IMG/VR virus record: IMGVR_UViG_3300048134_000195 | Coordinates: 1 to 47,049 of that record | Source: a virus | DNA: 47,049 nucleotides | Reading direction: 5' to 3' (one strand) | Part shown: positions 1 through 47,049 of the stretch, one piece after another | Numbering within the stretch: position 1 is the first letter of the stretch | Layout of the letters: each line of letters starts with the position of its first letter | Position numbers and translations under genes: made by a program | The notes under the pieces: generated by a model | What the model was told of the DNA's origin: nothing | The model's input: the letters and a program-made list of their open reading frames with translations, nothing else | Databases searched by the model: none

Positions 1-127
1 GACGACTCCTCGCCCGCAGCGCTTGTCGTTGACGTCCAGATGATCGAAGAGGTGGATTCCGAATTGGCAGCGACGATACTCAGGTACCACGATAAGGCCG
101 AGGAGGGCTTGCTCGGGTCGCCGACGT
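1..127. repeat. Terminal direct repeat copy 1 (127 bp, identical to 46923..47049)
   Basis: Base-by-base comparison with offset 46922 shows no mismatch. The repeat runs exactly to both window ends. Confidence 0.97.
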
Positions 128-285
128 CGACGACAGTCGACGATTACATCGAGACGCCTGGCGGTAATAAGGTCCACCCGAAGAACAAGAGCGCGTACTC
201 TGACGGTGGGTCGTATCGGAACGGTTCACTCTCGCATATGCCTGGATTCGGCGGCGACGACGAGGAGGATGATCCCGATGACTGA
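1..285 (+). CDS. 3' part of the junction-spanning gene (continuation of 45978..46922), ending ..GFGGDDEEDDPDD*
   Basis: Frame 1 is open from position 1 to TGA 283-285. It is the same frame as 45978..47049 once the 127-bp overlap is collapsed. The track shows only the internal-Met piece 40..285. Confidence 0.75.
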   Translation, partial: DDSSPAALVVDVQMIEEVDSELAATILRYHDKAEEGLLGSPTSTTVDDYIETPGGNKVHPKNKSAYSDGGSYRNGSLSHMPGFGGDDEEDDPDD

Positions 286-505
286 TACGCCCTCTGAGAA
301 GATGCCGAAACCGCTTCGTATTCAGTCAGCGCTTACCAGCACTGCCGAGGACGCCGATCTCTCGAAGCGCGAGCTCGTCGAGCGCGTTGCCCACCAGGAG
401 GAGGCTCCAGTCGAGGCTGTTCGCAACTCGCTGCACGAGCTCGTTCGTTCAGGTGAAGTGTATCTCGTCGGTGACGGCGATCAGGCGGAGGTGCGTCGGA
501 CGTGA
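278..505 (+). CDS. Small winged-helix-like protein (75 aa)
   Basis: Internal ATG 278 of track ORF 206..505, with an 8-nt overlap (atgactga) onto the upstream stop. SKRELVERV..VRNSLHELVRSGEVYLVG looks like a recognition helix plus wing. Confidence 0.6.
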   Translation: MTDTPSEKMPKPLRIQSALTSTAEDADLSKRELVERVAHQEEAPVEAVRNSLHELVRSGEVYLVGDGDQAEVRRT

Positions 506-720
506 CCACGGCAACGAGCGAGGACGAGCTGCCGGCCGCGGTGATCGATCATGCCGCGACGCCGACGCAGATCTACTGCCGGGACTGCATGCACGAGGCG
601 CTCGACTCCAGCAACCGCGAGGAGCTGTCCGTTGACCAGATCGGCGATGTCCTCATCTGCGACGGTGACGACTGCGGGGTCAACATCGCCACCACCGTGG
701 AGCGTGACCGCGATGACTGA
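502..720 (+). CDS. Cys-containing small protein (72 aa), putative zinc binding
   Basis: Track ORF with a GTG start overlapping the upstream stop (GTGA). Motifs YCRDC and ICDGDDC. Acidic composition. Confidence 0.6.
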   Translation: MTTATSEDELPAAVIDHAATPTQIYCRDCMHEALDSSNREELSVDQIGDVLICDGDDCGVNIATTVERDRDD

Positions 721-1504
721 CACCACCACCGACGAGAAAGAACAGCACCGCATCGGCACAATCAACCGCTTAGACCCACCCAAGGCAGACTGGGCGAGCC
801 AGTACGACTGGACGCGATACCGCGGCCCCCAAGCATACCCCGTCCCCGAGGACTGGGTGCTCGACGAGCCGGAGGGCAGCATCGTCGGCTGGCAGCACTT
901 CCCCGACGTCGGCGACGGCCACGCCACCGTCGACGACGTCTACGACGAGTTCGACACCGAGCATGAGACCTGGGAGGACTTCGAGGACGCCATCGAGGAG
1001 GCGCGTGGGGTGCGTGCGTTCCTGCGGAACGAGATTGTCGAGGACGGCTTCGACATGGACGTCATCCTCGAGCAGGAGTTGTCCATCGCGGGCGACACCG
1101 TGTTCCGGCGCGTCGACCCCAGCGACGCCGAGCTCTGGGCGCGCACCGCGGAAGCGCTCACGCGGTACGCCAGCGGCGAGACTGTCGCGGAGTTCGCTGA
1201 CGAGATCGGGTTCCAGAGTGGGCGGCTGCCCGAGGACCTCCAGGAGGAGCGCAAGCAGGAGCGGCGGCGCGAGGAGAACGCTGGTCTTGACGAGTTCGCT
1301 ACTGATGGCGGCCAGCCTGCGGAGTCCGGGCAGGCTCCCCATCGAGCGGACTGCGACAACCCGCTGTGCGAGCGTGGCTACGACTCGCGCGCCGGGATGG
1401 ACCACTGGTTTCAGGTCACCGAGTTCGCTCCGGACGAACTCAACGAGTGGGGGTACTGCTCGCGCGAATGCATGCTCGACCACCAGCCGGAGGTGAGCCG
1501 ATGA
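713..1504 (+). CDS. Acidic hypothetical protein (263 aa) with a C-terminal FCS-like zinc finger
   Basis: Internal ATG 713 of track ORF 551..1504, 8-nt overlap with the upstream stop. C-terminus is DCDNPLCERG..WGYCSRECMLDH. Confidence 0.65.
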   Translation: MTDTTTDEKEQHRIGTINRLDPPKADWASQYDWTRYRGPQAYPVPEDWVLDEPEGSIVGWQHFPDVGDGHATVDDVYDEFDTEHETWEDFEDAIEEARGVRAFLRNEIVEDGFDMDVILEQELSIAGDTVFRRVDPSDAELWARTAEALTRYASGETVAEFADEIGFQSGRLPEDLQEERKQERRREENAGLDEFATDGGQPAESGQAPHRADCDNPLCERGYDSRAGMDHWFQVTEFAPDELNEWGYCSRECMLDHQPEVSR

Positions 1505-2718
1505 GCCTCATCGGCACGTGCTCGGACTGTGGTGTGGGTGGCGTGAGTCTCCGGTACAAGCCCGGCGTCCCGGTCAACGAGCAGTCTCGGCCATCGGTCT
1601 GTGACCGCTGCCGGGACTTCCGTGAGGAGCAGGACACTCACTACGTCACCTGCGAGGAATGCGGCGACCGTGTCCCGTCGGAGCGTGCGAAGTCGCTTGA
1701 CGTGACCGCCGAAGACGAGTACTACCCCGAGTTCATCCACTTCTGCCCCACCTGCGGGCCGGAGGAGAACGATGACGAGCCCGAGTTAGTGACCGACGGC
1801 GGCCGTGCGGAAGAGGGACGGGGAGATAATCACGACGACGAGCGCCCCGAGGAGGTTGATGCGTTCGTCGACGCGTACGCCGACTACTGCCAGGCAGCCG
1901 ACGACAGCGTCGAGGCGTGCGAGACCGCGAACACGTACCTCTTCGACGAGTACGCAGCGAGCCACCTCACCAACCACCCCAGCCCGGACGCTCCCGATGG
2001 CCTGGAGGATCTGGCCGAGCTCCCGATTGGGTTCGATGAATCGCTCGACCCGGATACTGTCGGTCGGTACTTCGATCTGGCTGTCGCACGTCTACACAAT
2101 CGCGCCAGCACGGGCTCGTTCTACACGCCCGATACCATCGTCGAGTACATCGACAAGGAGACAATCCGCCCGAGGGTTCGCGATATCCTCGAAGAAGACG
2201 TCGGCGTCGACGTCTCCTGCGTGCCGGACTCCGACATCCCCATCGACGAACTCGCCGACGCGTGCAGTCCCGAGCAAGCCAGTGAAGCGCTCGGGGAGCT
2301 CGCATCGTGTTCGATTTGTGACCCGGCGTGTGGGAGCGGCCAGTTCCTCGTCCAGGCCGTCGACGAAGTCGCCTCAATTCGACACGCGCTCGCCGACCGG
2401 ACTGACGCCGACGTCCACCACGCGGCGCACGTCTGGGCGGCCACACACACCGTCTACGGCGTCGACCTCGTCCCCGAGACGGTGCGGATGGCGCGCCTAC
2501 GCGTCAAACTCCGCGTCATCGACGCACTTCCCGCCGGCGCTCCCCAGGAAGTCCTCGAGGAGGACCTGCCGCGGATTCGTGAGGGGCGGCATCTGGAGCA
2601 TCAGATCAAGCACGGCAACAGCCTCATCGGCATCACTGATATGGAGAAACTCGAAGACGCACTGAGCGAGGATGAACCGAGTGGGCAGACGACGCTCGCC
2701 GGAGGTGACTGGGCATGA
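1501..2718 (+). CDS. Zn-ribbon N-terminus fused to a methyltransferase-like SAM-binding half with no catalytic NPPY motif (405 aa)
   Basis: ATG 1501 overlaps the upstream stop (ATGA). Four Cys pairs (CSDC, CDRC, CEEC, CPTC). Motifs GSFYTPDTIVEYI, CDPACGSGQFLV, YGVDLVPETVRMARL and IKHGNSLIG, then the protein ends. Confidence 0.7.
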   Translation: MSLIGTCSDCGVGGVSLRYKPGVPVNEQSRPSVCDRCRDFREEQDTHYVTCEECGDRVPSERAKSLDVTAEDEYYPEFIHFCPTCGPEENDDEPELVTDGGRAEEGRGDNHDDERPEEVDAFVDAYADYCQAADDSVEACETANTYLFDEYAASHLTNHPSPDAPDGLEDLAELPIGFDESLDPDTVGRYFDLAVARLHNRASTGSFYTPDTIVEYIDKETIRPRVRDILEEDVGVDVSCVPDSDIPIDELADACSPEQASEALGELASCSICDPACGSGQFLVQAVDEVASIRHALADRTDADVHHAAHVWAATHTVYGVDLVPETVRMARLRVKLRVIDALPAGAPQEVLEEDLPRIREGRHLEHQIKHGNSLIGITDMEKLEDALSEDEPSGQTTLAGGDWA

Positions 2719-3608
2719 GCACGCCCGAGTTCACCCGGGAGGACGACGGTGAGACGCGTGCGCTGAACCGTGGGGCGTCGGCGCTCCAGGAGTTCCTCGA
2801 CGTCTTCGGCGAGGGCGGGATCACCGAGCAGGATCGCGCGCACATGCAGAAGCTCGTGGACCGCGGCGGCCACGAGAACAAAGTCTCCCGGCGGTTGTGC
2901 GCGGAGATTCGCCGGAAGCGCCACTGCGGGCAGGGCTCCCCAGATGTCGCCGAGGAGATCCCCTTCGAGATTTCGACGTCCTCGGTCGTCTACCATGCTG
3001 GGGGGCGCTGCCAGCACTACACGGACATCCCCGCGGTCACCGGGAACGGCCGCGTCACCCAAATCCTGTGTGGCGTGATGCGGCAAGCCCGCTGGCAGGG
3101 ACTTCCCCCGAAGGCGATTGCGTGGGCGGTCCCCTGCGAGATCGACCGCGGCAGCGTGAGCTACCACACGATTGGAGACTGCACGCACGAGACCGACGTG
3201 CCACCCTTCTCCCGGCGGACTGTCTCGGCGAGTGACTGCCGGGACTGGCGGGCGCGCGTCGGCGATGAGACGATGGGGGAGATCGCGCGGCGGACGCCGT
3301 GGTCGTACACGACGGTCGCGTCCCACGTTGAGGGACACTGCAACCACGACCACGAAACCGACAGCGAGTCGGAGTCGGTGTCGGCGGGTGTGGGTCGTGA
3401 GCAGTGTCGGGCGTGGCGGCGTATCGTCCGCGAGCAGCTCCGCGACCCGGAGGGGGTTGCGGAGGATGGTGGGTTCGATGAGGAGCTGGTGCGGCGGCAC
3501 GTCACGGGGGCGTGCGAGCACGGGTTCGACATCATCGAGGAGATGCCGCTTCGGTACAACGGGATGGAGTGGGTGCCGCTGGAGGATTTGCTGGGGGTGG
3601 ACGGCTGA
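2715..3608 (+). CDS. Cys/His-rich protein (297 aa) with four HxxGxCxH repeats
   Basis: Track ORF, ATGA overlap with the upstream gene. Repeats are YHAGGRCQH, YHTIGDCTH, SHVEGHCNH and RHVTGACEH. Two are preceded by CRxWR and an HTH-like stretch. Confidence 0.65.
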   Translation: MSTPEFTREDDGETRALNRGASALQEFLDVFGEGGITEQDRAHMQKLVDRGGHENKVSRRLCAEIRRKRHCGQGSPDVAEEIPFEISTSSVVYHAGGRCQHYTDIPAVTGNGRVTQILCGVMRQARWQGLPPKAIAWAVPCEIDRGSVSYHTIGDCTHETDVPPFSRRTVSASDCRDWRARVGDETMGEIARRTPWSYTTVASHVEGHCNHDHETDSESESVSAGVGREQCRAWRRIVREQLRDPEGVAEDGGFDEELVRRHVTGACEHGFDIIEEMPLRYNGMEWVPLEDLLGVDG

Positions 3609-4045
3609 TGTCCGACCCAGCAACTGACAGCGAGGACTGCGGCCGTGCAATCGTTCACGAAGTCACGAAGGGCGAGATTAGCCACGACGGCGGCGAAGTC
3701 ACCTGTCCCGCCTGCGAGTACGCGACGCCAATCCCGGACCCGAACCGGCGGCGTCTGTCCTTCGACTGTGAGCACTGCGACGCGACGCTCCGGCTCACCA
3801 TTCACGCGCTCACCGACGAGATGTTCGAGCACGACCGCGACGAGATTCGCCGTCTCCAGAACGACGTGGGGATGCTCGCCGACCGCGTGCGGAGCGAGCA
3901 CCCCGCGCTGGCTGGCTATCTCGAAGGCATCCACGAGGACCTGCGCGAAGCCGAGCGGATGCTTCTCGCGGATTGTGCCGACGCAAACAGCGACGACGGC
4001 GACAGTTGCGCCGACGCAAACCGAGGTGAGGACGGTGGCGAGTGA
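3608..4045 (+). CDS. Zn-ribbon plus coiled-coil protein (145 aa)
   Basis: Internal ATG 3608 of track ORF 3512..4045 overlapping the upstream TGA. Motifs CPAC..CEHC. Repeated peptide CADAN x2. Confidence 0.6.
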   Translation: MSDPATDSEDCGRAIVHEVTKGEISHDGGEVTCPACEYATPIPDPNRRRLSFDCEHCDATLRLTIHALTDEMFEHDRDEIRRLQNDVGMLADRVRSEHPALAGYLEGIHEDLREAERMLLADCADANSDDGDSCADANRGEDGGE

Positions 4046-4175
4046 GCAATTCGACCGCGAGACCTGCCCGAACTGCGGGACCGAGGATACGCGCCACGAC
4101 CTTGGTCAGGATGGATTTGACGAGTATCGCTGTAAAAACGGAAATTGCCGCGTGGAGGTGTTTCGGGTTGAGTGA
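4035..4175 (+). CDS. Small Zn-ribbon protein (46 aa, GTG start; alternative GTG 4026)
   Basis: Below the track size cutoff as a stand-alone ORF. It is the C-terminal piece of track ORF 3645..4175: ASEQFDRETCPNCG..YRCKNGNCRVEVFRVE*. Confidence 0.5.
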   Translation: MASEQFDRETCPNCGTEDTRHDLGQDGFDEYRCKNGNCRVEVFRVE

Positions 4176-4794
4176 TAGATACGACCGCGATGGTCCGCAG
4201 TCTCTCGGAGATGTCTCGCTGGACGCCGTTGAGGATGCGGTCTTCGAGATTCGCCAGCGCGCCGAGTTCGTCGGGTGGACGGACTACGAGCGCGAACAGC
4301 AGTACCACGCGCTCGCGGACCATCTCCTCGACGCGAAACAGGAGTGGCCGGTCGGCGTCGGTGCCGTCCTGTATGGCCTAGACGGCGACGAGGAGTCCCG
4401 CGACCTCTGGCACGTCACCGACCGATTCGCCAGCGTCGACGGCAGCACGAAGCTCGTCACGCTCTGGGATGGCACCCACACCTCGCGCCGGTACGTGCGT
4501 GCCGAGGACCTCCTCGCGGACTACACTCCCGCGGGCTGGTCGTGGCCGACCGGGAAGAAGCCGCTCTACCACCTCACGCGTGAGTGCGGTGCTGACGACC
4601 GTGCCGACCTTATGACCGACGGCGGTGGCGCGTGCTCGTCGTGCGGCGGCCAGATTATCGATGCGTACGAGCTCCCGGGCGGCGACGTGGTGCACGCTGA
4701 CGACGTCGCGTTTAGCGACGGGCCGATGGGTGTCTCCGCGATTGAGGTCTGCCGGCAGTGTGGGGCTCAGGTGGAGGTCGATGGCGATGCCTGA
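4168..4794 (+). CDS. Hypothetical protein (208 aa; TTG start in TTGAGTGA overlap, alternative ATG 4111)
   Basis: Acidic, coding-looking part of track ORF 4042..4794 begins at ..LSDRYDRDG. C-terminal CSSCGG..CRQCG. Confidence 0.55.
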   Translation: MSDRYDRDGPQSLGDVSLDAVEDAVFEIRQRAEFVGWTDYEREQQYHALADHLLDAKQEWPVGVGAVLYGLDGDEESRDLWHVTDRFASVDGSTKLVTLWDGTHTSRRYVRAEDLLADYTPAGWSWPTGKKPLYHLTRECGADDRADLMTDGGGACSSCGGQIIDAYELPGGDVVHADDVAFSDGPMGVSAIEVCRQCGAQVEVDGDA

Positions 4795-5065
4795 GAGCGT
4801 CGACACCCGGGGCGTTCCCGATAGTCTCGAGTTCCTGCCTGGTGAGGGGAGTCGCGAGAATCAGGTCTACGAGTGCCTGGGGTGTGGCGACCGCGTGATC
4901 GGGACAGGGAACGCAGTCCGGCACACGGGCTGTCCGGTCCCCGGAACGTGCCCCGTCTGTGACTCCCCACGCGGCCGCGTCGACGTCGCGACGAACGGCG
5001 GGCGGGTGGACGTCTGCGAGTGTGGGACGCCGTTCGTGGAACACATCGACGGAGGGGTGACCTAG
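4787..5065 (+). CDS. Cys-rich small protein (92 aa)
   Basis: Internal ATG (4781 or 4787) of track ORF 4625..5065, overlapping the upstream stop. Motifs CLGCGD, CPVC, CECG. Confidence 0.6.
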   Translation: MPESVDTRGVPDSLEFLPGEGSRENQVYECLGCGDRVIGTGNAVRHTGCPVPGTCPVCDSPRGRVDVATNGGRVDVCECGTPFVEHIDGGVT

Positions 5066-5066
5066 C

Positions 5067-5279
5067 GTGGACGACGTGGAGGGGTTGTCGGCGTCGGCTG
5101 TCCTCGTGCTGCAGGCTGTTCGCGAGGACGGCCCCGTTACTCGCCGAGAGTTGAACGAGGAGGTGTCGGTCGCCGACCGCACCGTCGGGAAGGCCTTGGT
5201 GCGGCTGCGCGACGAGGGCCTAGTCGAGCGCCGGCCGAACCCCGCGGATGCACGCGGGTATCTCTACGAGTCCCGGTAG
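5067..5279 (+). CDS. MarR/ArsR-like winged-helix regulator (70 aa)
   Basis: Track ORF. LSASAVLVLQAVREDGPVTRRELNEEVSVADRTVGKALVRLRDEGLVERR is a typical wHTH pattern. Confidence 0.7.
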   Translation: MDDVEGLSASAVLVLQAVREDGPVTRRELNEEVSVADRTVGKALVRLRDEGLVERRPNPADARGYLYESR

Positions 5280-5281
5280 GA

Positions 5282-5306
5282 TTTTGCCGTCAAATCGACG
5301 GCAAAA
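5282..5306 (+). terminator. Perfect 10-bp stem / 5-nt loop hairpin 3 nt after the stop of 5067..5279
   Basis: ttttgccgtc aaatc gacggcaaaa, with T/A runs on both arms. Confidence 0.5.
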
Positions 5307-5312
5307 GTACTA

Positions 5313-5322
5313 GTTAAGTAAC
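5313..5322 (+). promoter_or_regulatory. TATA-like promoter element GTTAAGTAAC (copy 1)
   Basis: AT-rich 10-mer in an intergenic region. An identical 10-mer lies at 40850..40859, about 28 nt upstream of ATG 40882. Confidence 0.5.
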
Positions 5323-5359
5323 TCCCGGGCGGTGGTTTCACGCAAGCACGCACGAGCGC

Positions 5360-6118
5360 GTGCCAGCACTTCTGGTCCTCGATCATCTCGAGGGCTACCC
5401 GATAGCCATGTCCATCGCCACCAACTCCTCAGACTACTGGCTCCGCAGTCAGACGTACGACTGCGAGCACGACCCCTGCGAGGGCGTTCGCACCCGCCGG
5501 GGGTCTGTTGAAGGGTCGTACTGTAGCCACGAATGCTACCTCCGAGCGCAAGGACAGGCGCTCCTCAACATCATCAAGCACGACCACCGCTACTGCTATA
5601 CGTGCTTCCGCCGCCTGAAAGACGTCCACCGGCCGGACGACGAGTGGCAGGGACGGAAAACGCAGCCCGTGGAGATCGCGCTCGACCAGGGCGCCGAATT
5701 CGCCTCGGGGCCCGACGGCTCGCTCGAACTGGATGCGTCCGAGTGCGTCTACCGGAAGGCAATCGACCCGGAGTCGGTCATCGGCTTCCAGCACTGGAGC
5801 GAACACGCAACCCGCGGTGAGGTCCGCGTCGAACGCCCCGACGGCGTCCCGGATGACACGCGCATGGGGCTCGTCTGTACGTGCGGGCAGACGAATCACG
5901 CGGACCGCGACGACATCATCCAGGGCGCGGACATCAAGGCCGTCGTTGAACACCTCCATGCGACACTCGAAACACTCCGCGAGGAAGGCCAACACTCTAC
6001 CCACGTGGACTTTGACGCGCTCGTCGACGTCCTGTACGCGCAGTACCAGCACGACACTGGGTATGACTTCCCGGTCGCGGTTGGCATCGCCGCTGAAGCT
6101 GGTGATCGTGATGCCTGA
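5360..6118 (+). CDS. Cys/His-rich protein with an N-terminal FCS-like zinc finger (252 aa; alternative ATG 5408)
   Basis: Track ORF (GTG start). Motifs YDCEHDPCEG..SYCSHECYLR, YCYTCF and CTCG. Confidence 0.6.
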   Translation: MPALLVLDHLEGYPIAMSIATNSSDYWLRSQTYDCEHDPCEGVRTRRGSVEGSYCSHECYLRAQGQALLNIIKHDHRYCYTCFRRLKDVHRPDDEWQGRKTQPVEIALDQGAEFASGPDGSLELDASECVYRKAIDPESVIGFQHWSEHATRGEVRVERPDGVPDDTRMGLVCTCGQTNHADRDDIIQGADIKAVVEHLHATLETLREEGQHSTHVDFDALVDVLYAQYQHDTGYDFPVAVGIAAEAGDRDA

Positions 6119-6299
6119 GCTCTCGGAGGAGACGATCGTCACCGCACGGATCGCCGGCAAGGTGGTCCCCGGCATGGTCGTCGACACGGCGGGCACCGAA
6201 GCGGCGTACGGCCCCGGCCCGGAGGATGTCCTGATCGTCGAGGTGCCGGGTGCGGGGACGTACCGCGTCCGGGAGTCCGACATCACGGCACCGACGTAG
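6111..6299 (+). CDS. Hypothetical small protein (62 aa)
   Basis: Internal ATG 6111 of track ORF 5733..6299, 8-nt overlap with the upstream stop. Sequence MPELSEETIVTARIAGKVVPG... Confidence 0.5.
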   Translation: MPELSEETIVTARIAGKVVPGMVVDTAGTEAAYGPGPEDVLIVEVPGAGTYRVRESDITAPT

Positions 6300-6324
6300 C
6301 CCAGTCCCGATGACCTGATGATAC

Positions 6325-6540
6325 CGCCCAGTGTGGGCGTCGAGGCGAGGGACTGTATCGAGCAAGGAACGTCTCCGGCTGTCGATAGGGACCAACGACG
6401 GCATACACGTCGGCCGCCCCACGTGGGGAGACTGCCTCGTGGATAACACGAGTCCTCCCCATGTGGGGGCGGCCATTTGCGTCTGTTCTCCCAGCCTCGC
6501 CCCCACCCAGGGTGGGCGTCGACGTCACGGTCGAGCGAGG
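6325..6540. repeat. Cluster of GC-rich palindromes and direct repeats in a non-coding gap
   Basis: cgcccagtgtgggcg at 6325-6339. Composite hairpin at 6412-6474. cgcccccacccagggtgggcg at 6498-6518. Direct repeat gtgggcgtcga at 6333-6343 and 6512-6522. Confidence 0.8.
6412..6474. repeat. Long composite hairpin: 19-bp outer stem (one bulge, one G-T) enclosing a 6-bp stem with a GATAA loop
   Basis: ggccgccccacgtggggag (6412-6430) pairs with ctccccatgtgggggcggcc (6455-6474). Inner stem is ctcgtg (6436-6441) with cacgag (6447-6452). Confidence 0.8.
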
Positions 6541-6607
6541 CCCTCTGAATCATGCAGTACTCGCATCGATTCGCCAGCTACCGGCGCTGTCTGGCTATGA
6601 ATGTATC

Positions 6608-6931
6608 ATGAGCACCGACTCAGTCAATCGCCCCTGGTACTGCCGGGACGACCTGGTCGACGAGTATCGTACGACGCTGACAACTGGCGGTGAGAAGTTG
6701 CCGATGCTCAAAGCCCTCAAAATCCTTCGCGCGATCATCGTCAACCTCGGTCTCCTGGCACTCTCCGGGTACGCCATCCAGCAAGGCGGCCACCCCACCG
6801 TCCTCGGGTTCGTCTCGATCATGGTGATCGGCGCGTACAACGGCCTCGAGCTTGGCGACTATCTCGCACTCGTCCAGGCGTACCAAGAAGTCCAAGCCCT
6901 CGATCCCAGCGATGGAGGCGACGACGAATGA
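6608..6931 (+). CDS. Membrane protein, two predicted TM helices (107 aa)
   Basis: Internal ATG 6608 of track ORF 6461..6931. Hydrophobic stretches ILRAIIVNLGLLALSGYAI and TVLGFVSIMVIGAYNGL. Confidence 0.6.
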   Translation: MSTDSVNRPWYCRDDLVDEYRTTLTTGGEKLPMLKALKILRAIIVNLGLLALSGYAIQQGGHPTVLGFVSIMVIGAYNGLELGDYLALVQAYQEVQALDPSDGGDDE

Positions 6932-7167
6932 CCCCCTCGCGAGTCATTCGCACCGCCGTCGCGGGCCTCGTCATCCTCGCGTTCTTCGGGACGTGGCTCG
7001 CGATGGAGTGGACGGGTCGCGAGCCCGACACGATCATCCTGCTGGGCGCTGCCGCAATCGTCCTCGGCGCCGGCTACCACCTCTGGGATAGCGCGATGGA
7101 CGAAGGGGTCGACGCGGTCAACGACCTCCAAGAGGGCGGCGACAACAGCGACGACACTGACTCATGA
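6928..7167 (+). CDS. Small membrane protein, two TM helices plus an acidic tail (79 aa)
   Basis: Track ORF with ATGA overlap. Stretches AVAGLVILAFFGTWLAMEW and IILLGAAAIVLGAGYHLW. C-terminus is DLQEGGDNSDDTDS. Confidence 0.6.
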   Translation: MTPSRVIRTAVAGLVILAFFGTWLAMEWTGREPDTIILLGAAAIVLGAGYHLWDSAMDEGVDAVNDLQEGGDNSDDTDS

Positions 7168-7847
7168 CACTCACCGAGACTGCCAGCGAGCTGGTCGCGA
7201 ACAACCTCCAGATCGCCGCGCCCCTGGTTGCACTCGCCGTATCCTGGGTGCTCTACGGCATCCTGGGGAAACGCATGCTCGGCGCCGACGACGACTACTG
7301 GCCCGTCCTCCGCAACCGGCTCCTCCCAGTCCTCCACCGCCTCGGCGCAACCAGTGGGCTCTACGCCCAGGGCAAGGTCATCGAGGACGAATTCGTCGGC
7401 ACCGTCCAGATGACCGAGGACGAGTTCGAACGCGAGCTCGAAACCGCCGGCTTCTACCGCAACCCCCTCTCCGCCGTCAAACGATCGCCGAACGGCTGGG
7501 AGAGTGACGGCTCGTGGGCCCGCCGCTACGGACGCATCGGCTGGCTCGCCGACGCCCTGCGCTCCCTGCAGATCCCGGTCGCCGGCCCGCCCGGCCGGAT
7601 GCTCGGCCGATTCCTCGCCGCAGCCGGCGACATCACGGCACGCCGCCAGACCGACGTCACCATCTTCACGCAGACCCGCGACGGGGGCACGACGATCTGG
7701 GTGTTCGCCCACGACGAACCCAACAGTCTGAACCCCGGGACTGCGTGGGCGCACTACGTCGCCAAGTCCTGGAACGCCCAGCGTGGCGTCAAGGAAGTTC
7801 GCGGCGTCCTCGAGGACCGCAACATCGACTACCAGACCGAGGTCTGA
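7164..7847 (+). CDS. N-terminally anchored membrane protein (227 aa), function unknown
   Basis: Track ORF with ATGA overlap. One hydrophobic helix, IAAPLVALAVSWVLYGIL, followed by a soluble domain. Confidence 0.65.
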   Translation: MTLTETASELVANNLQIAAPLVALAVSWVLYGILGKRMLGADDDYWPVLRNRLLPVLHRLGATSGLYAQGKVIEDEFVGTVQMTEDEFERELETAGFYRNPLSAVKRSPNGWESDGSWARRYGRIGWLADALRSLQIPVAGPPGRMLGRFLAAAGDITARRQTDVTIFTQTRDGGTTIWVFAHDEPNSLNPGTAWAHYVAKSWNAQRGVKEVRGVLEDRNIDYQTEV

Positions 7848-7850
7848 CCG

Positions 7851-8039
7851 ATGGGCTACGACTACACCTGCGACAAGTGCGACTTCGAGGGCGAAGACCC
7901 CGGGTTCCTCGCCACCTTCAACAAGCGGTCCTGGACGACAACCCCGTTCGGCGAATTCATGCAGGACCACGGCTACGAGCTCGGGGACACAATCACGCTC
8001 TGCCCCGACTGCGTCAAAGGCATCCTCACCGATGGCTGA
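7851..8039 (+). CDS. Zn-ribbon protein (62 aa)
   Basis: Track ORF with CDKC ... CPDC. Confidence 0.6.
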   Translation: MGYDYTCDKCDFEGEDPGFLATFNKRSWTTTPFGEFMQDHGYELGDTITLCPDCVKGILTDG

Positions 8040-8325
8040 CCCACGCGCCGCAGGCCGACACATCTTCTGGGAACGCCGCGACAAAGACCGCTACCGCTGC
8101 CCCGGATGCGGCCGTGGCCGCTCTGAAGTCACCGCCTTCCACGTCCACCACCTCGACGGCAACAAGGAAAACAACCGCCCCTCCAACCTCATCGCCCTCT
8201 GCGAACCCTGCCACCTCGGCGGCGAACACGACCTCGACGTCGACGACCCCCGCCTCCAACCACCCACGCCATCCTCGACGAACCCACCGAAACCCATCGT
8301 TTCACCCCCGTCTCCCGACCAGTAG
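8032..8325 (+). CDS. HNH endonuclease (97 aa)
   Basis: Internal ATG 8032 of track ORF 7783..8325, 8-nt overlap upstream. Motif CPGCGR..FHVHHLDGNKENNRPSNLIALCEPCH. Confidence 0.85.
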   Translation: MADPRAAGRHIFWERRDKDRYRCPGCGRGRSEVTAFHVHHLDGNKENNRPSNLIALCEPCHLGGEHDLDVDDPRLQPPTPSSTNPPKPIVSPPSPDQ

Positions 8326-8361
8326 ACGGCGCTCTGTTGCTGCACGAAACAACTCAACCCC

Positions 8362-8946
8362 ATGGACGTCTCCGAAGAAGATCTGATTGGCGAGCCGCTC
8401 GACCAGGTACCGGTCCAGGATTCGACCGATGAATCTTGCATGGGGCGGCGGTGGGAGCGCCGGGACGGGGAGAAGGTGTTCGTCGGGTACTGTGGGGCGT
8501 GGCCAGGCAAGGGCACGGACGACGTCGGCGAGGGCCGCTGCTCGAAACACGGTGGGGCTGGCGGTGCTCCCGAGGACAACGACAACGCCGAGGGGAACGA
8601 CGGTGGCGCGCCCGAGGACAACGACAACGCCGCCGACCACGGCGCGTACTCGGAGAAGTTCCTCGAGGGGTTCGTCGGCCCGGACGGGAAGGACCGCATC
8701 AAGGAGGGATTCGAGCTCTCGAAGACGTCCGAGGGCGCGCAGGATCAGGCGCGCTTGATGGCGCAGGTCGCCGCGGAGAAGTTCCGCCTCACCGGCGACG
8801 AGCGATTCCTCCGCCGATACGAGTCGATCTGTGACAAGGCGGGCATCTTCCCGAACGAGGAGCTGGACGTCAACCACAACGGCATCGAGGACGCGTTCAT
8901 GGGGAACCTGAAGGACTACCACGAGGATGACGATGTCGACGAGTGA
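8362..8946 (+). CDS. terS: Terminase small subunit candidate (194 aa)
   Basis: Lies directly upstream of, and overlaps, terL. Motif GRCSKHGGAGGAPEDNDNA..HGAYS. The call rests mainly on position. Confidence 0.55.
   Translation: MDVSEEDLIGEPLDQVPVQDSTDESCMGRRWERRDGEKVFVGYCGAWPGKGTDDVGEGRCSKHGGAGGAPEDNDNAEGNDGGAPEDNDNAADHGAYSEKFLEGFVGPDGKDRIKEGFELSKTSEGAQDQARLMAQVAAEKFRLTGDERFLRRYESICDKAGIFPNEELDVNHNGIEDAFMGNLKDYHEDDDVDE
8569..8632 (+). repeat. In-frame duplication inside the terS candidate: a 22-nt exact repeat with 42-nt period
   Basis: cccgaggacaacgacaacgccg at 8569-8590 and again at 8611-8632. Peptide GGAPEDNDNA occurs twice. Confidence 0.9.
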
Positions 8947-10594
8947 CCACCTCGGCCACGACCGCGGCGACGCGCATACCAGCGACGTCGACGCGCCGAA
9001 GCCCCCCGCGCACTACGCTCGCCGGGCGGACGCGGGCGACGAGACGTGGATCGAAGACGCCATCGAGGACTACCTCGGGATTCGCCTCGGCCACACCCAG
9101 CGCCGAATCTGTCGCGCCGTCGCGACCAACCACCAGGTGCTCGTCGTCTCCGCAAACTCCCTCGGGAAGTCCTACATCCTCGCCGCCATCACGATCGTCT
9201 GGCTGCTCTGCCGGTACCCCGCCGTGTCGTTCGCGACGTCAGGGACCGAGCGGAAGATGAAGCGGACGTACTGCAAGCCCGTTGAAGCACTCCACGGGGA
9301 TGGCCGCATCCCGCTCCCCGGCGAGTACAAGAGCCGGCCGGAACGCATCGAATTCGATGACGACCCCGAGCACTTCTTCGAAGCCTCCAGCCCACGGGAC
9401 GCCGGCGAGCTCGAGGGCGTCCACGCCGCGTACACGCTGGCGATCATCGAGGAGGCGGACAAGTCAGCCGTCGACGAGGACGTCATCGAGGCGATGCGGT
9501 CGCTCGCGAGCGACGACCGCGACCGCCTGATCGCCATCGCAAACCCACCCGAGGACGAGACGAACTCGATCTACCCCCTGATGGACGACCACCCGAACTG
9601 GGAGGTCATCCGCTTCTCAACGTTCGACTCCCACAACGTCCAGATCGACACCGGACGGACGTCCGGCCGGAAGATCGACGGGATCGCGGACATCTCGAAG
9701 CTCCAAGACGACTGGGTCGAGTTCAACGGCTCCGAGTGGCCCGGCTATGAGGACGCCCTCCGGATGTCCGCACCCCGAATCGACGAGGACGGCAACTACG
9801 TCTTCGTCGACGACGACACTCTCCCGCGGAACCCTGACTTCGAGGAGAACCTCTCCAAGCGCTGGTTCCGACGTCGCGCCGGCATCATGCCCCCGGCAGG
9901 CGCCAGCGTCAACCGCCCGTTCACGGTCGCCGACGTCAACTCGGCCTGGGAACGCGGCGACCTCCTCCAGGACGAACTCGACCGCGGCGACTTCGTGCTG
10001 CCGCCGGCGACCAGCTCGGGGATCGACGTCGCGCGGAGTGGCGACCAGACGGTGCTCGCGACGATCCACGAGAACGTGATGGTCATCCACTACAGCGAAC
10101 GCGGCACGAACCACACCGACCAGAGTGCTGCCCTCGAGGACATCCTCGTCGAGATGCAGCGCCACCCGATTGCAATCGACTTCATCGGCCACGGCAGCGC
10201 CGTCCACGACAACCTCCAGGAGTCACTCCCCGACGTCGGGAAGTTCGAAGCCGGCTCGACAGCGTGCCAGCCGACGGACTACCGCGACAAGTGGGCTGAG
10301 GGCATGGCACTCCTGGGAGAGTGGCTGGAGGACGGCGGCATCATCCTCGACCGGACGCTCCGGACGCAGATGCTGGCCGGCGCTCGCGAGCTCGAGTTCG
10401 AGGAGAAGTTCATCGGGAGCCGTGGCGAGGACGGCGAGAAGGTCTACACGCTCTCGTCGAAGGACGACATCAAGGATCGCCTCGACGAGGGGTCGCCGGA
10501 CTACCTCGACGCCGCGATGCAGGCGGCGTGGGCGGCCTCCGATGACACGGCGTTCGAGGACTCTGCCGGCGACAGCTGGCTGATTACTCAGTAA
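8927..10594 (+). CDS. terL: Terminase large subunit (555 aa)
   Basis: Track ORF. Walker A-like VVSANSLGKSY and Walker B-like LAIIEEAD. Size and position upstream of the portal fit. Confidence 0.85.
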   Translation: MTMSTSDHLGHDRGDAHTSDVDAPKPPAHYARRADAGDETWIEDAIEDYLGIRLGHTQRRICRAVATNHQVLVVSANSLGKSYILAAITIVWLLCRYPAVSFATSGTERKMKRTYCKPVEALHGDGRIPLPGEYKSRPERIEFDDDPEHFFEASSPRDAGELEGVHAAYTLAIIEEADKSAVDEDVIEAMRSLASDDRDRLIAIANPPEDETNSIYPLMDDHPNWEVIRFSTFDSHNVQIDTGRTSGRKIDGIADISKLQDDWVEFNGSEWPGYEDALRMSAPRIDEDGNYVFVDDDTLPRNPDFEENLSKRWFRRRAGIMPPAGASVNRPFTVADVNSAWERGDLLQDELDRGDFVLPPATSSGIDVARSGDQTVLATIHENVMVIHYSERGTNHTDQSAALEDILVEMQRHPIAIDFIGHGSAVHDNLQESLPDVGKFEAGSTACQPTDYRDKWAEGMALLGEWLEDGGIILDRTLRTQMLAGARELEFEEKFIGSRGEDGEKVYTLSSKDDIKDRLDEGSPDYLDAAMQAAWAASDDTAFEDSAGDSWLITQ

Positions 10595-10596
10595 CC

Positions 10597-12183
10597 ATGA
10601 GTCTACGCGAATCACTTCGAGACCGAGTTGAACAACTGGCTCCCGGCGACGGCGACGAGACTGCAGAACCCGATCCTCGAGGTGAACACCGTCGCGTCAC
10701 CACGACCGAACGCGACGACGAGGGCATCGTCTCCTGGGTGCTCGGCTACGCCAGCCCCAGCCCCAGCACCGACGCGGTCTCCCCCGAGCACCGAGACGCC
10801 CCCGTCACCATCGCATCGAACTGGGAGAACTACTACCAGGACTTCGCGCTCACCCGCGCCCCACTCCACCTCTTCGACGAGGCCGTCATCGAGCCCGGGT
10901 ACAAGATCCGCGTCGAAGACGCATCCGGCGAGCGCGACCGCGACATGGAGGAAGCGCTCGACCTCTGGGCGTCGAACTGCGTCATCCACGCCGGCGAACT
11001 CGGCCATGACCTCCGGAAGCTCCTCGGGTCACTCCCCTCGAAACGCCGTGGGAAAGGCACCGTCCTGATCGAGAAGGTCGGCACCAGCACCGACCCCGAC
11101 GCGATGGTCGCGCTGATGTCCCTCGACCCGTCGACGTTCAAGATGCACACCCGCCCCCGGCAGCCCATCCTCATCCAGCCCGACGACGCCGTCGACACCA
11201 ACCACCCACGAACGCCGTCGGGGAAGGCGGCCGCGTACACGCAGTACCACCAGGACGTCCCCGGGCATGGCGAGAAGGACCCGATTCACTTCGCGACGAC
11301 CGACATCCTGAAGCTGACCTACGACGCCGACGACGGCGAGGTCTGGGGGACATCGCTGTTCGACGCGATCTCCGACCGGATCGACGCGCTCCGCCAGAAG
11401 CTCAAGGACCGCGACTTCGCCATCCGCCAGACCGGCTACCCGCACCGGATCTACTCCTCGAAGAACTGGACGCAGGACGAAGCCGAAGCGTACGCGGAAG
11501 CGCACAAGGACGGCGACGTCTCCAGCGAGTACGGCCCCGAGGACGACGACGATGACCGCGGCGGGGAGAAGAACTCGTTCGCCGGGCGCGTCGACTTCGT
11601 CCCGGACGAAGTGGACGTCCAGGTCGAATCCGGGACCGTCCCGGACTTGGAGAGCGCGATCCGGGATGACGTCGAGCAGATCTTCTCGGTGATGCCGGTC
11701 GGAAAGTACCAGATTGCGTACGCCGACGACCTGAACCAGTTCGTCGTCGACCCGCAGCGCGAGCAAGACAAGGAGGCCGTCGACTCCGAACGCCAGTATC
11801 TGGAACGGAAGTTCGAGCCGATCATCAAGGAGAAAGCCGACGAGCTCGCGAACGGCGACCAGTACGATGGCACTGTCTCCCTGACGATCGAGCCACCGGA
11901 GGACGAGAACCCGCTGCGGCGGGAGAGCTTCCCGGCGGACAACCTGGAGGCGTTCGCGAACGCGTGGAAGGCGTTCAAGTCCAGCGGCGCCGAGCAGGAC
12001 CTGCCCGCTGCCGCGTTCGCAGAGTTCGCCGGGTTCGACCTCGAGGAGAAACAGCAGGAGTACGACTGGGAGGCTGACCCGCTCGAAATCGCTGACGAAG
12101 ACGACACGCAGGAAGCGATGGACGAGGTCGCCCCCGACAATACCGACGACGAGAGCGTGGGGGAGGAGGACGACACTGCATGA
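10597..12183 (+). CDS. Portal protein (528 aa)
   Basis: Track ORF. Size and position between terL and the Mu F-like gene. Acidic C-terminal tail. Confidence 0.75.
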   Translation: MSLRESLRDRVEQLAPGDGDETAEPDPRGEHRRVTTTERDDEGIVSWVLGYASPSPSTDAVSPEHRDAPVTIASNWENYYQDFALTRAPLHLFDEAVIEPGYKIRVEDASGERDRDMEEALDLWASNCVIHAGELGHDLRKLLGSLPSKRRGKGTVLIEKVGTSTDPDAMVALMSLDPSTFKMHTRPRQPILIQPDDAVDTNHPRTPSGKAAAYTQYHQDVPGHGEKDPIHFATTDILKLTYDADDGEVWGTSLFDAISDRIDALRQKLKDRDFAIRQTGYPHRIYSSKNWTQDEAEAYAEAHKDGDVSSEYGPEDDDDDRGGEKNSFAGRVDFVPDEVDVQVESGTVPDLESAIRDDVEQIFSVMPVGKYQIAYADDLNQFVVDPQREQDKEAVDSERQYLERKFEPIIKEKADELANGDQYDGTVSLTIEPPEDENPLRRESFPADNLEAFANAWKAFKSSGAEQDLPAAAFAEFAGFDLEEKQQEYDWEADPLEIADEDDTQEAMDEVAPDNTDDESVGEEDDTA

Positions 12184-13304
12184 GCGCGACACCCGCCTCC
12201 GACGACGCCGGCCTCTGGGACACCATCAGTGGGCCGTCCACCGTCGACGAGCTCGGCGAGCAGTTAGCGGCCGGCGCCGAACAGCTCCAGGACACCGAGC
12301 ACGCCCACCCGACGAAGTCCGGGGGCGGGCACGCGAACGACCCGTCGAAGACCACGACCGTCCAGCGGAAGTACGCCCAGCGACTCCGCGGGCGCTTCGC
12401 GAACATCCGCGCGGAGATCCGCCGCGGCATCGCTGACCGCGACGTCCTCGGCCTCCAGGACGACGATGACGGCGAGGGCACGTCGCTGGCGGACCTCCTC
12501 GCCGCCGACGACGCCCCTGGTGATGTTCGCGAGCGGTTCGTCGAACTGCTCGCCACGCAAGAGTACGGTGCCGCTGGGGATCTCGTTGAGCAGCTGGCGT
12601 CGGACTTCGACCCCGAGGACCTCGTCACCCGGGACTTCGAGTTCGACCAGCTGGCGCGCAAGCACGAGGAGTTCATGTCGTGGCTGCGCACCCAACAGGA
12701 AGCGGGCGTCCTCGACGTGATCTCCCGGAACGGCAACACGTACGTGCGGTCGGCGTACGAGCGCGGAGTTCGGAACGCGAACAACTGGATGGACGCCGAC
12801 GACGTCGACGAAGACGTCGCGGCTGCCCTCCGGCAGCCCATCCACCAGGACCGCCTGTCTCTCCTCTACGAGCGGAACTTCGAGGCACTCCAGGGCATCA
12901 CCCAGGACGTCTCGCGAGAGATCTCCCGGGAGCTCGCGGAGGGGCTGGCCGAGGGCGTCAACCCGGACGAGATGGCGCGCCGACTCACCGGCCGCGTCGA
13001 CGCAATCGGTCGGACGCGCGCGACGACGCTCGCCCGGACGGAGATCTTGTACTCGCACAACGAGGCGACCATCAGCCAGTACGAGCGCGTGCTCGGGTCG
13101 GACATCGACGTCGAGATTCAGGCGGAGGTCTCGACGGCTGGTGACCGGCACGTCTGTGACATCTGTGAGCCCTGGGACGGCCGCACACTCCCCCTCGATG
13201 AGGCTCGCAGCGACGGGCCGCCGTTCCACCCGAGATGCCGGTGCATCGTCCGGCCGAAGACGCCGACGTCGTCTCAGACGGCGTCGACGCCGGCAGCATC
13301 CTGA
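12180..13304 (+). CDS. Head morphogenesis protein, SPP1 gp7 / Mu F family (374 aa)
   Basis: Track ORF with ATGA overlap. C-terminal signature DRHVCDICEPWDGRTLPLDEA..PPFHPRCRCIVRP. Confidence 0.8.
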   Translation: MSATPASDDAGLWDTISGPSTVDELGEQLAAGAEQLQDTEHAHPTKSGGGHANDPSKTTTVQRKYAQRLRGRFANIRAEIRRGIADRDVLGLQDDDDGEGTSLADLLAADDAPGDVRERFVELLATQEYGAAGDLVEQLASDFDPEDLVTRDFEFDQLARKHEEFMSWLRTQQEAGVLDVISRNGNTYVRSAYERGVRNANNWMDADDVDEDVAAALRQPIHQDRLSLLYERNFEALQGITQDVSREISRELAEGLAEGVNPDEMARRLTGRVDAIGRTRATTLARTEILYSHNEATISQYERVLGSDIDVEIQAEVSTAGDRHVCDICEPWDGRTLPLDEARSDGPPFHPRCRCIVRPKTPTSSQTASTPAAS

Positions 13305-13410
13305 CCGGCGCGACGGACCACGGCCACCGCCTGTCGGACTTCTTCTCACGACGCTGGGTCGAGGAGAGCCGGGTTCAACTCCCGGAGGCGGCCTGCAGGA
13401 ATGACCTGAC

Positions 13411-15018
13411 ATGACCACTCCCCACGACGAAAAGCACGCCGAGACACTCGCTGGTGGCGTCGCCTCATTCGACGAGGACGACGACAAGGACCGACAGGTC
13501 CGAATCGTCCCGCTTGGAGAGGGCGACACCACTCGCGGTGGCTCGGGCAAAGAGACGTACTGGGACCGGGAAATCCTGAAGGAGGGCGTCGAAAGCGGCG
13601 CGTTCGACGATGCGAAACTCCTCAAGGGACGTCCCGGCGAGGGCCACAAGGACATGCTCGAGCAGGCGGACCCTGACGAAATCGCCGGGTCCGCCGGCAC
13701 GTTCGAGTACGAAGACGGCGTCGGGCCAGTCTCCGAGAACGCCGAGGTCCTCGACGACCACCTGGCCGACCTCGTCGACGCCGGCCTCGTCGAAGTCAGC
13801 CCCGACATGTGGCGCGTCCTCGGCGACTACGACGAGGAACTCGGCGCCTACCGCGTCGAGGAGATCCTCGACGTCCCCTACATCACCATCCTTGACCGTG
13901 GCGCGTCAGCGGGCGCGTCCATCGAGCCAGCCGACGCCGGCACCGAGGCGCTCGCCGGCTTCGCTAGCTGGCACGACCGCGTCGACGAACTCGCGGAAAC
14001 ACTGGGTGTGCCATCCGAGCAGGTCCAGGAGGAGATCGACGCTGGTCGCGACGTCGAGGTGTCCGTCGAGCAGCTCTCCCGGATGTTCACGCTCCGGTTC
14101 AACGCGTACGGGGAGATGTTTGGTGACGAGTTCCTCGACGAAGCGGTGGCGGGCCTCGAAGCGATCGAGGGCATCTCCGCGACGCGCAGTCAGGACAACG
14201 ACAACCCCGAACTCATCGCTGTCGTCGACCGCGAGGCGGTCGCGTCGCTCGACGAACTGAACGACGAGATCGTCACCGCCCTCCAGGACACTCCGTTCGA
14301 GGTCCACGACGACTACGACTGGATCGAGGACGTCGCCTGGGAGGGCCTTGCTGGCGACATCGAGGATCGAGTAGTGAACGAGCGGGCGGAATCCCGTGTG
14401 GACTCCGGCACCGGGCAGTCCGGTACCAGCGGTACTTCAACTCAGAACATGGCAGACCCCGACGACCTTCAGGAGCAGCTTGCTGAGGTCCGGTCCGAGC
14501 GAGACAGTCTCGCCGACGAGACCGACGACCTCGAAGAGCAGCTCTCCGAGAAAGAGGAAACGATCGACGAATACGAGGAGCGCATCGAGCAGCTCGAGGA
14601 CGAAGTCGACCCGCTCGTCGAGATGCTCGCTGAACTGGCGGCCGAGGACTCGCCGCTCCAGGCCGAGCAGCTCGCCGAACGCTTCGACCCGAGCGAGCTC
14701 GTCGAATCGCTGGCGCTCGACGCCGGCTGGACCGAAGAGGACGACGAGGACCCAGTCGACATCGTTCGCGAGCAGCTCGCTGGCTCGCCCAACCCTCGCG
14801 GCGAGAGCGACCCCGAGGGCACGCCCGGCGACGGCCCCGGCGAGGAAGCACTCGAGCACGCCGAGCAGCTCGCCGGCGAAGTGATGACGGCGTCCGACAC
14901 GCTCGCTGCTGACGACTCGAACTACGAGTACCTCAAGCAGGAGTACGACGTCGACGCCACGGAGTACGACAACGTCGAACAGCTCCGCGCGGCCGTCCGC
15001 GACAGTGGGGGTGACTGA
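13411..15018 (+). CDS. Scaffolding / prohead-protease-like protein with an acidic coiled coil (535 aa)
   Basis: Track ORF positioned before the decoration and capsid genes. Heptad-like LQEQLAEVRSERDSLADETDDLEEQLSEKEETIDEYEERIEQLEDE. Confidence 0.55.
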   Translation: MTTPHDEKHAETLAGGVASFDEDDDKDRQVRIVPLGEGDTTRGGSGKETYWDREILKEGVESGAFDDAKLLKGRPGEGHKDMLEQADPDEIAGSAGTFEYEDGVGPVSENAEVLDDHLADLVDAGLVEVSPDMWRVLGDYDEELGAYRVEEILDVPYITILDRGASAGASIEPADAGTEALAGFASWHDRVDELAETLGVPSEQVQEEIDAGRDVEVSVEQLSRMFTLRFNAYGEMFGDEFLDEAVAGLEAIEGISATRSQDNDNPELIAVVDREAVASLDELNDEIVTALQDTPFEVHDDYDWIEDVAWEGLAGDIEDRVVNERAESRVDSGTGQSGTSGTSTQNMADPDDLQEQLAEVRSERDSLADETDDLEEQLSEKEETIDEYEERIEQLEDEVDPLVEMLAELAAEDSPLQAEQLAERFDPSELVESLALDAGWTEEDDEDPVDIVREQLAGSPNPRGESDPEGTPGDGPGEEALEHAEQLAGEVMTASDTLAADDSNYEYLKQEYDVDATEYDNVEQLRAAVRDSGGD

Positions 15019-15020
15019 CG

Positions 15021-15473
15021 ATGGTGCAAGGAGACCTCCGCCTCGCCGACCCCGGCCAGGACCTCGACGTCGACGTCATCGCGGACCCCGACGGCACGGT
15101 CGCTGACCGTGGTGACCCCGTCGAGATTGCCGGTGAGGCCAACGGGCGGACGCAAGTCCAGCTCGTCACAACCCCGGGCGACGGCATCGGCTCCCTCAAG
15201 AGCGCGCCCGCCGTCGACGACGGAGACTACGCGGCCGGCGAGGTCGCAGGGAAGGGCACCGCGCTCGCGCAGGGCCCGGTCGACTGGTATGCGGACGCCT
15301 CCGGTGGCGCCGTGTCGCCGGGCGACCTCGTCGTGCTGACGGGGACGGGTGTTCGCGCCTACGACTCCGCCGGCGGCGACACGCCCGACATGATTCTCGG
15401 CCGTGTCTTCGCGACCGGGACTCGCGCCAGCGCTGAAACTGCGAACAAGGTGGCTGTGCTGCGCCACCACTAA
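15021..15473 (+). CDS. Head decoration / DUF2190-like protein (150 aa)
   Basis: Track ORF, a small Gly/Asp-rich protein immediately upstream of the major capsid gene. Confidence 0.5.
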   Translation: MVQGDLRLADPGQDLDVDVIADPDGTVADRGDPVEIAGEANGRTQVQLVTTPGDGIGSLKSAPAVDDGDYAAGEVAGKGTALAQGPVDWYADASGGAVSPGDLVVLTGTGVRAYDSAGGDTPDMILGRVFATGTRASAETANKVAVLRHH

Positions 15474-15486
15474 CTACTGACTGAAC

Positions 15487-16626
15487 ATGGCACGACTTAG
15501 CTTCAAGAAGGCCGGTCTACTCTCGCCGAAGACGCTGCGCGAGGAGATCGTTCAAGACATCGACCAGATGGATGAGATTCAGGGTGAGAACGTCGCCAGC
15601 GCGAACAGCGAGTTCGCTGCTGTCGACCTCGACGCCCCTGAAGAGAACTACTTCCAGATCGGCGGCGCCGTCGCCCCGATGCGTGAAGTCGACCGTGCGG
15701 CCGAATCCCCGATCGGCACGCTCGGCGACATCAACCAGAAGGACATCACGACCTACTCGTTCAAGGAGAAGCTCGCACCCGAGAAGGAGACGGACGCGAA
15801 GCTCAACAGCGAGCGCGAAATCCTCTCGCTGTACCGCTGGGGCGCGAACCAGCTCCGCGCATCGCTGTTCCTCACGCGCGAGCAGGTCACCTGGCGCGGC
15901 ACCGGAAGCGTCGACGGGTTCATCGGCCAGGACGGCCAGACGCCCCACGGGGACATCCCGGTCGACAACGTCATCGACCCGGACAACGCGTACAGCGACC
16001 GCGCGAACTCGACGCCGTACCAGAACTTCTCGTACGCCTCGTACCTGCTGAACGAGGCCGACCAGACGTTCATGAACTCCCAGGTCACCAGCGACGCGGT
16101 CGGATACGTGTCGCCGAGCGCCTGGCACGACATCAAGAACAACGACGACATGAAGGCCCGGTTCTCCGGCGTCGAAGTGCGTGGCCTGAGCGGCAGTCAG
16201 GTCCGCCGCCTCGTCGACGAGGAGATCCCGGAGATCCGCATGGTCAAGGTCAAGCTCCCCCGGCAGGACGCCAACGGAAACTACCTCGACGAAGCCGGCA
16301 ACATCGTCGAGGACGTCGACAACGCGGCGATGGACAACGTCCTCGAGCCGTACGACCCCGCCGCGGGCGAGCAGGTGCGGAACATCGTCATCGGGCGGCC
16401 CGGCCCGGGGTCGGCGTTCCTCCCGTGGTTCGGCGAGAACATGGGCGCGTTCGACGAGCCGGACGCGCCGTCGACGGACGGCGGGTTCGCTGTCGACGAG
16501 AATCGTGGCTTCGGGACGCAGACGTGGATCGGGGACGACCCGGCCGTCACCTGGCTGAAGGGCTTCCAGGACATCGGCTTCCACCTGATGCTCCCCGAGC
16601 AGTGGGTCGTCATCCGGGACATCTGA
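15487..16626 (+). CDS. Major capsid protein (379 aa)
   Basis: Track ORF. Size and position after scaffold and decoration genes. No catalytic motifs. Confidence 0.75.
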   Translation: MARLSFKKAGLLSPKTLREEIVQDIDQMDEIQGENVASANSEFAAVDLDAPEENYFQIGGAVAPMREVDRAAESPIGTLGDINQKDITTYSFKEKLAPEKETDAKLNSEREILSLYRWGANQLRASLFLTREQVTWRGTGSVDGFIGQDGQTPHGDIPVDNVIDPDNAYSDRANSTPYQNFSYASYLLNEADQTFMNSQVTSDAVGYVSPSAWHDIKNNDDMKARFSGVEVRGLSGSQVRRLVDEEIPEIRMVKVKLPRQDANGNYLDEAGNIVEDVDNAAMDNVLEPYDPAAGEQVRNIVIGRPGPGSAFLPWFGENMGAFDEPDAPSTDGGFAVDENRGFGTQTWIGDDPAVTWLKGFQDIGFHLMLPEQWVVIRDI

Positions 16627-16634
16627 GGTGACCG

Positions 16635-17063
16635 ATGACTGAACTCAAGTGGACTCGCGACTCGACGTTCCACGACGGCGGTCGGAACTTCCGAGCTCGC
16701 GGCCCCGGCGTCTACGACGTCCCCGAGGAGGCAGTCGAGGAGTACCTCGACCACCGCTCCGGCGCGTGGGAACACGTCGACGAAGACGACACCGACACCG
16801 AGCAGTCGGCGAACGATGCTGGCTCCGAGGACTCCAACGCCAGCGACGACGGCGACACCGAGACCACCAGTGAGCCCGAGGGCGAGGGCGGAGCACTTCC
16901 GTTCAACCCCGAGGAGCACACGATTGCAGAGATCGAGGAGCGCATCGCGGACATCGACGACGTCGAGACCGTGCGTGCGCTCAAGAACCTCGAGGAAGAG
17001 CAGCAGGACCGGTCCGGCGCGACCGACGCGTTCGACGACCGCCTGACGGAACTCGAGGAGTAA
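16635..17063 (+). CDS. Acidic hypothetical head-module protein (142 aa)
   Basis: Track ORF, strongly D/E-rich. Confidence 0.5.
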   Translation: MTELKWTRDSTFHDGGRNFRARGPGVYDVPEEAVEEYLDHRSGAWEHVDEDDTDTEQSANDAGSEDSNASDDGDTETTSEPEGEGGALPFNPEEHTIAEIEERIADIDDVETVRALKNLEEEQQDRSGATDAFDDRLTELEE

Positions 17064-17066
17064 CGC

Positions 17067-17453
17067 ATGAACGGGCTCGCCGACGCCGACTCACGGACGT
17101 CCTACGAGGCGGTCACCAGTGGGGGGTTCCACACCGAACTCTCCAAGGGCGAAGTCCGCGAGTACATGGACGACGCGAACATGGAAGTCGACGACCGCCT
17201 GAAGAACCGCGGCCTCTCGGACCGCCGGCTCGCGAAGATCGAACGCGAACTCACCCGTCACTTCATCAAGTTCCTCGTCGACGACGAGCGCCAAGTCCAG
17301 TCCGAGGACATCGGCCCGGTCTCCTTCGACTACGCTGGCGCGCTCTCAGCGGAGGGCTTGAAAGCGACGACGCACGGCCAGCAAGCAGTCGAGTACGACA
17401 CGACCGACACGCTCGGCCCCGACGGCGGGGACTTCTGGTCGGTGACCGCATGA
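17067..17453 (+). CDS. Head-tail connector/adaptor candidate (128 aa)
   Basis: Track ORF. Called by position only. Confidence 0.45.
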   Translation: MNGLADADSRTSYEAVTSGGFHTELSKGEVREYMDDANMEVDDRLKNRGLSDRRLAKIERELTRHFIKFLVDDERQVQSEDIGPVSFDYAGALSAEGLKATTHGQQAVEYDTTDTLGPDGGDFWSVTA

Positions 17454-17833
17454 GCGCGTTCGCTGCTCGCCGGGCGCTCCGCCGCGCCGGCGTCGACGTC
17501 GAGCTCCACAACTTCGAGCAAGCGGCCGAAGACGACTCCCGGGGAGCGCCCTGGACGCAGACCGCTGGCTCACCCCACTCGATTCTCGCAATTCCGGACC
17601 CCGGCGGGAAGTCAATCTCCTACGGGACGTTCGGCGTCGAGGTCGATGCCGACCAAGTGTACCTCGTCGACGCCAGCCTCGTCGGTGACGGCCTTCGCGA
17701 TGGCGGCGGTGAAGGTGCCTCGGTCATCGTCCAGGACGGAGCGTCGTACCGCGTCATCGATGCGGATCGCTCCCAGGGCCACGGCTTCGCTGTCCTCGAA
17801 TGCGAACGTGACGAGGAGGCTACCCTGTCATGA
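17450..17833 (+). CDS. Head closure / head-tail joining candidate (127 aa)
   Basis: Track ORF with ATGA overlap. Called by position only. Confidence 0.45.
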   Translation: MSAFAARRALRRAGVDVELHNFEQAAEDDSRGAPWTQTAGSPHSILAIPDPGGKSISYGTFGVEVDADQVYLVDASLVGDGLRDGGGEGASVIVQDGASYRVIDADRSQGHGFAVLECERDEEATLS

Positions 17834-18114
17834 TCGAGAACTACGAAGATCTGAACCGAGACCAGACTGTCGACGCCGTCGCCCAGTTCAGCGGCGAGCG
17901 CCTCGCCGCGTTCATCGAGTACGAGCGCGAGCACAAGAACCGGAAGACGGTCATCGAGCCGCTCGAACGCCAGCTGCTCGACGTCCGGCCAGCCGATGGC
18001 CGGCAAGCCGTCGCTGGTGTCTGGTGGGACGACCCGACCAATCCCCAGACAGTGCGGCGGACGCGGCGTGTCGAGCAAGCCATCGACGCTGGTGAACTCG
18101 AGGTCGTCCGCTGA
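17830..18114 (+). CDS. Hypothetical neck-module protein (94 aa)
   Basis: Track ORF with ATGA overlap. Confidence 0.45.
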   Translation: MIENYEDLNRDQTVDAVAQFSGERLAAFIEYEREHKNRKTVIEPLERQLLDVRPADGRQAVAGVWWDDPTNPQTVRRTRRVEQAIDAGELEVVR

Positions 18115-18548
18115 TGGAGGACGAGAACAACTTCGATGAGGCCCGAGAGGCCGTCCAGGACGGGCTGGAAGAGGGGCTCGTTGAGCTGCACACGGACACG
18201 CTCAACACACTCGACAAGAACATGCGGCAGGGTAAAGACGCGCTCGGGAACTCGTGGGCGCCCCTCGAAGCATCGACTGTGGCGTCGAAAGGCCACAGTA
18301 CGCCCTTGATCGAGACGTCGACGCTGCGGAGCGACCTGCAGGCGACGTCGCAGGTCTACCCGTCGCGTCTAACTGCCGTTATCGGCTCCACGCTGGACTA
18401 CCTCGTCCACCACGAATTCGGCGCGCCAGCGGCCGGCATCCCGCCGCGGCCGATTCTCGCACCGGCAGCGCGCTACGCTGAAAAGCGTGCTCCCGACGTC
18501 ATCGGCAGCGAGATCGACGCACGCCTCGACCAGGCGGAGGTCGACTGA
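18114..18548 (+). CDS. HK97 gp10 / Mu G-like virion morphogenesis (tail completion) protein (144 aa)
   Basis: Track ORF. Pattern GNSWAPLEASTV..PLIETSTLRSDLQ..VIGSTLDYLVHHEFG..GIPPRPIL. Confidence 0.65.
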   Translation: MEDENNFDEAREAVQDGLEEGLVELHTDTLNTLDKNMRQGKDALGNSWAPLEASTVASKGHSTPLIETSTLRSDLQATSQVYPSRLTAVIGSTLDYLVHHEFGAPAAGIPPRPILAPAARYAEKRAPDVIGSEIDARLDQAEVD

Positions 18549-18552
18549 ACTG

Positions 18553-19155
18553 ATGCTCACCACAGCCGAGGAAGATCGCCTCGAGGACCTTCTCCCGCTC
18601 ACCGCGGTCGAGGTCGCGTACGAGGGCGCCGCCTACCAGTACGACATCGCGCCGTGGTGGTGGGGCGGGGATGCTGTTGGCGATGACGCCAGCACCCCGC
18701 CGGCGTACCCGGCGCTGGCGCTCCAGTTCGAGACGCAGAACCAGCCCGAGACCGCGCGCCAGCCGGCGAACGACCTGCAGTCCATCGACAACCCAGCCAA
18801 CGAGCCCGGGTTGACCGAGACACACGTGGAGGAGGTGAGCGACGACCTCTCGATGATGGTCGTCGTCGAGACCACCCACGACGAGAACGGCGTACCGCCC
18901 CAGGTCCGATGCTCGCAACTCACGCGACAGCTGTGGCGGTTCGTCCAGTTCGACCTCGATGACGTCCTGAACACGCCGGGGGAGAACGGTGAGCGACCGA
19001 TGCGGTCAGAGATCACCAGCTCCCCAACGCCGACGCGCGTCCAGCGCACGCTGCAGGCCGAGTGGTCGGTCCGCCTGCATCACGCCGAGACGCAGGACGT
19101 CGAGGTCGAGACCGCGGCTGGCGCGGAGTACAGTACTGAACAGACCGACAACTGA
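18553..19155 (+). CDS. Tail terminator / neck candidate (200 aa)
   Basis: Internal ATG 18553 of track ORF 18487..19155, 4 nt after the upstream stop. Called by position only. Confidence 0.4.
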   Translation: MLTTAEEDRLEDLLPLTAVEVAYEGAAYQYDIAPWWWGGDAVGDDASTPPAYPALALQFETQNQPETARQPANDLQSIDNPANEPGLTETHVEEVSDDLSMMVVVETTHDENGVPPQVRCSQLTRQLWRFVQFDLDDVLNTPGENGERPMRSEITSSPTPTRVQRTLQAEWSVRLHHAETQDVEVETAAGAEYSTEQTDN

Positions 19156-19174
19156 CCGTTCACAGACACCATAG

Positions 19175-20470
19175 ATGACAGTTTCACCCGTTGAGATTGA
19201 CGTTTCGGCAGAGACCGGAGCGCTCCCCCAGGAGACCTTCACCGACGTCGCCGTCGTCGGCACCGCAACCGCGGCGCCGGCTGGCGCGGCGTTCGGTGAG
19301 GTCAACCGATACCAGAGTGCTTCTGAAGTAGCAGCCGACTACGGTGACGGCAGCGACGTCCACGTGGCGTCCCAGGCCGTCGAGGAGATGGGCGCGGACG
19401 CGTGGTACGTCCTCGTCCTCGAACAGACCGAGGTCGTCGACGAAGCCGTCGACGACGGTACGACCGTCGCGAACACGCCCATCCACGGCGACGCCGGCGT
19501 CACCGCCGACGCTCGCGACGTCGTCTACTCGACCGAAGACCCCGTCAGCCAACCCGACACTGGAGAAGTCGCAGTGAACACGGCGACCGGCGAGGTCGTC
19601 ACCGACGACGGCACCGCCGCGACGTTGACGTACTCGTACGTCGACTGGAGCGGCCTCGAGGAACTCGAGTACCGTGGAGTGAACCGCGCACACCTCGCGG
19701 ACACGCGCGCTGGCCGCGAGCACATCGGCGACTACGACGAGTTCGTCTCCTGGGCTTCATCGGCCCAGATTGGTGTGCCGCTCGCGATCAAGAACCCGAG
19801 CACGTTCCCTAGCGATGAGGAGGGAATGGCCGTCGCGCATGAGGTCGCCGGCTACGTCCCTGGCGGGAACGTCCTCGGCGTCGTCGCGAAGACGAGCGCC
19901 GACGTCGGCGCAACCATCCTCGGGCAGCTCGCCGTCAACGAAGCGTGGTTCGACCCGTACTTCGACAACGATGGCTACCCGTTCGCCATCGACTCGATTC
20001 CGGGCCGCCTCGTCGGCGACCCGGGGACAACCGGGACGTTCGTCGGCGGTGACGCTGACGGAAACGGCCCGGTGAACGTCGTCATCTCCGTCGACGGCGT
20101 GAACGTGCTCTGGCGGAGCGTGTCGACTGCTGGTGCGGGTAGCTCCTACCAGTACTTCGACGTCCAGATGACGGAGTACTTCGCGGTCTCCGTGATCGAG
20201 AACACGCTGACATCGCTCGAACTCGAGCAGGACCGCATCCCGTTCACCGGCGACGGCCAGTCGATGATCGAGGGCGCGATCGTCGATGCGCTCGCGGACT
20301 ACACGGGCGGCCCGGACGACCCGTTCGCGGAGACGGACATCCACGTGCCCGAGCCCGAGGACCTCTCTGAGGACGACCGCGCGAATCGGAACTGGACGGG
20401 CATCAAGCTCGACTATCGGCTCACCGGGAGCGCGCAGACGTTCAGCGTCGAGATGACGCTGAGCGCCTAA
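19175..20470 (+). CDS. Contractile tail sheath protein (431 aa)
   Basis: Track ORF. Size and order: sheath, tube, chaperone, tape measure. Confidence 0.7.
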   Translation: MTVSPVEIDVSAETGALPQETFTDVAVVGTATAAPAGAAFGEVNRYQSASEVAADYGDGSDVHVASQAVEEMGADAWYVLVLEQTEVVDEAVDDGTTVANTPIHGDAGVTADARDVVYSTEDPVSQPDTGEVAVNTATGEVVTDDGTAATLTYSYVDWSGLEELEYRGVNRAHLADTRAGREHIGDYDEFVSWASSAQIGVPLAIKNPSTFPSDEEGMAVAHEVAGYVPGGNVLGVVAKTSADVGATILGQLAVNEAWFDPYFDNDGYPFAIDSIPGRLVGDPGTTGTFVGGDADGNGPVNVVISVDGVNVLWRSVSTAGAGSSYQYFDVQMTEYFAVSVIENTLTSLELEQDRIPFTGDGQSMIEGAIVDALADYTGGPDDPFAETDIHVPEPEDLSEDDRANRNWTGIKLDYRLTGSAQTFSVEMTLSA

Positions 20471-20502
20471 CACCACACCACGCAGGACTCCTTCCCGCAT
20501 TC

Positions 20503-20898
20503 ATGCCTCAGTACGACAAGGACGAGGTTACGATCCTCGTCGACGGCGAACGAGTTGCACAGCTGAAGAACTTCGACCCGCCCGAGGAGAGCTACAGTCG
20601 GAGCTACGACGACACCGTCGGCGACGACGACAACGTCCTCCTCAACAGCACCGACCCCGAGCTCGAAGGCGAGCTCGAAGTCTCCCCGACCTCCAGCACC
20701 ATCCCGTCGATCAATGCGCTGTTGAAGAGCGGCGAGCAGGTGCCGATTACGGTCCGGTTCCCGTCGGGCGACGTCCGGCAGAACGAGACGTACACCGGCG
20801 TGGTGTTCACGGACAAGTCGTTCGCGAACAGCTTCGACGACGACCCCGAGTCGCCGCCGAACCGCACGTACACGTTCATCGCCGACGACATCCAGTAA
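20503..20898 (+). CDS. Tail tube protein (131 aa)
   Basis: Track ORF. Size and position. Confidence 0.65.
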   Translation: MPQYDKDEVTILVDGERVAQLKNFDPPEESYSRSYDDTVGDDDNVLLNSTDPELEGELEVSPTSSTIPSINALLKSGEQVPITVRFPSGDVRQNETYTGVVFTDKSFANSFDDDPESPPNRTYTFIADDIQ

Positions 20899-20901
20899 CC
20901 C

Positions 20902-21249
20902 ATGCCCGAGGACATCGACATCCAAGACCTCGAAGAGCAGGACTGGACGCTCGGCGGCGACGACCACCAGGAAGTCATCGAGTTCGGCGGCATGGAGTTC
21001 CTCGTCCAGGACCCCGACGACGATGACGTCCTGAACATGATGGCTGGCGGCGGTGGCGGCGAGCCATCCCAGCGCATGTTCGAGCTCGTACAGTCCGCAA
21101 TCGTCGCACCCGAGATGACGCTCGAACGCTGGCAGGACATGCGGACAGCCCAACGCGTCGGGCTCGCGATGCGCGTCTCGGAAGCAATCGGGCTGAACGA
21201 CATGATGGATTTTCCCGACGATGGAGCCAGTCTGCCGACGGAAAGCTGA
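20902..21249 (+). CDS. Tail assembly chaperone, short form (115 aa)
   Basis: Track ORF, acidic, immediately upstream of the tape measure gene. Confidence 0.6.
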   Translation: MPEDIDIQDLEEQDWTLGGDDHQEVIEFGGMEFLVQDPDDDDVLNMMAGGGGGEPSQRMFELVQSAIVAPEMTLERWQDMRTAQRVGLAMRVSEAIGLNDMMDFPDDGASLPTES

Positions 21250-21425
21250 CCACGAAGATTCACAAGGTCACCGGCGAGCCGCTTGAAGACGTCGCGCGGT
21301 GGCCGTGGCAGAAGAAGGTGTTCTACGGCGAAGCCTACGCCGCCCTCGAGGAAGACAAGGACGAAGCGGCACCCGACCTCGACGAACTCCTCGACCAGAT
21401 CGACCAACCGACTCCCTCGCACTAA
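21210..21425 (+). CDS. -1 frame extension of the chaperone (G-T type fusion), with no ATG of its own
   Basis: The -1 frame is open across the stop of 20902..21249. It reads ..TTKIHKVTGEPLEDVARWPWQKKVFYGEAYAALEEDKDEAAPDLDELLDQIDQPTPSH* and ends at TAA 21423-21425, 3 nt before the tape measure ATG. Confidence 0.5.
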   Translation, partial: FSRRWSQSADGKLTTKIHKVTGEPLEDVARWPWQKKVFYGEAYAALEEDKDEAAPDLDELLDQIDQPTPSH

Positions 21426-21428
21426 CCC

Positions 21429-23969
21429 ATGTTTACCGGAAACGTCCGACGTATCGCCACCGTCCTCACGGCTGAGGACAACGCCAGCGGTACGCTCGAC
21501 GATGTCGAACAGCAAGGCGATCAAGCGTCGGACTCGATGAACAACGCCGAGGAGAGCGCGCTCTCCCTCGGGGAAGCCCTCGGCGTCTCTGCCGGTGCAA
21601 CGGCCGCGCTCGCCGGGTCGCTCGCGATGCTCACCCAGCAGCACGGCCGGACCGAACAGACGTTCGCCCGGCTGCAGACCGTCGCCGGCGCGACCGACGA
21701 GCAGATGGAGAAGATGCAGTCCACGGCCATGCAGATCGGGATCGACCTCCCGATCTCCATGCGGCAGGCCGCGAGTGCGATGGAGCAACTGTCGTTCGCC
21801 GGCTACGAAGCCCAGGAGGTCGTCTCCGCCGTCGCCGGCGTCGCCGACATCGCCGTGGCGTCCAGCCTCAACATGGGGCAGGCCGCGCGCACAACCGCGT
21901 CCGCGCTCCGGATGTTCGGCCTAGAAGCCGAGCAAACCGGCACGGTGACGTCCGCGATGGCCGCGACATTCTCGAACAGCGCCACGACAATCAACGAGAT
22001 CAGTAAGGCCCTCGAGTACGTCGGCTCGACCGCGTCAACAGCGGGCATCTCCCTCCAGGAGGTCGCCGCTGCTGTCGGTGTGCTCTCCGACCGCGGGATT
22101 CGCGCCTCACGCGCCGGTACCGCGCTGAACATGACCCTCCAGCGCATCATCTCCGGGTCTGGACAGGCGTCCAGCGCGCTCTCACAGATCGGCGTGTCCA
22201 TGGACGACCTCACGAACAAGCAGGGCCAACTCCGCGACCTCGCCGCCGTCCTCGGCACGCTCCAGTCGGGGATGAGCGAGCTGGAGAGCAACACCGAACG
22301 AATGCGTGTCGCGACCGAGCTTGCCGGGACGGAGGGCGCGCGCGCACTCCTCCCGCTGCTGGACTCCGCCGACGAGCTCAACGAGAAGCTCGGCGACACC
22401 TTCCGCTCGGAAATCAAGACGTCCATCGGTGAGCTTTCCCAGCTGAGTGGCGAGGAACTCCAGGGCGTGTCCGACTCGCTCGGGTTCGAAGTCGACCAGA
22501 ACATGGGAACGCGAGAGTTGGTGACTGGGCTGCGGGAGCTCAGCGAGCAAGGCGAGAGCACTGAGGAGATTGCTCAACGCCTCCAGGTCGGCCTGAATAT
22601 CTCCGCGGGTGCCGCGAGAGCGTTCGCGAGCGACGTCTCGGACACGAGCACGTCGGTCGAGGCACTCACTGAGGGGATTGGTGGGGCGACAACGGCGGCG
22701 GAGATCGCGGCGTCACAGATGAATACGACCGCGGGGATGGTGCAGTTCATGCGGTCGAGCTTCGACGCGATGACGTACTCGATCTACACCGGTGCTGGCC
22801 CTGCGATCACGTGGTTCAACGGGAAGCTGGCAGCGGGGATCAACGTGATCAACAACAACGAGCAGGCCGCGAAGATGCTCGGCGCAGGCCTCGCCGGCCT
22901 CACTGGCGCGGTTGGCCTCTTGACGCTCGCCCTCGGCGCCGCATGGGTCCAGACCGTCGGCCTTGCTTGGGCTCAGCGGACGCTCCAAGGGTCGTTCATC
23001 GCCTCGATAGCATCGACGTACGCACAAGCCGGTGCGCTCGGAGTGCTCTCAGGAGCAGTCGGAACCGCAACGGCCGCGGTTGGCGCGCTGTGGACCGCGC
23101 TCGGTCCTATCGGCTGGGTGGTCCTCGGCATCACAGCGGCGTTCGCTGGACTGGTCGCACTCTGGAAGACCGACTTCCTCGGCGCCGGCGAGGAAGCAGG
23201 AGCTGTCCTGGGGTTCTTCAGCGAGAAAGCCGGCCAAGCGTGGAACATCCTCACACAACTGGTCGGCATCATCTACGAACTCGGACGCATCGGCGCCATC
23301 CTCACTGGACTGGCGCTTCTCGCTCCCTTCGCCGCGCTCCTGAAACTCCCGGGCGCAATCCAGAAGATCGCGCCACAGGCGAAACAGGCCGCGATGAACA
23401 TCCCCTCGATGATCGTCGACGGCCTCGACAGCCTCGGTCCAGCGAAGTACGCACTCCCCGTCCTCGGACCACTCCTCGCGGCCCACGACATGATCACGAA
23501 CCCCGACCGCTGGATCGACGCCGGCCGCGGGCTCGTCGACGCGTTCGTCTCTGGCATCACCGACCGGGGCGACCTCGTCCCGGACGCCGTCTCCGGCATC
23601 GTGTCCGACGCGCGCGAGTACTTGCCGTTCTCGGACGCGAAGCGCGGCCCGCTCTCGAACCTCTCCGGGTCCGGCGCGGCGCTGGTGCAGACCATCGCGA
23701 GTGGCGTGCAGTCCGAGGACACTACCATCGCGAACGCGCTGACGAACGTGATGTCCGCGACGCCTCTCGGGCAGGCTGCTGGCGCGGTGTCGAATGCAGT
23801 TAGCGGCCAGTCCTCGAGTGGAGGTCAGACGTTCGACGTCACGATTACGAACGATATCACGGTCGAAGGTGGGGATGGTTCGACGGAGAGTTCGGTCGAG
23901 CAGGCGGCTGAGACAGGGACGTCGACGGCGCTGGAGGAGTTCTTCCGGCGGGTCGCGCGAGAAACGTGA
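21429..23969 (+). CDS. Tail tape measure protein (846 aa)
   Basis: Track ORF. Long Ala/Gly/Leu-rich protein with hydrophobic segments, in the canonical position. Confidence 0.85.
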   Translation: MFTGNVRRIATVLTAEDNASGTLDDVEQQGDQASDSMNNAEESALSLGEALGVSAGATAALAGSLAMLTQQHGRTEQTFARLQTVAGATDEQMEKMQSTAMQIGIDLPISMRQAASAMEQLSFAGYEAQEVVSAVAGVADIAVASSLNMGQAARTTASALRMFGLEAEQTGTVTSAMAATFSNSATTINEISKALEYVGSTASTAGISLQEVAAAVGVLSDRGIRASRAGTALNMTLQRIISGSGQASSALSQIGVSMDDLTNKQGQLRDLAAVLGTLQSGMSELESNTERMRVATELAGTEGARALLPLLDSADELNEKLGDTFRSEIKTSIGELSQLSGEELQGVSDSLGFEVDQNMGTRELVTGLRELSEQGESTEEIAQRLQVGLNISAGAARAFASDVSDTSTSVEALTEGIGGATTAAEIAASQMNTTAGMVQFMRSSFDAMTYSIYTGAGPAITWFNGKLAAGINVINNNEQAAKMLGAGLAGLTGAVGLLTLALGAAWVQTVGLAWAQRTLQGSFIASIASTYAQAGALGVLSGAVGTATAAVGALWTALGPIGWVVLGITAAFAGLVALWKTDFLGAGEEAGAVLGFFSEKAGQAWNILTQLVGIIYELGRIGAILTGLALLAPFAALLKLPGAIQKIAPQAKQAAMNIPSMIVDGLDSLGPAKYALPVLGPLLAAHDMITNPDRWIDAGRGLVDAFVSGITDRGDLVPDAVSGIVSDAREYLPFSDAKRGPLSNLSGSGAALVQTIASGVQSEDTTIANALTNVMSATPLGQAAGAVSNAVSGQSSSGGQTFDVTITNDITVEGGDGSTESSVEQAAETGTSTALEEFFRRVARET

Positions 23970-23970
23970 C

Positions 23971-24198
23971 TTACTCGGCCAACTTCTTGAGGAGCTCGTT
24001 CTGTCGCTCCATGAGGTCGTTTTGTGCTTCGAGACGTGCGAGAATTCCTGCCAGTAGTGCGCTCTGCACGCTGGCCTGTGCAGTCTGACTCGCGGACTGC
24101 TCTTTCCCGTACTGAACAGTCACTGTTCCTTCCTCTTGATCAACCTCGATTTGCTCGTGGTTGATCTCCTCGGTGGCCCACTCGTCGAAAAGTCCCAT
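23971..24198 (-). CDS. Antisense-oriented small coiled-coil protein (75 aa) inside the tail module
   Basis: Internal Met of track ORF 23971..24348 (-): MGLFDEWATEEINHEQ..LEAQNDLMERQNELLKKLAE. G+C is visibly lower. An AT-rich promoter-like stretch lies upstream. Confidence 0.55.
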   Translation of the reverse strand: MGLFDEWATEEINHEQIEVDQEEGTVTVQYGKEQSASQTAQASVQSALLAGILARLEAQNDLMERQNELLKKLAE

Positions 24199-24232
24199 AT
24201 CTGCTACGACTCCCACGGATGCAAAAAGAATT
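24199..24232. promoter_or_regulatory. AT-rich divergent promoter region between 23971..24198 (-) and 24233..24784 (+)
   Basis: atctgctacgactcccacggatgcaaaaagaatt. The aaaaagaatt run is about 24-33 nt upstream of the minus-strand ATG. Confidence 0.4.
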
Positions 24233-24784
24233 ATGCCACGCATAGACAGGATCGGCGAGTCGCCGACCGTCGTCACAATCGGTGACCTCGTCCTCCCAAC
24301 GACCACGGCAACGGACAGCGGCGGTTGGAACAGTCCCTCGAAACGCACCGAGGAAGGCTACGATTACGACTCCTACATCCGCCCCGAACCCGTCGAGGTA
24401 TCGCTCGAAGCCTGGGTGCCCGTCGAGGACTACAACAAACTGAAATCACTCCGGCAGAGCGGCGAACCGTTCCCCGCGTCCATCGGCAAGCAAGCGTCCT
24501 TCGCGAAGGCGAAACTCGAAGCGCTCGACGTCGCCAACGAGCAAGGCCAGTCCTCGCACTACAAGGTCTCACTCACGATCAGGGAGCTCCGCGAAGCCAG
24601 CATCGAGACCGCGGAGATCTCCATCGAGACCGAGTCCGGGTCCTCGATGGGGTCATCCGCCACCACAAGCGAACCCTCGGTCGCCCAGTCTGAGGAGAGC
24701 GACGGCGGCCAGGTTGAGGACGAAACCGGTGGCATCGCCGGGACGCTCGCGGGCATCCGGCAGTCCCTCTCGGGGGTCCTCTAA
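24233..24784 (+). CDS. Post-tape-measure tail/baseplate protein (183 aa)
   Basis: Internal ATG 24233 of track ORF 24161..24784. Called by position. Confidence 0.55.
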   Translation: MPRIDRIGESPTVVTIGDLVLPTTTATDSGGWNSPSKRTEEGYDYDSYIRPEPVEVSLEAWVPVEDYNKLKSLRQSGEPFPASIGKQASFAKAKLEALDVANEQGQSSHYKVSLTIRELREASIETAEISIETESGSSMGSSATTSEPSVAQSEESDGGQVEDETGGIAGTLAGIRQSLSGVL

Positions 24785-24786
24785 CC

Positions 24787-25125
24787 ATGGAGCAAATTCC
24801 GCTCCCCGTGGACCGAGCGCGAGCGAAGCGCCCGATCCACGTCGAGTTCACGCCGTCGTCGTTCCCCGGCCAGCGCTTCGCCGTTCGCTTCAACTGGAAC
24901 TCCATCTCCGGCCACTGGACAATCGAAATCGAACACCTCCGCCGCAACTTCACAGTCACAAAGTCGATGGCAACGCCGTACCGCCCGTACTCATACCTCC
25001 CATACCTCGTGTTCGTGCTCGCGGACACCGCCGGCGAAGTCACCAAAGTGACGCCAACGAACCTGGGGGACGAAGTGAAACTCTGGGTGCTCCCCGGCCC
25101 CTCGGGCCAACAGGAGGACGAGTAG
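24787..25125 (+). CDS. Hypothetical tail/baseplate protein (112 aa)
   Basis: Track ORF. Confidence 0.5.
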   Translation: MEQIPLPVDRARAKRPIHVEFTPSSFPGQRFAVRFNWNSISGHWTIEIEHLRRNFTVTKSMATPYRPYSYLPYLVFVLADTAGEVTKVTPTNLGDEVKLWVLPGPSGQQEDE

Positions 25126-25968
25126 ATGGTCTGGGGGCAGCATCGAAGCGTCGACGCCGGCGCGGTCACCCTCGACGGCCTCGACCTCGACATCACGGTA
25201 CGCAAGCCGAAAGACGACCCGCTGGAGTTCTCGATCACCACGTGGAATCTCACCGAGGAGAGCTGGCAGCGTATCAGCGACGGCGACCTCTGCCGCATCG
25301 AACTCGGCTGGACCGACGGCCCGACCGAGACCGTCATCATCGGCGAGATCGACACACGCGACCGGTCCGCCGACCGCGGCGACATCTCCTACAAGCTTGC
25401 TGGCGTCGACCAGACGGAAGCCGTGACGAAGGCGAAGCCGTACGACTCCTGGGGGCAGAAAGCGTGGCTGAACAAACGCCCCGACCAGATCGTCGATGCG
25501 ATGGCGAGCGAAGTCGGCCTTTCCGTCCAGACAACGCGGGCTGGCAGCCCGATTCAGGGCATGTGGTCGATATCGCCCGACAAGACCCTCAGCGGGAACC
25601 TCGACGACCTCCTCCAAATCGCCGCGGAGAAGACCGACGTCGAGTGGGAGTGGTTCGCCGGCCGCGGCCAGATCTACTTCCTCCCACGCAACCAGGGCAC
25701 GCAGGACGCGCCCGAGTTGAGCTACGACGGGCTCCTCCTCTCACTGGGCGCGAAATCGGATACGAGCGACGACACCGAGGGCCAGCTGAAGTTCGAGGCG
25801 ATGCTCGAGCCACGCATCGCGAAGGGCGCAACCGTGTACGTCAACACGAACTCCTACAAGGGCCCGTACCGCGTCAGCGACTACGAATTCAAGTCCTCGA
25901 CGGACTCCGGTGACCACCTCGTCCGCGGCACACTCACGCCGATCGACGCGGACTACTCCGTCGAATAA
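25126..25968 (+). CDS. Baseplate hub-like protein (gpD / XkdQ-like, 280 aa)
   Basis: Track ORF. Size and position upstream of the V-like spike gene. Confidence 0.5.
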   Translation: MVWGQHRSVDAGAVTLDGLDLDITVRKPKDDPLEFSITTWNLTEESWQRISDGDLCRIELGWTDGPTETVIIGEIDTRDRSADRGDISYKLAGVDQTEAVTKAKPYDSWGQKAWLNKRPDQIVDAMASEVGLSVQTTRAGSPIQGMWSISPDKTLSGNLDDLLQIAAEKTDVEWEWFAGRGQIYFLPRNQGTQDAPELSYDGLLLSLGAKSDTSDDTEGQLKFEAMLEPRIAKGATVYVNTNSYKGPYRVSDYEFKSSTDSGDHLVRGTLTPIDADYSVE

Positions 25969-26003
25969 CCCGCCAGCCAACCGCGGCCAGCCTGCTTCTG
26001 AGC

Positions 26004-26147
26004 ATGAGTGCCTGGGAACAATCCACAGTCAACTGCACGAGCACCGACTGCGACGGGACAGCCGTCGCGAAGACCAACCCGTGGGGGGAAGTCACCCACT
26101 ACGAATGCCCGCAGTGTAACTGCACGATCGACCGGGAGGACGTCTGA
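26004..26147 (+). CDS. Small Zn-ribbon protein (47 aa) inside the baseplate module
   Basis: Not in the track (below 60 aa). MSAWEQSTVNCTSTDCDG..YECPQCNCTIDREDV*. Its stop overlaps the next ATG (ATGA at 26145-26149). Confidence 0.5.
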   Translation: MSAWEQSTVNCTSTDCDGTAVAKTNPWGEVTHYECPQCNCTIDREDV

Positions 26148-26782
26148 TGCCCGGATTCGTCCAGATTCTCCGCGAGTTCGTCCAAGCGGAAATCCACGGC
26201 ATCTACACGATGACGTTCGTCCGCGTTGAGGAAGTCAACGATGGCCGGCGGGCCGTGGTGAGCTTGAAGAGTGACTCGGACATCCTCATCGACAACGTCC
26301 CCATCGCCTCACCGTTCGCGAGGGGTGGCGCGGGCATGATCACGCCGGTCGCCCGAGGTGACGAAGGATTCGTCCTGCACGCTCAGGAGCCGCTCGACGA
26401 CCAGATCCAGGAGCGCGGCGAGCAGCCCGCGGGCAGCGACCTGCGCTTCCAGCTCGAGGACGCCGTCCTCCTGCCCCTGGTGTGGCTCGACGAGGACGAC
26501 GTCCCCAACCACGAAACCGGCGAGTTCCAAGTCGCCATCCAGGAGGACGGCTCCGTGCTCCGGATGCTGCCCGATGGGCGCGTCCGCGTCGAGCACGCCT
26601 CGGGGAAGGTCATCGCGATGGATGCGGACGGCTCCGTCACGCTCGGTGACGAGGCGGCCGCAGCAGCCGTCCTCAACGCCGACGCCGAACTCGAGTACAA
26701 GGACACCCAGCCCGACGGCTCGACGACGACGAAGACCGTCGACGTCGTTGATCCGGGGACGTCCGACGTCGACGCCTCCTAA
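26147..26782 (+). CDS. Baseplate spike / assembly protein V-like (211 aa)
   Basis: Track ORF. N-terminal OB-like segment ..VRVEEVNDGRRAVVSLKSD..IDNVPIASPFA. Gene order fits. Confidence 0.6.
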   Translation: MPGFVQILREFVQAEIHGIYTMTFVRVEEVNDGRRAVVSLKSDSDILIDNVPIASPFARGGAGMITPVARGDEGFVLHAQEPLDDQIQERGEQPAGSDLRFQLEDAVLLPLVWLDEDDVPNHETGEFQVAIQEDGSVLRMLPDGRVRVEHASGKVIAMDADGSVTLGDEAAAAAVLNADAELEYKDTQPDGSTTTKTVDVVDPGTSDVDAS

Positions 26783-26797
26783 CCCACTCGTGATTGC

Positions 26798-27154
26798 ATG
26801 AAATACAAGCGTACCTTAGCGACGAATCCAGACGGCACGTTCCGCCGTGAAAACGGCTCACTCGTCTGGATCGACGGGGAAGCGGCAGTCAAACAAGAAC
26901 TCGAAAACACGCTGAAGACCGTTCGCGGCGAGGACGAGTTCGACGACGAGCACGGCCTCGACATCTTCGAAGCGACCGGCGCAGCGCCGCCGATCGTCGA
27001 GCGCGAAATTCGGACGGCGTTGCTGCAGGATGACCGCGTCGACGAGGTCACCGACGTCGTCATCGCGGACCCCGGTGGGAACCGGGAGACCGAGGTTGAG
27101 GTGTCGGTGGCGCTCGTTGATGGTGTCGGCCTCAGCCTCTCAGAGACGCTTTAA
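26798..27154 (+). CDS. Baseplate wedge protein, gpW / gp25-like (118 aa)
   Basis: Track ORF. AAVKQELENTLKTVRGEDEFDDEHGLDIFE matches the gp25-like pattern. Confidence 0.65.
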   Translation: MKYKRTLATNPDGTFRRENGSLVWIDGEAAVKQELENTLKTVRGEDEFDDEHGLDIFEATGAAPPIVEREIRTALLQDDRVDEVTDVVIADPGGNRETEVEVSVALVDGVGLSLSETL

Positions 27155-27162
27155 CTACACGT

Positions 27163-28434
27163 ATGAGTGATTCAGACTTCGGCATTCAGGACGACGGATC
27201 GTTCCAGCGAAAGCACGTCGACGACATCCGCAGCGACCAACACCAGAACTTCAAGAACGAGGTTGGCGAGGACGTCGAACTCCGAGAGTCATCGCCACAG
27301 CAGCAACTACTCGACGCGAACGCAATCGAAATCGCACGGCTGTGGGAGGCCGTCGAGTCGATGTACTACGCGTCGTTCTTCGAGGATTCGTTCGGCGAGC
27401 AACTGGACAAGCAGCTGGCGCTGGCCGGGTTCAGTCGTATCCCGGCGCGGTCCGCGACCGGCGAGGTCGTCTTCTCCCGTGGTGATGCGGCGCCGGACGA
27501 CATCACAATCCCGTCGGGGACGGTGGTGACGACGCCGCGGACGGAGACGATGCCAGCCATCCCCTTCGAGACCACCGAGGGCGTCATCCTCGCACAGGGG
27601 GCGACGGAGGTGACGGCGCCGGTGGAGGCGTTGAAGCCGTGGAAGACGGACCTGAACGAGGAGTTGCTGGGCGAGGAGACGAACGTCGGCGCGAACACCA
27701 TCACGAAGTTCGACAGCCCCGTCGCCGGCGTCGACGCCGTGACGAACCCCGACCCGACCGGCGACGAATCTCTCGGGTACGTCAGCGGCCGTAACCGCGA
27801 GACGGACGCCGAGTTCAAACTCCGCTACCAGAACTCCCTCGCCGGCGGAGGGTCGGCGACACTCCAGGCTGTCCGTGCGGGCGTGTTCAACGCCAGCGAC
27901 GAGATTCGGTCGGTCGGCGTCGAGGAAGTCCGCGACCCCAACACGGGCTACGGCGTGCGGGTGACGGTGCTCGCGCCGGGCGTCCCCGCGGACACGGTCG
28001 CGCAAGCCATCGTCGATTCCCGTGCTGGCGGCCTCGAATCCTTCGGGGCTGAATCGGGAACTGGCACGCTCGATGACGGCACGGAGAAGACCGAGTCGTT
28101 CGACCGCGCCAGCGAGGTCACGGTCTACGTCGAGGCGAGCCTGACGACGTCCGAGACGTTCCCCGAGGATGGCGAGCAGCGCATCACTGACCGCCTCACG
28201 CGGTACATCGGCGGGACCGCGTCGGATGGCATCGCGTATCCGGGCCTCGAAATCGGCGAGGACGTCATTTACGATCAGGTGTTCCGGCGCGTGATGGAGG
28301 TCCAGGGCGTAATCATGGCGGACGTCCAGATCGGGACGGACCCAGCGGCGCTTGGTGAGAGCAACGTCGCGATCAACGAGGGGCAGGCGGCGATGACCGG
28401 CACGAGCGAGGTGACGATCAGTGTTGTCGAATGA
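27163..28434 (+). CDS. Baseplate J-like protein (423 aa)
   Basis: Track ORF. ATGEVVFSRG..DITIPSGTVVTT. Size and order fit. Confidence 0.7.
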   Translation: MSDSDFGIQDDGSFQRKHVDDIRSDQHQNFKNEVGEDVELRESSPQQQLLDANAIEIARLWEAVESMYYASFFEDSFGEQLDKQLALAGFSRIPARSATGEVVFSRGDAAPDDITIPSGTVVTTPRTETMPAIPFETTEGVILAQGATEVTAPVEALKPWKTDLNEELLGEETNVGANTITKFDSPVAGVDAVTNPDPTGDESLGYVSGRNRETDAEFKLRYQNSLAGGGSATLQAVRAGVFNASDEIRSVGVEEVRDPNTGYGVRVTVLAPGVPADTVAQAIVDSRAGGLESFGAESGTGTLDDGTEKTESFDRASEVTVYVEASLTTSETFPEDGEQRITDRLTRYIGGTASDGIAYPGLEIGEDVIYDQVFRRVMEVQGVIMADVQIGTDPAALGESNVAINEGQAAMTGTSEVTISVVE

Positions 28435-29050
28435 TGAGTCGCCACGGGAGCGCCTGGAGGCGTCGATCAACTCGCCGTACGATACGGACGGCGTGGTGTG
28501 GAACGCGCTGCTGGCGGCGTGCGCCAGCGAGTACGCGGAACTGGAGACGGCGCTGCGGGCGGTGCTGGCAGCGAAGTCCGTCACGAGTGCGTCCGGCCAG
28601 CAGCTCGACCAACTCGCGACGATCTTCGAGCTCGAGCGGCGGACAGGCGAGCCGGACGCGAAGTTCCGGCTGCGCATTCAGACGGCGCTGCGGCGACTCA
28701 TCTCCTCGGGGACCATCGACGAGATTCGGGAGACAATCGCGGTGCTGTTGGAGACGTCGCAGTCGGAGGTACTCGTCGACGAGCCGTACGACGTCGAGCC
28801 GGCGCGCGTAGACTTGGGAATTTGGGTGTCCGAACTCTCGGATGCCGGGTTCACGCTCGACGAGTTCGCGGACATCGCGAACGATCTGACGGCGGGCGGT
28901 GTCGGCGTGGCGGTGTTCGCTCGCGGGACGTTCCAGTTCACGAGCGAGAACTCGACGGTCAATAGCGACCGTGGGTTTGCGGAGTTGAACAGCGACAACA
29001 CGGGCCCCGTTGAGGGGACTGGCGGTACGTGGCCGAAGATCCTGCGGTAA
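28421..29050 (+). CDS. Baseplate/tail protein I-like (Mu gp48-like, 209 aa)
   Basis: Track ORF (GTG start, 14-nt overlap with J). Position after J. Confidence 0.55.
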   Translation: MLSNDESPRERLEASINSPYDTDGVVWNALLAACASEYAELETALRAVLAAKSVTSASGQQLDQLATIFELERRTGEPDAKFRLRIQTALRRLISSGTIDEIRETIAVLLETSQSEVLVDEPYDVEPARVDLGIWVSELSDAGFTLDEFADIANDLTAGGVGVAVFARGTFQFTSENSTVNSDRGFAELNSDNTGPVEGTGGTWPKILR

Positions 29051-29060
29051 CTCACAATTC

Positions 29061-29831
29061 ATGGTGGATAAAAATAGTCGCACCTGGGGAGACTCGGGTA
29101 CAGAACCGGCAGCTGGTGAAGAGGTCATCTCGGGCGGAGCAGAGTACCCCGCGGACTGGATGAACTGGGCGATGTGGGCGATGACGACCGACATCGACGC
29201 GCTCGTCAGCGTCGTCGGGTCGCTCGAAGCCGTCAACGGCGTCACCGAAGTGCGGTATGAGGCGCTGGCGGACCGGCCAGCGGCGGGGCAGGCGGGCCGG
29301 TTCAGCATTCTTTCGGACGAGCAGCGCGTGACTATCGACGATGGACAGCAGTGGGTGACGGTCGGTGCGCACTCCCACGACGACCTCACGGACATCTCGG
29401 AGGGCGACCATCGGTCGGCCGAGCAGGTCCGGGATCTCGCCGGCGGCATGGCGGGGACCGCGCTCGCGCACGACGATGCGAATGACGCGCTGAACGTGGT
29501 TCAGGAGGACGTCGAGGATTGGGTTGCTGGCCTTGTGGCTGGGAAGTCAAATATCTCGGTGACGTACGACGACGGGAACGATGCGTTGTACGTTGATACG
29601 TCGGCGTTGAACGAGGAGGAGGTTGAGGATGCGATTGCTGGGCTGCTGTCCTCGAGTGATAACGTGGGGTGGAACTACGACGACGCAGGGGACACGTTGA
29701 CGGTGTCGCTGTCGGGCCCGATTACGGGCGTGCAGATTGGGACGGACGCCACACGGGCGGACGTGTTCGCGGATTCTGCAGATGCGAACTCAGTTAGCAC
29801 AGATGAGATCGTTCTCGAGGATACGCTATGA
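29061..29831 (+). CDS. Tail fibre protein, conserved proximal part with three internal repeats (256 aa)
   Basis: ATG 29061 lies inside track ORF 29010..29831, and the upstream gene ends at 29050. Repeats are HDDANDALNV, YDDGNDALYV and YDDAGDTLTV. Confidence 0.6.
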   Translation: MVDKNSRTWGDSGTEPAAGEEVISGGAEYPADWMNWAMWAMTTDIDALVSVVGSLEAVNGVTEVRYEALADRPAAGQAGRFSILSDEQRVTIDDGQQWVTVGAHSHDDLTDISEGDHRSAEQVRDLAGGMAGTALAHDDANDALNVVQEDVEDWVAGLVAGKSNISVTYDDGNDALYVDTSALNEEEVEDAIAGLLSSSDNVGWNYDDAGDTLTVSLSGPITGVQIGTDATRADVFADSADANSVSTDEIVLEDTL

Positions 29832-29845
29832 TAACAACACCGCTG

Positions 29846-29851
29846 TTTATA
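29846..29851 (+). promoter_or_regulatory. TTTATA box about 25 nt upstream of ATG 29875
   Basis: gctgtttatacgtgg lies in the 43-nt gap after the tail fibre stop. The spacing fits a leaderless archaeal transcript. Confidence 0.45.
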
Positions 29852-29874
29852 CGTGGCCTAGATGATGATTGGGC

Positions 29875-30135
29875 ATGCGACCGCCGGCCAAACTATCCCG
29901 ACGACAGTTACTGGCCACCGCAACTGCGTCCCTGGCCCCAATTACAGGCTGTTCCAGAAACGGCAGTTCGCCGACATCGGCAGAGACGCCAACTGACTCG
30001 GCTGATACCCTCGTTATCGAGACAAAGGAGACTCACACAGCAACTGGAGAGCAGTCCTACACAGCAGTCGAATGGCATGACGAAGGAGCCCTCGTCGTGG
30101 AGCAGAGCGGAAGTTTAGAACTTACTGAGCAATAA
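29875..30135 (+). CDS. Secreted Tat lipoprotein (86 aa precursor)
   Basis: MRPPAKLSRRQLLATATASLAPITGC has a twin-arginine motif, a hydrophobic core and a lipobox ITG/C. The track lists 29869..30135 with a TTG start. Confidence 0.65.
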   Translation: MRPPAKLSRRQLLATATASLAPITGCSRNGSSPTSAETPTDSADTLVIETKETHTATGEQSYTAVEWHDEGALVVEQSGSLELTEQ

Positions 30136-30136
30136 C

Positions 30137-31267
30137 ATGGCTAAGATTAAACTCATCAACGAGAACGGCGTCATCAAAGGTATCGACCCAGAAACGGGTG
30201 AAGAGGTTCCGGTGGAGTTCGAGGACCTAGAGACTCAATCGGTAAGTACAGAGGAAGCACTAATCGGGAAAACCAATCCCTATCAATACGTCTCCGAGAG
30301 CCACACCACAGTTACTGTTCCCGGAGATTACGATACAATCCAAGAAGCAATCGACGACTGTCCGAAGAATCTCCGCCACGAGTACGTCATTGACGTTGAT
30401 AACGGGGCTTACGACGAGGACTTGGTATTCAGAGGCATCGCGAATCAAGGATATACGGGTGCGGAGGCATCGACCGGCGGGATTGGCACTGATGGAGAAC
30501 ACGGGATCATCCAGATAGTGGGCGACACTACAACGCCATCGAACGTCAAAATAAATTCGGTGACGGCGATCGGATGCACGGGCGTCCAAGCGCCCACCTT
30601 ATGGGGCGTGGAACTCAACGGCGCAAGCCCGCATGTTGACGAGGACACGACCGCGGTCTTCTCAGGGTGTCAACAAGCGTTTCTCGGGGATTGTAACTTC
30701 CGAGGAGGTGCAAATAAAGCGGTTACTGCATATGGCGGCAACCTCCATGTTCGCAATATGGATGTTGGGGCTGATAACTACGATATCGCGCTATATGCAA
30801 AGCGACAGGCCGCAATCCACGAGCGTAACACTTCAGGATCCGTGACGGATAGAGGATACGTCGCCTCTGACGCTTCTTCAATCCATTCTCAGCATGATAG
30901 TAACATTAGTTCTCCCAATCGCAAATATGACCCGGTGAGTGGCTCCTATACGGTTATAGGGCCGCAGGGAATCAACTTCCAAAATGTCCAACTTCTCGGG
31001 GATGCAGGTGGACTAGAAATAAACGACAGGGTGGGGAGTGTCCCGTTCATTCTCCGAGACCTAGAGAACGGTGTGGAACGGTTCCGTGCCGAAGGCAAGG
31101 GGTACGGCAACTCCCACATTGAAAACCTGTCGGGACAGACTGGCGACTTCGACGGGCAGGTGCGGCTTGATGATGGTTCTAACACTCCACACCGAGGCGT
31201 TGAATGTGTCTGGGACGATGTGAATGGTGTTTGGGTTGACCAGACGGACGGCAGTACCTTCACCTAA
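30137..31267 (+). CDS. Right-handed beta-helix (pectate-lyase-like) protein, probable receptor-binding tailspike or depolymerase (376 aa)
   Basis: Track ORF. Repetitive G/N/T/V-rich short-strand pattern (VTAIGCTGVQ, FSGCQQAFLGDCNFRGGANKAVTAYGGNLHVRNMDVG). About 47-50% G+C. Confidence 0.6.
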   Translation: MAKIKLINENGVIKGIDPETGEEVPVEFEDLETQSVSTEEALIGKTNPYQYVSESHTTVTVPGDYDTIQEAIDDCPKNLRHEYVIDVDNGAYDEDLVFRGIANQGYTGAEASTGGIGTDGEHGIIQIVGDTTTPSNVKINSVTAIGCTGVQAPTLWGVELNGASPHVDEDTTAVFSGCQQAFLGDCNFRGGANKAVTAYGGNLHVRNMDVGADNYDIALYAKRQAAIHERNTSGSVTDRGYVASDASSIHSQHDSNISSPNRKYDPVSGSYTVIGPQGINFQNVQLLGDAGGLEINDRVGSVPFILRDLENGVERFRAEGKGYGNSHIENLSGQTGDFDGQVRLDDGSNTPHRGVECVWDDVNGVWVDQTDGSTFT

Positions 31268-31335
31268 TCAGTCCTGATTCTCTTTTAGCGGGTGTCTCAC
31301 CGCCAGCATCCTGAAAGAAACACCCGGCGCCGAGG

Positions 31336-32175
31336 TTAGTGCCGGAGTTGCTGGAGGGCGTCCTCCAGGCGCTCCGGACTCTCCTCGATGTACGCAATCG
31401 CCGTGCTGAACTGACTCCACCCGAATAGGGCTTTCAAATCCATCGCCGAGAGACCACGGGCGGCGTAGTAGCTGGCGGCCGTCGCCCGCAGCGCGTGCGG
31501 GTAGATCTCGTCGACGTCGACGGACTCGGTCTGCCGAGCCATCCGGTCGACGCGCCGGTTCACGACACCACGAGACGCTTCGAATTCATCGTAGTGCGTG
31601 AAGTAGTCCTCAACGGCGAGCGCTGCCCGCGTACTGGCTTCCGCGTACGGGATCTTCCTCGCAGCGTTCACCGTCTTCGGCGACCACATCTGCGCGTAGA
31701 ATGGCTCCGCGTCGACGAATAACTCGTAGACGTGGCCGCCGGGCTCGAGGACGTCGTGCCGCCCCAGGCTCTGGTAGTGGTCGTCGAGCGTGTTTGCCGT
31801 GCGGATGTCCGCCATCTGCTCGGCGGCACCACGGCAGTGCCCACAGATGTCTCGCGTTCGCCCGTCGGTACAGGGTTCGTGTTTCGGGATTTCGATGCGT
31901 TCGTCCTCCCAGTTGACCCAGTCCGCTTTCATGTGCGCGACCTCACCAGGTCGCATGCCGAGGCGGCCGCACGCGAAGAGGACGAGCCGGCACTCCCGAG
32001 CGAAGTAATCATCGTCCATCCGGTAGGTCGCCTGCACCATCTGCTCGAACTGGCGTTCGGTGATGGCGTCCTCCTTGGTGTGACGGACGGCATCGTCGCT
32101 TGCCCAGTCCTTTCCGTGGTCGTCGCCGGTGACGGGCTTACGGCCACGCGGCCGCTGCTGGTCCGACGAGCTCAC
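31336..32175 (-). CDS. int: Tyrosine recombinase / integrase (279 aa) with a Cys-containing insertion
   Basis: Track ORF. Motifs GMRPGE (Arg), HALRATAASY (HxxR) and GWSQFSTAIAYI (Tyr). Insertion is CTDGRTRDICGHC. Confidence 0.85.
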   Translation of the reverse strand: MSSSDQQRPRGRKPVTGDDHGKDWASDDAVRHTKEDAITERQFEQMVQATYRMDDDYFARECRLVLFACGRLGMRPGEVAHMKADWVNWEDERIEIPKHEPCTDGRTRDICGHCRGAAEQMADIRTANTLDDHYQSLGRHDVLEPGGHVYELFVDAEPFYAQMWSPKTVNAARKIPYAEASTRAALAVEDYFTHYDEFEASRGVVNRRVDRMARQTESVDVDEIYPHALRATAASYYAARGLSAMDLKALFGWSQFSTAIAYIEESPERLEDALQQLRH

Positions 32176-32831
32176 GGCTCGCCCGCCTCCATGATCGCTT
32201 CCAGGTATGCGAGGACGTCCGCGACCTCGCCGAGCAGCGGCAGCGGCTCGAGTGTCGACGCGCGCCCCAGCGTCCGGTAGTCGACGAGTCCAGCAGCATC
32301 CAGCCGCGGGACGTGTGTTTCGTGGAGCGCGACGTAGAGACTCTTGACGGCCTCTGTTCCGGGCCGGGTGTCGTGTGTTCTGAGGGTGCCGGTGTCGATG
32401 CCGTGCGCGAGCTCGGGCGTGGTGACGAAGCCGCGTTCGTCGACGTCGGGCTGCCAGTCGTCGAGGACGCGGATGGCAGCGCGCCGCCGGTCGTTCGCGA
32501 GGACGTCCAGGAGCTCGTCGAGCGTGATCTCGAGGCGGGCGCTGTCGGGCGTAGGTGGCCGGCGGCCACTGCCATCAGCGACAGCACTCCCAGTGCCGTC
32601 AGCCGTGGTTTGGTGGACGTAGACGTGCTGGAGGCCGGCGTCGGCGGTGATCTCGCCGCGATCCTCGAGGCGCTGCAGGAGCGCCTGGAGGTGGCTGCGG
32701 GTGATGCTGAATCGGAGTGCGAGCCCCTCGATGGTGGCCGGGTCGTCGAGCCAGTCGAGGTACTCAAGGACTTGCTGTGGGGTTGGTTCGCTAGCGTTAC
32801 CACTCTCTACTGGTATGTTTTCGTGGTCCAT
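32172..32831 (-). CDS. wHTH DNA-binding protein (219 aa)
   Basis: Track ORF with ATGA overlap onto int. LEYLDWLDDPATIEGLALRFSITRSHLQALLQRLEDRGEI and a second HTH-like half. Confidence 0.6.
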   Translation of the reverse strand: MDHENIPVESGNASEPTPQQVLEYLDWLDDPATIEGLALRFSITRSHLQALLQRLEDRGEITADAGLQHVYVHQTTADGTGSAVADGSGRRPPTPDSARLEITLDELLDVLANDRRRAAIRVLDDWQPDVDERGFVTTPELAHGIDTGTLRTHDTRPGTEAVKSLYVALHETHVPRLDAAGLVDYRTLGRASTLEPLPLLGEVADVLAYLEAIMEAGEP

Positions 32832-32945
32832 GCTGGACTGAGGAGCCGGCGCTGAGCGGGCGACCCGCTACTTACGCACTCTTTCTCGAACTCCTCACTC
32901 CACCCGGAGGATACAAACAGACCCCAGCACCACTATTCTCCGCCG

Positions 32946-33950
32946 TCAGTCTGCGGCGTCGCTGCGATGCCAGCCCCACGCAATCGGGGCGGCCATCGCG
33001 ACCGTCGCGACCGGCAGCATCGTCGACGCGCCCAGACTCGGGACGGACCCCGCGATGCCAGCAGCTGCCAGCCCCACAACAGCCCCATACTTCCCCGCCT
33101 TCACTGCCGTCTTCGACTCCGCAGGCGTGAACCGGCCAATCGTTCGGTCACCATTCTCGACGTCCTGGACGTCGTCAGCGAGCGTTTCCACGCGGGCGGC
33201 CATCTGGTCAGCGCCGAGCGCGGACAGCTCTGCAGCGGCGCCCATCGGCGTCGAGGAACTGATCTTTGCGTAGACGTCGTCGGCCGGTGTGGTGTCGGTA
33301 TCCCAGTTGGCACCGTCGAGGAGATCGGCGTCGGCGAAGTCCTGGATGATTTGGTCGTCCGAGGAGATTGCAAGATAGTTTTTCATCGTCGCGTAGTCTT
33401 CCCAGCCGCCGACGGCCATGACGGTCTCCATATTCATGTCGTGGCGGACGAGACAGTTGGTGGCAAAGTATCGGCGGAGGTCGTGTGGCGAGAAGTAGCG
33501 CTCGTAGTCGACGTCGCCTGTTTGTTCGGTGACGAGCGTCCCGATTTTATACGCCCAGTCGTTCATCGTTCTCGAACTGATGCCGACGAGCGGTTCGTCA
33601 TCGGGGATGTGTGTTTCTTCGCGGATTGTTTCGATGCAGTCGATGGTTGCTCGAGTGAGTGGGACTTTGCGATATTTTCCGTTTTCTGTTTTGCCGGTGG
33701 TGTCTTTCCCCCAGACTTCTGCGAATTTGATGTCGGTGTCGAGGTTGGTGTTGACGATGTCGTTGTAGGTGAGGTCGACCATGCCGTCCTTGCGGAGGCC
33801 GCGGCCGCCGAGGCGGGCGAAGAGTTCGGCTTGTTTTGGGTGGCCGTGAATCGAGATTGTTGATGCGATGTCGACGATGAGTTCGAATTCTTCTTGGGTG
33901 GGGAAGAGCGCAGCTTCGTCTTCGTTTTCGAGTTGGCGTTTAGTGGCCAT
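32946..33950 (-). CDS. Second tyrosine recombinase (334 aa) with a ~130-aa C-terminal extension ending in two hydrophobic segments
   Basis: Track ORF. Motifs GGRGLRKDG, HDLRRYFATN and GGWEDYATMKNYL. Tail contains YGAVVGLAAAGIAGSVPSLG and STMLPVATVAMAAPIAWGW. Confidence 0.75.
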   Translation of the reverse strand: MATKRQLENEDEAALFPTQEEFELIVDIASTISIHGHPKQAELFARLGGRGLRKDGMVDLTYNDIVNTNLDTDIKFAEVWGKDTTGKTENGKYRKVPLTRATIDCIETIREETHIPDDEPLVGISSRTMNDWAYKIGTLVTEQTGDVDYERYFSPHDLRRYFATNCLVRHDMNMETVMAVGGWEDYATMKNYLAISSDDQIIQDFADADLLDGANWDTDTTPADDVYAKISSSTPMGAAAELSALGADQMAARVETLADDVQDVENGDRTIGRFTPAESKTAVKAGKYGAVVGLAAAGIAGSVPSLGASTMLPVATVAMAAPIAWGWHRSDAAD

Positions 33951-34022
33951 GGTGTATCCTCGTGTTTTTGTCTGTCTGTTGACTGTTGTGCATGGGTGTG
34001 GTAACGGACGCGTGATTTATAA

Positions 34023-34100
34023 GTCTATTTCGAAAATTCAGACTTCCTCGCTAACCCCGTACTCAGAAACCCTACGTTACTCATAAACCCCTTCCCCAAA
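34023..34100. repeat. Near-palindrome aagtct-atttcgaaaatt-cagactt followed by three AACCC(C)-containing tandem units
   Basis: aagtctatttcgaaaattcagactt at 34021-34045. aaccccgtactcag / aaaccctacgttactcat / aaaccccttcccc at 34053-34095. Confidence 0.6.
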
Positions 34101-34185
34101 CAATCCAGACACATCAAGAAAACACACAACACTACGCACGCGTCCAGTAAACGTATCCACCCCACCAACCAACCAACCTACGACC

Positions 34186-34434
34186 ATGCCCTCGACCAGC
34201 ACCGAAGACCGCATCCTCAGAACAGTCGACGCCCAGACCAGCCCCGCCCAGCCCGACACCGTCCGCCCGGGGACGATCGTGCTGACGCTCGCCGGCAACG
34301 GCTCGATGAACCCCGGCGACGTCCGCCAGGGGATGCAGTCGGCTGTCGACGCCGGTCGACTCGAGCACACCGAGGAGGGGCGTCTTCGCGTTGCGGATGG
34401 CGTCGACGTGCCGGTCCCGGGGAAACCCGCGTGA
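34186..34434 (+). CDS. Hypothetical small protein (82 aa)
   Basis: Track ORF. Acidic/neutral composition, and the only plausible frame in this gap. Confidence 0.45.
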   Translation: MPSTSTEDRILRTVDAQTSPAQPDTVRPGTIVLTLAGNGSMNPGDVRQGMQSAVDAGRLEHTEEGRLRVADGVDVPVPGKPA

Positions 34435-34535
34435 GTAGATAAGGAAATTAATCTCGCCACGCAGCACTATTTTCCCCGGTTCCCGTGATTCCATCCGCTT
34501 CGACGACTCACACCCGTGGTTTGTGCGTCGAGGAA

Positions 34536-34582
34536 CCCGGTTTTCGAGACGTTATCCCTGGGGTCGCACCACGAAAACCGGG
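34536..34582. repeat. 11-bp perfect inverted repeat (cccggttttcg / cgaaaaccggg) with a 25-nt spacer
   Basis: Read directly. It lies in the 254-bp non-coding gap downstream of the par operon. Confidence 0.7.
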
Positions 34583-34688
34583 CCCCACACAGGGAGTAAA
34601 CCGTATACTGCGATAGGAAGTCAGTCTGCAGTTGCCCGGACGGCGCTGCCTCTACCTTCGGAACCTCTCTGGGTGCGATCAGTAAACC

Positions 34689-35081
34689 TCACTCAATCGC
34701 GTAGCCCCATCCCCGCAGGACCTCCGCAATCTCGTCGTCGTGCTCGAGGCCGACCAGCAGCGCAGCCTCGCGCAAGTCCGCCTTCTTCACAGACTCGCCG
34801 AGCAACTGCTCGACGTCACTCTTCCCGGCGCGTTCAGCGTCCACAGTATCGGCTTGTAGATGGAGTTGCACCGTCTTCTCACGCCCGTCCGTAATGCTAT
34901 TTCGGCGATGAATCCATGGCAGCCGCGTCGTCGTGTCACCGCCAGCATCCTGCACCGACCCACCCGTCGACTCAGGAGTCTGGTCGCGGTCGACGTCGCG
35001 ACGATCGTCGGCGTCCTCTTCCTCCTCAAAACTATCATCATCCCAGTCGTCGTCCGCAGCGCCGCTCTTGAATCCAGCCAT
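34689..35081 (-). CDS. Acidic protein with a C-terminal RHH-like domain, ParG-like partner of ParA (130 aa)
   Basis: Track ORF with ATGA overlap onto parA. C-terminus is ..LPWIHRRNS..VQLHLQ..ADLREAALLVGLEH..LRGWGYAIE. Confidence 0.55.
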   Translation of the reverse strand: MAGFKSGAADDDWDDDSFEEEEDADDRRDVDRDQTPESTGGSVQDAGGDTTTRLPWIHRRNSITDGREKTVQLHLQADTVDAERAGKSDVEQLLGESVKKADLREAALLVGLEHDDEIAEVLRGWGYAIE

Positions 35082-35968
35082 CAGGCGGTCACCTCGGTTT
35101 CATCCTCGTCGTCGAGCGCACCGGGCTCAGGCGGGGATGGTGCCTCAATCCCGCCAACGCGCTCGATGAACCGCGCGATTTCGTCGAACTGCGCGAGCGT
35201 ATCCACTTCGTAGTCCCGGCGCCGGTCGCGGTGTTCACGAACGTACTGATACGCCGAGCACTGTTGCCGCCAGCACCCCTCCAGCAGGGCCGTCCGGTCC
35301 CCGATCACCGCGGGGACGTCGTACGGGATCTCCTTGAGGAGGTCCTGCTGATCGCTCGTTCCCTTGACCCCGACGGGGACGGCGCCGAGGACACCGACGT
35401 CGATGTTCAATTCGTCCGCGAAGTTCCGCGCGAGGTCCTCCAGCCCCTCAACTGCTGCTTGTCCTTTCGCGCTCGGTTCGACTGGGAGGAGGAGGTTTCG
35501 CGTGGCGTAGATCGCGTTGTAGAGGTGTGCCCCCTCCGTTGCGGGCGGGTCGACGATGACGACGTCGTACTCGCTGGGGACGTCGGCTTCTTGGAGGACG
35601 CGCCGGAGCTGGGCGTGGACGTTGTATGCTTCGCCGAAGTCCTCTGCTTTCTGCTTCTCGCGGCGGAGGTGGTCTTCGAGGTCCGACAGCGCGTTGTGCT
35701 CGGGGACAATGTCGACGCCCTCGGCGGTCCGAATGAGGTCGTGGAACGGACCGCGTGGTGAGTCGACCATGTGGCGGACGATGTTGTCGGCTGAGGAGTT
35801 CTCGCGGTCGTCGTCGACGTCGAAGAGGCGGCTGAGGTTTCCGTCCTGGGGGTCGAGCGGAACCACGAGGACGTCGAGGCCGGCTCGGCGATGCGCGACG
35901 GCGAGGTTCGCAGTAAGCGTCGTTTTGCCGACGCCACCTGCCTCCGAGTACACGGTGTACGCGAGCAT
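35081..35968 (-). CDS. parA: ParA/Soj-type partition ATPase (295 aa)
   Basis: Track ORF. Deviant Walker A VYSEAGGVGKTTLTANLA and Walker B-like YDVVIVDPPA. Confidence 0.85.
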   Translation of the reverse strand: MLAYTVYSEAGGVGKTTLTANLAVAHRRAGLDVLVVPLDPQDGNLSRLFDVDDDRENSSADNIVRHMVDSPRGPFHDLIRTAEGVDIVPEHNALSDLEDHLRREKQKAEDFGEAYNVHAQLRRVLQEADVPSEYDVVIVDPPATEGAHLYNAIYATRNLLLPVEPSAKGQAAVEGLEDLARNFADELNIDVGVLGAVPVGVKGTSDQQDLLKEIPYDVPAVIGDRTALLEGCWRQQCSAYQYVREHRDRRRDYEVDTLAQFDEIARFIERVGGIEAPSPPEPGALDDEDETEVTA

Positions 35969-36003
35969 AGTCGTAGCTGTGTCTCTGAGGTAATGAATCT
36001 ACG

Positions 36004-36019
36004 TCAGACACTTGTCTGA
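36004..36019. promoter_or_regulatory. Palindromic operator candidate TCAGACA-CT-TGTCTGA upstream of parA
   Basis: 7-bp arms about 35-50 nt upstream of the parA ATG (35968). Contains CACTTGTCT, which is also at 37957-37965. Confidence 0.45.
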
Positions 36020-36074
36020 GAACGATAGATGAGTGAGATATCTTAGTAAGAAGTCTATCTAAGACGCCTAAGAT

Positions 36075-36854
36075 TCAATTCTGAGACTCTGATTCTGGCT
36101 GGTATCCCCACTGAACAAGCTGATCTACGACAAGTCCGGGACGTTCTATTGCCGCGAGGATGGCAGCTTCCCGAAGATCTGCGCGATAAACATCTTCATT
36201 CAGTTGGGTTTCGATCTGGTTCTGGAATTCCACGAATTTGCGCGCGGTTTCGTCTTGGAGGTGCAGTTGCTTCGTGACACTCCGATCCGTGACAGGGGAC
36301 TCACGCTGATAGATCCAAGGGAGTGAGACGTCTTCGGTGGTCGTCTCGTGTTTGTCATCTGGGTCGCCCGTCGCGTAGCTGACGAGTTCCTCCCAGTGTT
36401 CGGTAAGGCCAGTCAGGCCGATCCGGCTGAGATTTCCATCGATTACATCAAAGCTAAACTCGCCAGTGGCGTGAGTGGTGGCGCCGATGACGGGGCCGTA
36501 TCCAGATGCGTTGTCAAGTAGCGACTCGTTTTCGTCGAACAGATAGTCCGCAGCGACAAGGATTGGGTGGCAGTCTGCAGCTGCGTAGTCTCGGAGTTGC
36601 GATGCCGCTCCGATGGAGTCCGCGAGCGTCGTCTTCACCTCGAACGCGTATTTCGCAGAGGGCTCAACGCTGAACTCGTTTTCTTTCATCAGCATTACGT
36701 CGGCTCGGCGCTCCCTGCCGTCGACGGTGACCGGCTTCTCTTCGTGGACAACGACGTCGGTCGCACTATCCTGGAACTGGTTGGTGTACTCGCTAAGCGT
36801 ATGCAGAAGTGCTCGTTTCAGGACGTCGTGGTCCATTGTATCGAGGTCACCCAT
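36075..36854 (-). CDS. PD-(D/E)xK-like nuclease domain fused to a C-terminal RHH-like domain (259 aa)
   Basis: Track ORF. Candidate catalytic residues in RRADVMLM and YAFEVKT. The C-terminal ~75 aa are alignable with the C-terminus of 34689..35081. Confidence 0.55.
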   Translation of the reverse strand: MGDLDTMDHDVLKRALLHTLSEYTNQFQDSATDVVVHEEKPVTVDGRERRADVMLMKENEFSVEPSAKYAFEVKTTLADSIGAASQLRDYAAADCHPILVAADYLFDENESLLDNASGYGPVIGATTHATGEFSFDVIDGNLSRIGLTGLTEHWEELVSYATGDPDDKHETTTEDVSLPWIYQRESPVTDRSVTKQLHLQDETARKFVEFQNQIETQLNEDVYRADLREAAILAAIERPGLVVDQLVQWGYQPESESQN

Positions 36855-37470
36855 CGAGGAGTTCCTCCCGCGCCTCCTGGACGCGCTGGTACTCGGCCTC
36901 GTCCCCGCCCTGGTCGGGATGCGTCTCCTTCACGCGCTCCCGATACGCCGCCCGAATCTTCTCGGGACTGGCGTCGCGATCGACACCGAGGATAGTGTGG
37001 GCGGGGGGCTCGCCGGCGACGACTGCGTCGGTGTCCCCGTCGGCAGGTGGGAGGCGTGCGTTTGCGAACTCTGACTCTCCGGTCGCGACGGGACGATTCT
37101 CCATCCGGCGCTTCTCACGAAGGTACAGTCCGGCCTGCCGGACATTATCGCGGAGCCGGGTGTGAGTGTCGCAGGCGACGGCGTAGTCGGCGTCGTCCAT
37201 TCGCCAGCGCAGCACGAACCCAGGGTCATCTGGGTTCGCACGGGCGTATGGTCGCTGGTCGGTTTTGCGCTGCTGGGCGTCGAACTCGTAGCGGTATCTG
37301 TCCGCGCCGATGCGCTCGAGCTCCTTCTCCAAGTCGTCGAAGGCGTCCGAGAGAGACACCGAGAAATTGTTGTTCGGTTCTCGGTGCTCTGCGCTCGTTC
37401 GGTCAAAGCCGGCTGGCCAGTCGATACGCGAGTTCGAACGGGTAGATGAGGTCGTTGAGTTACTCGCCAT
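36847..37470 (-). CDS. J-domain (DnaJ-like) protein (207 aa)
   Basis: Internal ATG 37470 of track ORF 36847..37578. C-terminal ILGVDRDASPEKIRAAYRERVKETHPDQGGDEAEYQRVQEAREELL contains the HPD motif. Confidence 0.8.
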   Translation of the reverse strand: MASNSTTSSTRSNSRIDWPAGFDRTSAEHREPNNNFSVSLSDAFDDLEKELERIGADRYRYEFDAQQRKTDQRPYARANPDDPGFVLRWRMDDADYAVACDTHTRLRDNVRQAGLYLREKRRMENRPVATGESEFANARLPPADGDTDAVVAGEPPAHTILGVDRDASPEKIRAAYRERVKETHPDQGGDEAEYQRVQEAREELLDG

Positions 37471-37945
37471 CGAGGATCTCCTCCATGCGGTCGAGGGCGT
37501 CCTCGAGGTTGTCTCGGTTGAGGTTCTTCTCCGCACGCTGGGCGTCCGCGAGCGCGTCCCGCAGCTCATCAACGTCAATGCTCTGTGATTCGGCTTCGTG
37601 GAGTTCGCGTTCGAGGCGTTGCTTTTCGACGCGGAGCTCTTCGAGCTCGTCGCGTGCCTGCTCGAGTTTGTGCTCGAGCGCGTCGGCGTCGGCGTCGTCG
37701 GTGGTGCCGAGGTCGAGGCGGTCGCGTTGTTCGCTGGGGATGTTCTCGGGTTGGAGTTCGTAGACGCCGCGGCCGACGTTGGTGACGTAGTCGGCGCTCT
37801 CCATCTGTTGGAGGCGTTGGGTGATCCACTGGCGTGAGACGTCGAGTTGTTCGGCGAGGTTTGAGGGGACGTTGCGGCCGGTGGCGAGCGTTTCGAGGAT
37901 GCGCTCGTCGATGTCTTTCAGCTCGTGTGCCATTTGCTGGTGCAT
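37460..37945 (-). CDS. wHTH plus coiled-coil protein, repressor-like (161 aa)
   Basis: Track ORF. ERILETLATGRNVPSNLAEQLDVSRQWITQRLQQMESADYV is followed by heptad-rich LEQARDELEELRVEKQRLERELHEAE. Confidence 0.7.
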   Translation of the reverse strand: MHQQMAHELKDIDERILETLATGRNVPSNLAEQLDVSRQWITQRLQQMESADYVTNVGRGVYELQPENIPSEQRDRLDLGTTDDADADALEHKLEQARDELEELRVEKQRLERELHEAESQSIDVDELRDALADAQRAEKNLNRDNLEDALDRMEEILDGE

Positions 37946-38132
37946 GGATTCATCGCCACTTGTCTATTGTCATCGACACCGTAAATAGTTGACCACTGTC
38001 CGGTACAATACACTTGACAACAGTAAACTATAAGGGCATACGGCGTGTACCCTGAAGTAGAGCCCGAGGGACGCCACACGAGAGAAAGTGGCCGCGTGCC
38101 ATAACACGCGACCTCGGGTCACCGAACGACCC
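37946..38132. promoter_or_regulatory. Divergent promoter/operator (switch-like) region between the minus-strand island and the rightward early operon
   Basis: Low-G+C gap. TATA-like taaatag (37982-37988) and actataag (38027-38034). CACTTGTC-type motifs at 37957, 37993 and 38011. Confidence 0.55.
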
Positions 38133-38582
38133 ATGAGCACCAAAACACCCGACACCCAAGACGATTCCGACCAAACCCTCAACGGGGAAACCGACGCCTA
38201 CGTCATCCCCCACGAGTGGCTGCAGAACGCACCGACCGCCACCATCACCAACGGCGAGACCGAATACTACGCCGTCCTCTACACCGTCGAACGCAACGTC
38301 ACCAACGACGAAGACGTCCTCGCCGGCCGCAAGCAGGGCCGCGCCGAAGAGTGGACCATTCACGCACTCTACGTCCGCGCGGACGGCCAGCGCGCCGTCG
38401 AGTACCCCTACGACGCTCGCGTCATCGACACCGGCACGGGTCTCGACGTCACCCCGCGTGACTTCCAAGCGACCGTCGCCGTCGACGGCGAGATCGTCAC
38501 GCCCCACAGCGCCCCCCAATCCCAGCTAGTCGTCGAAGCGCTCGACGCACTACACGACATCCAAATCGAGGCCGACGCCTAA
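38133..38582 (+). CDS. Hypothetical early protein (149 aa; alternative GTG 38088)
   Basis: Track ORF 38088..38582. ATG 38133 gives MSTKTPDTQDD.... Confidence 0.55.
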   Translation: MSTKTPDTQDDSDQTLNGETDAYVIPHEWLQNAPTATITNGETEYYAVLYTVERNVTNDEDVLAGRKQGRAEEWTIHALYVRADGQRAVEYPYDARVIDTGTGLDVTPRDFQATVAVDGEIVTPHSAPQSQLVVEALDALHDIQIEADA

Positions 38583-39055
38583 TGCGGGGACACGACATCC
38601 ACGGTCGCGGCGCGCGCCGCATCCGCAGCGACCACCGCCAGACCGCCATCGACGAGTTCCATCACCGCATCCTCCGTGATGGCGTCCACGACGACATCGT
38701 CGAAGACGCCCAACTCGCCCACCTCGAAGACGCCATCGCGAAGCTCGAGGACACGCGCGACCGGCGCCGGAGAGAACTTGAGACTGACGCCGATCCTGCA
38801 CAGGCAGTCGTCGACGCGATCGAGGACCTGCAGGAGACGGCACGCGAGCGCGTCATGGAAGTCTGCGCTATGCGAGCGCGGATTGTCCTCGTCGACGGCG
38901 ACGTCTGGGTCCAGGAGGGCTACGAGGACGAGGCCGACGTCGAGGCGGCGAAGCGGGAGGCCGCGACGTGGCTGGTCGCGAACGACGATGTGACGAAGCG
39001 GACGTTCGGCGGAATGGACGAGGCAGTCTCCGAGGAGGTCGATGCCAGTGAGTGA
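38582..39055 (+). CDS. Hypothetical early protein (157 aa)
   Basis: Track ORF. TAATG overlap: the ATG shares one base with the upstream TAA. Confidence 0.55.
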   Translation: MRGHDIHGRGARRIRSDHRQTAIDEFHHRILRDGVHDDIVEDAQLAHLEDAIAKLEDTRDRRRRELETDADPAQAVVDAIEDLQETARERVMEVCAMRARIVLVDGDVWVQEGYEDEADVEAAKREAATWLVANDDVTKRTFGGMDEAVSEEVDASE

Positions 39056-39266
39056 TCACGAGACCGGCAGCCCCCAGAGTCGTCTCGCCGGCGTGCGCAA
39101 GCAGCTGCGGCTTGCCCTCCAGGACGTCGACGACCCCACGGCAGCAGCACGCATCCAAGACGCGCGCCGAGCAGCCCGCCGCGCCAGCGACGAACTCGCA
39201 TCTGTCCCGATTATGGTCGATCCTATTCCCGTGGACACGTCCGAATCCGAGGAGGTCGAGGAGTGA
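39042..39266 (+). CDS. Hypothetical small protein (74 aa)
   Basis: Track ORF. Confidence 0.5.
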   Translation: MPVSDHETGSPQSRLAGVRKQLRLALQDVDDPTAAARIQDARRAARRASDELASVPIMVDPIPVDTSESEEVEE

Positions 39267-39412
39267 TGTCGCGCTGGAGTACTGACCCGGATGAGCTCGG
39301 CGCGGAGATCGCGTACGCGCTCCACGAAGGCATCGACGTCATCGAGCACCTGAAGCGTAAGCATCAGGCCGAGGGCTGGAACGGACCCAGCAACGACGGT
39401 GGTCGAGCGTGA
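39266..39412 (+). CDS. Hypothetical small protein (48 aa)
   Basis: Not in the track. ATGA overlap upstream and GTGA overlap downstream. MSRWSTDPDELGAEIAYALHEGIDVIEHLKRKHQAEGW... Confidence 0.45.
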   Translation: MSRWSTDPDELGAEIAYALHEGIDVIEHLKRKHQAEGWNGPSNDGGRA

Positions 39413-39654
39413 AGAACGTCTTCGATCCCGACACAGAGTTCATCATCGAACCGTCCCAGACGCCAGTTTCGGAGGATGGCTACAAGATTGGCGAGCCGAA
39501 ATACATCGAGTGCGCGCACTGCAGTGCGCGTGAGTTGCTGACCGAGGAGCCATCCCCCGGTGTGGACGAGCTCCAGCACGACCTGGATTGCCCGCAGCGC
39601 TTCGCTCGGACGCCGTGGTGGCGCGACTACTTCCTCCATAACGCCAGCGACTAA
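39409..39654 (+). CDS. Hypothetical small protein (81 aa) with CAHC...C..H
   Basis: Track ORF (GTG start). Confidence 0.5.
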   Translation: MKNVFDPDTEFIIEPSQTPVSEDGYKIGEPKYIECAHCSARELLTEEPSPGVDELQHDLDCPQRFARTPWWRDYFLHNASD

Positions 39655-39686
39655 CCTCCTCGGCTGCCGGTAGTCTTCCTCCAGTC

Positions 39687-39728
39687 TTAACCAACACGCG
39701 ACCGGATAGCAGTGGCTGTGTTGGTTAA
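39687..39728. repeat. 11-bp perfect inverted repeat ttaaccaacac / gtgttggttaa with a 20-nt spacer
   Basis: Read directly. It lies upstream of orc1/cdc6 and is followed by a T5 run (39744-39748). Confidence 0.7.
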
Positions 39729-39741
39729 ATCGTGGGCGGTC

Positions 39742-39762
39742 TGTTTTTCCGAAATAACCCCC
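39742..39762 (+). promoter_or_regulatory. ORB-like element tgtttttccgaaataaccccc (copy 1, upstream of orc1/cdc6)
   Basis: TTTCCGAAA dyad-like core plus a C5 (G-string on the other strand). 16 of 21 positions match the copy at 40825..40845. Confidence 0.4.
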
Positions 39763-39796
39763 AGTAGTTATCCCCGCGCCCACCCGACCACGAGGT

Positions 39797-40816
39797 ATGT
39801 ACGCTCGGTATCACGTCTTCGATGAAGGCTGGGTGCCCGAGGACCTCCATGCCCGCAACGGCGAGCTGCAAGCGCTCGCCGACGCCCTCGACGACCTCGC
39901 GCGTGGGTCCCGTGCGCCTAACCCCGTCCTCCTCAGCGGGCCGCCCGGCGCCGGGAAAACCGCGTCATCCCGGTACGTCCTCGACGATCTCGAAGACTCC
40001 ACGACAGTCCACACGGCGTTAGTCGACGCCTGGACGAACCACAAGCCCTACCAGACGTACGGCGCGCTCCTCCAGGAGCTCGGGAAGGCTGGCGTCGTCC
40101 AACCCCAGACCCCGCACAGCGCCCTCCGTGATCGTGTCCGCGACGCCACCCCAGACGGCGGCGTCGTTGTCGTGCTTGACGAGGCCGACCAGCTTGACGA
40201 CCCACAGATCCTGCGTGACCTCGACGCGATGGCTGGTGTTGCGGTGGTCGCAATCGTCAACGACGAGGCCGGGTTCCGCGACCGGCTCGACCGCAAATCC
40301 GCCGGCGTCGAGTTCCGCGAGTCAGTCCCGTTCGGCCCCTACAGTGAGGGAGAGTTAGTGGATATCCTGCAGCCGCGTGCAAGCCGTGGGCTGCGCCTGG
40401 GGTACCGGCGGACGAACGCCCTCGAGGCAGTTGCCGCGCGCGCCAACGGGAACGCACGGGTTGCCATCCAGGGGCTGCGGGCAGCTGCCGAGCACGCGCA
40501 CGAGTCGAATCGTAGCGAGATCCGCATCTGGGACGTCGAGGCTGGGATTGATACGGCGGTCGAGCAGATCCGCCGGAAGACCCGGTCGCGGTTGCAGCGC
40601 CACGAACGCGTCGTCCTGGAGGTGGTTGAGGATCTTGAGCCGGCGCGGAAAAGCGCGGTCTACGAGGAGTACGCGAATCGGGTTGGGGAGGAGGCGCGGA
40701 GTCAGCGCCGTGTTGAGGATTATCTCTCGAAGTTGACGTCGTATAATCTGCTTGTGGCTGAGGGGGAGACGCGCGCTCGTCGATACGCGGTTGCTGGCGA
40801 GGCGGCGACGGCGTAA
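39797..40816 (+). CDS. orc1: Orc1/Cdc6 replication initiator (339 aa)
   Basis: Track ORF. Walker A LLSGPPGAGKTASS, Walker B VVVLDEADQL and a C-terminal winged helix. Confidence 0.9.
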   Translation: MYARYHVFDEGWVPEDLHARNGELQALADALDDLARGSRAPNPVLLSGPPGAGKTASSRYVLDDLEDSTTVHTALVDAWTNHKPYQTYGALLQELGKAGVVQPQTPHSALRDRVRDATPDGGVVVVLDEADQLDDPQILRDLDAMAGVAVVAIVNDEAGFRDRLDRKSAGVEFRESVPFGPYSEGELVDILQPRASRGLRLGYRRTNALEAVAARANGNARVAIQGLRAAAEHAHESNRSEIRIWDVEAGIDTAVEQIRRKTRSRLQRHERVVLEVVEDLEPARKSAVYEEYANRVGEEARSQRRVEDYLSKLTSYNLLVAEGETRARRYAVAGEAATA

Positions 40817-40824
40817 CACCAGGG

Positions 40825-40845
40825 TGTTTTCTCGAAATTTCTCCC
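40825..40845 (+). promoter_or_regulatory. ORB-like element tgttttctcgaaatttctccc (copy 2, downstream of orc1/cdc6)
   Basis: Same orientation as copy 1, 16/21 identity. Confidence 0.4.
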
Positions 40846-40849
40846 TTCG

Positions 40850-40859
40850 GTTAAGTAAC
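40850..40859 (+). promoter_or_regulatory. TATA-like promoter element GTTAAGTAAC (copy 2)
   Basis: Identical to 5313..5322 and centred about 28 nt upstream of ATG 40882. Confidence 0.5.
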
Positions 40860-40881
40860 CAGTCCTCGTCGGTAGTCGTGT

Positions 40882-41109
40882 ATGCCGACACTTGAGACGC
40901 GAGCCGGCGAGGTGTCAGTGACCGAGCTGCGGTCGGTCGAGCGCGGCGGCCGTGTGGCTGTCGAGCAGGGCAGCCGGAAGTGGCACGTCGACGTCCTCGA
41001 ATCTGGGGAAGTACAGTTGGTGGCGTCCTGGGAGAATGGAGAGTTAGCGGACGTCGAGTTGCCCGGGGCGGTCAAGGAGCGGCTCGGGGAGTACGCAACG
41101 AGGGTCTGA
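40882..41109 (+). CDS. Hypothetical small protein (75 aa)
   Basis: Track ORF. Confidence 0.5.
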   Translation: MPTLETRAGEVSVTELRSVERGGRVAVEQGSRKWHVDVLESGEVQLVASWENGELADVELPGAVKERLGEYATRV

Positions 41110-41121
41110 TGATGGGGTTAG

Positions 41122-41292
41122 CTACTCGCCGTCGTCCTCGTCGTAGGCCTCGTGGTAGGGCGTCTTCGTCTTGTAGCCGCAGCTCGGGCAAGTTGCCTTC
41201 CAGCTGTCGCCGGTGTAGTTCCAGGTGTGGCCGCAGCGGCCACACTCAACCTCGACGTCTTCGGATTCCTCGTCTGGGGAGTCGTCGGTCAT
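41122..41292 (-). CDS. Zn-ribbon protein (56 aa), paralogue of 41414..41575
   Basis: Not in the track. MTDDSPDEESEDVEVECGRCGHTWNYTGDSWKATCPSCGYKTKTPYHEAYDEDDGE*. Confidence 0.65.
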   Translation of the reverse strand: MTDDSPDEESEDVEVECGRCGHTWNYTGDSWKATCPSCGYKTKTPYHEAYDEDDGE

Positions 41293-41304
41293 GGCTACCA
41301 AATG

Positions 41305-41424
41305 CTACCACCACCACTAACTTAAGGGTCACCCCATGCAGAGGCGGATGTGCGGATTCTACTACTACTACCACCACCACATTTATATCACGACACACCC
41401 ATGAACAGTATAGGTGGTAGTAGT
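41305..41424. promoter_or_regulatory. Operator-like repeats between the divergent Zn-ribbon genes
   Basis: Identical 13-mer ctaccaccaccac at 41305-41317 and 41368-41380. 12-bp perfect inverted repeat actactaccacc (41364-41375) / ggtggtagtagt (41413-41424) brackets tttatat (41382-41388). Confidence 0.65.
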
Positions 41425-41575
41425 GGCGGAAAACACAAATCAAACACCTTCAGAAACGATCGAAGTCACCTGTCAAAACTGCGGGTACGAGTGGACGTAC
41501 TCCGGAGATCTCCAGATGGTGACCTGTCCGAGTTGCCAGCGGAAAACTCCGGCAGAACCTGACGACGAAGAATAG
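41414..41575 (+). CDS. Zn-ribbon protein (53 aa, GTG start; alternative GTG 41423), paralogue of 41122..41292
   Basis: Not in the track. ..AENTNQTPSETIEVTCQNCGYEWTYSGDLQMVTCPSCQRKTPAEPDDEE*. Shares C-x2-CG[YH]-x-W-x-Y[ST]GD-x5-TCPSC with the paralogue. Confidence 0.6.
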   Translation: MVVVAENTNQTPSETIEVTCQNCGYEWTYSGDLQMVTCPSCQRKTPAEPDDEE

Positions 41576-41689
41576 CCGCCCCTTTCGCACACCCACGAAC
41601 CCGGCTCCTGGCAGAGTAGAGGTTCGCGGGCGTGCGGGGGTGGCGTCGGTGTACCGTACGCGATCAAGCAGCGATACAGATCCGAAGCC

Positions 41690-41875
41690 ATGCTAAATAA
41701 GCAACTCACGGAAGATAACGATTCTGGCACCGCCCGAGCAGCATCAACACTCAAACAAGACACGAGCGCGCCGTTCACCTGCACCCGCGACGACTGTCCT
41801 GCAGTCCTCCCAACCGAGGGCGCACGCCGTAGTCACATAGAACGCGACCACGACGACACGGAGCGTGATGCGTGA
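41690..41875 (+). CDS. C2H2 zinc-finger protein (61 aa)
   Basis: Track ORF. FTCTRDDCPAVLPTEGARRSHIERDH fits C-x4-C-x12-H-x4-H. Confidence 0.65.
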   Translation: MLNKQLTEDNDSGTARAASTLKQDTSAPFTCTRDDCPAVLPTEGARRSHIERDHDDTERDA

Positions 41876-42024
41876 TGTCGGATAGTGAGGCGTTCCGCGA
41901 TCAGGTGAACTCCGCGCTGGAAGCTGCCGTCGCCGGCGACCGCGACCTCGACGACATCGAAACCGTCCTCCAGGACGGCTTGGACCGCGTGCAGGAGATC
42001 CGCGCCATCCGGGGTGAGAACTGA
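41875..42024 (+). CDS. Hypothetical small protein (49 aa)
   Basis: Not in the track. ATGA overlaps at both ends. MSDSEAFRDQVNSALEAAVAGDRDLDDIETVLQDGLDRVQEIRAIRGEN*. Confidence 0.5.
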   Translation: MSDSEAFRDQVNSALEAAVAGDRDLDDIETVLQDGLDRVQEIRAIRGEN

Positions 42025-42365
42025 TGTTCGCCGACGAGCACTACCCCGAAACCGAGGACGATGCGATGCGCGCAGACGGCGCCGGCGAAACGCACGTGGA
42101 CGCGCAACGAGGCCTCTGGATCCCACCCCAGTACCGGGACTTCGACACCCAGCTTGTCATCCGCACCCCGCGGACGACGATCCAGCACTACAGCGACGGC
42201 ACCGACGCCTACTACGGGATGGTTACCGAGGCGGACTTCGGCCCTGTCGAGGAGTTCCAGGATCCGAAGAATCCCGAGCTCGCACCACGCCAGGTCTCAT
42301 TCAAGCCCCAGGGCGAACCAGCGGACACACTCTCCGTCGAGATCCCCGCGGAGGTCGATGCCTGA
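42024..42365 (+). CDS. Hypothetical protein (113 aa)
   Basis: Track ORF, acidic. Confidence 0.55.
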   Translation: MFADEHYPETEDDAMRADGAGETHVDAQRGLWIPPQYRDFDTQLVIRTPRTTIQHYSDGTDAYYGMVTEADFGPVEEFQDPKNPELAPRQVSFKPQGEPADTLSVEIPAEVDA

Positions 42366-42634
42366 TGCAGTTCCGCTACCAGGTCGTCTGCGAGGACTGC
42401 GGCGTCATCGAGGCCGACACTAGCGACGACGGCCTCTACGATAAGGCGACCGCGCATCGGCGCGCTGGCTTCCACGAGGGAAGCCGCGACCACTCCGTCC
42501 GCGTGGAGGTCGCCCGCGAGACCAACGAGTACCGCTGCCCCGTCTGCCAGACGAAGTGCGTCGGCGAACGGGAGCGCGACGGACACGCGAAGACGGAGCC
42601 GGGCGTTCAGCCGAGCTCCTTCGTGAGGGTGTGA
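42365..42634 (+). CDS. Zn-binding small protein (89 aa)
   Basis: Internal ATG 42365 of track ORF 42014..42634 (ATGA overlap). Motifs CEDCG ... CPVCQTKC. Confidence 0.55.
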   Translation: MQFRYQVVCEDCGVIEADTSDDGLYDKATAHRRAGFHEGSRDHSVRVEVARETNEYRCPVCQTKCVGERERDGHAKTEPGVQPSSFVRV

Positions 42635-42636
42635 CC

Positions 42637-42987
42637 ATGTCGGAAAACACTACTGAGCAAGAGAGCACGAAGCAGGACACGGCGAATCGGAAGCATCTGT
42701 ACCTCATCACGGAAGCGGAAGATGAGGACAAAGTCGGCTGCATCAAGATAACCGACTCGCGTCTCTCGCGTGCCGAGAAGAACCGCGAGACGCCGTACCA
42801 CAAGCTCGACGAGGACGCGGGCGATTTCTACATCGCCGGCAAGCAGGTTTCGATGGGGTACGTCGACTTCGACGACGAAGACGACTTCGAGGAGAACATC
42901 GAGACCGAGCTTAAGCGGAAGATGAGCGAGATCGACGAGCGGCACTTAGAGAAGGCTGGTCACGACACCGAGGAGGTGCTCGCCTGA
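42637..42987 (+). CDS. Hypothetical acidic protein (116 aa)
   Basis: Internal ATG 42637 of track ORF 42556..42987. Confidence 0.55.
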   Translation: MSENTTEQESTKQDTANRKHLYLITEAEDEDKVGCIKITDSRLSRAEKNRETPYHKLDEDAGDFYIAGKQVSMGYVDFDDEDDFEENIETELKRKMSEIDERHLEKAGHDTEEVLA

Positions 42988-43556
42988 TGTCGGACCAGCA
43001 CACCGTCATCGAAGTCGAGTGCCTCGAAGACGGCTGCGAGGCGCTGGAAGAGGTCACGCATCTCGGACACGCTCGGACCGACCGGCAGACCGAGATCGTC
43101 CTCGACGCGCACCTCGAAGCGGCACGCCTTCACGAGGAGGAAGCCGGCCACGAGTTCAACGTCAGCGTGGACACCGGCACGCCGAGCGAGATGGAGGCGC
43201 TCTACGAGGACCTGACCGGCGAGCGCCTCGTCGCGGACGGCGGTACTGAGCAAGAGAGTGCGGGTGGTCAGCAGAGTGACCCTGTCCTATCGACGCTCGA
43301 CGAGCTGGACCGACTCGACAAAAGCCACGACCCGACCGTGGCGATCTTCGACGGTCACGAAGCCCGGCCGGTCATCGCAAAAGTCGGCGACGACCTCCGA
43401 ATGCTGTCGAGTTGGGTCCTCTACGCGAGGGAAGTCAGCATCGAGGACATTCGGGAGACGTGGGACGAGCACGGCGTGCCGCGCACGGTCTCGTTGTCGA
43501 CTCAGTCAGACCGCTTCGACGCGTCCGACTTCCGGGAGGTGGCTGACCTTGAGTAA
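42987..43556 (+). CDS. Hypothetical protein (189 aa)
   Basis: Track ORF with ATGA overlap. Confidence 0.55.
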   Translation: MSDQHTVIEVECLEDGCEALEEVTHLGHARTDRQTEIVLDAHLEAARLHEEEAGHEFNVSVDTGTPSEMEALYEDLTGERLVADGGTEQESAGGQQSDPVLSTLDELDRLDKSHDPTVAIFDGHEARPVIAKVGDDLRMLSSWVLYAREVSIEDIRETWDEHGVPRTVSLSTQSDRFDASDFREVADLE

Positions 43557-43761
43557 CTCAGATGCTGCTGTCGAGCAGGATCCAGACGGCGCACTCGCGG
43601 TCGAGCGGGAAGGCGAAGCGGTTGTCGTCGTCATCGAAGAGGATGGCGAGGAGGACCGCTACTACATCGAACCAGAGACGGCCACCGCCGTCGCGATGTG
43701 GCTCAACCAAGCCGCCGCTGAAGCGAAACAGTTCGCGCAACAGCACGGAGGCGATCTGTGA
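43549..43761 (+). CDS. Hypothetical acidic protein (70 aa) with a TTG start in a TTGAGTAA overlap
   Basis: Coding-looking C-terminal part of track ORF 43258..43761 (SNSDAAVEQDPDGALAVEREGEAVVVVIEEDGEEDRYYIEPE..). No ATG or GTG is available after the upstream gene body. Confidence 0.45.
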   Translation: MSNSDAAVEQDPDGALAVEREGEAVVVVIEEDGEEDRYYIEPETATAVAMWLNQAAAEAKQFAQQHGGDL

Positions 43762-44000
43762 TGCCGAGGGAAGTATCAACGGGTAACATCGACCGGTACG
43801 GTCGTGGGTACCACGCACTCGGCATTCAAGAGTGCCCACACTGTAACCGGGCGACGGAACGCGTCACGCTGAAACTCCCGTCATCCGGCGCGAAGGCACG
43901 GAAGTGCCCGTGGTGTTCTCGCTCGCTGCTATCGCGCTACCTGCATCGCGTGAAAAGCCGACTCCAGCGTATCCGAGCGCGAATCAGAGGTGGGTCGTAA
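43761..44000 (+). CDS. Basic Zn-ribbon protein (79 aa)
   Basis: Track ORF 43758..44000, with ATG 43761 overlapping the upstream TGA. Motifs CPHC ... CPWC. Confidence 0.55.
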   Translation: MPREVSTGNIDRYGRGYHALGIQECPHCNRATERVTLKLPSSGAKARKCPWCSRSLLSRYLHRVKSRLQRIRARIRGGS

Positions 44001-44449
44001 TGTCGGATACAGTCTCTCCCGAGATGAAGGAGTTCATCCGGAACTCCCCACCAGCGTGGGCGCTGGCGAGCCACCTCAAGGACGCCTACCAACTCCCCGA
44101 ATCGGAATGGGGGCAAGTCCTCAAATTCCAGTGGAGCGACGAGGGCTCCACGTGGACAGTGCGGTGCAACGGCTCCGGCAGCCTGAAAATGTGGGCTGGG
44201 GCGCCGATATCCGACCAGTTCCCGGACCCGGCTGCCATCGAAGTCCCTGCCGGCTGCCACCTCATCACCGTCGACAACGAGGCCGTCCTCCTCGCGAAGC
44301 CCGACGGCAACGAGTTCTATTGTGACCGTGACGCGACCAGGGTCTGGGAGGAAGCCGCCATCCGCGCGATGCACGCCCACTGCCTCGAGCAAGGCGACGA
44401 CCTCCCGGACGTCGAGGAATTCCTCCAGGAAACGGAGGTGCTCGACTGA
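44000..44449 (+). CDS. Hypothetical protein (149 aa)
   Basis: Internal ATG 44000 of track ORF 43904..44449, sharing one base with the upstream TAA. Confidence 0.55.
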   Translation: MSDTVSPEMKEFIRNSPPAWALASHLKDAYQLPESEWGQVLKFQWSDEGSTWTVRCNGSGSLKMWAGAPISDQFPDPAAIEVPAGCHLITVDNEAVLLAKPDGNEFYCDRDATRVWEEAAIRAMHAHCLEQGDDLPDVEEFLQETEVLD

Positions 44450-44697
44450 TGTCCGCCGAGACAGAGCGGACCGAGATCTGCCCGGACTGCGGATCACCCC
44501 AGATTCGGAATCGTGTCGTCCGCGGGCACGTTCCGACCGACTCGAAAGCACAGTACCGCTGCAACGACTGCAGCACCCGCTTCGACGACCCCGACACTCG
44601 GCCCGCCGAGAACCACGGCATCCCTGGCGCCGGCTCCCAACTCGGCGGCACGCTCGCCGCGATGGACGCCAGCGACCTCCAAGGAGGTGCCGACTGA
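44449..44697 (+). CDS. Zn-ribbon protein (82 aa)
   Basis: Track ORF. Motifs CPDCG ... CNDCS. Confidence 0.55.
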   Translation: MSAETERTEICPDCGSPQIRNRVVRGHVPTDSKAQYRCNDCSTRFDDPDTRPAENHGIPGAGSQLGGTLAAMDASDLQGGAD

Positions 44698-44993
44698 TGC
44701 CGGATCTCGCCGAGCACCACTACCCACCAAACAGTACCGACGCTGGGGTCGCCCCGGACGTCGAGGACTTCCGAGAGCAGGTCCGAGAATACTGCCGCTA
44801 CCGCCGCGACGAGCAGGGGAACGCGTACGTCACCGCGACGAAGGTCACCCGTGAGTTCGACGTCACGCCCCAGAAGGCGGGCGCCGCACTCGCGAAACTC
44901 ACGGAAGCGGGCGCGCTCTCCACGTGGAAGGACGACGCGCGCCGGACGACCTACCGCATCACGCTCGACGACACGGGTGGTCGCGATGAGTGA
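44697..44993 (+). CDS. wHTH-like small protein (98 aa)
   Basis: Internal ATG 44697 of track ORF 44322..44993 (ATGA overlap). VTATKVTREFDVTPQKAGAALAKLTEAGALSTW. Confidence 0.55.
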   Translation: MPDLAEHHYPPNSTDAGVAPDVEDFREQVREYCRYRRDEQGNAYVTATKVTREFDVTPQKAGAALAKLTEAGALSTWKDDARRTTYRITLDDTGGRDE

Positions 44994-45240
44994 GTACGGC
45001 CGCCCCACCGCAACCAGCGGGGACCGTCCCTCGAATCCGGACATCAAGGACCGCATCGGCGAGGATCCCGCGCGCTACCTCGTCGACCCGGACATGACGA
45101 CGTGGAGCCGTATCCGCGGCATCAACAGCGAGGACGTGCTCGAGGCGTGGCTCAGTGTCGAGGAAGACCTCGGCCCACGCCGCAAGGTCATCAAGCGCCT
45201 GAACAAGCGCCGCCGCGAGCTCCAGGAGGCGGATTCGTGA
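44986..45240 (+). CDS. Hypothetical protein (84 aa)
   Basis: Internal ATG 44986 of track ORF 44851..45240. ATGAGTGA overlap. Confidence 0.5.
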   Translation: MSEYGRPTATSGDRPSNPDIKDRIGEDPARYLVDPDMTTWSRIRGINSEDVLEAWLSVEEDLGPRRKVIKRLNKRRRELQEADS

Positions 45241-45401
45241 TGGCCCAACCCAGCGACCCGAACAGCCTCCCGGACTCGCTTGCGGAGTTCAAGCAGATGG
45301 CGATCGTCAAGGACTGCACCGCCTGTGGCGAGGAGACGCGGCTGCGCTTCCTCGAGGACGGCGAGTGCCCGGGCTGCAGGTACGGGGGCGATGCCGCATG
45401 A
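45240..45401 (+). CDS. Zn-ribbon protein (53 aa)
   Basis: Internal ATG 45240 of track ORF 45102..45401. Motifs CTACG ... CPGC. Confidence 0.5.
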   Translation: MAQPSDPNSLPDSLAEFKQMAIVKDCTACGEETRLRFLEDGECPGCRYGGDAA

Positions 45402-45985
45402 CGGGCGTCAGACGAACCGTCGGTCGGACGCGAACCTTCAAAGGGACGGCCAGCAAACAGGCAATCAGCAAGACACAGCAGGCACTACGAGAACACAACG
45501 GACCGCAGAAGCCGGGGCGTCCCACCGCCCCGCAGGACCAGAACTCGTCCACTGCTTCTGCGCCGAGGGACTTAGCATTTGCCCCTTCGACCAGCCCCAG
45601 CTCTATCCCTCGCGACGTCCTCGGGCGTCAGTCCACCCCCACCAGCGCAGCCAGCTGCATGCACGACTACACGATCGAGATCGACGACGTCGAACCGGAC
45701 GATGAGCCAGTCGACCACCACGACCCACTCCGAGAATTTTTTTCTTTGAAAGCCCACCCCACCACGCCATCTCTCCCCCACGGCGAGAATGAGAACAGCA
45801 CGGAGAGCGGTTGTTGTAGCGGTCTGGCTGTGCTGTGCTGTCTGAACAGTACGAAGTACTGGGGTGGGGGTACGCGTACCCCCACCCCTGTCTCCCACCA
45901 TGTTGGTGTGAGTGGTGGTGGTTCCAGCCACCGCCTCACACCATCTTGGTGGGAGCAGGCTCGTGGGGTGGTCGCCGATGTATGA
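45398..45985 (+). CDS. Questionable ORF (195 aa): a basic, low-complexity N-half whose 3' ~250 nt coincide with heavily structured DNA
   Basis: Internal ATG 45398 of track ORF 45365..45985 (ATGA overlap). There is no in-frame stop before 45985. The distal part reads like translated repeats (..CCSGLAVLCCLNSTKYWGGGTRTPTPVSHHVGVSGGGSS..). Confidence 0.35.
   Translation: MTGVRRTVGRTRTFKGTASKQAISKTQQALREHNGPQKPGRPTAPQDQNSSTASAPRDLAFAPSTSPSSIPRDVLGRQSTPTSAASCMHDYTIEIDDVEPDDEPVDHHDPLREFFSLKAHPTTPSLPHGENENSTESGCCSGLAVLCCLNSTKYWGGGTRTPTPVSHHVGVSGGGSSHRLTPSWWEQARGVVADV
45734..45751. repeat. 18-bp AT-rich inverted repeat, left arm (gaatttttttctttgaaa)
   Basis: Perfect reverse complement of 46193..46210. 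Confidence 0.95.
45827..45841. repeat. Tandem pentamer (GCTGT)x3
   Basis: gctgtgctgtgctgt read directly. Confidence 0.9.
45861..45888. repeat. 28-bp perfect palindrome ggggtgggggtacgcgtacccccacccc
   Basis: The sequence equals its own reverse complement. The centre is ACGCGT. Confidence 0.97.
45893..45954. repeat. Nested hairpin: 8-bp + 8-bp perfect stems plus an imperfect inner stem
   Basis: tcccacca (45893-45900) pairs with tggtggga (45947-45954). ggtgtgag (45905-45912) pairs with ctcacacc (45935-45942). Inner stem is tggtggtgg with ccaccgc. Confidence 0.85.
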
Positions 45986-47049
45986 CCACACTCCTCTCGA
46001 CTGGCTCGTCCCGTCCGATGAGTGGGACCGGTTCTGCCGCTTCGTCGAGGGAGAGGACGGGAGTCTCGACGGCTATCTCGGCGATGCAGCGGAACAGGCG
46101 ATGGCCGAGTACGCTCATGTCGACGAGTACGCCGGCATCGAGGAGCGGGTCGACAAGCTCGTCACGGCTGCCGGTCGCCGTCCCGAGGACGGTTTCAAAG
46201 AAAAAAATTCGGGGTTGCTGGAGGACTGGGCAGACGCGGACAAGACTCGCGTCACCGTCAAAGTCGAGCGTGAAGTGAAGGCGAAGTTCCGCGAAGTCGC
46301 GAGTGACAGCGACCACGCGTTCGGCGTGGAATTCGCGCGCGCCATTCGCACGTACCGCGACGGCGGTCGTCGCGACCGTGTCGAACGGAAGCTCGACCGC
46401 ATCCTTGACGACGCCGAACGCCTCCTCAGCGACCTGCAGCCCGACGACGAGGAGACCGAGGGTTCCTCAGAGTCGCTGTCGTTGGCGGAGCGGAAGACCA
46501 TCGCCGTCTGCGACGAGCTCGGCGAGCAGTTCACCGATGACGAACTGGTCGACGCCATCGAGCGTGTCGCCGAGGTCTCCAGCGAACCCTCGATCGAGAA
46601 GTACCGCGGGCTGGTCGTTGACCGACTCGGGATGGAGCGTCACCCAGGCGAACCGCATCTGTGGGTTCCCCATGATGTCGTGGACCAGCTCGCACCTGGC
46701 CAGCCTCGCGTAATCCGGCAGTCAGTCGAACGCCTCGATCGCGAGGAACGCGTTCGCCGCGTTCAACTGGCAGTCGGTCGTGCTGCCGCTGAACGCGACT
46801 CTGACATCGTCCGCGTGCAGACACCCGTAATTCAGGAAGAAGTCCTCGGCGGCGAAGTCACGCGGTCGAGCACGTTGAGTCTGATGCGCGCGGCGCAGTT
46901 GTCCGCGGGCATCGAGGTTGATGACGACTCCTCGCCCGCAGCGCTTGTCGTTGACGTCCAGATGATCGAAGAGGTGGATTCCGAATTGGCAGCGACGATA
47001 CTCAGGTACCACGATAAGGCCGAGGAGGGCTTGCTCGGGTCGCCGACGT
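45978..47049 (+). CDS. 5' part of the junction-spanning gene (409 aa in total on the circular map: 45978..46922 then 1..285)
   Basis: Manual codon-by-codon reading shows ATG 45978 and no stop up to the window end. The frame continues at position 1. It is absent from the ORF track because it has no stop in the window. Contains an RHH-like KTRVTVKVEREVKAKFREV segment. Confidence 0.75.
   Translation, partial: MYDHTPLDWLVPSDEWDRFCRFVEGEDGSLDGYLGDAAEQAMAEYAHVDEYAGIEERVDKLVTAAGRRPEDGFKEKNSGLLEDWADADKTRVTVKVEREVKAKFREVASDSDHAFGVEFARAIRTYRDGGRRDRVERKLDRILDDAERLLSDLQPDDEETEGSSESLSLAERKTIAVCDELGEQFTDDELVDAIERVAEVSSEPSIEKYRGLVVDRLGMERHPGEPHLWVPHDVVDQLAPGQPRVIRQSVERLDREERVRRVQLAVGRAAAERDSDIVRVQTPVIQEEVLGGEVTRSSTLSLMRAAQLSAGIEVDDDSSPAALVVDVQMIEEVDSELAATILRYHDKAEEGLLGSPT
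46193..46210. repeat. 18-bp AT-rich inverted repeat, right arm (tttcaaagaaaaaaattc), inside the junction-spanning gene
   Basis: Perfect reverse complement of 45734..45751. Encodes ..GFKEKNSG... Confidence 0.95.
46923..47049. repeat. Terminal direct repeat copy 2 (127 bp, identical to 1..127)
   Basis: Same comparison. The preceding bases ..gaggttgat have no counterpart because the window starts at the repeat. Confidence 0.97.

Follow-up and report, generated by a model that had tools for sequence, protein, structure and literature searches.

A split tail-fibre locus with an exchangeable distal body and an adjoining Tat-type lipoprotein gene in a phiH-like Halobacterium provirus

How archaeal tailed viruses select a host, shut out rivals or escape entrapment on debris is, to our knowledge, poorly understood. 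T5 Llp and the Cor proteins of phi80 and N15 are phage lipoproteins that block the phages' own receptor, FhuA. Modular tailspikes, such as TSP1-4 of CBA120 and the depolymerases of Klebsiella phages, combine a conserved N-terminal anchor with an exchangeable enzymatic body. HybOC and DmsAB are Tat hitchhiker complexes, in which one partner alone bears the twin-arginine signal. A further such complex is PaoABC of E. coli (PMC4273604). In Tat-fimbriae ('tafi'), every subunit has a Tat signal of its own, and assembly proceeds by donor-strand exchange (PMC11821415). Among haloarchaeal viruses, an invertible tail-fibre module with Int1 is found in phiH, phiCh1 and ChaoS9 (PMC6471424).

The locus presented here is a block at positions 29832-31335 of the window (the whole stretch of DNA analysed, 47,049 nt), which represents a phiH-like Halobacterium provirus, circular and 46.9 kb in size. 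Within the block are a predicted lipoprotein gene (gene 1) and a gene for a beta-helix protein (gene 2). As in the Llp and Cor systems, a small virus-encoded lipoprotein adjoins a receptor-binding gene, and superinfection exclusion and progeny protection are a plausible pay-off. In contrast to them, gene 1 has no detectable sequence relationship to these proteins, its signal is of the Tat and not the Sec type, and the haloarchaeal host has no outer membrane; moreover, the lipoprotein is constant while the body changes, being tied to a viral module and not to the receptor. With modular tailspikes the locus shares a short conserved N-terminal module, an interchangeable body (beta-helix or other) and recombination at the joint; it differs in that the partner encoded alongside is a predicted exported lipoprotein instead of a virion adaptor, and in that the pair also occurs in cellular glycosylation islands. 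The resemblance to Tat hitchhiker complexes lies in a twin-arginine signal on one partner only and in co-encoded, translationally coupled partners; however, PaoABC, HybOC and DmsAB are bacterial redox enzymes, while here a 60-aa lipoprotein would associate with a fibre- or tailspike-like cargo. The Tat-fimbriae offer an analogy at most.

The likeness to phiH, phiCh1 and ChaoS9 extends to the virus family, the tail genes, the N-terminal repeats of the fibre, the variable distal fibre end and an adjacent Int1 homologue. The latter is a tyrosine recombinase encoded outside the gene pair on the minus strand (31336-32175), with 35-36% identity to the Int1 fibre invertases of phiH, ChaoS9 and phiCh1 (E ~1e-32 to 1e-35). 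The window differs in having no second, inverted fibre copy and no long inverted repeat of the kind used in phiH-type inversion, both of which were sought; around the locus, inverted repeats do not exceed 34 nt (at 76-82%). Here it is the body of a separate gene that is replaced, with a lipoprotein gene and a putative docking module added.

The block and the split fibre

The block is the 1.5-kb stretch of minimum G+C in the window, about 4 SD under the mean (53.3%, against 64.4% for the window overall and 65.6% for the left-hand 29.8 kb). Third-codon-position G+C is likewise low in gene 1 (0.53) and gene 2 (0.56) relative to the adjacent tail genes (0.76-0.85), in agreement with a preliminary description of this DNA that took the block to be compositionally foreign and located in it a TATA box, a lipoprotein gene and a beta-helix gene, all of which are where it placed them. 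The average of 47-50% given there is too low, as such values are reached only by some 200-nt windows within the block, and the drop does not occur exactly at 29831 as had been proposed. It begins at about 29770, some 60 nt ahead of the stop codon of the preceding gene, in accord with a break in homology at 29808. Across 19875-40135 an independent Logan contig shows 100% identity to the window; the junctions of the block are therefore not assembly artefacts. An Rfam search of the window gave no match, and tRNA genes are also absent from it.

The gene ending at 29831 (29061-29831, plus strand) encodes 256 residues and comes after the baseplate J and P2-gpI-like genes. Over residues 149-237 it has 44% identity to the N-terminal repeats of PhiH1_165, the tail fibre of phiH. 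The lipoprotein-beta-helix gene pair is missing from two sister viruses (L031 and L032) in which the baseplate genes are the same. Each has a single-chain fibre, of 610 and 412 aa respectively, and over its first 249-250 residues this chain is 96% and 77% identical to residues 1-249 of the window protein. In both, this constant 249-aa proximal part runs unbroken, at an SVST hinge, into a variable low-G+C distal domain. What ends at 29831, the tail-fibre gene of the preliminary description, is therefore only a fibre's proximal portion, a stub.

The last stretch common to the stub and the fused fibres encodes SVSTDE (hinge copy 1, 29790-29807, plus strand), and directly past this motif the two sister fibres depart from the stub and from each other. 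The stub continues with IVLEDTL and a stop codon (29808-29831, plus strand), which are absent from the fused fibres, are already low in G+C and form the left end of an inserted adaptor segment. In this lineage some 440 bp are present at the hinge, which comprise the codons for IVLEDTL with the stop codon, a predicted promoter, the gene for the lipoprotein and a segment encoding a 35-aa N-terminal module. Both the junction motif and its DNA then recur at the joint between the N-terminal module and the body of gene 2, where hinge copy 2 (30239-30256, plus strand) encodes SVSTEE and forms the left recombination joint of the swapped body. In a nucleotide alignment its sequence, TCGGTAAGTACAGAGGAA, matches TCGGTAAGTACAAAAGAA at the fibre junction of L031. 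As read from these alignments, the block constitutes the tail-fibre locus at its distal end, in a split form, with the distal domain made as a separate 376-aa beta-helix protein. Among the cargo bodies collected with the N-terminal module, none was matched by the distal domains of the two fused fibres, which gave only weak matches to C-terminal domains of two beta-helix homologues.

The same arrangement is seen where the tail module ends in a plasmid-borne, sipho-type Natrinema provirus, in which an unrelated protein ending in ...SEIVLEDTSTGS is followed by the lipoprotein and by a beta-helix protein with the N-terminal module. The IVLEDTL tail may be a docking peptide. The likeness between the stub and the Natrinema protein, EIVLEDT, comprises 7 residues only. 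Cultivable hosts exist in both genera (H. salinarum KBTZ03 and Natrinema thermotolerans A29).

The gene pair is predicted to be expressed as a leaderless transcript from TTTATA (29846-29851, plus strand), which starts 29 nt ahead of the ATG at 29875. TTTAWA hexamers are found four times on the plus strand of the window, this one included, and never on the minus strand. In four independent homologous loci (L006, L016, L018 and L008) a TATA-like hexamer starts at -29 or -30, and the suggestion that the pair has a leaderless-type promoter of its own is strengthened by this conserved spacing. On the other side, an oligo-T run (31283-31286) and an inverted repeat, GGGTGT...ACACCC, lie within 31275-31325 (plus strand), the right flank of the exchanged segment. 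This region is probably a terminator common to gene 2 and the convergent integrase gene.

The lipoprotein and its linkage to the N-terminal module

Gene 1 (29875-30135, plus strand) encodes an 86-aa protein in which three parts can be distinguished: a signal peptide (residues 1-26), an S/T/P-rich spacer (residues 27-43) and a conserved C-terminal domain (residues 44-86; 30004-30132). The signal features RR at residues 9-10, 15 uncharged residues and ITGC, with the lipobox cysteine (C26) encoded at 29950-29952, followed by serine. The TatLipo criteria call for a twin arginine, 12-21 residues to the cysteine, no charge before the lipobox, G or A at -1 and neither D nor C after the cysteine (PMC2945643). 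The geometry of the gene 1 signal, with G at -1 and S past the cysteine, agrees with these published criteria as applied directly to the sequence. The RR, the hydrophobic stretch and the lipobox, (L/V/M/T)(A/T)GC, are kept in nine homologues, so that the Tat lipoprotein signal proposed earlier appears genuine; of the exceptions, one homologue has RR and a transmembrane anchor without cysteine, and in another the cysteine is replaced by tryptophan. The Tat-signal profiles PF10518 and TIGR01409 weakly match 2-3 of nine family members (best E = 0.002 and 0.029), and do not match the window protein.

The protein is identical in the window and in two H. salinarum relatives (L011 and L012), and a single, synonymous difference separates the genes of the close relatives. 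The architecture and the position are retained in at least ten diverged homologues (34-48% identity), with spacers of 17 to about 110 aa. Predicted alone, the protein gives a low-confidence fold (pLDDT 59). It has no match in Pfam or, by tblastn, in 50,697 phage records; its profile matches PDB entries only in signal-peptide regions, and the alignment is too variable for a pattern scan. PGAP left the gene uncalled in two H. salinarum records, and another public Halobacterium record gives it a wrong name. A literature search for a lipoprotein in archaeal tail-fibre modules found no description.

Gene 2 (376 aa; 30137-31267, plus strand) starts one base past the stop codon of gene 1. Its first 34 residues, MAKIKLINENGVIKGIDPETGEEVPVEFEDLETQ (30137-30238, plus strand), constitute a module that is 91-95% identical among proteins with unrelated bodies. 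In a profile search with this N-module, 14 genes with upstream DNA were recovered, 12 of which are directly preceded by the gene 1 C-terminal domain. Start and stop codons at the junctions overlap, mostly as ATGA, or lie 1 nt apart. These 12 pairs have different downstream bodies and belong to proviruses of two unrelated types and to cellular glycosylation islands. Two tandem N-module genes (L013/L014) have no gene 1 within 10 kb. Pairwise identities of the C-terminal domain and of the N-module are correlated (r = 0.73, Mantel p ~1e-4), a co-divergence that adjacent-gene linkage alone predicts. On the evidence of this linkage and covariation, the roughly 40-aa C-terminal domain of gene 1 and the N-module are co-inherited and diverge in parallel, regardless of which body comes next. 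Gene 2 and all other N-module proteins begin with a charged, non-hydrophobic stretch.

Pattern scans for the N-module found one true locus in GTDB genomes and four in metagenomes, and in IMG/VR a single, spurious match in a low-G+C bacterial phage. The informative non-viral contexts of the pair are mostly glycosylation or polysaccharide islands; it lies beside aglB in Haloarcula laminariae and beside a glycosyltransferase/flippase cluster in L025. Since these cellular pairs have no virion, a purely cellular surface function is possible. A search elsewhere in the virus for another copy of either the C-terminal domain or the N-module found none; with no further copy of the former, the docking site on the virion is putative.

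The gene 2 body and its exchange

AlphaFold2 models the gene 2 protein as a right-handed parallel beta-helix (pLDDT 84, pTM 0.75, with pLDDT > 90 over residues 50-250). The helix, which resembles that of pectin methylesterases, spans approximately residues 45-300 and is followed by a C-terminal tip module (residues 304-376; 31046-31264, plus strand). In the PDB every top match to the model is a beta-helix protein, at weak E values of about 1e-3; the family profile matches carrot pectin methylesterase 1gq8 with E = 1.3e-4, and structure matches in BFVD reach E = 1e-16. Fold and profile matches are to pectin methylesterases and tailspikes, which bears out the earlier prediction of a beta-helix of the tailspike kind. 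In the profile alignment to 1gq8, the QD and DF catalytic motifs are not conserved in the gene 2 family, which has C(Q/R/E/D)(Q/E) instead; cleavage of a receptor is consequently a candidate activity only.

Homologues of the body include phage tailspikes and proteins with BppU_N, Phage_depo_C, C1q or BclA_C domains. Its nearest viral matches in structure and sequence are HSTV-1 gp29, which is annotated 'virion component', and CGphi46 HALG_00044; these differ in having other N-terminal parts, no N-module and no lipoprotein gene upstream. The tip module shares 70% identity with the end of a protein (P0005) encoded directly 3' of a baseplate J-like gene in L010. From these homologues, and from the presence of the tip in a tail-module protein of another virus, the body looks to be of the virion receptor-binding kind. 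The resemblance to HSTV-1 gp29, together with a position equivalent to that of the fused distal fibre domain, indirectly points to the gene 2 product as a candidate virion component. In four other proteins (P0004, P0064, P0096 and P0143) the same beta-helix domain is fused straight to a TatLipo signal, which, like the presence of the pair in cellular glycosylation islands, indicates that the body is able to function extracellularly.

In the window and the near-identical L011 and L012, one and the same lipoprotein and an unchanged stretch of 38-41 codons at the start of gene 2 precede three bodies unrelated to one another. In blastn alignments homology ends on the left at 30251 (L012) and 30259 (L011); the right breakpoints are at 31266/31275, and homology resumes at the gene 2 stop codon, both relatives being homologous in 31275-31325. 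As an identical gene 1 protein and some 38 codons precede three unrelated bodies, the unit that is swapped is 30252-31265 (plus strand) and not the whole block. The breakpoints thus place recombination at the hinge and just past the stop codon, exchanging the gene 2 body alone. The preliminary description had envisaged cassette replacement at a boundary at 29831, with a lipoprotein cognate to its beta-helix partner. The locus is indeed a hot spot of replacement, but the joint lies inside gene 2 and leaves the lipoprotein out; it is the N-module, and not the body, that stays linked to the 86-aa protein. Other bodies found downstream of diverged gene 1 homologues are YadA-head, pectate-lyase-like, GINT1_N/C1q-like and unassigned.

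Proposed function of the gene pair

It is proposed that the two genes encode a docking pair, in which the lipoprotein holds some of a detachable receptor-binding protein on the cell surface while the remainder is mounted on virions; we give this reading a probability of roughly 45%. The C-terminal domain of gene 1 and the N-module of gene 2 would bind each other. In the cytoplasm, the lipoprotein would collect part of the folded, signal-less fibre tip and carry it as a hitchhiker through the Tat pore, so that both complex formation and an export dependent on the signal of gene 1 are predicted; we know of no archaeal example of Tat export of a signal-less partner. The tip would then be held at the membrane's outer face by way of a flexible Thr/Ser/Pro stalk, and there it would occupy or cleave the glycan receptor, which would result in superinfection exclusion and protection of released progeny. 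The remaining gene 2 protein would mount on the virion stub, possibly via the IVLEDTL tail. Because the anchor would recognise the constant N-module, a newly acquired body would automatically be displayed too. A broader version, in which the exported lipoprotein is a generic dock for whichever tip the virus carries, masking or destruction of the receptor updates itself with each tip swap and cells have taken the two-part system into their glycosylation islands, is more doubtful.

The other readings differ in what they make of gene 1, of gene 2 or of both. Gene 1 might be Llp/Cor-like and itself mask the receptor of a cognate beta-helix protein, with both genes travelling as a host-range cassette. 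A small lipoprotein that adjoins a receptor-binding gene and has its own promoter would fit this, and the general logic is that of T5 Llp. Such masking is nonetheless highly improbable, given that the swap leaves out a lipoprotein that is identical in front of three unrelated bodies, and that the only ~40 conserved residues of gene 1 track the N-module of the partner and not its body. Nor is there any similarity to Llp, Cor or any exclusion-protein PHROG, and gene 1 is on this comparison not a homologue of Llp. A surface lipoprotein may still protect against superinfection or loss of progeny, but it would likely do so by anchoring the receptor-binding protein rather than by masking the receptor itself. 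A chance open reading frame in an intergenic spacer, to which the missing PGAP call in two H. salinarum records and the atypical composition could point, is ruled out by the conservation of architecture and position across the diverged homologues.

It is rather unlikely that the pair is a surface-conversion module only, a captured cellular anchor with its cargo that remodels or binds S-layer glycans and has no part in the virion, the 256-aa stub then being the whole fibre. The non-viral contexts, the low G+C and separate promoter, a position between tail genes and integrases like that of lysogenic-conversion genes, and the lack of any match to the N-module in 50,697 phage and archaeal-virus records all agree with such a module. 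Yet the body sits exactly where the fused distal domain of the sister viruses sits, at the same hinge, and without it the fibre would have no distal domain; the tail module of an unrelated second provirus ends in the same arrangement, and body and tip are homologous to virion proteins. Alternatively, gene 2 could be a detachable distal fibre and gene 1 an accessory to lysis or egress, or a factor in fibre assembly, with no connection to display. The only PHROG match of gene 1, a weak one to Rz-like spanins (E = 0.032), its place at the end of the late operon and its translational coupling to the fibre tip would be in keeping with this. Archaea have no outer membrane for a spanin to act on, however, an assembly chaperone would have no need of a conserved RR/lipobox export signal, and the pair also occurs in cellular loci with no virion or lysis context, which makes such a role quite improbable.

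Irrespective of function, the locus is a concrete module, a split fibre with a swappable tip and a conserved, uncharacterised lipoprotein partner, and if docking fails it would still be a clear natural case of fibre-tip exchange at a defined hinge. If the broader, generic-dock version is true, it would for the first time describe a means of superinfection exclusion in archaeal tailed viruses, document Tat hitchhiking put to viral use and present a natural split-fibre system with two alternative docking sites, the virion stub or the membrane anchor. The docking pair, if real, would offer portable protein display on haloarchaeal surfaces and link viral receptor-binding proteins to proteins of cellular N-glycosylation islands. 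For the viruses themselves, the specificity of exclusion would follow each change of host range without the need to co-evolve a separate masking protein.

A low-G+C block beside the fibre stub

An exact direct repeat of 127 nt (1-127 and 46923-47049) bounds the window, the signature of a circular contig; the window thus represents a circular element that measures 46,922 bp once the duplicated end is removed. Its tail genes share 67–72% DNA identity with those of the Halobacterium and Natrialba myoviruses phiH, ChaoS9 and phiCh1, and the gene order from sheath to baseplate is the same. The element has near-identical relatives in a 44.3-kb circular plasmid of H. salinarum KBTZ03 (CP146628.1) and, from a second strain of that species, a contig of 45.7 kb; carrying ParA and Orc1/Cdc6 genes, it is therefore read as a plasmid-like temperate myovirus. 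A Logan contig from a different sample is 100% identical to positions 19875-40135 and confirms continuity across gene 2; the JGI record Ga0494428_0000031, whose reported end falls inside that gene (equivalent to 31149; the gene is whole in the window), seems to be stored in rotated form.

Downstream of the genes for baseplate J (27163-28434), a P2-gpI-like baseplate protein (28421-29050) and a 256-aa proximal fibre protein, the stub (29061-29831), lies the lowest-G+C 1.5-kb stretch of the window. The low-G+C block of the preliminary description is thus borne out, at 53.3% (29832-31335) against a window average of 64.4%, although its figure of about 47-50% fits just the lowest sub-windows. Third-position G+C is 0.53-0.56 in the block genes and 0.76-0.85 in their neighbours. 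Further low-G+C patches (48-59%) occur in the non-structural arm at 33500-34200, 36000-37000 and 40500-42000, the first spanning a divergent intergenic region (~33950-34100) with a TTTAWA hexamer at 34016.

TTTATA at 29846-29851 begins 29 nt ahead of the ATG of gene 1 (29875-30135, 86 aa). TTTAWA hexamers occur four times on the plus strand of the entire window, and a TATA-like hexamer begins at -29 or -30 before gene 1 homologues in four independent loci; this rarity and conserved spacing support the leaderless promoter predicted earlier. Gene 2 (30137-31267, 376 aa) starts one base past the stop codon of gene 1.

The exchanged body and its constant partner

The homology of both H. salinarum relatives to the window spans the stub, the spacer, the whole of gene 1 (protein identical, one synonymous change) and gene 2 up to codon 38-41, breaks at 30251/30259, and returns at 31266/31275, at the stop codon. 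Between these breakpoints the three elements encode unrelated proteins: the window has a beta-helix, one relative combines a GINT1_N-like domain with a C1q/BclA-like head, and the other has an unassigned fold. Since the breakpoints lie inside gene 2 and the bodies are unrelated, the exchangeable unit is the body of gene 2, and by these alignments the lipoprotein is a member of the constant part. The proposed cassette replacement therefore holds for this interval; a boundary at 29831, with the lipoprotein inside the swap, does not.

In its AlphaFold2 model (pLDDT 84) gene 2 folds into a right-handed parallel beta-helix, as had been suggested from its sequence pattern. Among solved structures, pectin methylesterases and tailspikes come closest, at weak scores, and gene 2 does not conserve the catalytic motifs of the former; the closest viral models are a Halorubrum virus CGphi46 protein and Haloarcula virus HSTV-1 gp29 (‘virion component’). 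Across its tip module (residues 304-376), gene 2 shares 70% identity with the end of a protein encoded directly 3' of a baseplate J-like gene on another viral contig.

The N-terminus of gene 1, MRPPAKLSRRQLLATATASLAPITGC followed by S, comprises a twin arginine, 15 uncharged residues and a lipobox whose Cys is preceded by Gly (-1) and followed by Ser, in agreement with the preliminary description and with the published geometry of haloarchaeal Tat lipoproteins (PMC2945643); generic Tat-signal profiles stayed below significance for this protein. A word-indexed protein search with gene 1 returned nothing but itself. Homologues were recovered by reading the DNA 5' of gene 2 homologues, in diverged form and at the same position, in L006, L007, L015, L016/17, L018 (Halolamina pelagica), L023, L024, L025, L027 (Haloarcula laminariae; two copies, one degenerate) and L030 (a Natrinema thermotolerans plasmid). 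All have RR and a hydrophobic stretch, and all but two the lipobox Cys; of the two variants (L024 1805-2134 and protein P0160), one keeps RR plus a hydrophobic helix in which the lipobox Cys is missing, probably a signal anchor, and the other replaces Cys by Trp. A Ser/Thr/Pro-rich spacer of 17 to ~110 residues leads to a conserved C-terminal domain of ~40 residues, ...LVIExGETHT...ESYxAIEW...GxLVLEDGAxLELTE. The gene is unannotated in three public records (L011 9739-9999; L012 9739-9999, i.e. CP146628.1 ~37794-38054; L030 8709-9014), and the JGI name for the copy in the window is ‘nitrous oxide reductase’, presumably owing to the Tat signal.

Gene 1 homologues end in a stop codon that overlaps or directly adjoins the start of the next gene. 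That gene opens with M..IKL.NENG.IKG.D.ETGEEVP.EF., the 35-residue N-module, after which the sequence varies by locus (pectin-methylesterase-like helix, pectate-lyase-like helix, YadA-head repeats, GINT1_N/C1q combination, unknown folds). The C-terminal domain lies directly 5' in 12 of the 14 N-module genes with upstream DNA. The sole exception to this pairing is a metagenomic locus (L013, also L014) of chromosomal-looking context, with tandem N-module genes at 8293-9693 and 10001-10747 (one with a NosD/beta-helix body, the other encoding 248 aa) and no lipoprotein partner within 10 kb. Pairwise identities of the two domains correlate (r = 0.73, Mantel p ~1e-4), as would be expected of binding partners and equally of simple linkage.

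A split fibre with a repeated hinge

The repeat region of the stub recurs in the constant N-terminal part of the phiH fibre. The gene pair is missing from two IMG/VR relatives (L031, L032) that have the same baseplate genes. There the fibre is a single chain of 610 or 412 aa, whose first 249-250 residues match the stub at 96% and 77%, respectively, and which runs on past an ...SVST motif into a different, low-G+C distal domain. These distal domains (52.9% G+C against 63% for the stub part in L031 3485-5317; 46.4% against 59% in L032 6001-7239) show low G+C to be a general property of exchangeable fibre tips in this virus group. The SVST motif also joins N-module to body in gene 2, in nearly the same DNA (TCGGTAAGTACAGAGGAA in the window, TCGGTAAGTACAAAAGAA at the L031 junction), and this joint coincides with the swap breakpoint. 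On the simplest reading, ~440 bp (29808-30250) sits between two hinge copies and would supply IVLEDTL and a stop to the stub, then the promoter, gene 1 and the N-module. The tail genes of the Natrinema plasmid belong to another type (sipho). There too, an unrelated protein ends ...SEIVLEDTSTGS, with a gene 1 homologue and then an N-module beta-helix protein encoded after it, so that the stub tail seems part of the unit. Compared with its single-chain sisters, the locus is a split fibre, and gene 2 is likely its detachable distal part.

A tyrosine recombinase adjoins the block (31336-32175, minus strand), 35-36% identical to Int1 of phiH, phiCh1 and ChaoS9, the invertase of the phiH/phiCh1 fibre module (PMC6471424). 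Unlike that module, the window contains no inverted fibre copy that we could find, so the enzyme could serve integration or cassette exchange, or be a relic. A DUF7344 HTH gene (32172-32831) and a second, unrelated integrase (32946-33950) follow, both on the minus strand. A 17-nt sequence, TCTCACCGCCAGCATCC, occurs at 31295-31311, in the conserved sequence to the right of the swapped body, and at 34934-34950 and 35262-35278 (0-3 mismatches); it could be a recombinase site, a regulator site or chance.

Proposed display of the fibre tip and its alternatives

The reading we favour, at a probability of about 0.45, is that the lipoprotein's C-terminal domain would bind the N-module. As the cargo has no signal of its own and Tat translocates folded proteins, the complex may be exported whole and held at the membrane on a flexible stalk, where the tip would bind or cleave the glycan receptor. 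The remaining gene 2 protein would mount on the stub, perhaps via the IVLEDTL tail, as the receptor-binding tip of the virion. Such docking and display would account for the separate promoter, translational coupling, variable stalk length, constancy of the anchor across tip swaps, and presence in proviruses and surface-glycan islands.

The pair also occurs in cellular loci: on the Haloarcula laminariae chromosome beside aglB, sugar-nucleotide and glycosyltransferase genes, next to a flippase and glycosyltransferase cluster in L025, and with sugar-modifying neighbours in L006, L008, L018 and L024, all of them without similarity to the window's tail proteins. A surface-conversion module absent from the virion would suit these settings; set beside the split-fibre relationship in the window, it is an unlikely but serious alternative. 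The aglB island also holds a degenerate unit (L027 5927-7132), with a C-terminal domain remnant (6417-6497) just 5' of the gene for an N-module protein of 210 aa and a second trace of the N-module at 5927-5989, which suggests arrays of such units subject to decay. Four or five of 155 beta-helix-domain homologues are fused directly to a Tat-lipobox signal and lack both the gene 1 C-terminal domain and any recognisable N-module; the body can thus work outside the cell when lipid-anchored, and the arrangement in two genes resembles a non-covalent form of this fusion. That gene 2 is a fibre tip and the lipoprotein has an unrelated function is improbable. Slightly less probable again is the cognate, Llp-like mask first proposed: the lipoprotein does lie beside a receptor-binding candidate, but an identical gene 1 protein accompanies three unrelated bodies.

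Beta-helix bodies whose modules can be exchanged are well known among receptor-binding proteins, as are small phage lipoproteins guarding against superinfection (Llp, Cor, Ltp); gene 1 differs from the latter in lacking homology and in a specificity not matched to the receptor-binding protein. Our literature search turned up no lipoprotein described for archaeal tail-fibre modules, and neither gene 1 nor the N-module was found in any isolated virus of the phage collection. If confirmed, the docking and display of a fibre tip by a constant lipoprotein would be categorically new.

What the first reader, a model, noticed from the sequence alone, without database searches (positions are those of the whole stretch)
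36075..36854. PD-(D/E)xK-like nuclease carrying a paralogue of the ParG-like DNA-binding tail
Seen: the 259-aa protein has a candidate restriction-endonuclease-fold core (..GRERRADVMLMKENEFSVEPSAKYAFEVKTTL.., D ... E-x-K, then QLRDY). Its C-terminal ~75 aa align with the tail of the ParA partner:
- SLPWIYQRESPVTDRSVTKQLHLQDETARKFVEFQNQIETQLNEDVYRADLREAAILAAIERPGLVVDQLVQWGY
- RLPWIHRRNSITDGREKTVQLHLQADTVDAERAGKSDVEQLLGESVKKADLREAALLVGLEHDDEIAEVLRGWGY
Shared blocks are LPWI, QLHLQ, ADLREAA and WGY. The gene is lower in G+C. Inference: a nuclease targeted to DNA by the same kind of sequence-specific RHH module that recognises the centromere/operator. Possible roles:
- destruction of competing (incompatible) replicons carrying related centromeres;
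- a post-segregational or abortive-infection toxin held in check at the operator;
- a resolvase-like function.
I know of no described partition-linked nuclease of this architecture.
Basis: partly seen in the sequence, partly recalled or inferred. Interest (0 to 1): 0.75.

Follow-up and report, generated by a model that had tools for sequence, protein, structure and literature searches.

The report
Nuclease fused to centromere-binding domain
A salt-loving archaeal virus that probably persists as a plasmid carries a rare, swapped-in gene that joins a DNA-cutting domain to a copy of the domain its partition system appears to use to recognise its centromere-like repeats, an architecture I found no description of.

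Summary
Gene 36075-36854 (-) encodes a 259-aa two-domain protein.

- **C-terminal domain.** The last ~89 aa are 40% identical (E=1e-16) to the 130-aa protein encoded after parA. Both carry Pfam DUF7970.
- **N-terminal domain.** AlphaFold models residues 1-160 confidently as an alpha-beta-beta-beta-alpha-beta restriction-endonuclease-like fold. Foldseek E is 1e-6 to 1e-4 against viral MmcB-like and PD-(D/E)xK proteins. D52, E72, K74 and Q86 are invariant in the relatives aligned or read (six plus two).
- **Rarity.** Only about ten relatives turned up in searches of 5.8 billion clusters and 1.84 billion representatives. Only three carry this fusion.
- **Position.** All three fusion genes sit directly upstream of a parA-DUF7970 operon, separated by an AT-rich spacer full of CTTAG repeats.
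- **Repeats.** The same CTTAG arrays, often at 13-bp spacing, precede parA in 7/7 sampled plasmids with the same TVQLHLQ motif.
- **Missing peptide.** The fusion lacks the MxGFK N-terminus found in 117/120 small paralogues.
- **Accessory status.** A close relative has an unrelated 85-aa gene in the same slot.

Best reading: an accessory endonuclease tethered to CTTAG centromere-like arrays. It is probably selfish or competitor-directed. The ribbon-helix-helix fold and the nuclease activity remain unproven.

The parts
36075..36854 (-). Gene for the 259-aa fusion protein: PD-(D/E)xK-like N-domain, disordered linker, DUF7970 C-domain
   Evidence: ORF list. Homologues P0002 and P0003 have the same layout. 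Structure model me62e1d966cbe.
36372..36854 (-). N-terminal domain, residues 1-161, restriction-endonuclease-like fold
   Evidence: AlphaFold pLDDT about 90. Elements H9-25, E32-44, E47-59, E65-74, H83-92, E96-102. Foldseek PDB top hits 2ph7, 3ijm and 1y88, probability 0.82-0.96. BFVD hits E=1.3e-6 to 4.4e-4, including MmcB-like repair proteins.
36585..36701 (-). Candidate active site: D52 (36699-36701), E72-V-K74 (36633-36641), Q86...Y90 (36585-36599)
   Evidence: Invariant columns in the six-sequence alignment A4. Also present in the L007 and L008 proteins, with Y90 replaced by S in L008. Codon coordinates checked.
36324..36371 (-). Variable acidic linker, residues 162-177
   Evidence: pLDDT below 50 for residues 162-197. 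No conservation among the three fusions.
36102..36323 (-). DUF7970 domain, residues 178-251. Candidate DNA-reading ribbon TKQLHLQ at 36255-36275
   Evidence: BLASTP E=1e-16 to the small paralogue. PF25925 annotation. Helices 201-218, 224-237 and 239-248 at pLDDT 82-95. Ribbon and repeat sequence vary together across loci.
36090..36850 (-). Exchangeable cassette: the segment absent from close relatives L025/L026, which hold a 337-bp segment with an 85-aa zinc-ribbon ORF instead
   Evidence: blastn breakpoints: window 37573-36851 matches L025 4942-5655 (82%), and window 36089-32492 matches L025 5993-9551 (92.7%). Alignment. Translations.
35969..36074 (.). AT-rich spacer (G+C 0.41) between the fusion gene and parA. 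It carries three CTTAG/CTAAG repeats starting at 36042, 36059 and 36068. Candidate centromere/operator
   Evidence: 3 of the window's 10 CTTAG sites fall in 106 nt. Expected 0.02, Poisson P=1.9e-6. Homologous spacers hold 8 sites (L002) and 4 sites (Natrinema). A fourth repeat in L025 (GTCTTAG) reads GTCTCAG inside the fusion's last codons.
36000..36009 (-). Conserved box GTCTGACGTA, about 41 nt upstream of the parA ATG and followed by a TATA-like element. Probable core promoter or operator part
   Evidence: Single occurrence in the window. Conserved in all three fusion loci and in several other parA loci.
35081..35968 (-). parA, a 295-aa deviant Walker-type ATPase
   Evidence: Pfam AAA_31 1.2e-20, CbiA, ParA. 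phrog_164 ParA-like. 27% identical to HpaA of H. volcanii pHV3.
34689..35081 (-). Small DUF7970 protein (130 aa), the ParA partner: MAGFK N-terminal peptide, acidic linker, DUF7970 domain
   Evidence: 384 relatives. 117 of 120 start with MxGFK. The gene always directly follows parA in the sampled plasmids.
36847..37945 (-). Upstream genes on the same strand: a wHTH/coiled-coil protein (37460-37945) and a J-domain protein (36847-37578) whose end overlaps the fusion gene start by 8 nt
   Evidence: Pfam DnaJ 4.2e-10 and HTH_24. phrog_9210 3.4e-61. These neighbours are not conserved in the other two fusion loci.

Best explanation
The gene is an accessory, horizontally exchanged cassette of a haloarchaeal tailed virus related to ChaoS9. 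The virus also carries plasmid-type maintenance genes: parA with a DUF7970 partner, Orc1/Cdc6, and two integrases.

**Shown**
- The product has an N-terminal PD-(D/E)xK-fold domain with an intact D...ExK...Q motif.
- A disordered linker joins it to a C-terminal DUF7970 domain. That domain is a diverged paralogue of the small protein encoded after parA.
- The gene always lies directly upstream of a CTTAG repeat array at the parA promoter.
- It lacks the conserved MxGFK N-terminal peptide and acidic linker of the small paralogue.

**Inferred**
- The DUF7970 domain dimerises and reads CTTAG repeats through the strand T-K-Q-L-H-L-Q, as the small centromere-binding protein does.
- This tethers the nuclease domain to centromere/operator arrays of this class.
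- Without the ParA-contacting peptide, the fusion cannot drive partition.
- The tethered domain cuts or nicks DNA beside the array.

**Most likely use:** selfish or competitive, in one of two forms.
- Cleavage of CTTAG-type par loci that lack the cassette, followed by repair that copies the gene in (homing-like).
- Damage to co-resident or incoming replicons that share the centromere type.

Its own locus could be spared because the gene itself replaces the flanking DNA that would be cut.
For: - **Homology of the tail.** E=1e-16 and a shared Pfam family.
- **Fold.**, with Foldseek.
- **Motif conservation.** Invariant residues across relatives only 31-38% identical to the window protein.
- **Modularity.** The same domain is fused to a winged-helix domain in P0124, P0127, P0128 and L007, and stands alone in P0125, P0126 and L008. 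It therefore behaves as a module that gets paired with DNA-binding domains.
- **Synteny.** The order fusion, spacer, parA, small DUF7970 holds in 3/3 loci whose ParA proteins are only 53-71% identical.
- **Repeat arrays.** CTTAG arrays are present in 3/3 fusion loci and 7/7 plasmids with the TVQLHLQ ribbon. Their density is 28-fold above the rest of those loci, and 13-bp spacing occurs in 11 of 18 neighbouring pairs. Three loci with other ribbons have other repeats.
- **Missing peptide.** MxGFK is present in 117/120 small proteins and absent from the fusion. In the remote relative HpaB, the first 12 residues are needed for ParA-dependent positioning, and a ribbon tyrosine is needed for focus formation (preprint 10.1101/2025.11.19.689047). 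hhalign of HpaB against DUF7970 gives E=2.5e-4.
- **Accessory and mobile character.** Low G+C. A clean cassette swap against L025/L026 and L023, with the right breakpoint on the first repeat. The fusion C-domains form their own clade: 65-69% identical to each other and 38-51% to any small protein.
Against: - No activity data exist, and PD-(D/E)xK folds are sometimes non-catalytic.
- The RHH fold and CTTAG binding are not demonstrated.
- The virus's own array keeps three intact CTTAG sites, so self-cleavage is not obviously avoided.
- The three fusion proteins differ from one another about as much as their ParA neighbours do. That fits vertical co-inheritance as well as mobility.
- Only three loci are known, so synteny statistics are thin.
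- No candidate cleavage site has been identified.
Confidence: 0.45

Rival explanations
1. Regulatory or structural paralogue. The fusion is a second centromere/operator-binding protein. It competes with, or forms mixed dimers with, the small DUF7970 protein at the CTTAG array. In that way it could repress parA transcription or switch partition off, for example on entry into lytic growth. The PD-(D/E)xK domain would serve only for oligomerisation or extra DNA contacts.
For: - It has the same DNA-reading motif as the small protein and lacks the ParA-contacting peptide.
- The array lies directly upstream of the parA core promoter.
- In the HpaB study, N-terminally truncated protein still forms foci but loses ordered positioning.
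Against: - D52, E72, K74 and Q86 are invariant across relatives only 31-38% identical to the window protein, including stand-alone and winged-helix-fused forms outside par loci. That points to selection for catalysis.
- Close relatives of the virus do without the gene.
Confidence: 0.2
2. Centromere-tethered junction or dimer resolvase. The nuclease domain is structure-selective, like Hjc or RecU. Its recruitment to the partition site would let replicon dimers or recombination intermediates be resolved before segregation.
For: - Holliday-junction resolvases of archaea and their viruses are small PD-(D/E)xK proteins (established knowledge).
- Multimer resolution functions often sit next to partition loci, as in RK2 parCBA and P1 cre-lox (own knowledge).
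- The gene lies next to the par operon.
Against: - No Hjc, RecU or other resolvase appears among the Foldseek hits shown.
- The virus already has two tyrosine recombinases.
- Closely related viruses lack the gene.
Confidence: 0.1
3. Toxin of an addiction or abortive-infection module. The nuclease is held at, or masked on, the operator array, or neutralised by the small DUF7970 protein. It would be released to degrade DNA when the replicon is lost or the cell is superinfected.
For: - It has a nuclease fold with an intact motif.
- It is linked to a maintenance locus.
- The small paralogue could act as a protecting partner by occupying the sites.
Against: - No conserved upstream or overlapping partner gene exists. 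The neighbours are a J-domain gene in the window, a 69-aa unrelated ORF in Natrinema, and non-coding DNA in L002.
- There is no match to PADLOC defence models.
- The small paralogue is a general ParA partner found in hundreds of loci without the fusion.
Confidence: 0.08
4. No functional link to partition. The DUF7970 tail is used only as a dimerisation module, and the position next to parA reflects a permissive insertion slot.
For: The slot between the J-domain gene and parA holds three unrelated genes in three related viruses.
Against: - The same adjacency to a CTTAG array occurs in three loci with otherwise different neighbours.
- The ribbon residues are kept exactly.
Confidence: 0.07

Closest known systems
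HpaA/HpaB of Haloferax volcanii pHV3 (preprint 10.1101/2025.11.19.689047)
   Same: - A small ParA-type ATPase gene is followed, with overlap, by a small acidic protein.
- That protein has an N-terminal ParA-contacting peptide, a disordered acidic linker and a C-terminal domain predicted as RHH.
- The C-terminal helices of HpaB align with DUF7970 at 43% identity over 47 columns, hhalign E=2.5e-4.
   Different: - HpaB is not a DUF7970 member: hhalign probability is only 43%, and its N-terminus and ribbon (TVHKALY) differ.
- ParA of the window is only 27% identical to HpaA.
- No nuclease fusion is described there, and a term search of the paper found no binding site or repeat reported.
Type Ib partition systems: ParF-ParG of TP228 and delta-omega of pSM19035
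   Same: - A small ParA lacking an N-terminal DNA-binding domain.
- A small dimeric partner with a flexible N-terminal tail that acts on ParA.
- Arrays of short direct and inverted repeats upstream of the operon that serve as both centromere and operator (own knowledge).
- Here the matching features are gene order, the MxGFK tail and CTTAG arrays at 13-bp spacing.
   Different: - No sequence or profile similarity to ParG or omega.
- The RHH fold is unproven here.
- Those systems have no paralogue fused to an enzyme domain.
Free-standing modular homing endonucleases (I-TevI, T4 Seg/Mob proteins, PD-(D/E)xK homing enzymes such as I-Ssp6803I)
   Same: - A catalytic domain joined by a flexible linker to a separate sequence-specific DNA-binding domain.
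- Sporadic presence in an intergenic slot between conserved genes of related viruses.
- Deviant base composition.
- The gene lies next to its presumed recognition site (own knowledge).
   Different: - The DNA-binding module is borrowed from a centromere-binding protein and would read a repeat array, not a unique gene sequence.
- Cleavage and gene conversion are untested.
- There is no sequence similarity to known homing endonuclease families.
MmcB-like PD-(D/E)xK proteins (Pfam PF06319) and other restriction-endonuclease-like folds (PDB 2ph7, 3ijm, 1y88)
   Same: They are the best structural neighbours of the N-domain. BFVD gives E=2.7e-5 and target-normalised TM 0.56 for a phage MmcB-like protein. 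PDB hits have probability 0.82-0.96.
   Different: No Pfam, NCBIfam or PHROG profile matches the N-domain. Only P0124 gives a sub-threshold hit to NF033832 (sce7726 family). None of these has a DUF7970 tail.
Nucleases encoded in plasmid stability loci: ParB of RK2/RP4 (parCBA) and ParB/Srx-fold nucleases
   Same: A nuclease encoded within or beside a plasmid maintenance locus (own knowledge).
   Different: They have different folds: staphylococcal-nuclease-like and ParB/Srx. They belong to a resolvase-based stability system, not a ParA ATPase system. None has a domain shared with the centromere-binding protein.
Mrr-type enzymes (winged helix plus PD-(D/E)xK)
   Same: A PD-(D/E)xK domain combined with a small DNA-binding domain. 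The relatives P0124, P0127, P0128 and L007 carry a C-terminal winged helix with weak Mrr_N similarity.
   Different: The domain order is reversed, there is no Mrr_cat profile match, and the window protein has DUF7970 instead of a winged helix.

Membership tests
PD-(D/E)xK (restriction-endonuclease-like) superfamily | Core alpha-beta-beta-beta-alpha-beta fold | tested here: met
   AlphaFold model has pLDDT about 90 over residues 10-150, with elements in the canonical order. Foldseek neighbours are REase-like folds.
PD-(D/E)xK (restriction-endonuclease-like) superfamily | Acidic residue on strand 2 and (D/E)xK on strand 3, conserved in the family | tested here: met
   D52 lies in strand 47-59 and E72-x-K74 at the end of strand 65-74. 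These and Q86 are invariant in the relatives aligned or read. The spatial clustering of these residues could not be checked because no coordinates were available.
PD-(D/E)xK (restriction-endonuclease-like) superfamily | Significant match to a curated sequence family of the superfamily | tested here: not met
   No Pfam, NCBIfam, PHROG, PADLOC or PDB-sequence hit for the N-domain. Membership therefore rests on fold and motif only.
PD-(D/E)xK (restriction-endonuclease-like) superfamily | Metal-dependent phosphodiester cleavage | not testable with these tools
   Needs biochemistry.
DUF7970 (Pfam PF25925) | Match to the family model and its conserved blocks (LPW, QLHLQ, ADLREAA, WGY) | tested here: met
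   Precomputed PF25925 annotation for P0001-P0003. BLASTP E=1e-16 to a member. 18 invariant columns shared with 26 members. The local Pfam copy does not hold this model.
DUF7970-type ParA partner (centromere-binding protein role) | Gene immediately downstream of parA and overlapping it | tested here: not met
   The fusion gene is upstream of parA, separated by a 106-bp spacer that holds the parA promoter region. The small paralogue meets this feature in all sampled loci.
DUF7970-type ParA partner (centromere-binding protein role) | Conserved N-terminal MxGFK peptide plus acidic linker (presumed ParA contact) | tested here: not met
   117/120 small proteins have it. The fusion has the nuclease domain in its place.
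Ribbon-helix-helix DNA-binding proteins (ParG/omega/CopG class) | Beta-alpha-alpha unit forming an intertwined dimer with a two-stranded ribbon | tested here: inconclusive
   - Monomer models show helices 201-218, 224-237 and 239-248, and 77-94, 100-110 and 115-124 in the small protein. The preceding ribbon segment has low confidence.
- Foldseek finds no RHH protein.
- The alternating T-V-Q-L-H-L-Q pattern and the G-x-S...ADLREAA segment fit the RHH signature. The HpaB preprint predicts RHH for a remote relative.
Ribbon-helix-helix DNA-binding proteins (ParG/omega/CopG class) | Binding to arrays of short repeats at the operon promoter | tested here: inconclusive
   Arrays exist and vary together with the ribbon sequence across 13 loci. 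Binding itself was not tested.
Free-standing homing endonucleases | Presence/absence polymorphism at one intergenic slot among close relatives | tested here: met
   Window against L025/L026 (flanks 82% and 92.7% identical) and L023, with three different inserts.
Free-standing homing endonucleases | Cleavage of the empty allele near the insertion point, followed by gene conversion | not testable with these tools
   Needs cleavage mapping and mixed-infection or co-transformation experiments.
Holliday-junction resolvases (Hjc/RecU type) | Closest structural neighbours are resolvases; junction-specific cleavage | tested here: not met
   No resolvase appears among the Foldseek hits shown from PDB or BFVD. 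Junction cleavage is not testable here.

The most novel reading that the evidence does not exclude
A mobile endonuclease has captured the DNA-reading domain of a centromere-binding protein. It would therefore recognise the partition sites (CTTAG arrays) shared by a whole class of haloarchaeal plasmids, megaplasmids and plasmid-like viruses. It would then either copy itself next to those sites (centromere homing) or cut competing replicons at their centromeres, turning partition incompatibility into active exclusion.
Probability: 0.22. Interest if true: 0.85.

Novelty: new variant of a known kind. Interest (0 to 1): 0.6.

Why it matters
Partition systems of archaeal plasmids and viruses are barely characterised. 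The only experimental study I found (HpaAB, 2025 preprint) reports no centromere in the sections and terms I checked.

This locus contributes three things:
- a candidate centromere/operator for the widespread ParA-DUF7970 class, namely CTTAG repeats at 13-bp spacing;
- a clear domain map of the small partner: ParA-contacting peptide, acidic linker, DNA-binding domain;
- a natural experiment in which the DNA-binding domain has been moved onto a nuclease.

If the fusion cuts at or beside centromeres, it would be a new way for mobile elements to compete or spread. It would also be a ready-made programmable tether for haloarchaeal genetics. If it is catalytically inert, it would be a new kind of partition regulator.

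Both outcomes can be tested directly with a small set of binding, cleavage and plasmid-stability assays.

Tried and rejected
- **Profile libraries.** Pfam, NCBIfam, PHROGs and PADLOC gave nothing for either domain. The local Pfam copy lacks PF25925. The only trace was P0124 against NF033832 (sce7726 family) at E=6.4e-5, below its cut-off.
- **PDB sequence searches.** Profile searches of PDB sequences with the N-domain and the small-protein alignments gave no meaningful hit.
- **Single-chain tandem model.** Heterotandem alignments (A6, A7) placed all homologues on one half, so I did not submit them.
- **Small-protein monomer model.** It gave only weak three-helix matches with E>5.
- **Scans for the N-domain.** Species-representative genomes and IMG/VR contigs returned no relatives. 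The first genome scan failed because no block was conserved enough.
- **Generic repeat finder.** It missed the 5-nt repeats and returned only chance pairs. The count of TCTTAG over the whole window is not enriched (4 against 5.2 expected). Only its clustering is.
- **Annotated PD-(D/E)XK gene next to parA on Halorubrum salinarum pHAR01.** It is unrelated to the window's N-domain (E=1.7).
- **A conserved upstream partner gene (antitoxin-like).** Sought and not found.
- **Literature.** No paper mentions PF25925 or DUF7970. None describes an RHH-nuclease fusion at a par locus.
Full report
**1. Observation**

The ORF at 36075-36854 on the minus strand encodes 259 residues.

- **Shared tail.** Residues 166-254 align with residues 45-130 of the 130-aa ORF at 34689-35081. 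That ORF overlaps the stop codon of a 295-aa ParA ATPase gene at 35081-35968. The alignment is 36/89 identical (40%), E=1e-16. Both proteins carry Pfam PF25925 in the precomputed annotation of the protein collection. PF25925 is named DUF7970. The local Pfam copy does not include that model, so direct scans returned nothing.
- **G+C.** The gene has G+C 0.558 and GC3 0.635. The window average is 0.644 and neighbouring genes have GC3 of about 0.8. The gene lies in the lowest 4% of 780-bp windows.
- **Reality of the gene.** The same protein occurs on two contigs. Homologues 63-64% identical with the same layout exist on the complete 57.9-kb plasmid 'unnamed5' of Natrinema sp. DC36 and on five Logan contigs.

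**2. The N-terminal domain**

- **Model.** I ran AlphaFold2 on an alignment of the three fusions plus 26 DUF7970 domains. It models residues 10-150 at pLDDT about 90. The elements are helix 9-25, strands 32-44, 47-59 and 65-74, helix 83-92 and strand 96-102. That is the alpha-beta-beta-beta-alpha-beta core of the restriction-endonuclease-like fold.
- **Structural neighbours in the PDB.** The best Foldseek hits are 2ph7, 3ijm (annotated as a restriction endonuclease-like fold protein) and 1y88. Their E-values are 5e-3 to 2e-2 and probabilities 0.82-0.96. Lower hits include the R2 endonuclease, tRNA splicing endonucleases, YaeQ, DUF820 and Card1.
- **Structural neighbours among viral models.** Five hits have E below 1e-3, the best at 1.3e-6. 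They include 'MmcB-like DNA repair protein' entries. Weaker hits are named restriction endonuclease, Cas4-like nuclease, PD-(D/E)XK nuclease and VSR homing endonuclease.
- **Motif.** D52 lies in the second strand and E72-V-K74 at the end of the third. Q86 and Y90 lie in the following helix.
- **Family size.**
  - A profile search of 1.84 billion representative proteins found only three further relatives.
  - A profile search of the 5.8-billion-cluster collection found two more.
  - A metagenome scan found two loci.
- **Motif conservation.** D52, E72, K74 and Q86 are invariant in the six-sequence alignment, although the non-fusion relatives are only 31-34% identical to the window protein there. 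The L007 and L008 proteins keep them as well.
- **No profile match.** No curated sequence family matches the domain.

I file the N-domain under the PD-(D/E)xK superfamily by fold and motif, as a small and previously unannotated family. Catalysis is inferred.

**3. Modularity of the N-domain**

Outside the three fusions the domain takes two forms.
- It stands alone in P0125, P0126 and L008.
- It is followed by a winged-helix domain in P0124, P0127, P0128 and L007, which also has a second tandem paralogue.

The domain has therefore been paired more than once with small DNA-binding domains.

**4. The C-terminal domain and its small paralogue**

- **Abundance and position.** The small protein has at least 384 relatives, all in haloarchaeal data. 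tblastn finds the domain on 85 haloarchaeal plasmid records. In each of the ten plasmid loci I opened, the gene directly follows parA, overlapping or within a few bases of its stop codon.
- **Parts of the small protein.** There are three:
  - an N-terminal peptide MxGFK[SD]G, present in 117 of 120 sequences;
  - an acidic, variable linker of about 50 residues;
  - the conserved domain LPWIxxRxSITDGRxxTVQLHLQ...GESVKKADLREAALLVGL...WGY.
- **What the fusion keeps and loses.** It keeps the third part with the same ribbon-like strand (TKQLHLQ). The nuclease domain replaces the first two parts.
- **Phylogeny.** The fusion C-domains form their own clade. They are 65-69% identical to each other and 38-51% to any small protein, including the one in their own locus. 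The fusion is therefore not a recent local duplication.

**5. Is the tail a ParG-like ribbon-helix-helix?**

I could not show it.
- Monomer models of both proteins give three confident helices preceded by a low-confidence segment that holds the candidate strand.
- Foldseek with the small-protein model gives only insignificant three-helix matches.
- Profile searches of PDB sequences give no hit.

Three things favour the RHH reading.
- The strand alternates polar and hydrophobic residues (T-V-Q-L-H-L-Q).
- The segment G-E-S-V-K-K-A-D-L-R-E-A-A resembles the loop and second helix of RHH proteins (own knowledge).
- A 2025 preprint on Haloferax volcanii pHV3 reports on HpaB, the small protein encoded after the ParA homologue HpaA. 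HpaB is predicted as an RHH dimer resembling ParG and SegB. It needs a ribbon tyrosine for focus formation and for replicon maintenance. It needs its first 12 residues for HpaA-dependent positioning.

HpaB is a remote relative at best. hhalign gives E=2.5e-4, probability 43%, and 43% identity over the last helices.

**6. The DNA between the genes**

- **Window.** The 106-bp spacer 35969-36074 has G+C 0.41. It contains three of the window's ten CTTAG/CTAAG pentamers. The expectation is 0.02, Poisson P=1.9e-6.
- **Other fusion loci.** The corresponding spacers contain eight sites in 210 bp (L002) and four sites in 115 bp (Natrinema plasmid).
- **Plasmids without the fusion.** In seven further plasmids whose small protein has the TVQLHLQ strand, there are 35 CTTAG sites in the 250 nt upstream of parA. 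The remaining 27.8 kb of those loci holds 20. That is a 28-fold higher density. Consecutive same-strand sites are 13 bp apart in 11 of 18 cases and 26 bp apart in 3.
- **Covariation.** Three loci whose small proteins have a different strand (QRPVFLR or QIQFFLR) have different repeats. The strand and the repeat vary together, which is what one expects if this domain reads the repeats.
- **Promoter.** A box GTCTGACGTA about 41 nt before the parA start, followed by a TATA-like element, is conserved in many loci and probably belongs to the promoter.
- **Layout.** Arrays directly upstream of the core promoter resemble the combined centromere/operator of type Ib partition systems (own knowledge).

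**7. Genomic setting**

- The window is a complete circle with a 127-bp terminal overlap.
- It encodes a Mu F-like head protein, a tape-measure protein and a baseplate J protein, together with Orc1/Cdc6 and two tyrosine recombinases.
- Its large terminase is 74% identical to that of Halobacterium virus ChaoS9.
- It is therefore a tailed haloarchaeal virus with plasmid-type maintenance genes. That fits carriage as a plasmid prophage, which is an inference.
- The fusion gene overlaps the end of a J-domain gene. That gene follows a winged-helix/coiled-coil gene on the same strand. These neighbours are not conserved in the other two fusion loci.
- The only conserved neighbours are the repeat array, parA and the small DUF7970 gene.

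**8. The gene is an exchangeable cassette**

- Contigs L025 and L026 come from a closely related virus whose small protein is 89% identical. They align with the window on both sides. The J-domain gene is 82% identical, and 3.6 kb from the array through parA to the integrase is 92.7% identical.
- Between window positions 36851 and 36089 they carry an unrelated 337-bp segment. It holds an 85-aa ORF with four CxxC pairs and a short hairpin.
- A more distant relative, L023, has a 101-aa ORF in the same place.
- The right breakpoint falls on the first repeat of the array. GTCTTAG in L025 reads GTCTCAG inside the last codons of the fusion gene.

Together with the low G+C, this shows the fusion is an accessory gene in a variable slot and not a core partition component.

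**9. Mechanism**

Shown:
- a PD-(D/E)xK-fold domain with a conserved motif;
- a flexible linker;
- a diverged copy of the ParA partner's conserved domain;
- loss of the ParA-contacting peptide;
- a constant position beside CTTAG arrays;
- accessory status.

Inferred:
- The C-domain dimerises and binds CTTAG repeats.
- This tethers the nuclease domain to centromere/operator arrays.
- The protein cannot stimulate ParA.
- The nuclease cuts or nicks nearby DNA.

*Preferred role.* I think a selfish or competitive role is most likely. This combines a homing-like version and an exclusion version, with a joint confidence of about 0.45 for the tethered-nuclease model. The reasons are the modular architecture, the sporadic distribution, the deviant composition and the position next to the presumed recognition site. 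All of these resemble free-standing homing endonucleases. In addition, CTTAG arrays are shared by many haloarchaeal replicons, which would make them a broad target.

*Self-protection.* The gene itself may replace the flank that would be cut. This is speculative.

*Rivals.*

| Rival explanation | Confidence |
|---|---|
| Non-catalytic regulator or competitor at the array | 0.2 |
| Tethered junction or dimer resolvase | 0.1 |
| Toxin of an addiction or abortive-infection module | 0.08 |
| No functional link to partition | 0.07 |

**10. Comparison with known systems and novelty**

- The small protein with ParA and the arrays works like a type Ib system and like HpaAB. It is not a sequence member of ParG or omega, and it is only remotely related to HpaB.
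- The fusion works, on present evidence, like a modular endonuclease with a borrowed DNA-binding domain.
- I found no paper mentioning DUF7970, and none describing a nuclease fused to a centromere-binding domain at a ParA locus.
- Known nucleases in stability loci, such as RK2 ParB and ParB/Srx-fold nucleases, have other folds and share no domain with the centromere-binding protein (own knowledge).

I rate it a new variant of known kinds, with interest 0.6. The architecture and its setting are unusual and directly testable. However, only three copies are known and no activity has been shown.

Noticed in passing
window 35969-36074; also L011 1350-1420, L012 1375-1470, L013 1380-1425, L016-L018, L020: CTTAG pentamers arrayed mostly at 13-bp (or 26-bp) spacing just upstream of the parA core promoter in haloarchaeal ParA-DUF7970 loci. 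This is a candidate centromere/operator for the class. Loci whose small protein has a different ribbon sequence carry different repeats. I found no description of this in the literature I could search.
   Followed up: yes
window 34689-35081 and about 120 relatives (P0004-P0123): 117 of 120 small DUF7970 proteins start with MxGFK[SD]G, followed by an acidic linker of about 50 residues. This is probably the ParA-contacting peptide, by analogy with the first 12 residues of HpaB.
   Followed up: partly
window 36090-36850 versus L025 5656-5992 and L023 5552-5857: The slot between the J-domain gene and the repeat array holds three unrelated genes in three related viruses: the nuclease fusion, an 85-aa ORF with four CxxC pairs, and a 101-aa ORF. 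The two alleles without the fusion share a 9-bp-stem hairpin, TTAACCAAC...GTTGGTTAA, just after the variable ORF.
   Followed up: partly
window 36000-36009; L012, L013, L020 about 41 nt upstream of parA: Conserved box (T)GTCTGACGTA followed by a TATA-like element. L025 has a second, similar copy (CCTGACGTAG...) on the other side of the repeat array.
   Followed up: partly
window 1-127 and 46923-47049: The first 127 bases are repeated at the end, so the contig is a closed circle of about 46.9 kb. It combines tailed-virus structural genes (Mu F-like, tape measure, baseplate J, and a terminase 74% identical to ChaoS9) with Orc1/Cdc6, ParA and two tyrosine recombinases.
   Followed up: partly
window 29770-32491: A second segment has no counterpart in the relative L025. 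It contains a low-G+C gene (30137-31267, G+C 0.527, weak pectinesterase-like hit, possibly a tail fibre or receptor-binding protein) and an integrase-family gene (31336-32175). It may be a host-range cassette.
   Followed up: no
window 36847-37578: A 243-aa protein with a C-terminal J-domain (DnaJ, 4.2e-10) matches viral family phrog_9210 at 3.4e-61. Its stop overlaps the fusion gene start by 8 nt. The function of J-domain proteins in haloarchaeal viruses is unknown.
   Followed up: no
L007 630-1473: Two paralogues of the nuclease domain lie in tandem. The first is fused to a C-terminal winged helix, and a small winged-helix gene precedes them. The second copy appears frameshifted or truncated at the contig end.
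   Followed up: no
L013 1-1099 (Halorubrum salinarum pHAR01): A gene annotated as a PD-(D/E)XK nuclease family protein lies divergent from parA across the CTTAG array. It is unrelated in sequence to the window's N-domain (E=1.7). It may be coincidence, or a second case of a nuclease next to such an array.
   Followed up: partly
L008 1700-2773: Next to a stand-alone member of the nuclease-domain family lies a 357-aa protein with a D...ELK...Q..KY pattern, resembling NucS/RecB-type nucleases. An integrase lies nearby. This looks like an integrated element.
   Followed up: no

Follow-up and report, generated by a model that had tools for sequence, protein, structure and literature searches.

The gene examined here encodes a two-domain protein that we consider likely, on balance, to be a class C (type III) J-domain co-chaperone, recruiting the DnaK of its host to a target that bacteria and haloarchaea share. 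The J domain at its C-terminal end is real and, as predicted from its sequence, probably functional. Its front half is a conserved, previously undescribed domain (N-domain) that is common to mobile elements of bacteria and haloarchaea and that would select the target.

The gene lies in a 47,049-nucleotide stretch of DNA (the window), a complete circular genome whose ends repeat each other exactly over 127 nt. Among the genes of the window are those for portal, head-morphogenesis, sheath, baseplate and tape-measure proteins, which are related to those of Halobacterium phage phiH, and the host of the virus is probably Halobacterium. Given a complete circular genome with tailed-virus structural genes, a preliminary description of this DNA was correct in calling the protein virus-encoded. 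The open reading frame, which runs on the minus strand from an ATG at 37470-37468 to a TGA at 36849-36847, is located where that description had placed it, and the peptides quoted there are present in the translation (Table 1). An automatic gene call used a later start, giving a 170-aa product (P0002). The start at 37470 is supported by the family-wide WP motif (W18 P19), which lies upstream of the P0002 start, and by a 97% identical homolog (P0001) that has the same N-terminus as the 207-aa form. In the alignment to phrog_9210, residues 11-206 covered profile positions 5-201 of 204. Megablast of the J-gene region against a phage collection gave no matches.

Table 1. Positions in the window of the J-domain gene, its parts and the genes around it
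Feature	Position	Strand	Evidence or remark
J-domain protein, coding sequence	36847..37470	-	207 aa plus stop; full-length match to phrog_9210, E 2.3e-61
N-terminal conserved domain, residues 14-125	37096..37431	-	AF2 model and conserved residues
Linear motif TGESEFANARLP, residues 130-141	37048..37083	-	conserved; inside the low-confidence linker 126-156
J domain, residues 157-207, helices I-III without helix IV	36850..37002	-	PF00226, PDB, Foldseek
HPD tripeptide, H184 P185 D186	36913..36921	-	plus strand gtcgggatg; reverse complement CAT CCC GAC
Winged-helix plus coiled-coil protein, 161 aa	37460..37945	-	upstream; stop codon overlaps the J gene start by 11 nt
ORF259	36075..36854	-	downstream; start overlaps the J gene stop by 8 nt
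Partition module, ParA (35081..35968) and ORF130 (34689..35081)	34689..35968	-	downstream of the J gene

The C-terminal part of the protein matched the Pfam DnaJ family (PF00226) over residues 158-206 (profile positions 3-55 of 63) with an E of 3.1e-10 and a score of 40.4 bits, compared to a gathering cut-off of 27.8. In the AF2 model, this part comprises helices 157-161, 169-183 and 191-206 at a pLDDT of about 90-95, and the HPD tripeptide sits between the last two of these predicted helices. Foldseek placed it on solved J domains with a probability of 1.00. Superposition on DnaJ bound to DnaK (5nro_B) gave an rmsd of 1.5 Å and a target-normalized TM of 0.78, and the Foldseek superposition on 2och gave an rmsd of 1.8 Å. 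In addition, J domains were the only matches in a PDB sequence search with family profiles. Among 69 haloarchaeal homologs, the H and D of the tripeptide are invariant and the P is at least 90% conserved, and HPD is kept in 85 of 110 full-length cluster representatives. It is lost in about 15% of the full-length representatives, a zinc ribbon replaces the J domain in two, and the homolog from virus BJ1 carries HGD in its place, indicating that the J domain is dispensable in some lineages.

The preliminary description had called this region a textbook J domain of 60 aa. A J domain with an HPD tripeptide that passes the Pfam profile is indeed present, but it spans only about 51 aa and is not fully textbook, as the protein stops one residue past helix III and thus does not form a complete four-helix J domain. 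We also did not find the architecture of class A or B DnaJ proteins; the J domain is C-terminal, and there is no G/F region and there are no zinc-finger or C-terminal client-binding domains. NCBIfam DnaJ models matched only about 45 residues, corresponding to the J domain, at 33 bits versus cut-offs of at least 338. The C-terminal position of the J domain, together with DnaJ equivalog scores far below cut-off, assigns the protein to class C.

As judged from a confident model and from residues that are invariant across bacteria and archaea, the N-terminal region is a real domain. Because Foldseek searches with the full-length model were swamped by J domains, residues 14-128 were modeled separately, which gave a compact α/β structure (pLDDT 87.5, pTM 0.82). 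The domain is laid out as an extended N-terminal segment, a helix (40-54), three strands (58-63, 85-91 and 94-100) and a second helix (106-124). Residues W18, P19, R24, T25, R30, P74, D82, P83, G84, C100, D101, N109, R111 and R121 are conserved family-wide and make up the motif series WP..RT..R..DPG..CD..NxR..R. The full set of hallmarks, which we defined from family alignments (WP, RT, DPG, CD, NxR, R, LP and HPD-GG), is present in the window protein. The flexible linker that joins the two domains, where the AF2 pLDDT falls below 50 at residues 126-152, contains a conserved F..LP motif. In this linker, E134, L140 and P141 do not vary among 69 haloarchaeal sequences, and L140-P141 is kept in 80% or more of 88 diverse representatives from archaea and bacteria. 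The bacterial version of this linker motif, including that of bacterial phages, reads (F/Y)xG(F/Y)xALP, as compared to EFANARLP in the window protein.

Apart from the J domain, neither Pfam nor NCBIfam nor PADLOC gave a match when the window protein, bacterial representatives and 18 diverse N-domains were scanned, and a PDB sequence search with an N-domain-only profile gave no match. Likewise, Foldseek searches of the PDB and BFVD with the N-domain model retrieved nothing at E ≤ 0.001. The best fold matches, to double-stranded RNA-binding domains (dsRBDs) and a ribosome hibernation factor, are not significant (PDB E 0.05-0.3, TM ≤0.44, rmsd 5-11 Å), and neither is a BFVD match to S30EA (E 0.009, TM 0.35); a Pfam dsrm or S30AE signal was absent from the 18 diverse N-domains. 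In its α-β-β-β-α topology, possibly with an extra N-terminal strand, the modeled N-domain resembles the dsRBD and RaiA/HPF/pY folds. Its conserved residues cluster at the β1-β2 loop and where the last helix begins, two places through which dsRBDs contact RNA. The pI of the domain is 5.7 (median of 6.6 in 27 homologs), while most proteins of the genome lie at 4.0-4.6. The modeled topology and the pI are hints of nucleic-acid binding; as the fold matches are not significant, we treat binding to nucleic acid or the ribosome only as a lead. A cysteine-protease reading of the invariant C100 was dropped, given that the N-domain contains no conserved histidine. A nuclease reading was also abandoned, with neither a motif nor a fold recognizable.

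Searches with the N-domain profile alone yielded at least 1,699 clusters at 50% identity, nearly all of them comprising proteins of about 200 aa (190-215 aa in most) with a C-terminal J domain. Within the phage and plasmid collections from which we drew the taxonomic spread, 70 phage records covered at least 80% of the protein (tblastn, E ≤ 1e-3), representing viruses of Haloarcula, Halorubrum, Mycobacterium, Microbacterium, Gordonia, Synechococcus and Caulobacter. Plasmid carriers are haloarchaeal or come from Nostoc and Tolypothrix, and a conjugative-type element also carries the gene. The novelty implied in the preliminary description was overstated, as ORF5 of BJ1 had been flagged as DnaJ-like in 2007 and is labeled "J domain-containing protein", and gp5 of virus HCTV-2 is already annotated as "DnaJ-like protein". 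Full-length homologs in about 70 genomes of actinobacterial, cyanobacterial and Caulobacter phages ("DnaJ-like chaperonin") and on plasmids of haloarchaea and cyanobacteria had also been annotated. All these homologs fall in phrog_9210, listed with function unknown, and our literature searches found no functional study of the family. The window protein is thus an ordinary member of a known, uncharacterized family.

The J gene is the second cistron of a leftward operon that begins at a divergent control region facing an Orc1/Cdc6 operon and that runs from the winged-helix (wHTH) gene through the J gene and ORF259 to ParA and ORF130. The wHTH protein gave weak matches to HVO_A0261_N, HTH_24 and phrog_2440 ("transcriptional regulator", E 8e-11), and ParA matched AAA_31, CbiA and phrog_164 ("ParA-like partition protein", E 4e-30). 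Family profile searches returned no match for ORF259, the C-terminal 89 aa of which are paralogous to ORF130 beside ParA (E 1e-16). With the J gene overlapping both of its neighbors, by 11 nt and 8 nt, the protein might hand a virus-specific client to DnaK, be it the wHTH regulator, ORF259 or Orc1/Cdc6 or ParA complexes, in a manner akin to the activation of plasmid initiators by DnaJ/DnaK. Consistent with such a role, a small HTH-type regulator is encoded directly or nearly upstream of the J gene in several unrelated elements (BJ1 ORF6, Gordonia phage Barb gp89, Caulobacter phage Sansa gp072, WhiB in phiT46-1, L006), ParA lies near the J gene in the window, in L008 and in pHTUR05, and the BJ1 authors also guessed at a role in DNA replication. 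However, the small upstream proteins of six elements showed no mutual alignment and no common family, and a counterpart of ORF259 was not found beside other family members, a nearby 259-aa protein in L008 being unrelated. Moreover, the bacterial phage homologs adjoin RecT/Bet, exonuclease, RuvC, SSB, integrase or methyltransferase genes, and replication in bacteria relies on proteins that have no relationship to Orc1/MCM. The lack of conserved neighbors across the family argues against operon neighbors as clients. The wHTH protein and ORF259, which had been proposed in this capacity, lose their appeal as the flanking genes are non-homologous among elements with the same two-domain protein, and a replication or partition complex, also proposed, fares no better as these machineries differ entirely across the carriers. 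A domain with residues that are invariant across two domains of life is unlikely to bind such different partners; conserved as it is despite differing flanks and replication systems, the N-domain does not seem tuned to the repressor, ORF259 or Orc1/ParA of this virus. We therefore regard delivery of a virus-specific client as improbable.

Genes for the N-domain without a J domain are found in haloarchaeal islands together with genes for giant Tubulin_2, vWA and FHA/zinc-ribbon proteins, a kinase and a phosphatase. On two haloarchaeal plasmids (two of the ten J-less contexts examined), a dedicated Hsp70 and GrpE are encoded beside the J-less copy, which is a link to Hsp70 that does not depend on the fusion. 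It is conceivable, if only tentatively, that the N-domain is an undescribed module of Hsp70-centered systems, fused to a J domain in mobile elements and separate in tubulin/vWA islands, sometimes next to Hsp70/GrpE. If so, it might serve to anchor Hsp70 on nucleic acid or ribosomes, or be a shared piece of chaperone-based conflict between hosts and elements; in the latter case, the viral protein would act as a counter-measure or as a means of hijacking, not as a housekeeping helper. Neighborhoods of tubulin, Hsp70, GrpE and vWA genes have been predicted to be conflict systems (PMC7159879), and the viral protein might thus act in host takeover or counter-defense, redirecting or occupying DnaK or disturbing Hsp70-/DnaJ-dependent immunity, with the N-domain as a borrowed conflict-system module. 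The toxicity of the phage J-protein Rki via DnaK (PMC3486835) would agree with such a function, as would the reported sensing of phage by bNACHT25 through host DnaJ (PMC12169576) and the position of the gene at the head of early or regulatory operons in many elements. Yet PADLOC matched neither the window J protein nor a J-less homolog and gave only generic HTH assignments for the neighbors, half of the J-less contexts examined contain no tubulin/vWA island, and the J gene of the window resides among maintenance genes rather than obvious anti-defense genes. We consider takeover or counter-defense rather unlikely. The stand-alone N-domain proteins, the fused members that have lost HPD or carry a zinc ribbon for the J domain, and the missing helix IV would also be compatible with a vestigial J domain, the N-domain acting alone as an enzyme or binding protein through a site that C100-D101, N109 and several arginines could form, and DnaK being irrelevant. 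This we deem very improbable, as HPD and the helix II/III signature are clearly conserved, both in the haloarchaeal clade and in the majority of family members, the score of the window protein exceeds the Pfam threshold, and no catalytic fold or motif was recognized.

We thus favor a co-chaperone directed to a shared target. The J domain would dock on the bacterial-type DnaK of the host and trigger ATP hydrolysis, and DnaK would then clamp whatever the N-domain holds, making the N-domain a putative targeting or client-selecting module. A bacterial-type DnaK/DnaJ/GrpE system is found in all Halobacteriales (PMC3564930), confirming the earlier statement that haloarchaea possess DnaK. As conservation of the N-domain extends from actinophages to haloviruses and that of neighboring genes and replication systems does not, the ligand of this domain is presumably common to these hosts. 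Duplex nucleic acid, RNA or the ribosome, and the DnaK system itself would be candidates, and a protein specific to this virus is unlikely. With its gene in second place in an operon at a divergent control region, the protein is probably produced early on, while the element is carried, or in both phases, as far as gene order tells, and may adapt DnaK to the needs of the element. The family crosses the boundary between bacteria and archaea, apparently following the bacterial-type DnaK that haloarchaea acquired. The ligand of the N-domain would reveal the main Hsp70 need of mobile elements, be it replication start, early protein folding or immune evasion, and would provide a first functional entry point into how archaeal viruses use chaperones.

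The closest known systems are HCTV-2 gp5 and BJ1 ORF5, which have the same two-domain architecture (46% and 40% identity, respectively, over 92% of the protein) and the hallmark motifs in common with the window protein. Both originate from haloarchaeal tailed viruses, of the families Saparoviridae and Graaviviridae, respectively, whereas the window genome has a phiH-like myovirus structural module. In BJ1, as in the window, a small wHTH gene precedes the J gene and a Cdc6 gene is close by, while in HCTV-2 the neighbors of the J gene differ from those in the window. Homologs from bacterial phages (for example phiT46-1 gp68, Judebell, Barb gp88, Ssp-JY39 and Sansa gp074) are 25-30% identical over about 90% of the length, contain the N-domain, the LP linker and the C-terminal J domain, and have W18, P19, R24, C100, D101, N109, R111, R121, HPD and GG as invariants in common with the window protein. 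Their genes are placed in regions for early functions, recombination or lysogeny. Labels such as "DnaJ-like chaperonin" in actinophages and "molecular chaperone" in cyanophages and Caulobacter phages are based solely on the J domain, the N-domain being left undescribed.

RB43-type phages were absent among the tblastn matches at E ≤ 1e-3, placing the window protein outside the family of Rki, the only experimentally studied phage J-protein found in our literature searches. To our knowledge, haloarchaea lack sigma-32. Rki (gene 057w of the T4-like phage RB43), a class C J-protein that acts through host DnaK, stabilizes sigma-32 and carries its J domain ahead of a C-terminal region without database matches (PMC3486835); in the window protein, this order is reversed. 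The polyomavirus large and small T antigens, likewise virus-encoded J-proteins of class C, link the Hsp70 of the host to replication of the virus and to host control, and the J domain of the window protein gave weak sequence matches to T-antigen structures (1gh6_A, 2pf4_E). They differ in belonging to eukaryotic viruses, in having an N-terminal J domain and in their remaining domains, which are unrelated to the window protein. The likening to Rki and the T antigens in the preliminary description was apt insofar as these are virus-encoded class C J-proteins (PMC3486835). Cellular DnaJ (class A) and CbpA (class B) contain the same J domain with HPD as the window protein. Finally, remodeling by DnaJ/DnaK at lambda P-DnaB and P1 RepA is the classic precedent for mobile elements that need Hsp70.

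The minus-strand ORF at 36847–37470 (the J gene) encodes a 207-residue protein that agrees with the one quoted in the preliminary description, where it had been taken for a virus-encoded J-domain protein. Both the domain and its location are borne out: PF00226 matches residues 158–206 (profile positions 3–55 of 63) with 40.4 bits (E 3.1e-10), above the gathering cut-off of 27.8 bits, the HPD tripeptide is present, and sequence matches in the PDB are exclusively J domains. An AlphaFold2 model (mean pLDDT 82.9) contains J-domain helices at residues 157–161, 169–183 and 191–206, and Foldseek places this part on solved J domains with probability 1.00 (e.g. DnaK-bound DnaJ, 5nro_B; rmsd 1.5 Å). However, the domain is somewhat shorter and less textbook-like than the 60-residue unit previously described, as it comprises the last 51 residues and lacks helix IV, the protein ending one residue past helix III. 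Judged by sequence comparison, 37470 is the correct start of the J gene, because the family-wide WP motif (W18 P19) precedes the start of the automatic 170-residue call (P0002) and a 97%-identical homologue shares the N-terminus of the protein started at 37470. The start codon in the public annotation is probably wrong; that call cuts away the conserved WP..RT segment.

The label "virus-encoded" holds as well. The first and last 127 nt of the window (1–127 and 46923–47049) form an exact direct repeat, and the window therefore represents a complete genome, 46,922 bp long and circular or circularly permuted. Its structural genes include those for portal, head morphogenesis, tail sheath, baseplate and tape measure; the sheath protein shares 73% identity with hp67 of phiH, a Halobacterium phage, 52% with its ChaoS9 and 42% with its phiCh1 counterpart. 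In the non-structural arm, two tyrosine recombinase genes accompany ParA, Orc1/Cdc6 and the J gene. The window is thus a temperate phiH-like myovirus. Its host is probably Halobacterium, as suggested by the integrase region (31260–34627), which shows 94% DNA identity to Halobacterium salinarum plasmid NZ_CP146628.1. None of phiH, ChaoS9 and phiCh1 is among the J-protein matches, and the early arm is therefore mosaic. GC content is 0.57 at 30001–32000, compared to about 0.65 elsewhere; this stretch surrounds an ORF with a weak pectinesterase-like match (30137–31267) and the first integrase gene, and may have been acquired recently, as a cassette for host range or integration.

Coordinates of features in the window
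Feature	Position	Strand	Remarks
Structural module	8927–30000		phiH-like
Sheath protein gene	19175–20470		
Tyrosine recombinase gene 1	31336–32175		
DUF7344 gene	32172–32831		
Tyrosine recombinase gene 2	32946–33950		
ORF130	34689–35081		after ParA
ORF259	36075–36854		downstream of J gene; overlaps its stop by 8 nt
HPD tripeptide	36913–36921	(-)	residues 184–186; plus strand gtcgggatg, read as CAT CCC GAC
Winged-helix + coiled-coil protein gene	37460–37945		upstream of J gene; overlaps its start by 11 nt
Intergenic region	37946–38087		AT-richer; leftward J operon starts here, as does a rightward operon reaching Orc1/Cdc6

Within its operon the J gene comes second, and ORF259 is followed by a 106-nt gap and then by ParA and ORF130. 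The intergenic region, which has TATA-like elements on both strands, is likely to be a control region of the lysis-lysogeny type, as read from the sequence. ORF259 and ORF130, both proteins of the maintenance arm, have paralogous C-termini (the last 89 residues in ORF259; 40% identity, E 1e-16), and the domain common to the two is possibly a partition adaptor or centromere-binding domain. By eye, a D..EVK pattern at the N-terminus of ORF259 resembles PD-(D/E)xK; no nuclease profile supports this reading.

With residues 1–148 alone as query, 263 haloarchaeal proteins were retrieved, nearly all of about 200 residues and with a J domain. A profile built from 27 N-domains and searched against 1.84 billion cluster representatives yielded 1,699 clusters at E ≤ 0.001 (228 at E ≤ 1e-10), mostly of 190–215 residues. 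Among 110 cluster representatives of 180–260 residues, the last 75 residues include HPD in 85 and H[PGAS]D in 94, while in two a double zinc ribbon (CPxCG repeats) replaces the J domain. P0152, P0162 and P0137, representatives found with the profile, include zinc-ribbon members and a 469-residue member with a C-terminal DUF4326; given these swaps and this addition, the N-domain is a mobile module. In 88 diverse family members, the positions conserved to at least 80% are W18 P19, R24 T25, R30, P74, D82 P83 G84, C100 D101, N109, R111, R121 and L140 P141 in the N-domain and linker, and L161, HPD, GG and A200 in the J domain. In the linker, residues 126–152 have pLDDT below 50 in the AlphaFold2 model and contain the best-conserved stretch of the haloarchaeal J proteins, TGESEFANARLP; bacterial members retain its LP pair and a preceding aromatic residue, (F/Y)xG(F/Y)xALP. 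This motif could act as a peptide that docks on the substrate cleft of DnaK, on the protein's own J domain or on a partner.

Modeled alone (residues 14–128; pLDDT 87.5, pTM 0.82), the N-domain is predicted to fold as an N-terminal extended segment, a helix (40–54), three strands and a second helix (106–124). Pfam, NCBIfam and PADLOC gave no match to it, even with 18 diverse members at E ≤ 10, nor did a PDB sequence search or, at E ≤ 0.001, Foldseek against PDB and BFVD. The best Foldseek matches in the PDB were dsRNA-binding domains and ribosome hibernation factors (E 0.05–0.3, TM ≤ 0.44), and in BFVD a phage S30EA protein (E 0.009, TM 0.35); at the level of the model, this likeness is one of common α-β3-α topology and not evidence of homology. 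The pI of the N-domain is 5.7 (median 6.6 in 27 homologues) versus 4.0–4.6 for most window proteins, the integrase and Orc1/Cdc6 lying near it (about 5.3), and this lower acidity is a weak hint at nucleic-acid binding.

A clade of 123–141-residue proteins consists of the N-domain only, without a J domain. On Haloplanus rubicundus pCBA1112-01 and Halorubrum sp. BOL3-1 p117, the J-less gene is clustered with genes for a 1,145-residue tubulin-like protein, a transglutaminase-like protein and a long GrpE; Hsp70 and vWA proteins accompany it in the Haloplanus plasmid, the only place where an Hsp70 gene was seen next to that for GrpE, the Halorubrum locus ending at the end of the record. In the ten J-less contexts examined, about five of the genes adjoin one for a giant Tubulin_2 protein, or vWA and FHA/zinc-ribbon genes, or both, and two adjoin GrpE; the remaining contexts have no related neighbours. 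J-less haloarchaeal islands with tubulin/vWA-type genes (L016, NZ_CP031147.1 18157–29882; L017; L024; L027; L030) contain giant Tubulin_2, vWA, FHA/zinc-ribbon, kinase, PP2C and transglutaminase-like genes. Neighbourhoods of tubulin, Hsp70, GrpE and vWA have been predicted as conflict systems (PMC7159879), and by gene content the J-less islands look like an uncharacterised system of this type. In this small sample of ten, the J-less contexts connect the N-domain with Hsp70 machines even where no J domain is fused to it.

It had been proposed that the J protein hands virus-specific clients, such as the products of its operon neighbours, to host DnaK. In 13 elements carrying the fused gene, the flanking genes vary, with no conserved neighbour; among them are methyltransferase and integrase (L006, Kamaru), RecT/Bet, exonuclease, RuvC and WhiB (Malachai, Judebell, Ssp-JY39, phiT46-1), SSB (Sansa), conjugation genes (L010) and ParA (L008, pHTUR05). 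A small DNA-binding protein is often encoded directly upstream, but these proteins are mutually non-homologous, and the adjacency probably reflects only that the J gene lies close to where an early or regulatory operon begins. The N-domain, moreover, keeps invariant residues in both bacteria and archaea, whose replication and partition proteins are unrelated. These observations argue against the neighbours as clients, and virus-specific clients in general seem improbable to us.

Given these invariant residues, the ligand of the N-domain should instead be common to such hosts; nucleic acids, ribosomes and the DnaK system itself are the obvious shared items. The haloarchaeal DnaK system came from bacteria and is present in all Halobacteriales (PMC3564930). 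Based on the intact J domain, the conserved folded N-domain, a linker motif that is likewise conserved and the presence of DnaK in the host clade, we consider the following general model fairly probable. The window protein would be a class C J-protein, probably expressed from the regulatory or maintenance operon; its N-domain would pick a target found in bacterial as well as haloarchaeal cells, onto which the J domain would cause DnaK to lock. Only tentatively do we suggest that the target might be a nucleic acid or the ribosome. Takeover of DnaK, or counter-defence, by the J protein appears unlikely. We regard a vestigial J domain as very improbable. HPD is lost in about 15% of full-length family representatives, and ORF5 of halovirus BJ1 (5971–6621) has HGD in its place.

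Along its entire length the J protein matches phrog_9210 (E 2.3e-61), a family of unknown function, and tblastn against 50,697 phage records matched 79; in 70 of these the match spans at least 80% of the protein. Closest are HCTV-2 gp5 ("DnaJ-like protein"; 46% identity) and BJ1 ORF5 (40%), followed at 25–30% by Mycobacterium, Microbacterium and Gordonia phages (annotated "DnaJ-like chaperonin"), Synechococcus and Microcystis phages and Caulobacter phage Sansa ("molecular chaperone"); homologues also reside on haloarchaeal plasmids (40–130 kb) and on Nostoc and Tolypothrix plasmids. Such proteins are thus already annotated in haloviruses and many phages, the DnaJ-likeness of ORF5 having been flagged in the BJ1 paper (PMC2194725), and the window adds one more, ordinary member. 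The family is of moderate interest through its N-domain, the spread of this domain over bacterial and archaeal mobile elements and the setting of the J-less relatives, all undescribed in the libraries and literature searched, where no functional study of the family was found. The sole characterised phage J-protein found there is Rki of phage RB43 (PMC3486835), and no RB43-type phage was among the tblastn matches. The description of Rki implies a domain order opposite to that of the window protein. The gene arrangement of BJ1 is the one seen in the window: a wHTH gene is followed by the J gene, and small ORFs and Cdc6 lie in the divergent direction.

Follow-up and report, generated by a model that had tools for sequence, protein, structure and literature searches.

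Three overlapping genes in the maintenance arm of a temperate haloarchaeal virus are best read as independently swappable modules

We analyzed three overlapping minus-strand genes, here called g1, g2 and g3, in a viral contig of 47,049 nt (IMG/VR record IMGVR_UViG_3300048134_000195), referred to below as the window. The genes probably form one transcription unit on the lysogeny side of a temperate haloarchaeal virus, and the best reading of their sequences is that they are three independently swappable modules and not one conserved system. We give a probability of roughly 0.55 to a mosaic maintenance arm in which a regulator, a co-chaperone, an accessory cassette, partition genes and an integrase are exchanged independently. 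On this reading an apparently unitary three-gene operon is split into separately evolving parts, which shows which of them merit experiments.

Layout of the leftward unit and its viral context

The first gene, g1 (37945..37460, minus strand, 161 aa, ATG start), is predicted to encode a repressor-like winged-helix DNA-binding regulator. The second, g2 (37470..36847, minus strand, 207 aa, ATG start at 37470), encodes a viral J-domain co-chaperone, and the third, g3 (36854..36075, minus strand, 259 aa), a protein with a nuclease-like N-terminal domain and a DUF7970 RHH C-terminal domain. The overlaps are 11 nt between g1 and g2 (ATGGCGAGTAA, 37470-37460) and 8 nt between g2 and g3 (ATGGGTGA, 36854-36847). 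The genes begin at a divergent intergenic control region of 187 bp (37946..38132), located between leftward g1 and the rightward first early gene e1, and finish at a site upstream of parA. These coordinates and flanks agree with the initial annotation. A codon-usage gene finder trained on the window picked exactly g1, g2 and g3 and none of the overlapping plus-strand ORFs.

Other starts have been listed for g2. A mechanical ORF list gives a longer product beginning with TTG at 37578, and the JGI gene call is shorter (170 aa), which by its length would place the start near residue 38, where there is a GTG. Because homologues conserve a DWPxG motif at residues 17-21, the ATG at 37470 is the right start. 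The most likely start of e1 is the ATG at 38133.

Junctions of -4, -8 and -11 nt were the rule across 53 related loci, so the overlaps in the window are ordinary; they argue for an operon, though they are no unusual feature. Both g2 and g3 have a GGAGG 9 nt 5' of the ATG (37484-37480 and 36868-36864), and none was found ahead of the starts of g1 or parA. This pattern fits internal cistrons of one mRNA, but only weakly, because GGAGG is common in Glu-rich coding sequence.

The three genes face an early/replication operon on the plus strand (38133..40816) that contains e1, e2, small genes and Orc1/Cdc6 (39797-40816). On the other side, a 106-bp spacer 3' of g3 (35969-36074) carries a cluster of CTTAG/CTAAG boxes ahead of parA (35081..35968, minus strand), which encodes a Walker-type partition ATPase (Pfam AAA_31 at 1e-20, plus CbiA and ParA). 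The putative centromere-binding partner of ParA (34689..35081, minus strand) is a 130-aa DUF7970 RHH protein with an acidic disordered N-terminus, and a tyrosine integrase (32946..33950, minus strand; Pfam Phage_integrase 1e-10) stands at the end of the arm. Since parA, the partner and the integrase are all on the strand of the trio, the trio lies in the maintenance half of a temperate element. The arrangement thus bears out two earlier claims, that the trio is one leftward unit facing the early operon and that it occupies the position expected of lysogeny-maintenance genes.

The window TerL is 74% identical to that of ChaoS9, and the window also encodes a Mu-F-like head protein, two tyrosine recombinases, ParA and Orc1/Cdc6. 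It is best explained as a complete-contig-sized temperate haloarchaeal tailed virus or plasmid-prophage with a ChaoS9-like structural arm and a BJ1-like early arm. The counterpart of the maintenance arm governs both lysogeny and the plasmid provirus state of phiH1 and phiCh1 (PMC6471424). The phiH and phiCh1 genomes resemble the window in opposing a repressor to a lytic promoter and in having parA and an integrase gene on a maintenance arm (PMC6471424), but their replication genes are RepH and PCNA whereas Orc1 is found here. Both ChaoS9 and a Natrinema plasmid have a regulator-led leftward gene string reaching parA. In ChaoS9 this string is led by an HTH gene and ends in parA, but, unlike the window, the stretch examined has no J gene and no nuclease-RHH gene.

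Module boundaries, the control region and the g1 regulator

Comparison with close relatives located the boundaries between modules. With relative L017, blastn gave homologous stretches at 38995-38063, 37573-36851 and 36089-33901, and the two breaks between them are exactly the operator half of the control region plus the g1 wHTH, and the body of g3. With L024, only the g1 tail is kept and homology resumes at 36021, the J gene being replaced as well as g3. The slot occupied by g3 holds an 85-aa zinc-ribbon gene in L017, a gene for a 186-aa membrane protein in L015 and other genes in L008. The window ParA is 92-94% identical to those of L017 and L024.

BJ1, L008, L010, L011, L013, L014, L015 and L017 all have a small gene whose downstream neighbor is an overlapping J gene, the pair diverging from an early operon. 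The small gene is a g1-like wHTH gene in BJ1, L011, L013, L014, L015 and L017, and no wHTH was detectable in its products in L008 (111 aa) and L010 (66 aa). In BJ1 the pair is ORF6 (wHTH) and ORF5 (J), which resemble g1 and g2 in order, in their overlapping junction and in their divergence from an early operon ending with Orc1/Cdc6. ORF5 shares 40% identity with g2 along 92% of its length, and ORF6 is 31% identical to the g1 wHTH. Unlike the window, BJ1 has no g3, no parA downstream of the pair within the stretch examined, and HGD in place of the HPD motif of g2. For the J protein, the BJ1 paper goes no further than 'role in DNA replication?' (PMC2194725).

The g1 protein has a wHTH at residues ~3-65 and a C-terminal half that forms a coiled-coil. 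Its wHTH had weak matches in Pfam (HTH_24, HVO_A0261_N, GntR and TrmB), g1 matched phrog_2440 'transcriptional regulator' at E 8e-11, and its only matches in PADLOC-DB were to generic wHTH parts of CasR/Csa3 models. We detected no homology to the characterized repressors of phiH and phiCh1, and a tblastn search of 50,697 phage records gave none at E <=0.01. Relative to the proteins of L015, L017 and L024, the N-terminal 75 residues of g1 are 24-32% identical and the C-terminal 40 residues 72-100%. The control region is divided in the same manner: its e1-proximal part (from ~38063 rightward) is ~86% identical to L017, whereas the g1-proximal part is not alignable to it. Because the wHTH and the adjacent intergenic half swap while the flanks stay conserved, g1 is likened to an immunity module. 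Together with a DNA-binding domain in a gene that diverges from the early operon at the 187-bp region, this agrees with the earlier description of g1 as repressor-like, and we infer that g1 is an immunity-type regulator that represses.

The module swap is clear, and the repeat structure seen in the control region was one imperfect inverted repeat of 16 nt. This palindrome (37985..38031; 12 of the 16 positions of its arms complementary) ends on each side in an AT-rich, TATA-like box, which at 37981-37990 reads AACTATTTAC (minus strand) and at 38025-38036 reads AAACTATAAGGG (plus strand). It is a candidate operator and the boxes are candidate back-to-back promoters, although so short a repeat could be due to chance. 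A scan for sigma-70 promoters and intrinsic terminators, which is not applicable to archaea, gave only a hairpin at 38090-38113.

In the mosaic reading, g1, g2 and g3 would be the promoter-proximal transcription unit of the maintenance arm, with parA, the partner gene and the integrase gene following on the same strand. A dimeric g1 would most likely bind the palindromic region with its back-to-back TATA-like boxes, repress the rightward early operon and regulate itself. The DNA-binding half of g1 varies together with the intergenic half next to it, a pattern that heteroimmune repressor-operator pairs would be expected to show. We also considered whether the conserved C-terminal tail of g1 is a necessary docking site for the J protein and rejected this, as L024 has the tail without any J gene.

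The J-domain protein g2

The g2 protein consists of an alpha-beta3-alpha N-domain (residues ~15-124), a linker (125-153) with the sequence RPVxTGESEFANARLPP that is conserved though disordered, and a short J domain (154-207) with an intact HPD motif (THPDQGG). Pfam DnaJ (PF00226) scored 40.0 bits against a cut-off of 27.8, and a sequence search of the PDB matched J domains at E-values down to 6e-6. In a Foldseek search with the AF2 model of the whole protein (pLDDT 78.5), J domains only were matched (probability 1.0, rmsd 0.7-2 A), and the N-domain had no structural match in PDB or BFVD. A weak match of the N-domain to an entry for a complex of a Dicer-like protein (DCL4) with RNA (E 0.24) was not trusted.

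Nearly the whole of g2 belongs to the family phrog_9210 (E 2.3e-61, residues 11-206 on profile positions 5-201 of 204), and 77 of the 96 phage records that it matched cover at least 80% of the query. The family includes proteins of BJ1, lytic HCTV-2 and ~90 actinophages, as well as >380 haloarchaeal protein clusters; the actinobacteriophage members, annotated 'DnaJ-like chaperonin', are homologous to g2 over the full length. It is thus common to archaeal viruses and actinophages, and we know of no member with a tested function. Across 39 g2 homologues H184 and D186 do not vary and conservation of P185 is at least 90%, the HGD of the BJ1 protein being an exception.

In ~28 of 52 haloarchaeal genomic copies, a tyrosine-recombinase-like gene lies directly downstream of the J gene or one to three genes away, and in a Gordonia phage the J gene is directly ahead of the integrase gene. 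This conserved linkage hints at chaperone-assisted integration or establishment. However, the family is also present in lytic viruses (HCTV-2 and Microbacterium phages), so g2 is not specifically a lysogeny or immunity component.

Haloarchaea encode DnaK, DnaJ and GrpE, and g2 may recruit the host Hsp70 (DnaK). Through its HPD motif it would bring DnaK to a client held by the N-domain and the conserved linker, and gene neighborhoods point to an integrase or replication proteins as the client over g1. Like g2, Rki of phage RB43 is a J protein of viral origin for which an interaction with the DnaK of the host is expected (PMC3486835). The target of Rki is sigma32, a factor that archaea do not have.

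The g3 protein, the par genes and competing readings

The N-terminal domain of g3 (residues 1-165; 36360..36854, minus strand) is a putative PD-(D/E)xK nuclease, RecB-like by motifs only. In an alignment of all six known members, H9, D52, E72-x-K74 (E72-V-K74 in g3) and Q86-x3-Y90 are invariant. D52 and E72-V-K74 lie on predicted strands E47-58 and E63-74, as in the PD-(D/E)xK signature, and Q86 and Y90 (SQLRDY) form the QxxxY motif of the RecB/Cas4/lambda-Exo clade. The AF2 model has an alpha-beta3-alpha-beta topology, with low confidence (pLDDT 60) because only three sequences were available. A Foldseek search of the PDB with this model gave no significant match (best E 0.025), and the top of the list was enriched in restriction-endonuclease-fold proteins. 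The order D ... ExK ... QxxxY and the predicted core are those of RecB/Cas4-type nucleases, but g3 has no significant profile or structure match to them, lacks the Cas4-type Cys cluster and, unlike them, is fused to a sequence-specific DNA-binding domain. The fold is thus putative, resting on motifs and a low-confidence model, and we infer from sequence both a nuclease activity and its target.

No profile in Pfam, PHROG, NCBIfam or PADLOC matched g3; the copy of Pfam used was without the PF25925 model. A PDB sequence search with the N-domain profile returned nothing, and the full-length profile matched only SOD and kinesin (E at least 0.018), which we judged spurious. As with g1, tblastn of g3 against the phage collection gave no match. 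The earlier statement that no known defense or toxin-antitoxin family fits the trio agrees with the PADLOC-DB profile search, in which g2 had no match either.

The C-terminal domain (residues 166-259; 36075..36359, minus strand) is a DUF7970 RHH domain paralogous to the 130-aa ParA partner (40% identity, BLASTP E 1e-16). Precomputed Pfam assignments place g3 and its homologues in PF25925 (DUF7970), and all the family-invariant positions are retained in g3. A reading strand, TxQLHLQ, is common to g3 and 120 of the 123 family members examined. The nuclease-RHH description in the initial annotation therefore stands as nuclease-like motifs joined to an RHH-like domain. Unlike a typical DUF7970 partner, g3 is 259 aa long (all 120 family members listed are 111-153 aa), is encoded upstream of parA and has a folded domain in place of the tail. 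The ParA partner itself had no match in Pfam, PHROG, NCBIfam or PADLOC, and our literature search on DUF7970 found nothing.

Putative DUF7970 binding sites form an array of CTTAG/CTAAG boxes at 36040..36075, a possible par centromere or operator. The whole window has 10 such boxes, against ~54 expected from base composition, and three of the 10 are in the array. Every locus with a DUF7970 partner has an equivalent cluster ahead of parA, and no locus with a different partner has one. The arrays provide a large haloarchaeal ParA-partner family with a candidate centromere or operator that can be tested. The window array is essentially identical to that of L017, which has no g3. A nuclease that cuts such arrays would need self-protection, and no feature that we saw explains it.

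Full-length relatives of g3 are very rare: we found only two, with three clusters in all among 5.8 billion sequences, and four representatives of the N-domain among 1.84 billion sequences. In all three contexts with a readable position, g3 is directly upstream of the CTTAG array and parA. The homologue on the Natrinema plasmid has no J gene with it, and its upstream neighbor is a different gene. The GC3 of g3 is 0.635, compared with 0.77-0.84 in the adjacent g1, g2 and parA. It is parA, and not the regulator-J pair, with which g3 associates. In the mosaic reading, g3 would be an accessory cassette specific to its lineage, foreign in composition and lodged in a variable slot. It would tether a RecB-motif nuclease domain to the CTTAG arrays of DUF7970-type par loci by means of a domain borrowed from the ParA partner. 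It would most likely act on par-site DNA of its own or of competing replicons, leading to incompatibility or exclusion.

Two other readings concern the unit as a whole. The initial annotation saw the three proteins as one maintenance, immunity or exclusion system that combines a repressor, a chaperone adaptor and a DNA-targeted nuclease. It is true that the genes overlap, that a single mRNA probably serves to translate all three, that they belong to the maintenance side and that no known family accounts for them together. However, a neighborhood survey found the trio together nowhere but in this contig in the collections searched, and each gene is independently replaced in close relatives. There are also g3 homologues without a J gene, and ~50 genomes as well as lytic viruses have a J gene but no g1 or g3. 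We therefore regard a single functional system as very improbable. It is less improbable, but still unlikely, that the leftward genes are an operon for early lytic growth or establishment and not one expressed in lysogens, with g1 an activator or Cro-like protein and g2 a helper in host takeover or replication. J homologues among the early or replication genes of lytic HCTV-2, Microbacterium phages and Mycobacterium phage phiT46-1 would fit such an operon, as would the lack of homology of g1 to known halovirus repressors. Against it, the unit is co-oriented and contiguous with parA, the partner gene and the integrase gene, the swap of operator and DNA-binding domain is a classic immunity signature, and Orc1/Cdc6 is on the opposing operon.

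The remaining readings differ in what g3 does at the par locus. It may be that g3 is a selfish free-standing homing-type endonuclease, which cuts par regions lacking g3 by means of its DUF7970 domain and is copied in by recombinational repair. In keeping with homing, g3 is sporadic in its spread (DUF7970 has at least 384 clusters and g3 has 3), has sharp cassette borders between conserved flanks, a foreign base composition and invariant catalytic-type residues, and always stands beside the presumed recognition array. However, the slot holds unrelated non-nuclease genes in relatives and is thus a general variable slot, and the array is intact and identical to that of g3-less relatives, so that insertion neither disrupts nor alters the presumed target. 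The different upstream neighbor on the Natrinema plasmid also speaks against homing, which we consider improbable. Somewhat better, although doubtful, is an auxiliary partition or regulatory role, in which g3 is a second CTTAG-box binder that modulates par expression or segrosome architecture, and the nuclease-like domain serves oligomerization, sensing or a programmed nick and not attack on foreign DNA. This would agree with the DNA-reading strand shared with the ParA partner, with the constant adjacency to the par site and the intact array of the window, and with RHH centromere-binding proteins commonly being operon repressors as well. On the other hand, the great bulk of DUF7970 par loci have no g3 and evidently function all the same, and the invariant D/ExK/QxxxY residues of g3 favor catalysis. 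The protein also lacks the N-terminal tail through which ParA partners make contact with ParA (cf. HpaB, bioRxiv 10.1101/2025.11.19.689047). A further possibility, of low probability, is that g3 is an inter-replicon weapon of a new kind, a nuclease with a captured DNA-binding domain of the local centromere-binding protein, aimed at the CTTAG centromeres of rival haloarchaeal plasmids and viruses. The very common DUF7970 par loci of such rivals would be destroyed or destabilized by it, as nuclease-mediated incompatibility or superinfection exclusion. The resident copy would then be shielded, for example by occupancy by its own partner protein. If g3 is active on par sites, it would represent a new mechanism of replicon competition in archaea.

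RHH centromere-binding proteins often also repress their own operon (type Ib systems, for example ParG and omega). Like the type Ib systems ParF/ParG of TP228, SegAB of Sulfolobus and HpaAB of Haloferax pHV3, the window encodes a Walker ParA and then a small RHH protein, and upstream of their genes short boxes recur in arrays. Proteins that combine a nuclease with a centromere-binding domain are very rare, and to our knowledge no type Ib system has a centromere-binding paralogue fused to a nuclease-like domain. HpaB, whose binding site is expressly described as missing (bioRxiv 10.1101/2025.11.19.689047), is the nearest characterized haloarchaeal analogue of the ParA partner. We did not assign the two to one family, as their similarity is weak and local (15 of 30 residues) and the upstream repeats differ.

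The distant N-domain homologues P0124-P0126 are on contigs of only 1-1.8 kb, whose context says little. In P0125, the g3-type N-domain is fused to a wHTH.

Gene layout of the leftward unit

The three overlapping minus-strand genes described in the initial annotation were recovered: the coordinates match, and a codon-usage gene finder trained on the window's long genes picked exactly g1-g3 and discarded the overlapping ORFs, which are many, as is typical for 64% GC DNA. The first gene, g1 (37945..37460, 161 aa), encodes a winged-helix regulator, g2 (37470..36847, 207 aa, start ATG embedded in ATGGCGAGTAA) a J-domain protein, and g3 (36854..36075, 259 aa, start ATG within ATGGGTGA) a nuclease-like domain fused to a DUF7970 ribbon-helix-helix domain. 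Upstream of g1, a 187-bp divergent intergenic region (37946-38132) faces e1 (ATG 38133, plus strand), the first gene of an early operon that continues through e2 to Orc1/Cdc6 (39797-40816, plus strand), opposite g1. Downstream of g3, a 106-bp spacer leads to parA (35968..35081, minus strand) and the gene for the 130-aa ParA partner (35081..34689, minus strand).

The public gene call for g2 (170 aa) would lose a DWPxG motif at residues 17-21. Because this motif is kept in all homologues, we placed the start at ATG 37470. The overlaps between g1, g2 and g3 indicate operon organisation, yet they are nothing unusual; related elements as a rule show overlaps of 4, 8 or 11 nt. GGAGG lies 9 nt 5' of the ATG of g2 and of g3, with none before g1 or parA, a placement that weakly supports g2 and g3 as internal cistrons. 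The g1/g2 and g2/g3 junctions (37488-37468 and 36872-36852) have about 19 nt in common (GGAGGAnnTCCTCGATGG), and the proteins upstream of both terminate in EE[IL]LDG. This common stretch may be a translational-coupling signal or recombination microhomology.

The g1 regulator and the element that carries it

The N-terminal 65 residues of g1 gave weak but consistent matches to winged-helix families, and they matched phrog_2440 ('transcriptional regulator') at 8e-11; a coiled coil is predicted beyond residue 65. A regulator of this family heads the leftward string opposite the early operon in BJ1 (ORF6) and the viral contigs L011, L013 and L014, and it is found at the same place in the close relatives L015, L017 and L024 and in a plasmid of Natrinema sp. 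DC36. ChaoS9 has an HTH gene at this position. A search for homology between g1 and characterised halovirus repressors found none.

In comparisons with L015, L017 and L024, identity is 24-32% over the first 75 residues of g1 and 72-100% over the last 40. In a blastn comparison with L017, DNA homology ends at 38063 and starts again at 37573; the non-homologous block therefore comprises the g1-proximal intergenic half and the DNA-binding domain. Such a swap is the classical mark of immunity modules, in which repressor and operator are exchanged together. Inside this block is an imperfect palindrome (37985-38000/38016-38031); an AT-rich, TATA-like box facing outward makes up each end, and we infer that a g1 dimer would bind the palindrome and control both promoters. 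A stable GC-rich hairpin of 10 pairs (38090-38113), conserved in L017, lies in the leader that runs from the rightward TATA-like box to the start of e1 and could be an attenuator, a processing site or a terminator of antisense transcription.

The window corresponds to an entire public contig of 47,049 bp. Its large terminase shares 74% identity with the Halobacterium virus ChaoS9 enzyme. Because it also encodes a Mu-F-like head protein, two tyrosine recombinases, ParA and Orc1/Cdc6, the window is a tailed virus of haloarchaea with a temperate lifestyle, or a plasmid-prophage. The equivalent arm of the related phiH1 and phiCh1 governs both lysogeny and the plasmid state (PMC6471424). The earlier placement of the unit on the maintenance side is upheld, and the winged-helix matches and the swap of operator half and DNA-binding domain bear out a repressor-like g1. 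Taken as a whole, the unit is best read as part of a mosaic arm for lysogeny and maintenance in a temperate halovirus.

The structural arm (8927-10594) is ChaoS9-like and the early arm (38133-40816) and regulator-J pair are BJ1-like; the window is a mosaic spanning two virus families. A low-GC island (30001-31300; 0.52 vs 0.64 for the whole window) is probably another foreign insertion; it contains a 376-aa ORF (30137-31267) whose sole match is weak and pectinesterase-like. Upstream of the main integrase, the second tyrosine recombinase (31336-32175) overlaps a DUF7344 winged-helix gene (32172-32831) and may be an invertase of the sort that phiH- and phiCh1-type viruses have. The interval from the ParA partner to the integrase holds an 82-aa gene (34186-34434, plus strand), about 90% conserved in L017, for which a search gave no family match.

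g2, a portable J-domain protein

The C-terminal 50 residues of g2 form a J domain whose HPD motif is intact (Pfam, 40 bits; PDB J domains also matched). In the AF2 model (pLDDT 78.5) the J domain had Foldseek matches at probability 1.0, and across 39 homologues H184 and D186 never vary and P185 is kept in at least 90%. The N-domain is modelled as alpha-beta3-alpha (pLDDT ~90); structure and family searches with this domain and the linker gave no match. The linker RPVxTGESEFANARLPP (residues 125-153, ~37098-37012) is near-invariant across the 39 homologues despite predicted disorder (pLDDT <50), and may be a binding motif.

The whole protein matched phrog_9210 (2e-61), and BJ1, lytic HCTV-2, about 90 actinophages (labelled 'DnaJ-like chaperonin') and at least 384 haloarchaeal protein clusters include full-length relatives. 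The J gene of BJ1-like viruses comes second at the divergent region, behind a small gene that in most of them resembles g1; no winged helix was detectable in this small gene in L008 and L010. In about 28 of 52 haloarchaeal genomes (L019 7584-8624, L020 7615-8640 and about 26 more loci among L028-L080), the gene after the J gene, or one within the next three, is a divergent tyrosine recombinase, and in Gordonia phage LitninMcQueen (L022 4591-5688) the J gene directly precedes the integrase. This neighbourhood hints at a chaperone-integrase link. In other phages the J gene lies among replication or recombination genes, and L024 keeps the g1 tail and has no J gene. Given these varied neighbourhoods and the wide occurrence, g2 is a viral co-chaperone, both common and portable, whose most likely role is to recruit host Hsp70 to a viral client, and it is tied neither to g1 nor to g3.

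Where a J domain canonically has HPD, BJ1 ORF5 (L002 5971-6621) has HGD, a replacement that abolishes Hsp70 stimulation in other J proteins. One contig filed as 'Rhizobium sp. S152' (L076, NZ_JAUDRZ010000015.1) carries haloarchaeal-type Orc1, J-domain and integrase genes and is probably a contaminant or mis-binned.

g3 and the par locus

The genes between the J gene and parA differ from element to element: L017 has an 85-aa zinc-ribbon gene (J 80% and ParA 94% identical), L015 a 186-aa membrane protein gene (J 91%), L008 three unrelated genes, and L024, where J is absent, a 170-aa and a 101-aa gene. Blastn homology to L017 breaks at 36851 and 36089, on either side of the g3 body, and GC3 is 0.635 for g3 vs 0.77-0.84 for adjoining g1, g2 and parA. 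Thus, g3 is a recently acquired accessory cassette. In bacteriophages, variable slots beside lysogeny genes often hold exclusion or defence genes; the exclusion role originally suggested for the trio fits g3, which occupies such a slot, and does not extend to the other two genes.

In all three contexts with a readable position (the window, contigs L004-L006 and the circular Natrinema plasmid), a g3-type gene is directly upstream of parA. The Natrinema gene (57127-57882) is followed by ParA (59-934) across the record origin and preceded by a 69-aa gene, with no J gene. By position, then, g3 goes with the par locus and not with g1-g2. The view of the trio as one conserved system was not sustained: slot contents vary, J is absent from L024, and g3 occurs without J in Natrinema. 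The trio instead consists of modules that move independently and have come to lie side by side by chance.

The window contains about 5-fold fewer CTTAG/CTAAG pentamers than expected (10 vs ~54), and three of the 10 are in the pre-parA spacer. Every locus with a DUF7970 partner has 3-9 such boxes within about 130 bp upstream of parA (window 36040-36075; L017 6953-6996; L024 5028-5066; L004 934-1133; L026 5024-5080; L003 10783-10826), and clusters are absent upstream of parA in loci with another ParA partner. Because the clusters track the DUF7970 partner, and because type Ib systems offer an analogy, they are good candidates for the centromere or operator used by this large haloarchaeal family. 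The window's array hardly differs from the one in L017, which lacks g3, so g3 would need self-protection if it cut such arrays.

Full-length relatives of g3 formed only two other clusters among 5.8 billion sequences (P0002, from the Natrinema sp. DC36 plasmid, and P0003, from metagenomes), and an exhaustive search of 1.84 billion gave four representatives of the N-domain. Residues 166-254 share 40% identity with the ParA partner encoded nearby (E 1e-16); Pfam assigns DUF7970 to both, and the C-domain is modelled as beta-alpha-alpha, as for ribbon-helix-helix proteins. The presumed DNA-reading strand, TxQLHLQ, is common to 120 of 123 family members examined. The g3 fusion is exceptional, since all 120 listed members are 111-153 aa.

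In the N-domain, H9, D52, E72-x-K74 and Q86-x3-Y90 are invariant in six of six members and fall on a predicted alpha-beta3-alpha-beta core, a pattern typical of RecB-like PD-(D/E)xK nucleases. Profile and structure searches with this domain gave no significant match; the top Foldseek list for the g3 model was mostly restriction-endonuclease-fold proteins, none significant. A distant member, P0125, has the same domain joined to a winged helix instead, which suggests a putative nuclease module aimed by interchangeable DNA-binding domains. What is new here is the joining, in g3, of a nuclease-like domain to one of centromere-binding type. In P0125 (L081 371-1286) the winged helix is C-terminal, and the gene is preceded by an overlapping 82-aa winged-helix gene within a string of small overlapping genes.
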